Origin: Nitrospirota bacterium | GTDB lineage: Bacteria > Nitrospirota > JACRHJ01 | Length of the DNA: 31,092 bases | Direction of reading: 5' to 3' | NCBI GenBank assembly: GCA_036504315.1 | Contig: DASXVI010000122.1 | Coordinates: forward strand, 1-31,092 | In this document: positions 1-31,092 of the stretch, piece after piece | Layout: the number at the start of each line of letters is the position of its first letter | Position numbering within the stretch: the first letter of the stretch is position 1 | Translations under genes and position numbers: made by a program | The notes under the pieces: model-generated | The model's database searches: none | What the model was told of the DNA's origin: nothing | The model's input: only the letters and a program-made list of their open reading frames with translations

Positions 1-286
1 GAAGCGGCACCGGAACTATGTCAGAGGGCTTGCTCGCCTCCTGGCCCAGAATGAAAGCCGTCGGCAGGTATGGGATTTTAACTGCCTTATTCGCTTTGTA
101 TATAGGCGCAACGGGTATTATTGACTTGAATAAATACTACCATTCCTATTATTATATATCTGAAGCAAGCTTGATGAAAGAACGGTATCTCGATACGCCC
201 GCTGGCTGAAATCCGCAGCGCGCGCGGACGAGGTAGTGTATTCGCGCGAGCTGTCGCATATTAATATATAGAGTAGGGGACGGGAT

Positions 287-1213
287 TTGAGAATTTTGAA
301 AGATATTTTGAGGATGATGAGGCCGCATCAGTGGGTGAAGAACCTCTTTATCTTCCCTGCGCTCATATTTTCCAGGCACCTTATGCAGCCTGAGTATGTG
401 CTGAAGAGCTTTGCGGCGTTCGGGCTGTTCTGTCTAATATCGGGTGCCATATATATCTTCAACGACCTGATGGATTACGACGAAGACCGGCATCACCCGA
501 CAAAGAGGCTCAGGCCCATCGCCGCAGGCAGGATAAGCAAATGGCTCGCCTGGGCCCTGTTTGCGTCATTTTCGATTTTCGGCCTCGTAATGTCCTATTT
601 TCTAAATTTGGGCTTTGGCCTGATAGCCACCTTTTATTTCATAATAAACGTGCTCTACTCTTCCTATCTGAAGAGGATAGCAATCATAGATGTGCTTATA
701 GTGTCGATTGGGTTTGTCATAAGGGCCGCCGCAGGCGGGCTGGTACTATCGGTCGAGATATCTCCGTGGCTGCTCGTCTGCACGATACTGCTCGCCCTCT
801 TCCTGGTGCTTGCCAAGAGGAGGCACGAGCTTACGGTACTGGACGAGAGGACGAGGATGCTCATCGAATTGTCCCTCGCGGTGGAGAGCCCGGGCAAGGC
901 CTTCAAATACAGGCGGAGCCTCGACGATTACAGCACATACTTCCTCGACCAGATGATAGCGGTATCGACGGCCTCAACATTGATGGCATATATCCTGTAC
1001 ACTCTTTCGGACGACGCAATACACAAGTTCGGCGGCACCAAGCTCGTCTATACCGTCCCGTTCGTGATATACGGCATATTCCGCTACCTCTACCTGATAC
1101 ACCTGAAAAAAGAGGGCGGGAACCCGTCCAGGACCATGATGAACGATATCCCCCTGCTGGCCAACATCGTCCTCTGGGGCATAAGCACGGTTATAATACT
1201 ATACGTTTTTTAA
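287..1213 (+). CDS. UbiA-family prenyltransferase, decaprenyl-phosphate phosphoribosyltransferase (DPPRS, Rv3806c-like) type
   Basis: 308-aa polytopic membrane protein. It carries the UbiA Asp-rich motif FNDLMDYDEDRHHPTKRLRPIAAGRIS (NDxxDxxxD followed by a basic PIAAG). A second hydrophobic core follows with the DxxxD-like region (RIAIIDVLI). The track starts at TTG 287, which has a GGGGA RBS about 6 nt upstream. In-frame ATGs at 314 and 317 are alternative starts. Confidence 0.75.
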   Translation: MRILKDILRMMRPHQWVKNLFIFPALIFSRHLMQPEYVLKSFAAFGLFCLISGAIYIFNDLMDYDEDRHHPTKRLRPIAAGRISKWLAWALFASFSIFGLVMSYFLNLGFGLIATFYFIINVLYSSYLKRIAIIDVLIVSIGFVIRAAAGGLVLSVEISPWLLVCTILLALFLVLAKRRHELTVLDERTRMLIELSLAVESPGKAFKYRRSLDDYSTYFLDQMIAVSTASTLMAYILYTLSDDAIHKFGGTKLVYTVPFVIYGIFRYLYLIHLKKEGGNPSRTMMNDIPLLANIVLWGISTVIILYVF

Positions 1214-1230
1214 ATACGAGGTGACGCCAG

Positions 1231-2313
1231 ATGGGTAGACCAAAAGTAGCGATACTGAAGACAAGCCCGGAGACGGTGCTTGAGGACTACGGCCGGCTGA
1301 TGCGGATGGCTGGCTACCAGGATGTGGTAAGAAAAGACAGGGATACAGCGCTCAAGATAAACATCTCCTGGCACCACTTCTACCCGGCCTGCTCGACGAC
1401 GCCCTGGCAGCTCGAGGGCGTGATAAAGACCATGCTCGACGACGGCTACAGCAAGGATTTAATCCACGGCTGCCACAACCGCACGGTAGTCGTGTCGGCA
1501 AAGAAGGGCGAAATAGAGAACAGGCACAAGCCCGTAATCGAAAAATACGGCCTGAGGAATGTCCATCTGTACGAAGGCGAGGAATGGATAACCTACGAGC
1601 CCAAGGGCAAGATGCTGGTCCTAAACGACATATACCCGGACGGCATCCAGATCCCGAAGCGGTTCATCGGCGAGAATATTATACATCTGCCGACGATGAA
1701 GACCCATGTGTTCACCGACATGACCGGCGCTATGAAGAACGCCTTTGGCGGGCTTCTGCACGAGAAGAGACACTGGACCCACTCGGTCATCCACGAGACG
1801 CTTGTAGACCTGCTGACGATCCAGAAGGAGATACACGGGGGCATATTTGCCGTAATGGACGGGACTTTCGCGGGCGACGGGCCCGGGCCCAGGTGCATGG
1901 TGCCGTTCGTAAAGGACTATATAATCGCATCGTCGGACCAGGTTGCGATAGACGCGGTCTCGGCCAAGATTATGGGGTTCGACCCCATGGGGCTGAAGTT
2001 CATCCGTCTGGCGCACGAGGCCGGGCTGGGCTGCGGCAGGATAGAGGAAATCGATATAGTAGGGGAGGACATTTCGGATGTGAACTGGCACTTCTCGCGC
2101 GGGCAGAACACCTTCGTGTCCAAGGGCCAGAAGATGATATACTGGGGGCCGCTCAAGCCGCTCGAAAAGATGCTGCTGAGGACGGCAATAGCGCCCTGGT
2201 CTTATGTTGCCTCAATCCTGTATCATGATTTCTACTGGTACCCGTTCATCGGCAAGCCGAGGGTGAACGAAGCTCTCAGCTCCAAATGGGGCAAGCTGTT
2301 CGAAAAATATTAG
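1231..2313 (+). CDS. DUF362-domain protein (no Fe-S module)
   Basis: 360-aa soluble protein with a Gly-rich GDGPGP loop. Its C-terminal segment SSDQVAIDAVSAKIMGFDPMGLKFIRLAHEAGLG recalls the conserved DUF362 C-terminal signature as remembered. The start lies 17 bp after the UbiA stop with a GAGGTG RBS, consistent with co-transcription. Confidence 0.55.
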   Translation: MGRPKVAILKTSPETVLEDYGRLMRMAGYQDVVRKDRDTALKINISWHHFYPACSTTPWQLEGVIKTMLDDGYSKDLIHGCHNRTVVVSAKKGEIENRHKPVIEKYGLRNVHLYEGEEWITYEPKGKMLVLNDIYPDGIQIPKRFIGENIIHLPTMKTHVFTDMTGAMKNAFGGLLHEKRHWTHSVIHETLVDLLTIQKEIHGGIFAVMDGTFAGDGPGPRCMVPFVKDYIIASSDQVAIDAVSAKIMGFDPMGLKFIRLAHEAGLGCGRIEEIDIVGEDISDVNWHFSRGQNTFVSKGQKMIYWGPLKPLEKMLLRTAIAPWSYVASILYHDFYWYPFIGKPRVNEALSSKWGKLFEKY

Positions 2314-2336
2314 CCGAGGCTGAAATTTTGGCTTTT

Positions 2337-2370
2337 AAGAGGCGCCGGGCCGTAAGGCCGGGCGCCTCTT
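2337..2370 (+). terminator. GC-rich hairpin between the convergent genes at 1231..2313 and 2371..4413
   Basis: The arms are aagaggcgccgggcc and ggccgggcgcctctt. The stem is 10 bp plus 4 bp with one mismatch, the loop is gtaa, and tctttt follows on the plus strand. It fits a rho-independent terminator for the plus-strand gene. It abuts the stop of the minus-strand gene. Confidence 0.5.
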
Positions 2371-4413
2371 TTAGTATCTCAGGAAGAATATGTAGACATA
2401 AAGCCCGCTCAGGAATAACAGCCAGGCTGAGGCGAATACCCGTCCGCACCTTTTGAAACAGCCGTCCAGCCCCCTTGCCAGCAGGTAGACCATAGGTACA
2501 AACGCGAAAAGCAGGTGGGATGACTTTATTACCGAATAAATCGGCGCTGTGTAGCTGATCAGCGTGAAGCTGGACCAGGACAGAGCGACTATGGCCACCA
2601 TCGTAAAGCTGAATATCTCGGCCCAGGGGTCGGCCCGCCTTGTAAAGACGTCGTTAAGGGTGCGGATGCTGCCCGTAACGGCAAGCGCGGACGGGAACAA
2701 CGCGAGGGCTATCGCCAGATATGCCGCCTGGAAGTTCTGGAATGCGTTCGGCAGGAAAGAACTCTGCCCGTCAAACCACAGGGTGGTGTAGGAGCCGGCA
2801 AGGAAGGATTCCAGCACATCCGCCTTTGTTATAGGGTCGTCGGTCAGCAGCGGGGTTAACGCGGTATAAAAGTCCCAGTTCCGAAACCCTGGGAGCTGTC
2901 TGAAAAAGAACAGGTCGTGCTGTCCCGCCACGGGGAAAAACCTGTTGAAGTGCATGAGGTTCCTGAAGTAGAACCAGCCCGCGATTGCTAAGATTATCGA
3001 GCAGTAATAAACAAGTTCCTTCGCGCGTCTCCCTCTCGTCTCGGGATACCTTATGTATGCGTATGAGAAGCCGGAGCAGATGCCCAAAATGTTTATCAGC
3101 GCCGAATACCTGGTAAGGAAGGCAAGCCCCGAGAAAACTCCCACCGCCGTTAGGAACCATATATTTTGTTTTTCAATGTGCCTCATCCAGAAATAGAACG
3201 ACATGATGCAAAGGAACATCATCGTGTTCTCGCCGGAAAGTCCCGGGGCCTTGTAGAGTATTACCGGGATGGTGGTGGCCACGGCCAGCGTGACGATATG
3301 GACCAACCTGTCCTTTATCGTCCTGCTGATTATCATAAAAAGCAGCACTGCCGACCCGAAAGTGGACAGTGTGTTTATCAACTGGCCGTAACGGACGACA
3401 TCCAACATCGGACCGACGGGCCCGAACAGCCTGAACAGCGCGGCCGAGATAAGGTAGTAAAACGGCGGGTTGTACATCTGGAACCCGCCGCTTGCGAGCG
3501 GGATGTCCCAGGTGGTCAGGAAATGGTCGAGGTACTGCTTGTAGGGTTCATAGTCTCCGGAATGGATGAGGTCGTAGTTGAACATGTTGTTTATTAGAGT
3601 AGTGCCGAAGACCGCGAATATCAGGGCGACAGATCCCGCGTACAGGTAGCTTTTTATTCTTTCATCGCCCAGGGAAGGCGGCGCAAGCCGGTCCAGCAGA
3701 GAGTCCGTCTTTCTGAACAGGCCCGGGACGCAAAACATGGCTATAACCAAAAAGATGGAACCGCCGAAGAACAGCAGGGCGCCAGGCCAGAAGCTTTCCC
3801 TCTCTATCCGGTCTTCGAGGTCCTGGCTTACCAGCACCTGAGGTTCCTGCGGGGAGCCGTCAATGTTAAGGGGCGCGTATGGTTTCAAGGAACGGACTTC
3901 CCAGTTTGTGCCCGAGTCGAGGTATATTTGGATTCCGTTATCCAGTTGCACCTCGCCTTCAGCCCGGAGCGCCGTCCTGCCCCACCTGTTCCTTGCATAA
4001 ACCTCAATCTTGTTATGCCCCTCCTTGACATATGGAGCTATGTCGAATTTCTGCATATCCTTCCAGTTAAGCTTCTCCGTCTCCTCCAGCGAAGTCAGGG
4101 CGACGCCGTTAATATTGAGGATATAAGAGCGGGCAACGGTAAGCTTGAAGAAAGTCCATTGAGGGGCGGATTTCAGGTCGAACTCGACGGAATAAATGGC
4201 GGGGAAGTCAGTCGGGAAATCGTTGTTAAAGGGAAGCTCCTCCTGGTTGAGTATCCATTGTGGGGAGTCGCCCCGAAGGTACATCACGTCGCGGTCGTAA
4301 AATGAAAAATAGGCTATCATGAGAAAATACGGAAGTATGAAAAGGGCGAGAAAGGCCAAAAATCCTTTGAAGTGCGTATCTGTCAGCCGGGAAACGCTGT
4401 CTCTTAAGTCCAT
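2371..4413 (-). CDS. GT-C superfamily membrane glycosyltransferase (ArnT/PMT_2-like) with an N-terminal extracytoplasmic domain
   Basis: The 680-aa protein opens with a TM helix, then a ~190-aa soluble domain, then more than 10 TM helices. The first extracytoplasmic loop carries HSGDYEPYKQYL...YNPPFYYLISAALF. This is a D-E-x-x-Y acidic motif followed by a PP(F/L)YY element, typical of ArnT/PMT-type polyprenyl-phosphate-sugar-dependent GT-C enzymes. The gene lies 45 bp downstream of the GT2 gene on the same strand. Confidence 0.6.
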   Translation of the reverse strand: MDLRDSVSRLTDTHFKGFLAFLALFILPYFLMIAYFSFYDRDVMYLRGDSPQWILNQEELPFNNDFPTDFPAIYSVEFDLKSAPQWTFFKLTVARSYILNINGVALTSLEETEKLNWKDMQKFDIAPYVKEGHNKIEVYARNRWGRTALRAEGEVQLDNGIQIYLDSGTNWEVRSLKPYAPLNIDGSPQEPQVLVSQDLEDRIERESFWPGALLFFGGSIFLVIAMFCVPGLFRKTDSLLDRLAPPSLGDERIKSYLYAGSVALIFAVFGTTLINNMFNYDLIHSGDYEPYKQYLDHFLTTWDIPLASGGFQMYNPPFYYLISAALFRLFGPVGPMLDVVRYGQLINTLSTFGSAVLLFMIISRTIKDRLVHIVTLAVATTIPVILYKAPGLSGENTMMFLCIMSFYFWMRHIEKQNIWFLTAVGVFSGLAFLTRYSALINILGICSGFSYAYIRYPETRGRRAKELVYYCSIILAIAGWFYFRNLMHFNRFFPVAGQHDLFFFRQLPGFRNWDFYTALTPLLTDDPITKADVLESFLAGSYTTLWFDGQSSFLPNAFQNFQAAYLAIALALFPSALAVTGSIRTLNDVFTRRADPWAEIFSFTMVAIVALSWSSFTLISYTAPIYSVIKSSHLLFAFVPMVYLLARGLDGCFKRCGRVFASAWLLFLSGLYVYIFFLRY

Positions 4414-4458
4414 GTCAGTTCTTCCTTAAAACTCTTCGGGACCGTTGGTCCCTGACTT

Positions 4459-5145
4459 TTACCTGAGGATATTATATTTAAAAATGCACCAAAGTGCCCG
4501 GAAGCCGTCCTTCCAGCATATCTTTTTTCCTTCTTCGTATGTCCTGCCCATGTAGGAGGTGCCTACTTCGTAAATGCGGCAGTGCTTTTTGGCGAACTTG
4601 GCCGTAAGCTCCGGCTCGATGCCGAAACCCCGCTCTTCGATATTGACGCCTTTAATGATTGAGGCCGTGAAGGCCTTGTAGCAGGTCTCCATGTCGGTCA
4701 GGTTTATGTTGGTAAACATATTGGAAACCAGGGTCAAAAACCTGTTTCCTACGCTGTGCCAGTAATAAAGCACGCGCCTCTTCTCGCCGGACATGAAGCG
4801 CGAGCCGTAGACGACGTCCGCAGTCCCTTCCGCGAGCGGGCCTATGAGCCTCCCGTACTCCGCCGGGTTATATTCGAGGTCGGCGTCCTGAAATATTATG
4901 AAGTCGCCTTTGGCCGCCGCGATACCGGATGACAGGGCAGCGCCCTTGCCCATATTCCTGTCATGGAATATTACCCGGGCGACCTTGCACGCAAGCTCCT
5001 CGCGGATTATTTCGCGGGTGCCGTCGGTCGAGCCGTCGTCAACGAGTATGACCTCCTTAGGCGTAGGCTCGGCGAGTACCCTGCCGACTATTTCCCTTAT
5101 CGTGTTTCTCTCGTTAAAGCAAGGTATTATGACACTTAGAAGCAT
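4459..5145 (-). CDS. GT2-family polyprenyl-phosphate glycosyltransferase (Dpm1/Ppm1/ArnC-like)
   Basis: 228 aa. The N-terminus is [10 protein letters not shown]. The sequence also contains [12 protein letters not shown], a DAD (DxD) motif in FQDADLEY, and VYGSRF. This is the classic Dpm1-like GT-A signature. Confidence 0.8.
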
Positions 5146-5208
5146 TGCAGGAAAATATCACGGCGCGGCCTCCATGTCAACACAATCCAAAGCCCTGCGG
5201 AATTTTGC

Positions 5209-5237
5209 TTTACATAGGTTTTGGCAGGCCGTAAGAT
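5209..5237 (+). promoter_or_regulatory. candidate sigma70-like promoter for the 5268..7859 gene pair (divergent from the GT2 gene)
   Basis: The -35 element is tttaca at 5209-5214. The spacer is 17 bp. The -10 element is taagat at 5232-5237. A GGGAGG RBS sits at 5254-5259 and the ATG at 5268. Confidence 0.3.
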
Positions 5238-5267
5238 ATCCTCAAACCACATTCGGGAGGTTTAGGA

Positions 5268-6383
5268 ATGTCCCAGTTCATGGAGGTAATTGAGTTTCTC
5301 GACCCGACCGGCGAAGAGATGGTGCACAGAGTGCCGGAGGAAGGTTCGGGCGAGACAAAGTTCGGCGCGCGCTGCATAGTGCGGGACTCGCAGTCCGCGA
5401 TATTTTTCAAGGACGGGCGTGGCGTGGATGTCCTCGGGCCGGGCAGCCACTCGCTGTCCACAAAGAACCTGCCGATGCTCACCAAGCTGTTGATGCTCCC
5501 ATGGGGGTTTGAGAGCATATTCAAGGCCGAGGTATATTTTGTAAACCGGAAGGTATTTACGAGCCTGAGGTGGGGCACACGCGACCCGGTAGCTTTTAAG
5601 GACAGCCAACTCGGGATGGTGCGCCTGAGGGCCTTTGGGGCGTACACCTTTTCTATTACCGAGCCGTTGCTCTTCGTCAACACGCTGGTCGGCACGCAGG
5701 GCGTTTACACGCCCGAGCAGATAAAGGACTACCTGAGGGATGTTATAATCTCAAGGCTGAACGACCTGATGGGAGAGACGCTCGACAGCATATTCGAGCT
5801 CCCGAAGAGCTATGACGAAATTGCGGCTGCCGTCCGGGCGAGGCTTCTCGAAGATTTCTCCCGCTACGGGCTTGAGCTGCGGGACTTTTATATCAACTCG
5901 ATCACCCCGCCGGAGGAAGTCCAGAAGATAATAGACCAGCGCTCCGGGATGGGCGCGGTCGGGGATGTCGACAAATTCCTGAAATTCCAGGCTGCGGTTG
6001 CCTTGGGAGATTCAGGAAAGTCCGGGGGCGCGATAGGCGCGGCGGTCGGCTTGGGCGCGGGCGCGGGCATCGGCATGATGATGCCCGGCATGATGAAGGA
6101 GGCGATGTTCTCCGGTGCGGCCACGGTTGCTGTCCCTCGTGCGGCCTGCCCGAAATGCCATGGGGAGGTGCCGGACGGGGCGCGTTTCTGCTCAAGCTGC
6201 GGCCACCAGATGGTAGTCGTGAACAAATGCACGAAGTGCGGCAAGGACCTGCCCCCGGAGGCCAACTTCTGCATGGTGTGCGGGTCGGCGCTCTCCGCGA
6301 AGCACGCCTGCCCGAAATGCAATACCATACTGCCGCCGGGCACGAAGTTCTGCACGGCCTGCGGCGAGCGGGTCCAGGAATAG
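5268..6383 (+). CDS. SPFH/Band-7 family protein ('virion core protein'-like, COG4260 type) with three C-terminal zinc ribbons
   Basis: 371 aa. The N-terminal ~250 aa resemble the SPFH-like fold family with an associated ribbon, identified from memory of that family. A Gly/Ala/Met-rich linker follows (GAGAGIGMMMPGMM). Three CxxC-x9-12-CxxC ribbons follow: CPKCH..CSSCG, CTKCG..CMVCG and CPKCN..CTACG. Confidence 0.6.
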   Translation: MSQFMEVIEFLDPTGEEMVHRVPEEGSGETKFGARCIVRDSQSAIFFKDGRGVDVLGPGSHSLSTKNLPMLTKLLMLPWGFESIFKAEVYFVNRKVFTSLRWGTRDPVAFKDSQLGMVRLRAFGAYTFSITEPLLFVNTLVGTQGVYTPEQIKDYLRDVIISRLNDLMGETLDSIFELPKSYDEIAAAVRARLLEDFSRYGLELRDFYINSITPPEEVQKIIDQRSGMGAVGDVDKFLKFQAAVALGDSGKSGGAIGAAVGLGAGAGIGMMMPGMMKEAMFSGAATVAVPRAACPKCHGEVPDGARFCSSCGHQMVVVNKCTKCGKDLPPEANFCMVCGSALSAKHACPKCNTILPPGTKFCTACGERVQE

Positions 6384-7859
6384 ATGCCGCTCACGGTATC
6401 GACAAACTGCCCCTCCTGCGGGGGCGGTCTCGATTACGAAGAGGGTACGAACGCGGTCCATTGTTCGTACTGCGGCTCGGACCATGTCGTCACCGGCCAC
6501 GGCCGCGTCCTGTCTTATTTCATCCCCGAAAAGCTCACGGCCGGCAGGGCGGTCGCCCTCTCGCTTTTAAAGCTGAAGACGGAAGGCAGAAGCGGCTACA
6601 AGGCCCGCGAGGCCACTTTGTTCTTCGTCCCGTTCTACCATTTCACCGCAAAGAGCTTTTTCTGGGAGGCGCAGGAAATAGCTGTGGCCGAGGGTACGGG
6701 CGGTCAGCAGAGCGGCCTGTCTTTCGGCTTCGGGGATGTGGAACTTTCCTTTAAGCTTTCCGGCGGGCCGGGATGCGGCGCGCCGAGGCTCACCGAAAAG
6801 CGGTTTGAGCTTGAGACAAAAGCTATCGACAGGAGCCTGCCGGCCATAGATGCGCCGGGCCTGGGAATATGTTCGCTGGGGCTTCGGACGGAAGTGGTAA
6901 AGCTTTCGCTCTTCGAGCGGAAGAAGGCGGCGGCTCGCGGGATGATTGCCCCGGCAGACCTCGACTGCGGCAGGCTGATGGAGGAGCAGTTCGGCTATAC
7001 CGGCGAGAAGGAAGTCTTCGCAAGGACGGTATTCGCGAAGGCGGCTTCGATAATCTACTTCCCGCTCTGGCTTGTCGAAACGGTTTCGAGGGCGGGCGAG
7101 GGCAGTTTCTGCGTTGTGGACGGGCTGTCCGAAGATGTCTGGAGCACTTTCGCGCCGGTCGATATTATCGACAGGCTTCTGGCGCCCGCGAAAGACGGGT
7201 ACGAGGCGGCCGGGCTCCGTCCGATGAAATGCCCCGAGTGCGGGGCGGCCCTCCCGGTGCGTCCTAAGGATGTCGTGTTCTTCTGCAAGGAATGCTCAAA
7301 GGCGTGGTACATCACCGGCTCGGATTTTACCGAGGTGCCTTTCAGGGTCGCTGGACCCGTCCTTAAAAGCCCGCCGCCTTCGGACCTCCTGCCTTTCTGG
7401 GTAGTCCGCGTAAGGATGCGCGCAGGCGACAGGCTGCTCGATACCAAGCGGGACTTGGTCGAGATAGCGCCTGGGGCCTCCATCCCGAAAGAGTCGGACA
7501 GTGAAATCCCGCTCCGTTTCTTTGTCCCTGCCTTTGATATGGGCAATATGCGGGCCCTCTCCCGGATTGCGCAGGGGTTGACCCGCCAGCAGCCGGTTTT
7601 CCAACCGTCAGGCTCAAAAGAGGCCGGTCTGCCCGCGAGCGGCTGCGCCATATCCCCGGACGATGCGCTCACGCTTGCCCCGCTCATCCTCTTCTCCCTC
7701 ATCCCCAAGGGCAACAAGAAGGCGTTGAAATTTGCCCTCGACGCCCAGGTGGAGCCGGTGTCCGCAGAGCTTGTATACATACCGTTTTCGCGCGGCAGGT
7801 TTGAGCTGACCGACTGCCTCTGCGGCCTCTCAATCCCCGCTGCCGCCGTCCGGGAATAA
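6384..7859 (+). CDS. zinc-ribbon protein of unknown function, internally duplicated and translationally coupled to the SPFH gene
   Basis: 491 aa. The ATG at 6384 directly abuts the upstream TAG stop. An N-terminal ribbon is CPSCG..HCSYCG. A second ribbon lies mid-protein, CPECG..FCKECSKAWY. Each ribbon is followed by a ~200-aa domain with similar hydrophobic beta-like motifs (FFVPFYHF and RFFVPAF/LVYIPFSRGRFEL). No family is recognised. Confidence 0.5.
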   Translation: MPLTVSTNCPSCGGGLDYEEGTNAVHCSYCGSDHVVTGHGRVLSYFIPEKLTAGRAVALSLLKLKTEGRSGYKAREATLFFVPFYHFTAKSFFWEAQEIAVAEGTGGQQSGLSFGFGDVELSFKLSGGPGCGAPRLTEKRFELETKAIDRSLPAIDAPGLGICSLGLRTEVVKLSLFERKKAAARGMIAPADLDCGRLMEEQFGYTGEKEVFARTVFAKAASIIYFPLWLVETVSRAGEGSFCVVDGLSEDVWSTFAPVDIIDRLLAPAKDGYEAAGLRPMKCPECGAALPVRPKDVVFFCKECSKAWYITGSDFTEVPFRVAGPVLKSPPPSDLLPFWVVRVRMRAGDRLLDTKRDLVEIAPGASIPKESDSEIPLRFFVPAFDMGNMRALSRIAQGLTRQQPVFQPSGSKEAGLPASGCAISPDDALTLAPLILFSLIPKGNKKALKFALDAQVEPVSAELVYIPFSRGRFELTDCLCGLSIPAAAVRE

Positions 7860-7878
7860 ATTAGACGCTCCGTCTAAT
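7860..7878 (+). terminator. short hairpin directly after the stop of the 6384..7859 gene
   Basis: The element attagacg-ctc-cgtctaat is an 8-bp perfect stem with a 3-nt loop. It is followed by ttattactt. It is a weak intrinsic terminator candidate. Confidence 0.3.
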
Positions 7879-7884
7879 TATTAC

Positions 7885-7942
7885 TTGACTTAATACAATA
7901 TCTTGTGTTTAATAGTACCTGCATCTACACAATAGAGTAGTT
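7885..7942 (+). promoter_or_regulatory. sigma70-like promoter overlapping two NrdR-box-like palindromes upstream of the RNR gene
   Basis: The -35 element is ttgact at 7885-7890. The spacer is 17 bp. The -10 element is tttaat at 7908-7913. The palindrome atacaatatcttgtgt at 7893-7908 matches about 14 of 16 positions of the NrdR consensus acaCwAtATaTwGtgt, recalled from memory. A weaker copy, acacaatagagtagtt, lies at 7927-7942. A second promoter with a perfect TATAAT at 8041-8046 lies nearer the gene. A GGAGG RBS sits at 8072-8076. Confidence 0.35.
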
Positions 7943-8082
7943 TTTGACGCGGTCCCAGAAAGGTATTTTCGTGCAAGACCTTATAGTTACCGGTCTTTCC
8001 CACAGACTTATCCAGAACTTATTCATAGCTTTTTTGTCATTATAATATTTTAGTATATCGCTGACAATCTTGGAGGCGGATT

Positions 8083-10467
8083 ATGGCAATCGAGGAAGCA
8101 GGGGAGGCCCGGGTTGCGAGTGTCCCGGGACAGGTAGATTTTTTCGGCGTCAGGGAGGCTAAAGTGTCCAGCAAAAAAACGGCGGGTTCAGAGTCCGCCT
8201 TCAAAAAGACCGTTGAGCTTTCGCCCAACGCGGTAAAGGTCCTCGAGAGGAGATACCTCAAGAAGGGCGAGGAGGGCCGTCCGGTCGAAAGGCCCGAGGC
8301 GATGTTCGCCCGCGTCGCGAGGAATATCGCTAAGGCCGAGCTTAACTACGGCGCCACCGAGGCCTCCGTCGAGGAGAAGGCGGCGGAGTTCTATGCGCTG
8401 ATGACGGGCCTGGACTTCCTCCCGAACTCGCCTACCCTTATGAACGCGGGCCGTGACCTCCAGCAGCTTTCCGCCTGTTTCGTCCTCCCTATCGAGGACA
8501 AAATGGAGAGCATCTTCTCCACGATAAAGAACACCGCGCTCATACACCAGTCGGGCGGCGGCACAGGCTTCTCGTTTTCGCGTTTAAGGCCCGCGCACGA
8601 CAAGGTCGCCTCGACCGGCGGCGTGGCGTCAGGCCCGATATCCTTTATGAAGGTGTTCAACGCGGCCACTGAGGCCGTGAAGCAGGGCGGCACCAGGCGC
8701 GGCGCCAACATGGGCATCCTGCGCGTAGACCACCCGGACATCATCGATTTCATATACTGCAAGGAAGACAACGACGAGTTCAACAACTTCAATATCTCCG
8801 TCGGCATAACCGAGGCCTTCATGCAGGCAGTCGAAGAGGGCGCGTCCTATGACCTTGTAAACCCGCGCACCGGCGATGTCGTCAGCACGCTTAACGCGGC
8901 GGAGGTATTCGACAAGATAGTAAACCTCGCGTGGAAGACCGGCGACCCCGGCATCGTGTTCCTCGACAGGCTTAACCGCTTCAACCCGACACCGCAGCTC
9001 GGCCAGATAGAATCCACCAACCCCTGCGGAGAGCAGCCGCTTCTGCCGTACGAGTCCTGCAACCTCGGCTCGATAAACCTCTCGAACATGGTCAAGGACG
9101 GCGCGGTCAACTGGGAGAAACTCAAAGAGACTACCCACCAGGGGGTGCGCTTCCTGGACGACGTCATCGACATGAACAAATACCCGTTAGAGCAGATAGG
9201 GAAGACCACGAGGGGCAACCGCAAGATAGGCCTCGGCATAATGGGCTTCTCTGACATGCTGCTCAAGCTCGGCATACCCTATAATTCGGAAGAGGCCATT
9301 TCGGCGGGCCGCGAGATAATGAAGTTCATCGACGAAGAGGCCAAGAACGCATCCGAGAAACTTGCGGAAGAGCGCGGCGTGTTCGACAACTTCAAGGGCA
9401 GCATATTCGACAGGCCGGACGGCAGGAGGATGAGGAACGCCACAGTTACGACCATCGCCCCGACCGGCACGCTCTCCATCATAGCGGGCTGCTCGTCGGG
9501 CATTGAACCGCTGTTCGCGATATCCTATGTCAGGAACGTCATGGACAAGGACGAGCTTATAGAGGTCAACCCGCATTTCGAGGCGGTCGCCCGCGAGAGG
9601 GGTTTCTTCTCCCCCGAACTCATGAAGCTCATCGCGCACCACGGAACGGTTGCCGATATCGACACCGTCCCCGAGGACGTCAGGCGTCTGTTCGTCACCG
9701 CGCACGACATAGAGCCGGTCTGGCATGTAAAGATGCAGGCAGCGTTCCAGGAGTATGTCGATAACGCGGTCTCCAAGACCGTCAACTTCGGCCACGACGC
9801 CACGCCGCAGGATGTCGCCGAGGTCTATATGCTGTCCTACAAGACCGGCTGCAAAGGCGTGACGATATACCGCGACGGATCCAAGAGCGAGCAGGTGCTC
9901 TCGACCGGCAAGACCAAGGAACTAAAGGGCGAGAAATCCGAGCCGCGAATTGTCGAGCGGATCGTCGAGGTCCCGGTCCACAAGATAACTCCCAGGCCGA
10001 GGCCGGAGGTGACGACCGGCGTTACCAGGCAGATAAACACCGGCTGCGGCAGGCTTTATGTCACCATCAACGAGGACGAGAAGGGCCTCTGCGAGGTATT
10101 CGCCTCCATGGGCAAGTCTGGCGGCTGCGCGACCTCCCAGACCGAGGCGACCGGCAGGCTCGTATCCCTGGCGCTTCGCGCCGGCATGGAGCCCTCCGTC
10201 ATAATAGACCAGCTGAAGGGTATCCGCTGCCCGTCGCCCGCGTGGGTGTCAGGTTCCACTGTATACTCCTGCGCGGACGCTATTGCCAAGGCGCTTGAGG
10301 AGTATGTCAACCGCGACAGCAAGACCGGCAAGGCCCCGGTGGACAAGGTTTATTCAAGCGATAACCAACTGAATGTCTGTCCGGAATGTCCGGAATGCGG
10401 CGCGATGGTATCTTTCGCGGAAGGCTGCGTCGTTTGCCACGGCTGCGGCTTCTCTAAATGCGGCTAA
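8083..10467 (+). CDS. nrdJ: class II (adenosylcobalamin-dependent) ribonucleoside reductase with a C-terminal zinc ribbon
   Basis: 794 aa. The RNR core starts LERRYLKK. The active-site region has TNPCGEQPLLPYESCNLGSINLS. There is no ATP cone. There is no glycyl-radical tail and no adjacent NrdB, which argues for class II. The C-terminus CPECPECG...CVVCHGCG is a Cys4 ribbon. Confidence 0.85.
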   Translation: MAIEEAGEARVASVPGQVDFFGVREAKVSSKKTAGSESAFKKTVELSPNAVKVLERRYLKKGEEGRPVERPEAMFARVARNIAKAELNYGATEASVEEKAAEFYALMTGLDFLPNSPTLMNAGRDLQQLSACFVLPIEDKMESIFSTIKNTALIHQSGGGTGFSFSRLRPAHDKVASTGGVASGPISFMKVFNAATEAVKQGGTRRGANMGILRVDHPDIIDFIYCKEDNDEFNNFNISVGITEAFMQAVEEGASYDLVNPRTGDVVSTLNAAEVFDKIVNLAWKTGDPGIVFLDRLNRFNPTPQLGQIESTNPCGEQPLLPYESCNLGSINLSNMVKDGAVNWEKLKETTHQGVRFLDDVIDMNKYPLEQIGKTTRGNRKIGLGIMGFSDMLLKLGIPYNSEEAISAGREIMKFIDEEAKNASEKLAEERGVFDNFKGSIFDRPDGRRMRNATVTTIAPTGTLSIIAGCSSGIEPLFAISYVRNVMDKDELIEVNPHFEAVARERGFFSPELMKLIAHHGTVADIDTVPEDVRRLFVTAHDIEPVWHVKMQAAFQEYVDNAVSKTVNFGHDATPQDVAEVYMLSYKTGCKGVTIYRDGSKSEQVLSTGKTKELKGEKSEPRIVERIVEVPVHKITPRPRPEVTTGVTRQINTGCGRLYVTINEDEKGLCEVFASMGKSGGCATSQTEATGRLVSLALRAGMEPSVIIDQLKGIRCPSPAWVSGSTVYSCADAIAKALEEYVNRDSKTGKAPVDKVYSSDNQLNVCPECPECGAMVSFAEGCVVCHGCGFSKCG
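10378..10395 (+). repeat. perfect 9-bp tandem duplication (tgtccggaa x2) inside the nrdJ zinc ribbon
   Basis: It reads directly as tgtccggaatgtccggaa. It is in frame and yields CPECPEC instead of a single CPEC. Confidence 0.9.
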
Positions 10468-10481
10468 GGAAGGCGGAACCG

Positions 10482-10889
10482 ATGGGCGGAAAGCCTGTAC
10501 AAACGGTAATGCTGGCTTTTATTACGGCAGGCCTCTTGTTTGCGGGATGTGCGACAAAGGCGGACTACATACGCCAGCACCCTGCGATGGACAAGGGGCA
10601 TAGGTACGCGATGCAGAACGGCGAGGTCCAGCCGGGCTTCACCAAAGAGATGGTGCGGCTGACGATGGGGTCGCCCTCGAATATTACGGCCATCCAAAGT
10701 AAGGACGGAACAAGCGAAATCTGGCTTTACCCTGATATAATATGGATACCGCTCATCGGAAACGTAAAAAATGAGTACAGATATGTCTACTTCCTTGACG
10801 ATAAGGTCACTAAGGTGAAGCTCACGAAGGGCAGTGAGAAGTACCTGGAGAAGATGGAAAAGATCAACACGGAAGAGTTACCCAAATAA
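10482..10889 (+). CDS. small outer-membrane lipoprotein, SmpA/OmlA (BamE)-like
   Basis: The start is probably the ATG at 10482, which has a GGAAGG RBS. The track start at 10458 overlaps nrdJ. The signal peptide ends in the lipobox LLFAGC. The mature part contains VQPGFTKEMVRLTMGSPSNITAIQSKDGTSEIWLY. This matches the SmpA/OmlA pattern (G-M-T/S-x-x-Q-V, L-G-x-P, W-x-Y). Confidence 0.55.
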   Translation: MGGKPVQTVMLAFITAGLLFAGCATKADYIRQHPAMDKGHRYAMQNGEVQPGFTKEMVRLTMGSPSNITAIQSKDGTSEIWLYPDIIWIPLIGNVKNEYRYVYFLDDKVTKVKLTKGSEKYLEKMEKINTEELPK

Positions 10890-10906
10890 GCAGAGAGGCC
10901 GCAAAA

Positions 10907-11143
10907 ATGCAGTACAGCATCAAGGCGTTCATCAAAAGGGAAGAAGATGGCCGATACTTTGCCGAGTGTCTCGATGTGGAACTGACCGTGAGGGGCATAA
11001 GCCTCGATGAAACGGTCGAGAAGCTGAAGGACGAAATCTGCAAAAGGTTCGACGGGGCGGACATGGCGTCGCTCGGGTTTGTGGAAAAGCCTACGCTGTT
11101 CATAACCTTCGAGGATGTCGCCCTGCCTCTGCCCGTACGGTAA
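10907..11143 (+). CDS. HicB-like (UPF0150 fold) small protein, orphan (no HicA partner seen)
   Basis: 78 aa. The sequence MQYSIKAFIKREEDGRYFAECLDVELTVRGISLDETVEKLKDEI follows the HicB N-domain pattern Y...E..DGGY.A.C.dl...G.T.eEA..nlkeAI. The 143-aa gene upstream is a lipoprotein, not a HicA. Confidence 0.4.
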   Translation: MQYSIKAFIKREEDGRYFAECLDVELTVRGISLDETVEKLKDEICKRFDGADMASLGFVEKPTLFITFEDVALPLPVR

Positions 11144-11155
11144 GGGGGTGCTGGT

Positions 11156-11329
11156 ATGACGGAAGAACAGAAGCAGAAGATTCGCGATGCAGTGCAGGAC
11201 GGCAAGCTTCCCTGCCCGGTCGCCTTCAAACTCGCCAAGGAGCTGGAAATTTCGATAAAGGAAATCGGCCAGTTCTGCAACGACGAGAATTTGCGCATCA
11301 AAAACTGCCAGTTGGGGTGTTTCCCTTAA
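11156..11329 (+). CDS. 57-aa Cys-containing small protein (not in the ORF track), coupled to the HicB-like gene
   Basis: Read manually. The gene runs from ATG 11156 to TAA 11327-11329. A strong AAGGGGGTG RBS lies 5 nt upstream. The stop of the preceding gene is 12 nt upstream. The translation is MTEEQKQKIRDAVQDGKLPCPVAFKLAKELEISIKEIGQFCNDENLRIKNCQLGCFP. It has four Cys, including a C-terminal CQLGCF, and a helix-turn-helix-like middle (LAKELEISIKEIGQF). Confidence 0.4.
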   Translation: MTEEQKQKIRDAVQDGKLPCPVAFKLAKELEISIKEIGQFCNDENLRIKNCQLGCFP

Positions 11330-11404
11330 ATATATTTATACGCCCAGAAGGCCGACGAAAGTCGGCCTTTTCTGTTATAATTTCCGGCGGGAGGGCATAT
11401 TTGG

Positions 11405-11833
11405 ATGGAAACCCGCACGACACTCCGCCAGCGAATCGCAATCTGCTTCACCGCCGGGACAATGGGCGGATTAATAGTTGTTTTGTTCAGTCAAGTATTA
11501 TATTATACGGGGATTGGCCCGCTGATGGGCGCGAAGTCGGCCGCGAGCCTCTCCCCGCCGGAACTGTACCGGCCGCTTATCTGGGGAGGGATTTGGGGAA
11601 TCCCGTTCGGGTTCCTCCTCAGGCTTTACTGGGACCGCCTGTTTACATTCGGGTTTTTCTATTTTCTCGCGCCGGTTGTGGCGCTGTACCTGATATTCGC
11701 CCCGATGCGCGGCATCGGATTTTTCGGCATGCAGAGCGGCGCGCTTTTTTCGCTCTACCTGCTAATCGTCAACATCCCGTACGGCATTGTCACCGCGGCT
11801 GCGGCCCGGTGGCTGATAGGCCCTAAAATTTGA
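11405..11833 (+). CDS. small integral membrane protein (about 4 TM), unknown function
   Basis: 142 aa, hydrophobic throughout (GGLIVVLFSQVLYY, IWGGIWGIPFGFLL, FFYFLAPVVALYLIFAP, LFSLYLLIVNIPYGIV). Its stop overlaps the start of the next gene (ATGA). Confidence 0.45.
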   Translation: METRTTLRQRIAICFTAGTMGGLIVVLFSQVLYYTGIGPLMGAKSAASLSPPELYRPLIWGGIWGIPFGFLLRLYWDRLFTFGFFYFLAPVVALYLIFAPMRGIGFFGMQSGALFSLYLLIVNIPYGIVTAAAARWLIGPKI

Positions 11834-12693
11834 CCAACCCGATGACGTTCAAAGAAAAACTCATACACCCGATAGCCGCAAGGTTCTTCGCCGGGACGGA
11901 ACTCCAGGACGCCGTTGTGCGCGCCAAGGCCGCAAACGCCATGGGCATGGGCGTCACCATCGACCTCATGGGCGAGGATTTAAAGGAGCGCAATGTCGTA
12001 GAGCGCGTCCGCAGGGAATACTCCCGCATTATCGACACGATAGAGAACGAGAGGCTGGACGCCTCCCTTGCCGTAAAGCCGACCCACATTGGGCTTTCCG
12101 TCAACAGGAAGATTATGGAGGACAACCTCCTGCTCCTGGCGGACTATGCCGACAAGAAGGGGATATTCCTGTGGGTGGACATGGAGGGCTCGGCCTGGAC
12201 CGAGGACACCCTGAAGGCCTACTCAAAGGTGCGCGACAACTACGAAAACGCCGGGATAGCGCTCCAGGCCTGCCTGCACAGGACATGGGACGACCTGCGT
12301 GAGATGGTCGCGTCCGGGGCAAAGGTCCGGCTGGTCAAGGGGGCATACAACGAGCCGCCGAGCGTGGCCATACAGGGCGGCGGGAAAGTCCGCAGACGCT
12401 TCCAGGAGATGATGGAGTACCTGTTCGCCGAGGCGCCGTCTTTTGCCATAGGGACGCACGACCTGCAACTGATAAAGCGCGGTCTGGAGCTGGGGGCGAC
12501 AAGCAAGTGCGAGCCGGAATTCCAGATGCTTATGGGTATGAGGGACGATGTCAAGCGCAAGCTCGCCGAGAAGTCCTTACGGGTGGTGGAGTATGTGCCG
12601 TACGGCAAGTCATGGTACGCCTACGGGGTGCGCAGGCTGCGCGAAAAGAACAGAAATATCGTCTATATTATACAAGGGCTTTATAACCGTTAA
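11830..12693 (+). CDS. proline dehydrogenase (monofunctional PutA-like/PRODH family)
   Basis: 287 aa. The sequence contains LVKGAY with downstream HDLQLI. It has a TIM-barrel-like alternating pattern and the length typical of short bacterial/archaeal PRODH. Confidence 0.7.
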   Translation: MTNPMTFKEKLIHPIAARFFAGTELQDAVVRAKAANAMGMGVTIDLMGEDLKERNVVERVRREYSRIIDTIENERLDASLAVKPTHIGLSVNRKIMEDNLLLLADYADKKGIFLWVDMEGSAWTEDTLKAYSKVRDNYENAGIALQACLHRTWDDLREMVASGAKVRLVKGAYNEPPSVAIQGGGKVRRRFQEMMEYLFAEAPSFAIGTHDLQLIKRGLELGATSKCEPEFQMLMGMRDDVKRKLAEKSLRVVEYVPYGKSWYAYGVRRLREKNRNIVYIIQGLYNR

Positions 12694-12825
12694 CGGGCTG
12701 AAAGTTCTCCGCCAGCCCTCCCGCCTTCTGCCTCCGAGATTAAATCCTAAATTAAAGTTGAAATCCTGCCGATAAATAGCGTAAAATAAACAAGCTTTTT
12801 CTATCTTTTACCATGTCAGGGCAGT

Positions 12826-15800
12826 TTGATGCAAGAGGACCAGGAAAACGGGTCGGAGACCGGCCTGAAGAGCGGCGCTAACACGGCCCCTTCGCTTGTC
12901 GCCGATATCTCCCCCGAAGAATTATACCAGGCCGGTACGGCCCACTTCAGGCACAGGGACTACGACCAGGCGCGGGCCTGCTTCGAGGACCTGCTCAAGG
13001 TGTGCTCGCCGGAGCAGGACAGTGGCCCGTACAGCGGCTCGGACAGCGGTAATGCCCCGCTTGTCCCGGCGGCCCTGCACATGCTCGCGAGGGTCTGCCA
13101 TGCCCAGAACAGGGAGTTGGACCGCGCCGAGGAGATGCTGAAGAAGGCGGTCGAGCAGGACAAGGAAGGCCTGACCCGCTACCTCGAAACCCTGGGCATG
13201 ATATATATCCACCAGGGGAAATACGAGAAGGCCGGAGAGGTATTCGGCTATGCCCTTGCGGAGGACGACGGCCGCGACCGCCAGCATTCCTTCTCGTTGA
13301 GTTTTTATAACGACCTCGTAACAAAAAAACTGAAAGCCCAGCACAAGAGACTTTCTTCCAACAAGCCGGATTTTCTGGACGAGGATAAGAAGAGGTTCAA
13401 GAGGCGCGGCCCGCTCAGTTATATCATCCCGTCGGCCATCGTACACGCCCTTCTTTTTCTTACCATAGGCTTCCTGTCAATGCACGACATCGTCATGCAG
13501 CCGGAGTCAAAGGAAGACTTCACGGTAGTGGATGTCCAGCAGGAGGAAGAGAGGCAGATGGCCGAAAGCCCGTCGGATGAGGCGCGGCCGGTTGACGAGA
13601 ATCCGCAGCCCCAGAGCCGGGAAGACCTCGAGGCCAACGCAGTCCCGACCCCGGCCAACCAGCAGAGGCAGGACGCAAAGGCCGGTTCGGTCGCAAAAGG
13701 CGGCGGCGCGTCGATGGGACAGGCGGCGGCGGGCAAGGCGTCCGAGTCCGAGAGGAGCGGTTCGGTGGGCCGGAAATCGGCAGCCGCGGTCCAGGGCGGC
13801 GAGACTAAGGAAGACCTCGCCATGAAGAGCCTGGGCGTGAAGGGTGTGGACTTGAAACAGCACTCGCCTGAGTTTGCGAGTTCGGATGTGGACTTGGTCA
13901 GGAAGAGCCTTTCGCCCGCATCCGCCGGAAGCGACCGTTCGGGCGCTAAAGAGGCCAAGGTCGGCGGGCTAACAGACCGCTCGGCCACCAAGGCATCCGT
14001 GACGGCTGACGGAGTATACATCGGGAATACGGGCGCGAAGGAGTCGAAGTGGCAGAAGGAGCGCGCCTCCGACATCAGGCAGGGCGGCCAGGCGGACAAT
14101 GCGCCAGCCCCGAATATGCAAGAGGAGAAGAAAGTCGCGCTGAATTCGCCGTCCGGGAACCGGAAGTTCGAAACAAACCCGGAGGTTGCGGCGCGGAGGC
14201 TCGACCTCTCAAGCGGCGGGCCGGCATCCGGCGGGAAATCGGCGGCCGGGCCTGACAGGTTTGCAAGCATGGACAGGCAGGCAGCTGCTTCCGCGGCCGG
14301 CAAGGCCAATGCGGATTTCAGCTCGACGCTTTTCGGGTCTAACAAGGCCGCCGCGGGAGGCAAGGCTGCGGGCAGCCTCGGCGCCTCGGCAAGTTCCGGC
14401 GATACGGGCCCGTCCATCCAGTCTGAAAGGGCCAATGTCCAACTGCCGCAGGCCGGGGGTAAAAATTACAATTTTGTGGACGGCGTGCCCGTGGCAAGGC
14501 AGCTCGATATGGGGACGGCCGGGGCGTCTAACGGCGGCGGAGCGCCTGGTCAGCGTGCAGGAGGCCAGGGCCAGAAGTTTGCGAGCCTCGACAGGGGCGC
14601 GGGCGGCGCGGTGAGCCCCGGGACGGCTGGGGCTGCGGCAGGCTCTATGGTCGGCAGGCCGGGAGCTGGCTACGGTTCCGCGGCCACCGGCAGCGCAAAG
14701 CAGGGCGGATCTAGGGCTGTATCCGGCGGCGGCGATAGCGGCGGTACGGGCAGCGGTTTCGGAGGTTTTCTGGGTGCGGCCGTAAAGAAGGCGTCCGACT
14801 TCGTCGGCAGCGTCGGCAGGAGTATGGGCAGCGTCGGCGGTTCGGATTCGGAAGTTAAACGCGTCAAGTCCCTTTCCGGGATGGGCGGCGGGACATCCGG
14901 CAGCGGTGGGCCTGGTTCGGGCGGCGGCACAGGAAACGGCAGGGGCGGGGTAAGGCTCGGCAGCGGCGAGAAGTCCGCTTCCGGCGGGCCCGCCGGCGGT
15001 TACCAGGCCCAGGCCGGGGGAGTAACCCCGTCCGGCGGCAAGACCGGGGTCGGGGCCGGAAAGAAGATGGCCGAGGGGGCGCTGGGCGTGCCCGGCCAGT
15101 CCGGCGACAGGTTCGCATCTTTCGGCAAGGGGGAAATAGGCCCGTCATCCATGGAGAAGGGCACGGCGGTCGGCAAGACTGTTAAAACGGCCAGGAACGC
15201 CATCGCTCCGGCCGTCCAGATATTGTCGCCTACATCGGGCAAGACGAACAAGCTGTCCCAGGTGATTACGGGCACGGTCTCGGACACCCGCACAAGGAAG
15301 GCGACCCTGACGATAAACAACGAATCGCGGGTCATATCGGTCGACCGGGGCAGGTTTGAGTCGGTTGTATCCCTCGCCAAGGGCAGGAACATTGTAACGG
15401 TCATGGCTTTCGACGTGGACGGCAATGTCGGCAAGGACAACATAACGCTCGATTATTACGAGCCGTCCGCCGGGGTGCCGATAAACATAATCTCGCCCAG
15501 GGACGGGCAGGTCTTCGATGTGAGCGAAAGGAGCGTAGTATCGGTCAAGGGCACTATCGGGGACCCGCAAGTCAAGAAGGCGAAGCTTATATTCAACGGC
15601 AACCCGATGGACATTGTTGTAAACCGCGGCTATTTCGAGCAGAAGATCGCGTTGGTGCAGGAACAGAACACGATACTTGTAGAGGCCGTGTCCACAGACG
15701 GCGAGACAGTTTCGCGCAGTTCGCGGACCAAGGTGAACATAATGAACGCCAAGCCCAAGGACATCATGGTCATACTGTCCTGGGACAAGCCGCACGCTGA

Positions 15801-16167
15801 TATGGACCTGCATATGTACGGGCCGGGCGGGGGGCACACCTACTACAAGAGCCCGAATATGTACGAGTCTCCCGAGGCTATCGCGGGTGCGCAGTTAGAG
15901 CAGGACTCGAAGGCCAATTTCGGGCCCGAGGTCTTCACGCAGGAGCACGCGGACAAAGGCGCTTATACAATCAAGTCGAATTATTTTTATAGCGGTGGTG
16001 ACGGCAACGCTCACGCGACCGTCACCGTGATATTATACGGAGACAACCCCTCCCGAAGGATAGTCAGGGTGTTTGGTCCACACCTGCAGGTCGACACCAA
16101 GAACGGTGAAGACACCTGGGAGGTCACTAAGTTCAAGATGCCGGAAGGGATTTTCCTGGAGGATTGA
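12826..16167 (+). CDS. giant single-pass envelope protein with a long Gly/Ser/Ala-rich disordered linker and C-terminal Ig-like domains
   Basis: 1113 aa. The start may be the ATG at 12829. A cytoplasmic N-domain with TPR-like helices occupies ~200 aa. One TM helix follows (LSYIIPSAIVHALLFLTIGFL). From residues ~230 to 780 there is a low-complexity acidic/Gly/Ser/Ala-rich region. Two Big/Ig-like beta repeats follow (ILSPTSGKT...ITLDYY and INIISPRDGQ...VNIM). A conserved-looking C-terminal ~130-aa domain (SWDKPHADMDLHMYGPGGGHTYY...YFYSGGDGNAHATVTVILYG) may be YfaP/DUF2135-like. That assignment is from memory and unverified. Confidence 0.55.
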   Translation: MMQEDQENGSETGLKSGANTAPSLVADISPEELYQAGTAHFRHRDYDQARACFEDLLKVCSPEQDSGPYSGSDSGNAPLVPAALHMLARVCHAQNRELDRAEEMLKKAVEQDKEGLTRYLETLGMIYIHQGKYEKAGEVFGYALAEDDGRDRQHSFSLSFYNDLVTKKLKAQHKRLSSNKPDFLDEDKKRFKRRGPLSYIIPSAIVHALLFLTIGFLSMHDIVMQPESKEDFTVVDVQQEEERQMAESPSDEARPVDENPQPQSREDLEANAVPTPANQQRQDAKAGSVAKGGGASMGQAAAGKASESERSGSVGRKSAAAVQGGETKEDLAMKSLGVKGVDLKQHSPEFASSDVDLVRKSLSPASAGSDRSGAKEAKVGGLTDRSATKASVTADGVYIGNTGAKESKWQKERASDIRQGGQADNAPAPNMQEEKKVALNSPSGNRKFETNPEVAARRLDLSSGGPASGGKSAAGPDRFASMDRQAAASAAGKANADFSSTLFGSNKAAAGGKAAGSLGASASSGDTGPSIQSERANVQLPQAGGKNYNFVDGVPVARQLDMGTAGASNGGGAPGQRAGGQGQKFASLDRGAGGAVSPGTAGAAAGSMVGRPGAGYGSAATGSAKQGGSRAVSGGGDSGGTGSGFGGFLGAAVKKASDFVGSVGRSMGSVGGSDSEVKRVKSLSGMGGGTSGSGGPGSGGGTGNGRGGVRLGSGEKSASGGPAGGYQAQAGGVTPSGGKTGVGAGKKMAEGALGVPGQSGDRFASFGKGEIGPSSMEKGTAVGKTVKTARNAIAPAVQILSPTSGKTNKLSQVITGTVSDTRTRKATLTINNESRVISVDRGRFESVVSLAKGRNIVTVMAFDVDGNVGKDNITLDYYEPSAGVPINIISPRDGQVFDVSERSVVSVKGTIGDPQVKKAKLIFNGNPMDIVVNRGYFEQKIALVQEQNTILVEAVSTDGETVSRSSRTKVNIMNAKPKDIMVILSWDKPHADMDLHMYGPGGGHTYYKSPNMYESPEAIAGAQLEQDSKANFGPEVFTQEHADKGAYTIKSNYFYSGGDGNAHATVTVILYGDNPSRRIVRVFGPHLQVDTKNGEDTWEVTKFKMPEGIFLED

Positions 16168-16174
16168 CAGCAAC

Positions 16175-19100
16175 ATGAAAAAGCTCAGCCTATTCTTAGC
16201 AGCTTTGCTGGCGGTATCCGCAGCGGCTATGCCGGCCTTGGCCGAATCGTCCAACGAGATCATGAAGACTGCGGTACAGCTCTACCAGAACGCGGATTAC
16301 GACCTTGCCGCCGACCAGTTCGCAAAGTTCCTTGAGCAGTTCCCGAACGACGCCCAGGCGTCCGACGCGCTGTACGGCCTGTCTGAGGCGCAGTTCGCCA
16401 AGGGCTCGGTCAAGGAAGCGCTCGCGTCTTTCGACAGCCTGCTGGCAAAATTCCCGGACTCGCCCAAGATACCGGAAGCGAAGCTGAGGAGGGCCGACTG
16501 CCTGTACATGCTAAAGGACTACCAGAAAGCCGCCGAGGCATACCAGGGCTTTATCAGCGGATACCCCGACAGCGCGCTCCGCTCCGACGCATATTTCATG
16601 ATGGGCCACTGCTATGTCCGGCTGGTAAACTTCCCGAAGGCCGCCGACGCGTTCAACCAGGTCGCGGCGAAGTTCCCGGACAGCCCGAAGGCCGGAGAGG
16701 CCGCGTTCCTTGCGGGCGAGGCATATTCCCAGGACGGCCAGTTTGACAAGGCGCGCAACTCGTACCAGACAGCGGTTTCCCGCGGGGGAGAAAAATTCGC
16801 AGAGAGGGCGGAGTTTCGCCTCGCCGACGCGGCATTCATGGGCGGACGCTACGAAGAGGCGAAGAACACGCTCAGTTCCTTCCTCCAGAACCACCCCGGC
16901 TCGCCGGACGCTCCTCTTGCAAGGATGGAGCTTGGCGACGTATATATCAAGTCGGGCGACTTTGAGAACGCCATCATCAGCTATGACCTGTTCGTGAGCA
17001 AGTACCCGACGAGCGAGCTGATGCCGGAAGTCGAGTTCAGGGTCGCGGAGGCCTATTACCAGAAGCAGGAATATAAGAAGGCCGTCGAGAAGTATCTTGG
17101 GCTGCTCAACAAATACCCGGACTCCGGCGCACGCGACAAGTACCTCTACGGCCTCGGCTGGTCTTATTACAAGTTAGAGGACTACTCGTCCGCGACCGAC
17201 GCGTTTACCAGGCTTGTGGACATGAGCCCGGACTCCGAGCTTGTCACCGGCTCGCACATGAAGTTGGGCGAGATAAACACGCGCAACAAGAAGTACTCCG
17301 AGGCCGCCGCCTCGTTCAAGCAGGCAATCGCCAGGTCAAAGGACCCGAAGGATTTAAAGACCGCCCGCTACGGGCTTGCCTGGGCATTCTACCAGGCGAA
17401 GATGTTCAAGGAGGCTATCGATCCGCTGCAGGAACTCATCGCCATGAGCCCCGATGAGTCCGAGCTTATCGAGGCCAAATACCTCCTTTCCCGCGCGAAG
17501 CTCTTTGTAGGCGACTTTTTACCCGCTATCAACGGTTTTACCGAGATTGCCGACAAATACAAGGACAACCCGCTCGCTCAGGAGTCCCTGATGGGACTTG
17601 CCGAATCTTATGAGAGAAGGGGCGACGAGCTTTACAAGGCCATCAACGCCTACAAGCGGCTTCTGACCGAATACCCCGACACAAAGCGCAAGGCTGAGGC
17701 GCTCTTCAGCATCGGCAGGAATTATCTCGAGCACGAAAATTACCCGCAGGCGGTCGAGGGTTTCAGGGAACTGTTAAACCGTGTGCCCGATTCCGAATAC
17801 CACGAGCGAGCGTACTTCGGCATCGCCGAGGCGTATTACGGCTCGAAGGATTACGACAAAGCAAAGGAGAATTACGACGCCTATCTTGTCAAGTTTCCGC
17901 AGGGCGCCCTTAAGGACCAGGCGGTCTACGGGCTCGCGTGGTCGCAGATGGGCATGAAGGACTACCAGGACGCCTACACAAACTTCGGCAGGGTGCTTGC
18001 CGGGAATGCTGCCGGCTCTCTCTCGGCGGACTCGATGTTAGAGCAGGGCGAGGCGCTTTATAACCTTGAGAAATACGCAGACGCAGCGAAGGCTTATTCG
18101 GATGTCATTGCAAAGTACCCGACGGCCGAGCCTGCCAAGAAGGCCCATTATGTCCTCGGCTGGGCGCTCCTGAAGCAGGGGAAGAACACCGAGGCGGCCA
18201 CGGAATTCCGTACTTTCTCCGAGGCCAACCCGAAAGACCCGCTCTCGCTCGAAGCCGACTTCCAGAGGGCGCTTGTGCTTGCGCAGGCAGGCCAGTCGGA
18301 ACAGTCAGCCGAGCTTCTGTCAAAGGTGTCCGAGAAAGGCGCCGGAAAGGATGTCGGCACGAGGGCGAAGCTTGAGCTGGCCAAAGTTCTGACCTCCAAA
18401 GGCGACGCGATGAAGGCGCAGGCGCTTCTGGACGAGCTGAAAAAAGGCGGCTCAGGCGGAGTCTCGCAGGAGGCGTCCTTCCAGATAGGCGTGGTGAAGT
18501 TCAACGAGGGCAACTGGGCCGAGGCGAAGAAGGCGTTCGGTGAATACATTGCCGCGGGCGCGGACGGCGAATACGCGGCGCGCGCGCACTATTTCCTCGG
18601 GTTGTCCCTGCTCAACCTCAAAGACCTCGACGGCGGTTCGTCCGAACTTAAGAAGGTGGTCGATTCAGGCCAGCAGGAGCTGCGTCCCGACGCCACTTTC
18701 TGGCTTGCGGACACCGGCTACAACCTCGGCAAGTACCAGGAGGCCCTGGAACTTTATGAAAGCTTTACCTCCCAGTACGGCGCGCACAGGCTGATGCCTG
18801 AGGCCGAATACGGCCGCGCATGGGCGCTGGAGAAGCTCAACCGTACCGATGACGCCAAGGCCGCCTTCAAGGCCATTGCGGTAAAATATCCCGACGGTGC
18901 GCACGCCGCGGACGCATGGTACAAGGTGGGCGAGTACGCTTTCAAGGACAAACGGTATGCGGATGTCGAAACCGCGTTCCAGAGCTTCCTGAAACTCCAG
19001 CCCGAGAGCAAGCTGAAGGCCGACGCGTATTATCAGATGGCCGTTGCGCAGGACGCCCTTGGCAAGTCCGAACCGGCAGCAACTTCGTTCAGGGCTGTAG

Positions 19101-19588
19101 TATCCGCCGGAGGCCCGCTGAAGGCCCCTGCGGCCCTCAAGGCAGGCAAGCTCGAAGAAAAGCTCGGCAGGACCGACAGCGCGGTCGCGCTCTATGATAC
19201 CGCGGCGGCCGACAACGACTACGCGTCCGAGGCGCTGGTGGGCAAGGGCAGGACGCTGATTGCGGCGAAGAGATATCCCGATGCGTCCGCCGCGTTGGAC
19301 AAGGCCCCTGATTACCCGGCGGATGCCGTCGTCCGCGCAGAGGGCTACTGCCTCGCCGGCGATGCGGCCCAGGCCGCAGGGCAGTACAAAGACGCGGTCA
19401 TACGGTATACTAAGGCTACGGTCCTTGGCGACAGCCCGTCAAAGCCCATGGCTATGGTTGGGATTGCGAGGAGCTACGCCGCACTCGGGGACAAGGACAA
19501 GGCCGCAAGCGCTTATAAAAAATTTATTGAGGCCTTCCCGACAAACGAGTTGACGGGGGCCGCTCAGGCGGAGCTTGGAAAGTTATAG
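16175..19588 (+). CDS. secreted giant TPR-repeat protein (YbgF/CpoB-type repeats)
   Basis: The start is probably the ATG at 16175, where the signal peptide MKKLSLFLAALLAVSAAAMPALA begins. The track ORF extends upstream in frame from 16073. About 1137 aa carry 25 or more reiterations of the unit (K/E)YPDSxxxxxAxYxLGxxY with alternating A/Y/L periodicity. This is typical of Tol-Pal YbgF-type TPR repeats. Confidence 0.7.
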   Translation: MKKLSLFLAALLAVSAAAMPALAESSNEIMKTAVQLYQNADYDLAADQFAKFLEQFPNDAQASDALYGLSEAQFAKGSVKEALASFDSLLAKFPDSPKIPEAKLRRADCLYMLKDYQKAAEAYQGFISGYPDSALRSDAYFMMGHCYVRLVNFPKAADAFNQVAAKFPDSPKAGEAAFLAGEAYSQDGQFDKARNSYQTAVSRGGEKFAERAEFRLADAAFMGGRYEEAKNTLSSFLQNHPGSPDAPLARMELGDVYIKSGDFENAIISYDLFVSKYPTSELMPEVEFRVAEAYYQKQEYKKAVEKYLGLLNKYPDSGARDKYLYGLGWSYYKLEDYSSATDAFTRLVDMSPDSELVTGSHMKLGEINTRNKKYSEAAASFKQAIARSKDPKDLKTARYGLAWAFYQAKMFKEAIDPLQELIAMSPDESELIEAKYLLSRAKLFVGDFLPAINGFTEIADKYKDNPLAQESLMGLAESYERRGDELYKAINAYKRLLTEYPDTKRKAEALFSIGRNYLEHENYPQAVEGFRELLNRVPDSEYHERAYFGIAEAYYGSKDYDKAKENYDAYLVKFPQGALKDQAVYGLAWSQMGMKDYQDAYTNFGRVLAGNAAGSLSADSMLEQGEALYNLEKYADAAKAYSDVIAKYPTAEPAKKAHYVLGWALLKQGKNTEAATEFRTFSEANPKDPLSLEADFQRALVLAQAGQSEQSAELLSKVSEKGAGKDVGTRAKLELAKVLTSKGDAMKAQALLDELKKGGSGGVSQEASFQIGVVKFNEGNWAEAKKAFGEYIAAGADGEYAARAHYFLGLSLLNLKDLDGGSSELKKVVDSGQQELRPDATFWLADTGYNLGKYQEALELYESFTSQYGAHRLMPEAEYGRAWALEKLNRTDDAKAAFKAIAVKYPDGAHAADAWYKVGEYAFKDKRYADVETAFQSFLKLQPESKLKADAYYQMAVAQDALGKSEPAATSFRAVVSAGGPLKAPAALKAGKLEEKLGRTDSAVALYDTAAADNDYASEALVGKGRTLIAAKRYPDASAALDKAPDYPADAVVRAEGYCLAGDAAQAAGQYKDAVIRYTKATVLGDSPSKPMAMVGIARSYAALGDKDKAASAYKKFIEAFPTNELTGAAQAELGKL

Positions 19589-19630
19589 GACAGGTTGTAC
19601 AAGGGAGAGTAACGGGGCGGGCAGAGCGGT

Positions 19631-20629
19631 ATGAAAGGAGAAAGCTTTATGAGGTGGCTGACGGTCGGTATGATAATCGTCTTGTCCGTGTGCGGCCAGT
19701 CGTTTGCCGAGACGGAGGGGTTGCCCAGGCCGGGGATGAGGCAGGCGGCAATCACGGAGTCCCTGAAGGACCAGGACCCCGTTGTAAGACAGACCGCGGC
19801 AAGGACGCTTGGTGAAGCTCACGAGAAATCCGCTGTCCCGGCGCTGTCGGAGGCTGCGGCAAAAGACCCGGACGAGACTGTGCGGCTTACCGCTATAGGT
19901 GCGCTGTCGGTAATAGGCGACAGGTCCGCAATGCCGGCCTATGTCAAGGCCCTGAAGGACGAAGCCGAGAAGGTGCGCCAGAGCGCCGCCGAGGCGTTGT
20001 CGGGCATGTGGGACGAGTCCGCGCACCAGGCGCTTATAGAGGCCCTGAGGACGGATATATCGCCCAAGGTAAGGCGCTCGGCCGCACAGGCCCTCGGAAA
20101 CCCCGGTATAATGGGACGCTACCAGGCGCACCACTGGGAACAGGACAAGCCGGACAGCGAAGGCTCGCTGATGGACGCGCTCAAAAAAGACGAGAGCCCG
20201 GAGGTAAGGGCGATGTCCGCGTCCATGCTGGCCAATTTCAAGACGGGCCGCTCGCTCGACCCGCTGATAGACGCACTTGCCGACAAGAACGCATCGGTGC
20301 GCGCGTCGGCCGCGGAGGCGCTCGGCGTCCTTGACAAGCCGCGCTCTGTCGAGAAGCTGCTCGATGTGCTCTATTTTGAGAAGGACGACTATGTGGTGCT
20401 CAATGCGCTCAAGTCGCTCAAATACGCAGTAGACCCTCGCCTTGCGGGCGCAGCTATCGGCGCGCTCCGTTCGTCGAGCCAGAGAGTCAGGTGGCAGGCG
20501 ATAGATGTCCTTGAAACGCTCAGGACGCAGGATGCCGTCGAGCCGCTGAAGTCGCTTTCCGAAGACAAGTACGAGTCCGACGGCATCAAGAACAAGGCCC
20601 GCGAGGCGCTCCAGCTTCTCGGGCAGTAA
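19631..20629 (+). CDS. secreted HEAT-repeat (PBS-lyase type) protein
   Basis: It has an N-terminal signal peptide (MRWLTVGMIIVLSVCGQSFA). An alternative start is ATG 19649. Repeats of the form DxxVRxxAAxALGxxxxxxAVpaLxxAL number 6 or more. These are the PBS-lyase HEAT-like signature. Confidence 0.6.
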   Translation: MKGESFMRWLTVGMIIVLSVCGQSFAETEGLPRPGMRQAAITESLKDQDPVVRQTAARTLGEAHEKSAVPALSEAAAKDPDETVRLTAIGALSVIGDRSAMPAYVKALKDEAEKVRQSAAEALSGMWDESAHQALIEALRTDISPKVRRSAAQALGNPGIMGRYQAHHWEQDKPDSEGSLMDALKKDESPEVRAMSASMLANFKTGRSLDPLIDALADKNASVRASAAEALGVLDKPRSVEKLLDVLYFEKDDYVVLNALKSLKYAVDPRLAGAAIGALRSSSQRVRWQAIDVLETLRTQDAVEPLKSLSEDKYESDGIKNKAREALQLLGQ

Positions 20630-20640
20630 GGATAAAAAAG

Positions 20641-21783
20641 ATGGCCGCAGGCAACCCCGTCTCAGTAGAAAAACTAAAGGGAATATTTTCCGCCAACCTC
20701 GGCTCCCGGCCGGGAGAGAGGACGCTCGTGTTCACCGACACGGTGCGGCCCGACGAGGTAATAGGCGAGGTGGACAGGGGCCGGCGCGAAGGCCTTGTCC
20801 TGGTTGCCCGGGCCGCGGCCCAGGCCGCAAGAGAGCTCGGGCTGGATGTCGTGTACCACGAATACGAGGCATTGACAACCCACGGCTCGGAGCCGCGCGA
20901 GGAGCTTTGGAGGCTCGCCTTCGGCGATGCCGCGGTGGACGAGTTTAAGGCTTCGGGCGTGCTGGACAGGATAATAGCGAAAACGGCGACGGACGACGAT
21001 AAAAAAAATGCGGCGGATATAACGGCAAGGCACGCCGCCGGGGCTGTTCGCGCGGTCGTCGCGCTCCCGAACAACTCGACGAGCCATACCCGGTTTCGGG
21101 ACCTGCTCACTTCGGCGTCGGGCGTCAGGTACGCCAGCATGCCGATGTTCGAGGCTGATATGCTGGACGGCTCGATGTGCGTGGACTGGTCTGAGGTAGA
21201 GGCCCGCTCGAAGAAGATTGCCGCGGCGATCGAGGGCGCGGACGCGGCCCGGGTCACGACGGCGCTCGGCACGGACATTACCTTCAGCATCGCGGGCAGG
21301 CCGCCGCAGTTGGACACGGGCAACCTCAGGCAGCCGGGCTCGTTCAGCAACCTTCCGGCGGGCGAGGTATACCTTGCTCCGGTCGAGGGCACAGGCAACG
21401 GCGTGCTGGTGCTTCAGTGGGCCCCTAGCAGGAAGCTTGTCTCTCTTGTACGGGTGACCGTCAAGGACGGGATGGCGGCAGAGGTCGAAGGCGACGAGCC
21501 GTTCGCGGCGGAGTTCACCGCAAGCCTCGACAGGGCACCGATGAACCGCAACCTGGCCGAGCTGGGCATAGGCACGAACGACCGGGCTTCGAAGCCCGAC
21601 AATGTGCTCGAGTCCGAGAAGATACTCGGGACCATACACCTCGCCTTCGGAGACAACACATCTATGGGAGGCAAGGTCAGCACTCCGTTCCACCAGGATT
21701 TCGTATTCTTCGGGCCGACCCTCGCGGTAAGGAAATCCGGCCGGTGGACCAACGTAATAGAAAATGGCGGGCAGGTTGTCTGA
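20641..21783 (+). CDS. aminopeptidase, M29 (AmpS/PepS aminopeptidase T-like) family
   Basis: 380 aa. It has the motifs NLPAGEVYLAPVEG, AELGIGTN and GTIHLAFGDN, then HQDFVFFGP. These give the E/E/H/H/D metal-ligand arrangement characteristic of M29 thermophilic metalloproteases. Confidence 0.55.
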   Translation: MAAGNPVSVEKLKGIFSANLGSRPGERTLVFTDTVRPDEVIGEVDRGRREGLVLVARAAAQAARELGLDVVYHEYEALTTHGSEPREELWRLAFGDAAVDEFKASGVLDRIIAKTATDDDKKNAADITARHAAGAVRAVVALPNNSTSHTRFRDLLTSASGVRYASMPMFEADMLDGSMCVDWSEVEARSKKIAAAIEGADAARVTTALGTDITFSIAGRPPQLDTGNLRQPGSFSNLPAGEVYLAPVEGTGNGVLVLQWAPSRKLVSLVRVTVKDGMAAEVEGDEPFAAEFTASLDRAPMNRNLAELGIGTNDRASKPDNVLESEKILGTIHLAFGDNTSMGGKVSTPFHQDFVFFGPTLAVRKSGRWTNVIENGGQVV

Positions 21784-21788
21784 GGCTG

Positions 21789-24488
21789 ATGAACTTTAAT
21801 AAAAAACGGCCCATCACCATACTTAATTTCGAAGTGTTCCCGCTCGCGGTCCTGGTAGGGGTGTTCCTGCTCTCAGCGTTTGCTCTCTTTTATCATTATT
21901 ACGCGACCAGGCAGCAGCTCAAGAACGATTTTTCCCAGGCACGGGTTCTGACCGCCCGTTATACGGCGCGGGGGATTTCGGAGTATCTCAGCCGGGAACA
22001 GGCCGAGGTATTGAGTATTGCCGGCAACCTGAGGCTGTACGGCCTGTCAAAGGGGGAACAGGCGCTCGAGACAGCCTACAAATCCCACCATCGCTCACAG
22101 AAACTCCACTCGTTTTTTGTAATGGACGCCAAGGGCAGGTTCCTGTTCTCCTATCCCGAGACGCTTATCGACCGCTATATGCAGGACCTCTCCGCCGAGC
22201 CTTATTTTACAGAGGCAAAAGCCGGCAGGTTATCCTTCTCTCCCGCAATTGAAGACAACAAGGGTGGCTGGAGCGTATACCTTTCGGCCCCGGTAGTTTC
22301 GGGGGACGGGACGCTTTCGGCAGTCGTCTCGGAGAAGATAGATGTCCGCTCCATCGAGCAGGAGTTCATAGCCGACCTGGATGCAGGCCCGCAGACGCAT
22401 GCCTTCCTCGTAGACGAGAACGGCCGGACGCTGGCCAACCAGACAAGCGAAAGCCTGTATCAGATAAAGGCTTCCGGCGCAATGCTTAAAGAAATGCTCA
22501 GAGGGAAAGAAGGCGTTTTCGAGACGGATGCAACAGACGGGGACGGTAAAGAAATGACATTTATCTCCCCGATGATGTTCGGGGGGCGGCCATGGTCTGT
22601 AGGACTGGTCAGCAGTATGGACGAGGTTTACAGCGAAGCGGCTGAAAACCTGCAGCGGACAATAGTGATAATATCGCTGATGACGCTTGCCTTCGCGTGG
22701 AGCCTGGTATCGGTCGCAAGGTCCAGCCGTTTCAAGGCGATGGTAAACGAGCGCACCCGTTATTCCGAGCAACTTTTAATGCGCAATAAAGAGCTTGCTA
22801 CGCTCAATGAGCTTGCGCGGGTTTTCGGCGGCAGCGCCAGCCTGGACAAAATGCTCGAACAGGCGGTACAGGTAATAAAGGACGGTTTTGGAGCGAAGGG
22901 TGTCGCCGTGCGGCTTGCGTCACCTCCGCAAGGGGACCTTGTGTTGAAGGCGCATACCGGCATCCCTGAAGCCCTGGCAGGCCGGCAGGTATGCACCGAG
23001 GTCCGCCGCTGTGTCTGCGGCAAGGTCATGCAGGGCGGCGAGGCAGTATTTTATAACAAAAAGGAGCTTGACGCGCTCCCTGACATGCCTTGCGGCGGGA
23101 AATGGGAGCATAATCTGGCGAGGATACCCTTGCAGGCGAAAAATAAGGCGCTGGGCGTCCTGTATATAACCGGGCTGGGGGAATACGAGTTCGCGGGCGA
23201 TAGGGACAAGTTTATTCTGGCCATCGGCAACCAGCTTGCGGGCGGGCTTGAGAACTTCCTCCAGATGGAAGATACCAAGAGGCATGCAGCCAGGGCCTCT
23301 GCGTTGTTCCACACGGCCCAGGCCCTGACAAAGAGCCTGGATTTGGACGAACTGCTGCGTATCATCATGAAAGAAGCTGCCGCCCTTCTGAAGGTAAGGC
23401 GCTGCCTGCTTTTCCTATACAGCGAAGAGCAGAACAGGGTCGATTGCAGGGTTGCCCTCGGGTTTGAAAATTTCAGTTCCGAGAGCCTCAGCTTCAGCCC
23501 GTCGGGAATATTCTGGGAGGCGATGGGAGAAGGCACGGTCAAGGTGGTGGACCTCGGGCAGCGCACCCATAACCTCCCGAATAAGTTCCGCGAGATGGTG
23601 GACCTTTATAACTTTATCCTTGTGCCCCTTACCTCGAAAGGTAAGGTGCTCGGGTTCCTGGTGCTGGAGGCCGGGAAGAACCAGGCCGCCATAGACGACC
23701 TGAAACTCGTCATGGGGTTTGCCAACCAGGCTGCGGTGGCTATCGAGACTTCGTCGTTTTATATAAGGACTGTCGAAAAATACAATGTCGACCTCCAGCA
23801 GCTCTCCAACAGGATACTCGAGGCGCAGGAGGAGGAGAGAAAGAGGATTTCCAGGGACCTGCACGATGAACTGGGACAGGTACTCACCGCGATAAAGATT
23901 AACCTCGATATGCTGAGGTCTGAGCTTCCGCAGGACGCGGAGCAGCCGAGGACGAGGGTCAGGGACACCGTCGAGATGGCGGTATCCGCGCTCGACAGCG
24001 TCCGCAGGCTTTCGTTTGAACTGCGGCCCTCGATGCTCGACGACCTGGGGCTCAGCACCGTAATCAGCAAACTTGTCTCGGACTTCAGGAAGCGGTCCGG
24101 CATAAATGTCGAGTATTCCGAAGAGGGTATAGACGAAAGGCTCGACCCGCAGTTTGAGGTAGGGCTTTACAGGGTGGTCCAGGAGGCTTTCACTAATATC
24201 CTTAAACACGCAGAGGCGAAGAACGTGTTTGTAACCCTTGTCAAAGTCCCGGAACAAGGTATAGTGAACTTGAAAATCGAGGACGACGGCAAGGGGTTCG
24301 ATATGGCGGACCCCGATGGGACTAGCCCAAAAGGGTTCGGCCTGCTCGGGATAAGGGAAAGGGTTGTGCTGATGGGCGGCAATTTCAGGATTATTTCGAG
24401 AAAAGGGGCTGGGACGAAGCTTTTAGTCGATATACCGATGGCGAAAGGAGAACGAGATGGGGGAGATGTTGAAAATACTGCTGGTTGA
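21789..24488 (+). CDS. sensor histidine kinase: TM, Cache-like periplasmic domain, TM, two GAF domains, HisKA_3 and HATPase_c
   Basis: The start is probably the ATG at 21789. The track start at 21744 overlaps the previous gene. TM helices flank a ~270-aa periplasmic domain. Two GAF-like segments lie at ~residues 330-500 and 520-680. The H-box RKRISRDLHDELGQVLTAIKINLDM is of HisKA_3 (NarX/DegS) type. The ATP-binding N, G1 and G2 boxes are present (EAFTNILKHA, DDGKGF, GFGLLGIRER). Confidence 0.8.
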   Translation: MNFNKKRPITILNFEVFPLAVLVGVFLLSAFALFYHYYATRQQLKNDFSQARVLTARYTARGISEYLSREQAEVLSIAGNLRLYGLSKGEQALETAYKSHHRSQKLHSFFVMDAKGRFLFSYPETLIDRYMQDLSAEPYFTEAKAGRLSFSPAIEDNKGGWSVYLSAPVVSGDGTLSAVVSEKIDVRSIEQEFIADLDAGPQTHAFLVDENGRTLANQTSESLYQIKASGAMLKEMLRGKEGVFETDATDGDGKEMTFISPMMFGGRPWSVGLVSSMDEVYSEAAENLQRTIVIISLMTLAFAWSLVSVARSSRFKAMVNERTRYSEQLLMRNKELATLNELARVFGGSASLDKMLEQAVQVIKDGFGAKGVAVRLASPPQGDLVLKAHTGIPEALAGRQVCTEVRRCVCGKVMQGGEAVFYNKKELDALPDMPCGGKWEHNLARIPLQAKNKALGVLYITGLGEYEFAGDRDKFILAIGNQLAGGLENFLQMEDTKRHAARASALFHTAQALTKSLDLDELLRIIMKEAAALLKVRRCLLFLYSEEQNRVDCRVALGFENFSSESLSFSPSGIFWEAMGEGTVKVVDLGQRTHNLPNKFREMVDLYNFILVPLTSKGKVLGFLVLEAGKNQAAIDDLKLVMGFANQAAVAIETSSFYIRTVEKYNVDLQQLSNRILEAQEEERKRISRDLHDELGQVLTAIKINLDMLRSELPQDAEQPRTRVRDTVEMAVSALDSVRRLSFELRPSMLDDLGLSTVISKLVSDFRKRSGINVEYSEEGIDERLDPQFEVGLYRVVQEAFTNILKHAEAKNVFVTLVKVPEQGIVNLKIEDDGKGFDMADPDGTSPKGFGLLGIRERVVLMGGNFRIISRKGAGTKLLVDIPMAKGERDGGDVENTAG

Positions 24489-25116
24489 CGACCATACTAT
24501 CGTAAGGCAGGGGCTCCGTGCGCTGCTTGAGTCCCAGGAAGGCTTCCAGGTCGTCGGAGAGGCAGACAACGGCAGGGATGCCGTCAAGAAGGCCCAGGAA
24601 CTCCAGCCGGATGTTGTAATAATGGATATCGCCATGCCGATTTTGAACGGCCTCGAAGCGACCCGCCAGATAAAGAAAATAATGCCGGAGGTCAAGATTG
24701 TGGCGCTCACCATGTATAACGACGAGGAGTATGTTTTTCAGATACTCAAGTCAGGCGCATCCGGGTATCTGATAAAGGAGACGGCCGCAAACGAACTGAT
24801 AACCGCGATCAACTCGGTCAAAGGCGGCAACCCTTTCTTTTCGCCGCTTATCTCAAGGAAAATAATGGAGAGCTATCTCCGTGAAGACAGTGAAAAGAAG
24901 GCAGAAGGGGATAAGCTCACGAACCGCGAGAAGGAAGTGCTCCAGCTTATCGCGGAGGGCTATACTAACAATGAGATAGGCAATTTAATGGGTATCAGCG
25001 TCAAAACGGTGGAGACCCACAGGGCGCATATAATGAGCAAGCTCGACATACATGATATGGCTGGACTGATAAAGTATGCGATAAAAAAGGGACTTGTCAT
25101 ACTCGATAACAAATAG
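24457..25116 (+). CDS. response regulator, NarL/LuxR family (REC + HTH_LuxR)
   Basis: 219 aa. The receiver has LLVDDH and D(54)-like MDIAMP, then ALTMY and GYLIKE. The C-terminal LuxR HTH is LTNREKEVLQLIAEGYTNNEIGNLMGISVKTVETHR. It overlaps the kinase 3' end by 32 nt, suggesting coupling. Confidence 0.85.
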   Translation: MGEMLKILLVDDHTIVRQGLRALLESQEGFQVVGEADNGRDAVKKAQELQPDVVIMDIAMPILNGLEATRQIKKIMPEVKIVALTMYNDEEYVFQILKSGASGYLIKETAANELITAINSVKGGNPFFSPLISRKIMESYLREDSEKKAEGDKLTNREKEVLQLIAEGYTNNEIGNLMGISVKTVETHRAHIMSKLDIHDMAGLIKYAIKKGLVILDNK

Positions 25117-25210
25117 ACCCGTCCCGGAAAGCGTGATTGAGCATCGGTGAGCGCATATGCTCATGGGCGCAGGCCCTCAATTGCGCAAAAACAATCTTCC
25201 GCGAATAAAA

Positions 25211-25246
25211 ACAGCCCCCAAGCGCTTTTTGGGGGCTGTTTTTTGT
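25211..25246 (+). terminator. rho-independent terminator after the two-component operon
   Basis: The stem acagcccccaa/ttgggggctgt is 11 bp with a gcgcttt loop. A tttttt run follows. Confidence 0.7.
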
Positions 25247-25555
25247 TTCTGTATCCATTATTTTTTAAAAAATCGCAACGGCCAATCTAAAAGTTATCCC
25301 ATCAATTAATAAAGATTTAGACCATGCCCTATTAGCCTGCCGACATCAAAATTTCACGCCAATAATTCCTAAGTAAGACCAAAGGTACGGTTGTTGCACT
25401 TATAAGTCATTGTATTATAAGGGAAATCCCTTACATGGCAGTAAGGTCTTTATTAGGAATATATACATTAACCACCTGATGCGAATGAAATGGCTTATTC
25501 TTTTAAACATTTGAATTTTATAAGTTTAACACTTAGGAGAAAAGGCGGTGCGGAT

Positions 25556-27547
25556 ATGAAAAAAACGCTTCTGACGCTGGTGGGAACCCTGACGTTCCTG
25601 GCGGCGGCCTATGGCCTCGCCGGTGCGACAGCCTCTAACAACCCACCGCATACGGACTATCGGCCGGGCTATGGCACCAGCTGCGCCGCCGGCAACGCGG
25701 CATGTCATACCGTGAGCCAGGGAACCTTCCTGCCGGAGACTCTGACAACCAGCGACTCGGCAAACTGGGCCAATTTCTGCGCTTCGTGCCATAACTCGGG
25801 CGGCGAGGCACACGACAAGTCGGTCGGCTCGGCATCGACAGTCCAATATAATAATGTAACAGGTGGTCTGGTCTCGGGCAGCTACTCGGGCAACTCGCAC
25901 AGCTGGAACGGCAGCATTAAAGCCGGGGGCACGAGGGTTCCGACCGCAGCGGGCTACAATGGAGTGTTTTATATGCCCGGCAATAAAGTCGTCTGTACCA
26001 CTTGTCACAAGGGCGTGCAGAAGATTGTCGGCATACAGAATATAGACTGGATACAGGCCACGGATTCCGGCGACCATATAAATTACACCATACTCGGTTA
26101 CTCGACAACGGACCAGCACCTGTCCCAGTATGTAAAGGTGTACAGGGCCGCCGCTACGACCGCCCGCCCGACGAACAGCCGCACCAAAAAGGACTACCTT
26201 GTCAGCCCGGCCGAATATTCCTACGATTACACGACGGCCAAGGTGACCTTCACGGCAGCGCAGTCCGCAGCCAGCGTCATTTATGTGGATATCCCGCAGC
26301 CGTATTACAGGGTTGACAACAAGGCCAACGCGGCCTGCTTCGACTGCCATCTCGACCGTGTCGATACCGCGGCTTCGCATGCCCCCGGCACCGGCGTAAA
26401 GGACGGCCACCCGGTCAACCTGACCTACGGCAAGAATTTCGGCCTGAACAATACCTTGAAGCCGTCCGCATCTTCGGCGGTCTATCTCGAAGGCGGAAAG
26501 GTCATCTGCACCTCCTGCCATGATGTCCATAACTCGGCATCCAAAGAAGGCAACGCGCTCCGCGAGGCCGACGGCTCGACCCTCTGCACCGACTGCCACA
26601 AGACCAGGTTCGACGGGTATTCCAGTTCCGATTCCGTGAACAACCATTTTGGCGCAAAGCATGCCACGGCGACCGTCTGCCTGGAGTGCCATACGACCCA
26701 CGGCAGCAACAATATAATGCTGATCAGGAATACAATTAACGGCAAAACCATAAACTTCCAGAATTTCAGCGGCGCGAACAGCTTCAGCAACGGCTCCGGC
26801 AACGGGGTCTGCGCAGCCTGCCACATGGCCACCAACTACCACAAGGCCGACGGCACTGGCGCCTCGCATAATGCAAACCTCAACTGCACACAGTGCCACA
26901 GCCACGCAAGCGGCTTCAAGCCGAACGGCGACTGCACGAGTTGCCACGACTTGACCAGCGATAAAATCCCGTCCGGCTGGGTTGACGCCGGCGACCACAA
27001 GTCGCACCTGGCACGCGGCGCGGCCTGCACCGACTGCCACCCGGCGGTTTCCGGCGCGCATCCGGAAGGCCTTGCCTCCGCGAAGATTATCCTCTCCGGC
27101 TGGAGCGACGGCGGCACGACCGGCAAGATTAGCACAAACGACGACACCTGCACCAACATCGGATGCCATTCCGGCACAAGGACCTGGAAGACCGCGTCCG
27201 GCTGCGACGGCTGCCACTCGTATCCGGGCTCGGCGACTAACCCCTGGACTGCCGGCAACGGCCACCTGGTCACCGACGATGTGTTCGCGGCCCATATGAT
27301 GGGGACCGGCTATAACGCGGCGACCGACACCTATGCGGCCATGGTTGCCGACCCGACCAGGTGCGGCAAGTGCCACCCGAACGTCCCGTCCAACCACCAG
27401 AACGGCACGGTCAACGTTGCTGGCAACGGGCTTTCGGCCTGCGGCGGCGGCAACTTCACGATTTCGGTAACGGCATCCGGCTCCAATGTCACCTGCAACA
27501 ATGTCAGGTGTCACGGAGCAGGGAAGACAACTCCGAACTGGTATTAA
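25556..27547 (+). CDS. secreted multiheme c-type cytochrome (about 12 CXXCH plus variant CX4CH/CX6CH motifs)
   Basis: The start is ATG 25556, 5 nt after GGTG/AGGAG-like RBS elements. The track ORF begins upstream at 25490. The signal peptide is MKKTLLTLVGTLTFLAAAYGLAGA. Haem-binding motifs are CASCH, CTTCH, CFDCH, CTSCH, CTDCH, CLECH, CAACH, CTQCH, CTSCH, CTDCH, CDGCH and CGKCH. Variant motifs are CTNIGCH, CNNVRCH and CAAGNAACH. The paired CX4CH..CXXCH module CTNIGCHSGTRTWKTASGCDGCH is of the type described for Geobacter cytochromes. The composition is Thr/Ser/Asn/Gly-rich. The C-terminus is ...CNNVRCHGAGKTTPNWY. Confidence 0.8.
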   Translation: MKKTLLTLVGTLTFLAAAYGLAGATASNNPPHTDYRPGYGTSCAAGNAACHTVSQGTFLPETLTTSDSANWANFCASCHNSGGEAHDKSVGSASTVQYNNVTGGLVSGSYSGNSHSWNGSIKAGGTRVPTAAGYNGVFYMPGNKVVCTTCHKGVQKIVGIQNIDWIQATDSGDHINYTILGYSTTDQHLSQYVKVYRAAATTARPTNSRTKKDYLVSPAEYSYDYTTAKVTFTAAQSAASVIYVDIPQPYYRVDNKANAACFDCHLDRVDTAASHAPGTGVKDGHPVNLTYGKNFGLNNTLKPSASSAVYLEGGKVICTSCHDVHNSASKEGNALREADGSTLCTDCHKTRFDGYSSSDSVNNHFGAKHATATVCLECHTTHGSNNIMLIRNTINGKTINFQNFSGANSFSNGSGNGVCAACHMATNYHKADGTGASHNANLNCTQCHSHASGFKPNGDCTSCHDLTSDKIPSGWVDAGDHKSHLARGAACTDCHPAVSGAHPEGLASAKIILSGWSDGGTTGKISTNDDTCTNIGCHSGTRTWKTASGCDGCHSYPGSATNPWTAGNGHLVTDDVFAAHMMGTGYNAATDTYAAMVADPTRCGKCHPNVPSNHQNGTVNVAGNGLSACGGGNFTISVTASGSNVTCNNVRCHGAGKTTPNWY

Positions 27548-27640
27548 GGCAAGGTTATTAACTTTAGATGTACCGTAGAAGGACTTCTTAAGGAGTTTGG
27601 GAAGTAAGTTTTAATCGGGTACTTTATCAGGAGGGATGAA

Positions 27641-29134
27641 ATGGGGAAATGTAAGACTTTGTTAATGGCGGTAATGGCCTTCGCGCTGACCCTGGGTCTC
27701 GCGTCGATGGCATCTGCCGCGACGATCACCTGCGGCGGTTGCCACGGTACTGCCCCGAACGGCAATCCGGTCAATGGCGACAACTGCACTAACACGGCGC
27801 GCGGCCTGCACGGCATGCATGTCAACTACTCTTCGCTCACTTACAAGAAGACGGTCGCCAGCAACGGCAAGTGCGCATATTGCCACGCCGCGGTTTCGGA
27901 CGCCAAGGGTATCGCGTCCAGGACCCACAACAACAACTTCATTAACGTAACCGGCAACACGAACGCCGTTGGCGCTCTGAATACGCTGACGATGTCGTAC
28001 AACTCGGCCTCGAAGACCTGCACCAACGTCTGCCACAAGAACAAGGACAACGGCTCGGCAAAGTGGGGCAACTACACCGCCACCACGGTCGGCAACATCA
28101 AGCTCTCCTGCCGTTCCTGCCACGACGATATCGTCGACAAGGCTGGCCTTTCCGGCAAGCACAGCACGCACCTGCTCGCCAACACCACGACGGCCGCAGG
28201 CGTCCTGATGAGCTCCGCTAACAACGCGGGCTGCGTTGCCTGCCACCCGAATGTCGTTACCGACATATTCTCCGGCGGTAAAGCCGACGACGGCACGAAG
28301 AAGGCATACCCGCACGCCACCGACGGTACAAACGTCGTTGCCGACAATGCGGTCCTCAACGGCCAGATCACCGGCTCCACAAAGGCCGGCCTGAACACGA
28401 CCTGCACCAACACCTGCCATCCGAGGTCTGCCGCCATAACCTGGAACACGGCTTGGGCGCAGGGCGCGGGCACTGGCTGCGATATGTGCCACTACTGGGC
28501 GGCCGCCACGCTCGATACCAGCAACACCGGTACCGGCTCGCTGTCCTCCGGCCACAACTTCCACTTCAAGAGCCCGAATAACTTTGCTTGCACGAACTGC
28601 CATCCGGACCATGGCACCACCTATGATTACCATGGCGCCAAGCTCCCGGCACAGGCATACAACGTCAAAGTCGTAAGGGCCGGCATGACATATACCGCCG
28701 CCACGAAGACCTGCTCCAACACCGGCCTCGGCTGCCACGGCTCGTACACCACCGAGGCATGGAGCCTGGGCGTACCGACCGGTTGCGCGGCTTGCCATAC
28801 CTATCCGGGTGTAGCCGGCAGGGATTGGGCGACGGTAGGCAATGGCCACCTCGTCAGATATGCCGCTTCGGCTGCTACCAACACGCACCTGCGTGACAAT
28901 GCAAGCTACAACAACCTGACCGACACCTACGCATCAGTCACGGCCAGCACCTCCAAGTGCGGTCTTTGCCACCCGGCTTCAGGCGTCCATTACAATGGCA
29001 CGACCGATGTTGCAGGCAGCGGCAATGGCCAGTGCGGCGGAAACTTCACCGTTACTGTCACCACTTCCGGCTCGAACGTCACCTGCGGGTCCGTCAAGTG
29101 CCACAACGGCAAGACGACCCCGAACTGGTGGTAG
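27641..29134 (+). CDS. secreted multiheme c-type cytochrome, paralog of the neighbouring cytochromes
   Basis: An AGGAGGG RBS lies 5 nt upstream. The signal peptide is MGKCKTLLMAVMAFALTLGLASMASA. The CXXCH motifs are CGGCH, CAYCH, CRSCH, CVACH, CDMCH, CTNCH, CAACH and CGLCH. Variant motifs are CTNVCH, CTNTCH, CSNTGLGCH and CGSVKCH. It shares the block KGIAS(R/K)THNNN...TCTN(V/A)CHKNK with the third cytochrome. It shares the C-terminal CGSVKCHNGKTTPNWW with the first. Confidence 0.8.
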   Translation: MGKCKTLLMAVMAFALTLGLASMASAATITCGGCHGTAPNGNPVNGDNCTNTARGLHGMHVNYSSLTYKKTVASNGKCAYCHAAVSDAKGIASRTHNNNFINVTGNTNAVGALNTLTMSYNSASKTCTNVCHKNKDNGSAKWGNYTATTVGNIKLSCRSCHDDIVDKAGLSGKHSTHLLANTTTAAGVLMSSANNAGCVACHPNVVTDIFSGGKADDGTKKAYPHATDGTNVVADNAVLNGQITGSTKAGLNTTCTNTCHPRSAAITWNTAWAQGAGTGCDMCHYWAAATLDTSNTGTGSLSSGHNFHFKSPNNFACTNCHPDHGTTYDYHGAKLPAQAYNVKVVRAGMTYTAATKTCSNTGLGCHGSYTTEAWSLGVPTGCAACHTYPGVAGRDWATVGNGHLVRYAASAATNTHLRDNASYNNLTDTYASVTASTSKCGLCHPASGVHYNGTTDVAGSGNGQCGGNFTVTVTTSGSNVTCGSVKCHNGKTTPNWW

Positions 29135-29146
29135 TAATCTGACAGT

Positions 29147-29190
29147 CTTTCGGGTCCCGCCTTTGGGCGGGACCCGAAAGGGCTGTGTTT
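29147..29190 (+). terminator. strong GC-rich hairpin terminator after the second cytochrome gene
   Basis: The arm ctttcgggtcccgcc at 29147-29161 pairs with ggcgggacccgaaag at 29166-29180. The stem is a perfect 15 bp with a tttg loop. The sequence ggctgtgtttct follows. Confidence 0.6.
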
Positions 29191-29296
29191 CTCGCAGGAT
29201 GCGCAAACAAAATTGCGCACCTTTCCAGAAATACAGAATAAATACTCAAACATTTATTAATTTTTGAATATTACGGTTATCTACGGGAGGACGAAA

Positions 29297-30901
29297 ATGG
29301 GATACATAAAAAAGTCTGACAACGCAGGTTGGGGGATGCCTTCGGGGATAATTGCCCTCATCCTTTGGGTGGTGATGTTCGGGGCGGTAAATGGACCAGC
29401 CACGGCATATGCCGCCGTAATATCCTGCGGGCAGTGCCACAACAACCCGCCCGGCAATTATGAAGGCTGCAAGCCGATGCTGAAGAACCACTCGTCCCAC
29501 TCGACGGGCGCGGACCTCACGACCTGCGACCGTTGTCATCCTACTGTCCCGGGGCCGAAGGGTATCGCGTCCAAGACGCACAACAACAATATTACAAATA
29601 TCACCTCGGTTGCCGCTCCCGGCATGAGGTACAATACAACGACCGCGACCTGCACGAACGCCTGCCACAAGAACAAGAATTCGACTTGGGGTACCGCTAC
29701 CAACGACTGCAACATATGCCACTTCAGGAACGGCGCCCTCGGGAATGTTGCCATGTCCGGCCTGCATGTTGACGCTACCAGGTCATGGAAACACTTCAGC
29801 TCGATCGTAAGGGTGAACGGCGCCCAGATTGGTTGCAACACCTGCCACAAGAGCGCGGACACGGATATAACCACCTACAAGTCCCACATACAGACCCCCG
29901 GCTTCATTCAGAAGGGCGACATGTCGCAGGCCCATACCTATGTAGCCGTGACGACCATCGGCTATACAAAGGGCGCGACCCCGGTCCTGGGCACCTGCGC
30001 CAAGTCCTGCCATTACAACGGCAACGACCCGTTCGGCAATTACACGATCTACTTCAAGCCGGGCCAGAAGAAGCGCTTCGGCACATACCAGACTGCGGCA
30101 TGGGGCGACACCGACTTGAAGTGCAACGAATGCCACAGCACCCCGAGTCAGGAAGCCACCTTCGGCAATATAACCAGCTTCCTGAGCAAGAACGCGAACC
30201 TGCGCCACTCGAACCACATGTTCCGCTACAAACTTAACCCGTGGAACTTCCAGAGCCAGGACAGGAACATATACTGCGACGACTGCCACAGGACGCCGGA
30301 CATCAATGCGACACGCGGCTTCCAGCACCATTCTACAATCGGCGGCAGCGGCAACGGGGTAATCTCGCTTCCGGTGCAGTCTCAGAACTCGAAGGTTAAT
30401 TTGCAGTGGAGGAGCTCGACGGGACGCGACGGCATCAGCCCGGCTGTCTTCAACCAGGCAGACAACAACAGCTGCTCCAATGTCTACTGCCACACTTTCA
30501 TGGTCAGGGGCGAGTGGACTGAAGAGGCCTGCAATGCATGCCACGGCAAGAAAGACGGCGTCAATGTAGGGTCCGGCGCGCCTGGCTATGCCAACTTCAC
30601 GACTAACTACTCGACATTCGAGGACTATGCAGGCGGCGGCGGCGCGCATTACACGCACGTTACCAAGCGCGGTTATGCCTGCCGGGCCTGCCACTATGAC
30701 GGCGGCGGCGACGGCAACCCGGCCAACCATCACAATGTGAGCCCGAGGACCGTCTCCCGCGCCAATGTCAATGTTGGCGTGGAGCCGAAGTACTGGTTCA
30801 ACAACAAGACCTCTATATACAGCCTGACCACAAGAAGCTGCAGCGATGTCAGTTGCCACTACGGCGCTTCACAGAACTGGGACTGCGCACCGCTCCATTA
30901 A
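29297..30901 (+). CDS. membrane-anchored or secreted multiheme c-type cytochrome, third paralog
   Basis: The start is probably ATG 29297 with a GGGAGG RBS. The track ORF begins at 29264. An N-terminal hydrophobic segment is IIALILWVVMFGAV. The CXXCH motifs are CGQCH, CDRCH, CNICH, CNTCH, CNECH, CDDCH, CNACH and CRACH. Variant motifs are CTNACH, CAKSCH, CSNVYCH and CSDVSCH. The paired module is CSNVYCHTFMVRGEWTEEACNACH. Confidence 0.8.
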   Translation: MGYIKKSDNAGWGMPSGIIALILWVVMFGAVNGPATAYAAVISCGQCHNNPPGNYEGCKPMLKNHSSHSTGADLTTCDRCHPTVPGPKGIASKTHNNNITNITSVAAPGMRYNTTTATCTNACHKNKNSTWGTATNDCNICHFRNGALGNVAMSGLHVDATRSWKHFSSIVRVNGAQIGCNTCHKSADTDITTYKSHIQTPGFIQKGDMSQAHTYVAVTTIGYTKGATPVLGTCAKSCHYNGNDPFGNYTIYFKPGQKKRFGTYQTAAWGDTDLKCNECHSTPSQEATFGNITSFLSKNANLRHSNHMFRYKLNPWNFQSQDRNIYCDDCHRTPDINATRGFQHHSTIGGSGNGVISLPVQSQNSKVNLQWRSSTGRDGISPAVFNQADNNSCSNVYCHTFMVRGEWTEEACNACHGKKDGVNVGSGAPGYANFTTNYSTFEDYAGGGGAHYTHVTKRGYACRACHYDGGGDGNPANHHNVSPRTVSRANVNVGVEPKYWFNNKTSIYSLTTRSCSDVSCHYGASQNWDCAPLH

Positions 30902-30916
30902 TGATGACTAGCCAGA

Positions 30917-30941
30917 CCGGGAGGCGGCCAGCGCCTCCCGG
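30917..30941 (+). terminator. perfect 10-bp GC hairpin after the third cytochrome gene
   Basis: The arms are ccgggaggcg and cgcctcccgg with a gccag loop. No U-run follows. It may be a terminator or RNA-stability element. Confidence 0.35.
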
Positions 30942-31092
30942 AGCTGAGGAGATGAAACTTGCATTACCACGAAATTTCGCACATGACCATGAGAATGCCG
31001 ATAAGCCTTATGCTTATGGGTGTTATTTTGTGGATATCGAAAACAACTCAAAATTTTGAATATCTCGGGTTTATTAAAGAGGGAGGAAGAAA

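Follow-up and report, generated by a model that had tools for sequence, protein, structure and literature searches.

Genes and haem motifs of the cytochrome locus

Three intact neighbouring genes on the forward strand, here called cytA, cytB and cytC, were confirmed in the window (the whole stretch of 31,092 nucleotides that was analysed), and all three encode c-type cytochromes with a Sec signal (Table 1). The window is the entire contig of one uncultivated Nitrospirota MAG. A preliminary description of this DNA had given protein lengths of 663, 497 and 535 aa; the first two values were correct, but CytC is 534 aa long. It had also counted 12-15 haem motifs of mixed spacing in each protein, and our census agrees, with CX3CH, CX4CH and CX6CH motifs all present. 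CytA contains 12 CXXCH, two CX4CH (CTNIGCH, CNNVRCH) and one CX6CH motif (CAAGNAACH). CytB contains eight CXXCH, two CX3CH (CTNVCH, CTNTCH), one CX4CH (CGSVKCH) and one CX6CH motif (CSNTGLGCH), and CytC eight CXXCH, two CX3CH (CTNACH, CAKSCH) and two CX4CH motifs (CSNVYCH, CSDVSCH). Since this amounts to one motif per 41-45 residues, with nearly all cysteines located within motifs, the number of haem motifs is far above chance. As described earlier, each protein has an N-terminal signal, seen as one hydrophobic segment with an AXA-type site. The residues T, A, G, N and S are abundant in all three. A hydrophobicity scan detected no further membrane segments in CytA, CytB or CytC.

Table 1. Positions of genes and sequence features in the window.
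Feature	Position	Strand	Description and evidence
Sensor histidine kinase	21744-24488	+	dCache, two GAF, HisKA_3, HATPase (Pfam)
NarL/LuxR-type response regulator	24457-25116	+	Response_reg and GerE (Pfam); syntenic in related loci
Intrinsic terminator past regulator gene	25207-25243	+	16-bp stem then T run, -25.7 kcal/mol
cytA	25556-27547	+	663 aa, 15 haem motifs; NCBI HEY3346659.1
CytA predicted Sec signal peptide	25556-25627	+	MKKTLLTLVGTLTFLAAAYGLAGA, then TASNNPPH; single N-terminal hydrophobic window
CytA C-terminal five-haem module	27023-27544	+	Common to CytB (BLASTP)
CytA C-terminal half-repeat	27494-27544	+	CNNVRCHGAGKTTPNWY; first half of TIGR01904 repeat
cytB	27641-29134	+	497 aa, 12 haem motifs; NCBI HEY3346660.1
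CytB N-terminal module	27659-28267	+	KGIASRTHNNN...TCTNVCHKNK, common to CytC (BLASTP)
CytB mature N-terminus	27719-27760	+	ATITCGGCHGTAPN; second half-repeat, directly after predicted ASA/A cleavage site
CytB C-terminal five-haem module	28586-29131	+	Paralogue of CytA C-terminus (BLASTP)
CytB C-terminal half-repeat	29084-29131	+	CGSVKCHNGKTTPNWW; TIGR01904 profile 1-44, 14.8 bits alone
Highly stable hairpin between cytB and cytC	29146-29181	+	16-bp stem, 11 G-C pairs, -39.2 kcal/mol
cytC	29297-30901	+	534 aa, 12 haem motifs; NCBI HEY3346661.1
CytC mature N-terminus	29414-29455	+	AVISCGQCHNNPPG, after AYA/A; second half-repeat, TIGR01904 profile 51-66
CytC C-terminal 'end cap'	30839-30898	+	CSDVSCHYGASQNWDCAPLH; whole repeat, degenerate
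Ribosome-binding site at contig end	31076-31092	+	GAGGGAGG; sequence

CytA was matched by the Pfam families Cytochrome_C7 (54 bits), Paired_CXXCH_1 (44.7 bits) and NrfB-like (34 bits). Against TIGR01904, which has a cutoff of 27 bits, CytB scored 41.6 bits and CytC 61.6 bits over four stretches, and CytA alone 23.0 bits. Hence, the earlier label 'Geobacter-type' holds for part of the proteins, the Geobacter-defined CxxxxCH/CxxCH domain, but not for the organism, a Nitrospirota MAG that is no Geobacter relative.

The shared sequences that had been pointed out before are indeed present, namely the tails ...CHGAGKTTPNWY in CytA and ...CHNGKTTPNWW in CytB, and the block KGIASxTHNNN...TCTNxCHKNK in both CytB and CytC. 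BLASTP aligned aa 490-663 of CytA with aa 316-497 of CytB (44% identity, 192 columns, E 4e-31) and aa 7-209 of CytB with aa 21-191 of CytC (34% identity, 205 columns, E 2e-12 to 3e-17), while similarity between CytA and CytC was marginal only. The genes thus share duplicated modules, as had been proposed, but they are not paralogous over their full length. As mosaics, the three proteins combine haem modules that are already known: c7-like, doubled CXXCH/NrfB-like, and the TIGR01904 CxxxxCH/CxxCH repeat.

No collinear or significant PDB sequence or profile match was found for the trio, in line with the earlier statement that the proteins do not belong to OmcS, OmcE, OmcZ or MtrC/OmcA. The statement that they match no named family was too broad, as a distant named relative exists; the closest are the TIGR01904 cytochrome clusters of the OmcA(GSU2884)/OmcH/OmcG type in Geobacteraceae, which are poorly characterised. 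Membership of the family TIGR03507 was rejected, as the score of 20 bits was far below the cutoff of 209. NCBI names CytA a 'cytochrome c3 family protein', and two of the three proteins, including CytC, 'hypothetical protein'.

The wider gene cluster and its regulation

The genes had been described as a trio. The conserved unit is a cluster of four genes with a giant cytochrome, CytD, as the last one, and it appears as a trio here because the contig ends before the fourth gene. The order CytA-CytB-CytC-CytD was found in six loci (L001, L004, L008, L009, L011 and L014), all from Nitrospirota MAGs, with gaps of about 150-600 bases between cytC and the gene of the giant cytochrome, which in these loci codes for 2000 to more than 2700 aa. 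Among the eight related loci, L010 leaves its contig inside cytB and L012 is fragmented. Inspection of the sequence revealed ribosome-binding sites for the genes of the cluster, and the start of the missing cytD should lie just past the site at the contig end. The four-gene unit is not obligatory, because a CytB homologue stands by itself in L003 and has just a small cytochrome beside it in L006; L009 has two copies of CytB.

CytD proteins consist of 2000-3700 aa with 20 to about 44 haem motifs. They have a signal anchor and an N-terminal region of 700-1160 aa that is free of haem motifs, and the TIGR01904 repeat occurs in them up to 14 times. Weak matches to fibronectin type III (fn3) domains, mostly under Pfam's cutoff, were found in the haem-free region. 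In related genomes, the giant CytD strings together many copies of the modules of the trio, and a CytB profile matched up to 29 stretches of giant cytochromes that are 2000-5300 aa long. We found about 25 full-length CytA orthologues, all metagenomic or from Nitrospirota. The CytB family has about 40 members, all metagenomic, and seven of the seven genome loci that were found are from Nitrospirota MAGs.

In the window, a two-component system lies directly upstream of cytA. Either a kinase-regulator set or a regulator alone holds this place in L001, L008, L009, L010 and L012, and the sensor histidine kinase is probably the regulator of the cluster. The regulator gene is followed by a terminator, and the AT-rich region at 25250-25555 would therefore hold the cluster's own promoter. 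No Rfam family was found in this leader. The hairpin between cytB and cytC could act as an attenuator or as an mRNA-stabilising element. It may also uncouple the expression of the two genes, which would speak against an operon.

Complementary repeats at the protein termini

The shared C-terminal tail that had been pointed out is not a new motif but the first half of the TIGR01904 di-haem repeat. The second half forms the mature N-termini of CytB and CytC, and its spacing fits. The last 60 aa of CytA cover positions 1-45 of the 73 profile positions (22.4 bits), and the mature N-terminus of CytB aligns to positions 49-65. When the CytA C-terminus and the CytB N-terminus were joined in silico, they matched positions 1-65 in one stretch with 36.3 bits, compared to 22.4 and 10.6 bits for the halves alone and 20.6 bits for the halves in reversed order. 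The CytB C-terminus reached 27.0 bits when joined to the N-terminus of CytB itself and 25.3 bits when joined to that of CytC.

An independent HMM for scoring the junctions was built on 45 CytD repeats. With this HMM, the CytA C-terminus scored 37.5 bits joined to the CytB N-terminus versus 24.4 bits alone, and junctions in six Nitrospirota loci scored 20-42 bits, versus 9-25 bits for C-termini and 5-14 bits for N-termini alone. The CytC N-terminus joined to upstream C-termini gave 22.9-41.7 bits in six loci, and control joins of the CytA or CytB C-terminus to the CytA N-terminus 5-23 bits. The same polarity is seen in locus L015 and in a cluster of three cytochromes in Geotalea uraniireducens Rf4, with junctions of 31-33 bits against 14-18 and 10-12 bits alone; the Geotalea cluster represents a second phylum with this polarity.

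The outer ends of the series differ from the inner ones. After its cleavage site, which was placed by eye without a predictor, the mature CytA starts without an initial haem motif and would therefore be a 'start cap'; its N-terminal PPH..DYR is kept in eight orthologues and in a 1017-aa protein of Geotalea. Across 24 members of the CytB family, the first CXXCH lies a few residues past the AXA site, all 12 haem motifs are invariant, and the tail CH-x-G-K-T-T-P-N-W-[WYN] is kept throughout (24/24). The CytC end cap has C-x-P-[LAV]-H in place of CXXCH at its extreme C-terminus, and W528, D529, C530, P532 and H534 are invariant in six orthologues. The matching half-repeats at the ends of CytA and CytB and the starts of CytB and CytC suggest that the proteins are joined head to tail. 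Alternatively, the natural unit could span from CXXCH to CX4CH..W, with the curated profile simply out of phase.

Because the C-terminus of CytB also complements its own mature N-terminus (B-to-B chimeras scored 20-36 bits in six loci), CytB, alone or capped by CytA and CytC, might polymerise head to tail into an extracellular filament, a nanowire like OmcS, OmcE and OmcZ but with a 12-haem subunit. The occurrence of CytB alone or in two copies is consistent with this, and the strong hairpin just past cytB could lift its transcript over that of cytC. Furthermore, the non-motif histidines of CytB that are invariant across 24 homologues are one short of its haems (11 for 12 haems). In OmcS, the ligation of one haem is completed by a histidine of the neighbouring subunit. 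However, the deficit concerns a single position, His331 is found in 19 of the 24 homologues, and CytB has no sequence or profile similarity to solved nanowire subunits. Export past the periplasm is unsupported for CytB, and the conserved gene order with distinct caps, CytA at the start and CytC at the end, fits a defined hetero-oligomer better. We therefore regard a CytB filament as decidedly unlikely.

Electron transfer and cellular location

CytA has 16 invariant non-motif histidines alongside its 15 haems, and CytC has 13 alongside its 12. Since the number of conserved spare histidines approximates that of the haems in each protein, CytA, CytB and CytC look, from their sequences, like bis-His electron-transfer wire proteins and not like enzymes. 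A multihaem enzyme with a substrate-binding haem, such as one that reduces or oxidises nitrogen compounds, sulfur compounds or metals, would account for the conserved distal histidine that CytB is short of, for the conserved non-motif cysteines near the termini and for the terminal C-x-P-[LAV]-H of CytC, as TsdA and MccSep use His/Cys- or Cys-ligated haems for catalysis (PMC13510729). Yet the extra cysteines are lost together in one clade that retains its haem motifs, neither CXXCK nor a long-spacer MccA-type motif was found in the trio, and profile and PDB searches gave no match to NrfA, HAO, OTR, MccA or MccSep at or near the family cutoffs. Moreover, the repetitive, wire-like architecture is common to the giant repeat cytochromes. 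We consider it highly improbable that any of the three is an enzyme.

The preliminary description had likened the proteins to outer-surface or filament-forming cytochromes. Such a location and filament formation are unsupported, as the trio lacks a lipobox, no secretion gene was found within the window, and no porin gene was found in the window or in the related cytochrome loci (nine loci in all). The only candidates for secretion genes in the related loci are possible secretin- and pseudopilin-like ORFs upstream in L011, judged by eye only. AF2 models reached pLDDT values of 41 and 58.6, the latter for the C-terminal five-haem module of CytB; no fold matches to them were found, and the model confidence was too poor for judging haem stacking.

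The type I signal peptides without a lipobox, and the lack of porin genes in these loci and of secretion genes in the window, would also fit cytochromes that are confined to the periplasm. There they would serve as a relay or store ('capacitor') that links quinol oxidoreductases of the inner membrane to partners in the periplasm or outer membrane, and they would have no function outside the cell. TPR and HEAT-repeat periplasmic proteins are conserved neighbours. Against this stand the size, Fn3-like domains and many haem motifs of the partner CytD, which is comparable to 27-haem Geobacter proteins. The modelled length of these is about 350 Å, against some 170 Å for the periplasm, and an extracellular location has been predicted for them (bioRxiv 10.1101/2024.01.05.574438). 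Likewise, the Geobacteraceae relatives count as outer-surface cytochromes required for optimal Fe(III) reduction (PMC1950547, PMC2825233). A purely periplasmic location is thus an unlikely reading, though one to be kept in mind.

On balance, we consider it rather probable, taking both parts together, that a conserved cytABCD operon of uncultivated Nitrospirota begins with cytA, cytB and cytC and that the products of these three genes serve as an A-to-B-to-C haem wire for periplasmic-to-surface or extracellular electron transfer. CytA, CytB and CytC would form a single haem chain that follows the gene order, and this chain would pass electrons to, or accept them from, the giant Fn3-bearing CytD on the cell surface. 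The adjacent sensor kinase would turn the cluster on. The cluster may thereby allow these bacteria to exchange electrons, in one direction or the other, with minerals or partner cells, outside the cell or across the periplasm.

A tandem cytochrome cluster and its surroundings

Three intact genes in tandem, cytA, cytB and cytC, encode the multihaem cytochromes CytA, CytB and CytC (C1-C3). Because the open reading frames, motif counts and N-terminal segments all check out, the preliminary description of three reading frames with many haem motifs is confirmed, and every non-canonical motif that it named was found. The window, 31,092 bases long, is a complete contig. The genes are separated by gaps of 93 and 162 bases, each is preceded by a GGAGG-type ribosome-binding site, and their products are exact sequence matches to the NCBI proteins HEY3346659.1-HEY3346661.1. 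CytA, CytB and CytC contain 15, 12 and 12 haem motifs, respectively (39 over the three proteins), which take up almost every cysteine. Each protein has a single hydrophobic segment at its N-terminus followed by an AXA-type site, with cleavage assigned by eye after AGA (CytA, next residue T), ASA (CytB, next residue A) and AYA (CytC, next residue A). No further membrane segments were found in the three proteins, and inspection of their N-termini by eye revealed no lipobox (L-x-x-C), the surface anchor of MtrC/OmcA. For N-x-S/T sequons, none of the three proteins exceeded the counts in shuffled sequences.

Features of the cytochrome cluster and its neighbourhood
Feature	Position	Strand	Details
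Cell-envelope glycolipid-type gene set	287-5145		
SPFH/Band-7 protein, then 491-aa protein	5268-7859		
TPR/low-complexity/Ig-like protein	12826-16167		1113 aa
Giant periplasmic TPR protein	16073-19588		1171 aa
HEAT/PBS-lyase-like repeat protein	19631-20629		signal-bearing
Strong intrinsic terminator	25207-25243		between regulator gene and ~300-base AT-rich stretch before cytA
cytA (C1)	25556-27547	+	663 aa, intact ORF; HEY3346659.1, 'cytochrome c3 family protein'
First CytA motif	25682-25708		spacing CX4CH to CX8CH among orthologues
cytB (C2)	27641-29134	+	497 aa, intact ORF; HEY3346660.1, 'hypothetical protein VGK71_03445'
Ninth CytB motif, CSNTGLGCH	28712-28738		spacing CX3CH to CX7CH among orthologues
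Hairpin after cytB	29146-29181		16-bp stem, -39.2 kcal/mol, G+C-rich, weak T tail
cytC (C3)	29297-30901	+	534 aa, intact ORF; HEY3346661.1, 'hypothetical protein VGK71_03450'
CytC end, W-D-C-x-P-[LAV]-H	30839-30898		invariant; at the usual place of CXXCH
Hairpin after cytC	30917-30941		10-bp stem, -25.8 kcal/mol, G+C-rich, no T tail

The trio had been described as a unit. Comparison with related loci instead indicates that it is truncated by the contig end, with a fourth gene, cytD, predicted just past it. The order CytA, CytB (one or two copies), CytC and giant CytD recurs in the loci L001, L004, L008, L009, L011 and L014, and the window ends at a ribosome-binding site where cytD should begin. 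The contig of L010 stops within cytB, and L012 is fragmented. In the related loci, CytA measures ~680-940 aa with 15-21 motifs and CytC ends in NWDCxP[LAV]H. Two copies of CytD are complete (2012 and 3713 aa), while the others are longer than 2500 aa and are cut off by contig ends. At its N-terminus CytD has a signal anchor, followed by a haem-free part of 700-1160 aa with weak fibronectin type III (Fn3) matches, and then by up to 14 repeats of the TIGR01904 type (CxxxxCH/CxxCH di-haem repeat), giving ~20-44 haem motifs. In two Microflora Danica MAG contigs (L012 5900-14000, L014 7271-13347), the cytA, cytB and cytC genes are split into many short frames, likely by long-read frameshift errors or as pseudogenes; these broken genes were left out of the conservation counts, except CytA of L014.

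Upstream of the cluster, most loci share a TPR/low-complexity/Ig-like protein, a giant periplasmic TPR protein, a HEAT-repeat protein and an M29/NicX-like protein, followed by a NarL-type response regulator that is sometimes preceded by a histidine kinase. In the window, the first of these combines N-terminal TPR repeats, one membrane segment, a ~500-aa Gly/Ser/Ala-rich low-complexity region (local G+C up to 0.68), two Glucodextran_B Ig-like domains and a C-terminal domain, and the giant TPR protein consists of BamD/YbgF-like units. In L011, a sigma-54-type two-component system replaces the NarL type; it follows reading frames at 2100-4400, before the cluster, that resemble, by eye at the ORF termini, a C-terminal secretin fragment and two pseudopilins or type IV pilins. 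A search with the giant CytD returned four proteins only, so that its downstream context comes from just two loci, L001, with a convergent TPR gene, and L016, with a HEAT-repeat gene (11704-12357) directly after it. In cyanobacteria, PBS-lyase-type HEAT proteins attach tetrapyrroles to cysteine. A role for the HEAT-repeat protein in cytochrome assembly would be pure speculation. Searches of reading frames and Pfam revealed no porin or β-barrel gene in the 31-kb window or in L001, L004, L008-L011, L014 and L016; downstream of CytD, this covers L001 and L016 only.

Further upstream in the window lies a gene set of the cell-envelope glycolipid type, with a UbiA-like prenyltransferase (assigned by eye; TTG start at 287), a DUF362 protein, a 680-aa PMT_2/ArnT-like glycosyltransferase and a GT2 glycosyltransferase. 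CytB homologues outside the conserved gene order occur alone (L003) or beside a small cytochrome (L006), and the solitary homologue in L003 likewise adjoins a large glycosyltransferase cluster. The window also contains an SPFH/Band-7 protein with three C-terminal zinc ribbons, followed without a gap by a 491-aa protein that has two zinc-ribbon-like CxxC pairs and no family match.

A riboswitch in the 440-base leader was considered and rejected: Rfam returned nothing at gathering thresholds in the whole window, and only terminator-hairpin noise in 25100-25600. In Geobacter, the OmcG, OmcH, OmcA and OmcS genes carry GEMM riboswitches (PMC1950547). Very stable hairpins directly follow cytB and cytC, and no comparable hairpin follows cytA; they may set the subunit ratio or stabilise transcripts.

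Haem modules, ligands and distribution

The three cytochromes had been described as paralogues. They do have modules in common, but the similarity does not extend over their full length. CytA and CytB share a C-terminal five-haem module (~180 aa, 44% identity, E 4e-31) and CytB and CytC an N-terminal module (~200 aa, 34% identity), while the similarity between CytA and CytC is marginal. Pfam Cytochrome_C7 matches CytA, CytB and CytC at 54, 33 and 30 bits (cutoff 24.8), and CytA also contains Paired_CXXCH_1 and an NrfB-like region. Whole-protein scores for TIGR01904 were above the cutoff of 27 bits for CytB (41.6) and CytC (61.6) and below it for CytA (23.0). Pfam PF09698 had no match at E <= 0.1 in the three proteins, whereas it does match CytD. 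The NCBIfam models for MtrC/OmcA, DmsE/MtrA, NrfB and GSU2203 all scored far under their cutoffs: TIGR03508 (DmsE/MtrA) reached 26.7 bits in C1 against a cutoff of 192.2, and TIGR03507 (MtrC/OmcA) reached 20 bits over aa 96-210 only in C2 against 209.3, with no match in C1 and C3. Precomputed matches to PF22113 in some homologues were faint. Sequence searches of the PDB with single CytA, CytB or CytC gave no matches, and the CytB and CytC family profiles gave nothing meaningful.

This pattern of Pfam, NCBIfam and PDB results argues that the three proteins are mosaics of known haem modules outside OmcS, OmcE, OmcZ and MtrC/OmcA. The preliminary description was right about the kind of protein and about the lack of a well-known named family to which the trio belongs. 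The profile search that it had suggested as a check returned a known family model, TIGR01904, for CytB and CytC, and none of OmcS, OmcE, OmcZ or MtrC/OmcA.

CytB has ~40 homologues among 5.8 billion clustered proteins, all metagenomic and none informatively named. A scan of one genome per species yielded seven loci, all in MAGs of Nitrospirota/Nitrospirae from groundwater, Danish soil and sediment, and peat. The CytA profile retrieved ~25 full-length orthologues, all metagenomic or from Nitrospirota. An exhaustive search with the CytB profile gave 1145 cluster representatives at E <= 0.001, of which 130 reach E <= 1e-30. Most of those that are not orthologues are giant cytochromes (2000-5300 aa) in which up to 29 separate stretches match the profile; CytB is thus a stand-alone version of a module that the giants string together. 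AlphaFold2 models of CytB (mean pLDDT 41 and pTM 0.27 with a 24-sequence alignment, too low to be used) and of its C-terminal five-haem module (pLDDT 58.6) were of low confidence, and neither had fold matches. A literature search found no description of a Nitrospirota cytABC(D) cluster.

The conservation of haem ligands was assessed in each family. In CytB, all 12 motifs and 11 non-motif histidines are invariant among 24 homologues. CytA has 16 invariant spare histidines for 15 haems (8 orthologues) and CytC has 13 for 12 haems (6 orthologues), its last residue among them. Since these samples of CytA and CytC are shallow, the surplus or deficit of one histidine is a hint only. A conserved methionine pattern, CXXCK and enzyme-family matches were absent from all three proteins. 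The ligand pattern fits low-spin bis-His haems for electron transfer. A link with MccSep, the pentahaem selenoprotein of Nitrospirota and Geobacter, was rejected, as its architecture is unrelated. Motif spacing varies among orthologues at the first CytA motif and the ninth CytB motif, and the maturation system, as judged from these alignments, must tolerate variable loops at these two sites. In the distant cluster L015, ResB and CcsA (System II cytochrome c maturation; 20277-22358) lie ~4 kb downstream of giant CxxxxCH/CxxCH cytochromes and are followed by two B12-binding radical SAM genes; ResB and CcsA could be a dedicated maturation system.

A di-haem repeat divided between protein termini

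In the TIGR01904 repeat, CX4CH, a conserved Trp and CXXCH fall within ~15-25 residues, as in the internal copies CTNIGCHSGTRTWKTASGCDGCH (C1), CSNTGLGCHGSYTTEAWSLGVPTGCAACH (C2) and CSNVYCHTFMVRGEWTEEACNACH (C3). The conserved C-terminal tail CX4CH-x-G-K-T-T-P-N-W-[WY], which had been noted as a shared feature, turned out to be the first half of this repeat. The mature N-termini carry the second half, as CytB starts with ATITCGGCHGTAP after ASA and CytC with AVISCGQCHNNPP after AYA. When the C-terminus of one protein was joined in silico to the mature N-terminus of the next, TIGR01904 matched CytA-CytB in one stretch and scored well above either half alone, whereas the reversed order matched the first half only.

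Bit scores of terminal sequences and junctions (C-terminus of one protein joined to the mature N-terminus of the next)
Profile	Sequence	Score (bits)	Profile positions
TIGR01904	Last 60 aa of CytA	22.4	1-45 of 73
TIGR01904	First 60 mature aa of CytB	10.6	49-65
TIGR01904	CytA C-terminus + CytB N-terminus	36.3	1-65, one stretch
TIGR01904	CytA C-terminus + CytC N-terminus	34.2	
TIGR01904	CytB C-terminus + CytB N-terminus	27.0	
TIGR01904	CytB C-terminus + CytC N-terminus	25.3	
TIGR01904	Reversed order	20.6	first half only
CytD repeats	Junctions	20-42	
CytD repeats	C-termini alone	9-25	
CytD repeats	N-termini alone	5-14	
CytD repeats	Reversed order	16-23	
CytD repeats	CytA/CytB C-terminus + CytA N-terminus (no early CXXCH)	5-23	

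An independent profile, for which the only input was 45 internal repeats from six CytD proteins, gave the same result in six loci (lower part of the score table). The spacing from Trp to Cys is 5-6 residues across the junctions versus 5-8 in internal repeats, and the likeness is visible by comparing the internal repeat CTNTYCHGAGASPVWGVGTTTCATCHVSPP with the junction of CNNVRCHGAGKTTPNWY and ATITCGGCHGTAP. The outer ends of the set differ. CytA starts with PPH..DYR and then a CX4-8CH site of variable spacing among orthologues, and CytC ends in a whole repeat that has an invariant C-x-P-[LAV]-H, at the very C-terminus, in place of CXXCH. Because CytA starts differently and CytC ends in a whole repeat, the set reads as polar, and the gene order follows this polarity: A caps the start, B extends and C caps the end.

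A comparable arrangement was reached through remote CytA matches in Geotalea uraniireducens Rf4 (CP000698, ~4.02-4.05 Mb; L017). Its cluster encodes tandem cytochromes of 1017, 1457 and 901 aa with 27, 36 and 22 motifs on one strand. The first protein starts with VDPPHD.. and ends in ..CTNVKCHFKPSKKWSTVK, and the second and third have ASTCSDCHGMPP immediately behind the signal peptide. The second ends in ..CFNVRCHFKASKKWSTVK, and the third ends differently. Junction chimeras scored 31-33 bits versus 14-18 and 10-12 bits for the halves alone, and the same was found in a third organism (L015).

Complementary termini might mean only that the curated profile is out of register with the natural unit, which would then extend from CXXCH to CX4CH..W. 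Four observations speak against this reading. The motifs of the repeat as curated lie ~15-25 residues apart around the conserved Trp, whereas the distance from CXXCH to the next CX4CH is long and variable. Moreover, CytA does not begin with a half unit, CytC ends with a whole one, and the polarity follows gene order in two phyla.

Cysteines outside the haem motifs cluster near the divided repeats. CytA has one ~18 residues before its last CX4CH, CytB two, ~15 residues downstream of its first CXXCH and ~17 upstream of its last CX4CH, and CytC one ~10 residues after its first CXXCH plus a C-terminal Cys. They are conserved in 6/8 (CytA C-terminus), 19/24 (CytB N-terminus), 20/24 (CytB C-terminus) and 5/6 (CytC N-terminus) sequences; they occur jointly in five loci and are jointly missing from L009 and L010. 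Among the 24 members of the CytB family, 19 have both, four have neither and one has a single extra Cys. The number of cysteines in CytA is odd. Around the 45 internal CytD repeats, no non-motif Cys occurs in the 35 residues before or the 30 after. Disulfides between subunits at the divided junctions would produce such a pattern, and the evidence is circumstantial. The losses probably reflect a single clade and so represent few independent events. The C-terminal Cys of CytC occupies the same position in L001, L004, L008, L009 and L011 and persists in the clade from which the other extra cysteines have disappeared; the CytC end could be a single-thioether haem site, or provide a distal His with a free or disulfide-bonded Cys.

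Relation to known systems and proposed assembly

The preliminary description regarded the trio as Geobacter-type. The organism belongs to the Nitrospirota, and the distant relatives of the OmcA(GSU2884)/OmcH/OmcG type had been missed. From genome position and the haem counts tabulated in PMC9961858, the Geotalea cluster appears to be the Gura_3427/3428 region, which is listed there as homologous to OmcG (GSU2882), OmcH (GSU2883) and GSU2884 of G. sulfurreducens. OmcG and OmcH are required for OmcB production and optimal Fe(III) reduction (PMC1950547; PMC2825233), and a survey of Desulfuromonadia predicts GSU2884, OmcH and OmcG to be extracellular, long wires of many haems (bioRxiv 10.1101/2024.01.05.574438). 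Both clusters have three tandem cytochrome genes on the same strand, and TIGR01904/PF09698 repeats with mixed CXXCH and CX4CH. The first Geotalea protein has a ..PPH.. start like that of CytA and a CX4CH..W end, and the second and third start with (A)STCSDCHGMPP. A Glucodextran_B/Ig-like domain protein lies nearby in both, as it does beside the cytochromes of L015. The CytA profile matches the 1017-aa protein at 158.8 bits, and the CytB and CytC profiles match the 1457-aa protein at 138.7 and 116.2 bits, scores that are inflated by repeats and haem motifs; by BLASTP, C1 has 31% identity to the 1017-aa protein over 186 aa (E 4e-19).

In contrast, the Geotalea cluster belongs to the Desulfobacterota, identity is only ~30% over parts of the proteins, and the Nitrospirota proteins are about half the size, with 15, 12 and 12 haems versus 27, 36 and 22. 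The Nitrospirota loci add a fourth, giant Fn3-bearing cytochrome, and have TPR, HEAT and M29-like proteins and a NarL-type two-component system as neighbours, versus an NHL/Ig protein and a BNR propeller in Geotalea. The predicted Nitrospirota operon is related to the Geobacteraceae OmcA/H/G-type clusters at the level of modules.

Like the OmcE, OmcS and OmcZ nanowires, the trio consists of exported multihaem c-type cytochromes with little secondary structure. The profile of CytA matches 9yuq_N (31 bits, E 8.9e-7), the OmcE nanowire subunit of Desulfuromonas soudanensis (bioRxiv 10.1101/2025.10.22.684050), through a doubled-CXXCH module. This match consists of two short, non-collinear pieces (profile 428-536 to chain 24-127, and 280-352 to 135-217), CytA has 15 haems in 663 aa versus 4 in ~220 aa of OmcE, and the CytB and CytC profiles gave no OmcE match. 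The large outer-membrane β-barrel and β-propeller lipoprotein genes that neighbour omcE (bioRxiv 10.1101/2025.10.22.684050) were not found in the window or the related loci. Hexahaem OmcS and octahaem OmcZ gave no PDB match at E <= 1 with single sequences or family profiles, nor did OmcS have an NCBIfam match. By analogy only, completion of a haem site between subunits, as in nanowires, would be possible.

Porin-cytochrome complexes (MtrCAB, OmaB-OmbB-OmcB, PCC3 of Gallionellaceae and those of Ca. Manganitrophus) likewise combine several multihaem cytochromes encoded together with presumed electron movement between periplasm and exterior, and PCC3 also has very large cytochromes with 10-35 haems. 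Unlike these complexes, the Nitrospirota cytochromes have no β-barrel porin gene beside them in the window or the related loci. Ca. Manganitrophus, also a member of the Nitrospirota, has porin-dodecahaem complexes; a link to these was rejected, as a suggestion from the literature only, and the window contains no porin. GSU1996 (PDB 3OV0) resembles the trio in stringing haem domains into a modular chain within one polypeptide, and the CytA profile matches 3ov0 and 3oue at E 0.002-0.005. However, GSU1996 lacks the CX4CH..W..CXXCH repeat and the divided termini, and the triheme nanowire domain TIGR04257 reached at most 12 bits (cutoff 40) in terminal fragments only, with no match to the full-length proteins.

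Taken together, the loci reveal a conserved, regulated Nitrospirota operon of predicted exported, wire-like multihaem cytochromes whose termini correspond to complementary halves of a di-haem repeat. We infer that CytA, CytB and CytC act as one chain from A to B to C, linked to the Fn3-bearing CytD, in extracellular or periplasm-spanning electron transfer. Only tentatively, and with more doubt than conviction, do we suggest that these proteins, and also their Geobacteraceae OmcA/OmcH/OmcG-type counterparts, assemble head to tail by complementation of the divided repeat, possibly with disulfide staples. The half repeat CX4CH..W at the end of one subunit would pair with the CXXCH..P at the mature start of the next, and together they would restore the compact di-haem unit that the giant cytochromes carry within one uninterrupted chain. 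The outcome would be a polar haem wire of defined length, with start cap A, one or more copies of B and end cap C. In most Nitrospirota versions, its junctions would be stapled by inter-subunit disulfides of the flanking non-motif cysteines.

The cluster bears on how bacteria that lack a recognisable porin-cytochrome complex move electrons across and beyond the envelope, and on how very long haem chains are built. In both phyla the complementary termini follow the order of the genes, which suggests that each protein supplies at its end what the start of its successor lacks. Such a mode of assembly, if true, would be new among cytochrome wires and unlike homopolymeric OmcS/OmcE/OmcZ filaments and porin-cytochrome complexes. 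The same rule, if it holds, would also explain the long-uncharacterised OmcA/OmcH/OmcG-type clusters of Geobacter, and it could guide the annotation of cytochrome wires encoded by several genes in metagenomes. Should the rule fail, the trio would remain a well-delimited new family of cytochromes, though an ordinary one. At present, two of its three genes are annotated as hypothetical. The three proteins, with 39 haems, and their giant partner are candidate electron-transfer machinery for uncultivated Nitrospirota of soil, sediment and groundwater.

Follow-up and report, generated by a model that had tools for sequence, protein, structure and literature searches.

The locus analysed here, a window of 31,092 nucleotides from a Nitrospirota MAG, carries three multihaem cytochromes in tandem (cyt1, cyt2 and cyt3; Table 1), the first two of which end in a common C-terminal tail, CX4CH followed by a [TS]PxW segment. 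The question that it raises is whether this tail is a sorting signal, a ligand to the haem of a neighbouring subunit, a remnant of recent gene copying, or simply a part of the haem-binding module. The chain ends are exactly those given by an earlier sequence-only reading, and all three tails fall within the range it had named for them. The 663-aa database protein P0039 (‘MAG TPA: cytochrome c3 family protein [Nitrospirota bacterium]’) corresponds to cyt1, whose true start is probably the ATG at 25556, giving 663 aa with a Sec signal peptide; the true start of cyt3 is probably the ATG at 29297. The order cyt1-cyt2-cyt3 is kept in five further loci, and in a profile search of genome contigs three Nitrospirota loci and one Trichloromonas locus were the only ones found.

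Table 1. Genes, repeat units, tails and cysteine sites of the three cytochromes, in positions of the window
Feature	Position	Strand	Description	Basis
cyt1 ORF	25490..27547	+	685 aa, ends ...VTASGSNVTCNNVRCHGAGKTTPNWY; multihaem c-type cytochrome, 14 CxxCH/CX4CH motifs and an N-terminal C-x6-CH	
cyt1 internal copy	27149..27187	+	CTNIGCHSGTRTW, then C572xxCH	
cyt1 last triheme unit	27197..27544	+	aa 570-685; C572xxCH, C625xxCH, lone C651, beta-hairpin, C669x4CH, TTPNW684, Y	unit alignment
cyt1 tail	27494..27544	+	CNNVRCHGAGKTTPNWY	ORF ends; TIGR01904 match
cyt2 ORF	27641..29134	+	497 aa, ends ...VTTSGSNVTCGSVKCHNGKTTPNWW; signal peptide and four triheme units (aa 29-143, 155-269, 278-375, 380-497)	
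cyt2 first haem motif	27731..27745	+	C31GGCH35, ~4 residues past the inferred signal-peptidase site (between ASA and ATITC)	
cyt2 Cys49	27785..27787	+	N-site	
cyt2 unit 1 internal copy	28019..28066	+	CTNVCHKNKDNGSAKW	unit alignment
cyt2 unit 2 internal copy	28403..28444	+	CTNTCHPRSAAITW	unit alignment
cyt2 unit 3 internal copy	28712..28762	+	CSNTGLGCHGSYTTEAW, then C382AACH	TIGR01904, 32.4 bits
cyt2 Cys465	29033..29035	+	C-site, -32 from the end	
cyt2 tail	29084..29131	+	CGSVKCHNGKTTPNWW	
Terminator-like hairpin 3' of cyt2	29146..29181	+		
cyt3 ORF	29264..30901	+	545 aa, ends ...CSDVSCHYGASQNWDCAPLH; signal peptide and four triheme units; 12 motifs, 12 invariant non-motif His	
cyt3 Cys71	29474..29476	+	N-site	
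cyt3 unit 1 internal copy	29651..29689	+	CTNACHKNKNSTW	unit alignment
cyt3 unit 3 internal copy	30473..30514	+	CSNVYCHTFMVRGEW, then CNACH	TIGR01904, 34.6 bits
cyt3 variant tail	30839..30898	+	CSDVSCHYGASQNWDCAPLH; Cys541 at 30884-30886	

Conservation of the tail

The common tail pattern of cyt1 and cyt2 proved real and beyond chance, as judged from the ORF ends, the alignment and the homologues. The two proteins can be aligned only over their last ~190 aa (44% identity), with 58% identity between their last units and 71-73% protein identity in the last 15-codon blocks. An alignment of homologues had been proposed as the check on the tail, and among 34 cyt2 homologues it is indeed kept: C482, C487, H488, T493, P494 and W496 are invariant at a mean column identity of 32%. 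At larger distances, C-x4-CH-x6-8-W plus 0-8 residues makes the protein end in 100 of 138 representatives (64-4091 aa), and most of the remaining 38 end just past the following CxxCH. The last residue of those 100 tails is Y (30), W (19), E (13), P (10), Q (7), L (7), N (6) or another; the family as a whole does not conserve an aromatic end.

The third paralogue had been described as keeping CX4CH and diverging afterwards. The first part holds, but the Trp is also retained (CH-x6-W) and the ending NWDCxPLH is conserved in ~30 orthologues, with C, C, H, G, S, W, C and P of the tail invariant among 26. Since cyt3 keeps the Trp and its own ending is conserved in orthologues, this is a conserved variant tail rather than a decayed one.

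The triheme repeat unit and its last copy

The cytochromes are composed of a triheme unit with the layout CxxCH, two His, CxxCH, His, beta-hairpin, CXnCH (n=3-7), x6-8 and Trp. Ten such units, two from the end of cyt1 and four each from cyt2 and cyt3, align with three invariant haem motifs and with the Trp in 90%. The CXnCH-x6-8-W element is also internal in each cytochrome, with three internal copies in cyt2, and there it leads to the next CxxCH. Across the collected family, a Trp lies no more than 14 residues after 520 of the 803 internal CX3-7CH motifs (peak at +7/+8), and in 515 of these 520 cases a CxxCH follows within 30 residues downstream; the corresponding control, Trp near CxxCH motifs, gave 250 of 2325. 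Haem motifs and invariant non-motif His are balanced at 12:12 in the cyt2 and cyt3 families, three and three per unit, and a bis-His ligation of class III type is predicted here from these sequence counts alone.

The reading that we prefer, with a probability of about 0.75, is that the tail closes the last copy of this repeated unit at the C-terminus and is most likely the last haem attachment site. Its CX4CH would covalently bind the last haem of the chain with the motif His as the proximal ligand, and the [TS]PxW segment would pack against that haem; in the internal copies, this segment is continued by the next unit's CxxCH. On this reading the chain would stop at a natural unit boundary, and the tail would be conserved for cofactor binding and folding, not for targeting. 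Haem on the terminal CX4CH of all three cytochromes is predicted from the motif. In Desulfovibrio cytochrome c3, CX4CH binds haem, and the haem IV motif is located one residue from the C-terminus. Counts of haem sites also routinely include CX4CH (PMC10734462, PMC5566968, PMC11492766). The papers found on CX4CH, CXXXXCH, TIGR01904 and PF09698 offered only motif counts or list mentions, with neither the module structure nor the C-terminal half-copy described.

The behaviour of the TIGR01904 profile is in line with this anatomy. Matches to the tail 60-mers cover positions 1-45 of its 73 and break off where the protein ends (22.4 bits for cyt1); those to the internal copies extend to positions 61-69. 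The tail matches only the first 45 positions because the CxxxxCH/CxxCH model straddles the unit junction and the chain stops at the unit boundary; taken alone, it is a partial domain, the first half only. The full succession of CxxxxCH and CxxCH is found in internal copies at 554-576 of cyt1, 358-386 of cyt2 and 404-427 of cyt3.

Structure prediction yielded low-confidence models both for full-length cyt2 (AlphaFold2, 34 homologues, pLDDT 45) and for its C-terminal 153 aa (76 sequences, pLDDT 56.7), and a Foldseek search of the C-terminal model against the PDB found no match (none at E<=0.001, none below E 6), for which reason a packing role of the TPxW segment can only be inferred. Sequence searches of the PDB with cyt1, cyt2 and cyt3 each gave no relevant match. 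The C-terminal profile retrieved nothing but designer Kelch ‘SAKe’ proteins; the match came from a repeated short HL..AY...TDT..V stretch and was dismissed as spurious since no single stretch was significant.

Chain ends, sorting and neighbouring subunits

Another reading, which we consider rather unlikely, takes the N-terminus as the second half of a CxxxxCH/CxxCH junction and the C-terminus as its first half. The N-terminal haem-1 segment would dock onto the C-terminal tail unit, much as at an internal junction, and a disulfide would hold it there. As parts of the same doubtful proposal, the disulfides would be Cys49-Cys465 in cyt2 and Cys71-Cys541 in cyt3, and either the 12-haem chain would close on itself or subunits or paralogues would join head to tail, the latter in the order cyt1, cyt2, cyt3 and then the giant surface cytochrome. 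Tail and mature N-terminus together do read as one contiguous TIGR01904 domain (profile 1-65), with 27.6, 36.6 and 26.1 bits compared with 14.8-22.4 bits for the tail alone and no TIGR01904 match for the N-terminus alone, and neither chain end bears a distinct capping sequence. However, joining the ends of any protein made of whole repeat units rebuilds a junction irrespective of the fold, and relatives ending with a full module likewise have a short stretch ahead of their first CxxCH.

Cys49 and Cys465 are the sole non-motif Cys of mature cyt2, as in the cyt2 family, where 24 members have both, four have neither and one has only one (Fisher p=2e-4, kinship ignored). The cyt3 family has a pair of its own, the same N-site with a tail Cys at position -4; one clade has lost the Cys of cyt1 together with those of cyt2, and the gene order is retained between loci. 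On the other hand, the losses represent only about two independent events, neither model offers a partner for the lone Cys at -33 in cyt1-type proteins, three cyt3 orthologues lack the N-site but retain the tail Cys, and extra Cys are missing altogether from most of the distant family members. Overall, the Cys covariation suggests that the N-terminal haem segment may contact the C-terminal unit, in one chain or between chains.

Two narrower versions were rejected. An orphan N-terminal CxxCH is not exclusive to proteins with truncated tails, being also present in full-module enders with no clean correlation. A strict daisy chain of disulfides, in which the C-sites of cyt1 and cyt2 would pair with the N-sites of cyt2 and cyt3, respectively, and the cyt3 tail with the giant protein, fits the window and loci L001, L005 and L008 but is contradicted by L009, where cyt3 has the N-site Cys and the preceding protein lacks the C-site Cys, and by L004, where cyt1 has a local Cys pair. 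The repeat-unit account, for its part, leaves the conserved extra Cys near the tail unexplained.

Far less probable is a role of the tail as a signal for sorting or secretion, either like the aromatic-ended beta-signal of outer-membrane proteins (OMPs) or like a CTERM-type sorting domain. The cytochromes are exported, with readable signal peptides, and the tail sits at the extreme C-terminus with an aromatic last residue in cyt1 and cyt2, in which it resembles a beta-signal. Nevertheless, the tail segment also has internal copies (three in cyt2), an aromatic residue closes only about half of the distant tails, with 0-8 variable residues past the Trp, and the proteins are c-type cytochromes by TIGR01904 and PF14522, not beta-barrels. 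Alternating hydrophobic residues are absent, positions -3, -5 and -7 of cyt2 being N, T and K, and the tail has no transmembrane, hydrophobic or basic segment. The combination typical of an OMP beta-signal (aromatic end, hydrophobic -3/-5/-7, beta-barrel) is thus not found, and searching the last 60 aa against NCBIfam at E<=10 returned TIGR01904 only, with no CTERM, LPXTG or T9SS C-terminal sorting domain. The sorting role suggested by the sequence-only reading, OMP-like aromatic residue included, gained no support from these results.

The same very low probability is given to the tail His, or the last His of cyt3, acting as the distal ligand of a neighbouring subunit's haem as in OmcS/OmcE filaments. 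Inter-subunit His-haem ligation is known from cytochrome nanowires, which are multihaem wires as well, cyt1-cyt3 have no end caps, and with the Cys covariation an end-to-end contact is conceivable here. But cyt1-cyt3 have no sequence relation to any PDB chain, and His488, as the His of the CX4CH attachment motif, is expected to serve its own haem as proximal ligand. Furthermore, the 12 motifs are already matched by 12 invariant non-motif His, and the terminal His of cyt3 is not invariant, being replaced or missing in P0189, P0211 and P0213; the protomer-protomer ligand proposed earlier is accordingly unsupported.

Finally, an origin of the tail identity from recent copying of the tandem genes, by duplication or gene conversion, for which the adjacency of the paralogous cyt1 and cyt2 and the last unit as their best conserved part might speak, is refuted by the diverged DNA of the tails (only ~70% identical, with synonymous third positions at ~55-60%, the same as in the rest of the shared region) and of the unrelated 3' flanks, where near-identity had been named in advance as the mark of a recent copy, and by orthologues at other loci retaining the tail of each paralogue. 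These comparisons support strong purifying selection on the tail and speak against a recent copy.

Relation to known cytochrome families

The three proteins lie close to two known groups. The first is the TIGR01904/PF09698 family (GSu_C4xC__C2xCH), first defined in Geobacter sulfurreducens, whose curated whole-protein cutoff of 27 bits is exceeded by cyt2 (41.6) and cyt3 (61.3), with cyt1 (22.9) below it. Named distant relatives with a like tail bear the NCBI name ‘CxxxxCH/CxxCH domain-containing protein’, and the module of these cytochromes, CX4CH, ~7 residues, Trp and then CxxCH, is that of cyt1-cyt3. The domain model, however, is framed across the junction and hides both the triheme repeat ending at Trp and the fact that most members end with its first half. 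The repeat-unit account gives no reason why so many family members end at the Trp instead of at the next CxxCH.

The second group comprises the class III c3/c7 cytochromes (PF14522, PF02085), such as PpcA and the dodecahaem GSU1996 with its four c7-type domains. Like these, cyt1-cyt3 would consist of small bis-His triheme or tetrahaem domains in a row, and all three pass the PF14522 gathering threshold of 24.8 bits (53.9, 32.9 and 30.6, respectively); class III c3 also uses CX4CH and has its last haem motif adjoining the C-terminus. In contrast, the units here are 90-135 aa long against ~70 and have a beta-hairpin before the third motif, a variable CXnCH (n=3-7) and the conserved Trp. The unit profile found only generic CxxCH...CxxCH matches in the PDB (reaction-centre cytochromes, UndA, NrfA and PpcA, the last at E=1.7), which makes the register of the units relative to c7 uncertain.

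The finding is largely ordinary, the tail closing a repeat unit of a curated, though structurally uncharacterised, cytochrome family. What changes is the frame of the family repeat, seen now as a self-balanced triheme unit ending at Trp, at the end of which most members, from Nitrospirota to Desulfuromonadia and with 1 to ~100 haem motifs, stop exactly. A contact between the first and last units, if true, would bear on the long electron conduits of uncultivated iron- or mineral-respiring bacteria, and complementary ends, if true, would represent a new way to build a long haem wire from uncapped repeat proteins.

The terminal tail as the last copy of a repeated segment

The three tandem genes cyt1, cyt2 and cyt3 all encode multihaem c-type cytochromes, and a database protein identical to cyt1 is named 'cytochrome c3 family protein' (Nitrospirota bacterium). 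Their translated C-termini (...TASGSNVTCNNVRCHGAGKTTPNWY in cyt1, ...TTSGSNVTCGSVKCHNGKTTPNWW in cyt2 and ...CSDVSCHYGASQNWDCAPLH in cyt3) agreed exactly with those recorded in the sequence-only reading. The database version of cyt1 has 663 aa and would begin at ATG 25556 (MKKTLL...), and the cyt3 orthologues begin with MGY..., equivalent to ATG 29297; the mechanical ORF starts at 25490 (cyt1) and 29264 (cyt3) are probably too early.

Features of the cytochrome cluster and its surroundings (positions in the window unless a locus is named)
Feature	Position	Strand	Remark
Two giant TPR proteins, HEAT-repeat protein, M29/NicX-like protein	12826-21783		upstream genes; TPR proteins 1113 and 1171 aa, ORFs overlap at 16073-16167
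dCache-GAF-GAF-HisKA_3 histidine kinase	21744-24488		upstream of cytochromes
NarL/LuxR-type response regulator	24457-25116		overlaps kinase by 32 bases; directly upstream of cytochromes
Strong terminator-like hairpin	25207-25243		between kinase/regulator pair and cyt1
cyt1 ORF	25490-27547	+	685 aa; 14 CXnCH motifs and N-terminal C-x6-CH
cyt1 C65-x6-CH	25682-25708		spacing-variable motif
cyt1 Cys651	27440-27442		lone; C-site equivalent
cyt2 ORF	27641-29134	+	497 aa; 12 CXnCH motifs
cyt2 Cys49	27785-27787		N-site; 14-42 residues past first CxxCH
cyt2 C358-x6-CH	28712-28738		spacing-variable motif
cyt2 Cys465	29033-29035		C-site; about 32 residues from end
Terminator-like hairpin	29146-29181		16-bp stem; between cyt2 and cyt3
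cyt3 ORF	29264-30901	+	545 aa; 12 CXnCH motifs
cyt3 Cys71	29474-29476		N-site
cyt3 Cys541	30884-30886		tail, position -4
Predicted lipoprotein (LLAGC lipobox), 133 aa	L008 7498-7899		inserted with second cyt2-like gene between cyt1 and cyt2

The tail is the final copy of a segment recurring within each protein: in cyt2 as CTNVCH..KW (residues 127-142), CTNTCH..TW (255-268), CSNTGLGCH..AW (358-374) and the tail itself (482-496), in cyt3 at 130-142, 404-417 and the tail, and in cyt1 at 554-566 and the tail. Cutting the proteins directly ahead of each CxxCH that follows the Trp of this segment gave units of 90-135 aa, and the ten units of the three proteins could be aligned; all of them share the three haem motifs CxxCH, CxxCH and CXnCH, and 90% have the Trp. 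According to this alignment, cyt2 and cyt3 consist of a signal peptide and four triheme units each, while two such units form the end of cyt1. Family-wide, the collected sequences contained 803 internal against 174 terminal copies of the motif. A Trp followed within 14 residues in 520 of the 803 internal CX3-7CH motifs (mode +7/+8), 515 of these 520 having a CxxCH in the next 30 residues; the control value for Trp after CxxCH motifs was 250 of 2325. The curated CxxxxCH/CxxCH domain model TIGR01904 (PF09698) straddles the unit junction. Internal copies matched from model positions ~8-16 to 61-69, and the three tail 60-mers matched positions 1-45 (10-45 in cyt3), stopping at the chain end. The tail is thus not truncated, and the protein ends at a unit boundary.

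The likeness of the cyt1 and cyt2 tails is neither chance nor the trace of a recent copy. The two proteins were alignable only across their last ~190 residues (44% identity), and cyt2 and cyt3 only across the first ~200 (34% identity). Compared codon by codon, the last two 15-codon blocks had a protein identity of 71-73% but a DNA identity of only ~70%; third positions at identical amino acids were 55-60% identical, the same as in the remaining shared region, and the 3' flanks were unrelated. Moreover, each paralogue's tail was retained in its own orthologue at the five other loci with the cyt1/cyt2/cyt3 order (L001, L004, L005, L008 and L009). The two observations that the sequence-only reading had named as contrary to its proposal, near-identical flanking DNA from a recent duplication and homologues without the tail, were therefore not encountered. 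Its expectation of a conserved tail was borne out by multiple alignment of homologues, in which C482, C487, H488, T493, P494 and W496 were invariant across 34 sequences at a mean column identity of 32%. Nearly all complete C-termini among 41 cyt2 homologues ended with C[SG]N[VA]xCH[SFNG]G[KR]xTP[NV]W plus 0-2 residues.

A search of 1.84 billion representatives with a profile covering the final 152 residues retrieved 153 proteins, 138 of them new, with lengths of 64-4091 aa and 1 to about 100 haem motifs. The chain ended as C-x4-CH, 6-8 residues, Trp and 0-8 residues in 100 of the 138, a count biased by the inclusion of the tail in the profile toward presence of the motif, not toward its position at the chain end. 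[TS]PxW was present in 82 of these 100 distant tails, and most of the new matches with another ending stopped a few residues past the next CxxCH. Named members of the matched clusters were 'CxxxxCH/CxxCH domain-containing protein' from Desulfuromonadia and Desulfobacteraceae.

The third paralogue keeps the CX4CH and ends differently, as had been noted, but its divergence is, judging from the orthologues, not decay: the ending C-x4-CH-[YF]G-x-S-x-x-W-D-C-x-P-[LVA]-[HY] was conserved in about 30 orthologues of 43-67% identity, with the Cys after the Trp invariant. An analogue of this ending, ...TPxWSCPGGE, occurs in distant relatives (P0063, P0069, P0072, P0077, P0151 and P0166). It resembles the WDCxP of cyt3, and its single unpaired Cys, two residues past the Trp, is the only free Cys of this subgroup.

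Probable haem binding at the tail

The tail His belongs to the CX4CH motif. In cytochromes c3 this spacing binds haem c, and there too the last haem motif adjoins the C-terminus. Published counts of haem sites routinely include CX4CH (PMC10734462, PMC5566968, PMC11492766). Across seven full-length cyt2 homologues, the invariant His numbered exactly 12 within the motifs and 12 outside them, with three per unit, and the same 12:12 balance was found in 26 cyt3 orthologues. Every motif, the terminal one included, would carry a bis-His haem, with the TPxW segment covering the terminal haem as it would cover the third haem in each internal unit. As far as sequence comparison can tell, the tail is most likely the haem-binding end of the last repeat unit. 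Confidence was low in both AlphaFold2 models, a Foldseek search with the predicted model gave no match, and sequence and profile searches of the PDB revealed no solved relative of these cytochromes. In the PDB search with the C-terminal alignment, the conserved segment NTHL..A.YN..TDTYA.V of the last unit matched six-fold designer Kelch 'SAKe' proteins with seemingly significant whole-sequence E-values; this is artefactual, a weak match having been added up over six identical repeats.

At homologous positions, even close homologues differed in their CXnCH spacing, with n between 3 and 7 (CQNSCH, CTSVQCH, CSNTGLGCH, CSGTGASGCH), and the N-terminal motif of cyt1-type proteins, PPHxDYR...C-x(3-8)-CH...FLP, showed similar variation. 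Such variability is unusual for a haem attachment site and prompts one to ask how the maturation system accommodates it.

Additional cysteines and other readings of the tail

Cys49 and Cys465 are the only non-motif Cys in the mature protein of the cyt2 family: 24 sequences had both, 4 had neither and 1 had the C-site only (Fisher's test, p=2e-4, uncorrected for relatedness, the losses corresponding to ~two events). The cyt3 family combines the same N-site with a tail Cys at -4, again the only non-motif Cys of mature cyt3, and three related sequences keep the tail Cys alone. A lone Cys occurs at -33 in the cyt1-type proteins. All these Cys of cyt1 and cyt2 have been lost jointly in the clade formed by L008 and L009. 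The mature N-terminus begins about 4 residues ahead of the first CxxCH and alone did not match TIGR01904; when the tails were joined to it in silico, one contiguous match resulted (profile 1-65; 27.6, 36.6 and 26.1 bits). Together with the covarying Cys pairs, this junction suggests a possible contact of the first unit with the last, although such a junction is expected for any protein built of whole units, and the Cys data have exceptions under both purely within-chain and purely between-chain schemes. End-to-end contact is the only unusual possibility remaining, and an unlikely one.

The proposal that the aromatic tail is a C-terminal sorting signal did not hold. The last residue was unconserved family-wide (Y30, W19, E13, P10, Q7, L7, N6 and others in the 100 distant tails), up to 8 variable residues followed the Trp, positions -3, -5 and -7 were polar, and the tails contained no hydrophobic or basic segment, nor did the last 60 aa of the proteins match any curated sorting-domain model. 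The suggestion that the last His ligates the haem of a neighbouring subunit found no support: the tail His lies within the CX4CH motif, and the last His of cyt3 is not invariant among its orthologues.

Gene neighbourhood and family membership

The order regulator, cyt1, cyt2, cyt3 recurs at L001, L004, L005 and L008; on L009, a short contig, no regulator was found. L008 and L009 have extra genes between cyt1 and cyt3, in both cases including a second cyt2-like cytochrome. The hairpin between cyt2 and cyt3 points to separate transcription of cyt1-cyt2 and cyt3, or else to attenuated readthrough. A surface-type cytochrome of 2012-2887 aa follows cyt3 in L001 (13544-19582) and L008 (11950-20613). 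Its N-terminal part carries Cys-rich Ig/fn3-like repeats and its C-terminal part is of cytochrome type; the protein closes with ...(A)CH-x20-30-GGWNNKTPW, another TPW ending with a single-Cys 'ACH'. The window ends 190 bp past cyt3 at a ribosome-binding-site-like GGAGG, which points to a fourth gene probably cut off there; the stretch 3' of cyt3 (30902-31092) contains a GC-rich hairpin (30917-30941) without a T run. The upstream TPR, HEAT-repeat and M29/NicX-like genes may belong to the cytochrome system; they are syntenic with the cytochrome cluster elsewhere in Nitrospirota (L001 1-6549, L008 1-2195).

Overall, the tail is real and strongly conserved, and its explanation is ordinary: it is most likely the haem-binding end of a repeat unit in the CxxxxCH/CxxCH family, which is known and curated but structurally unstudied and of which these cytochromes are new members.
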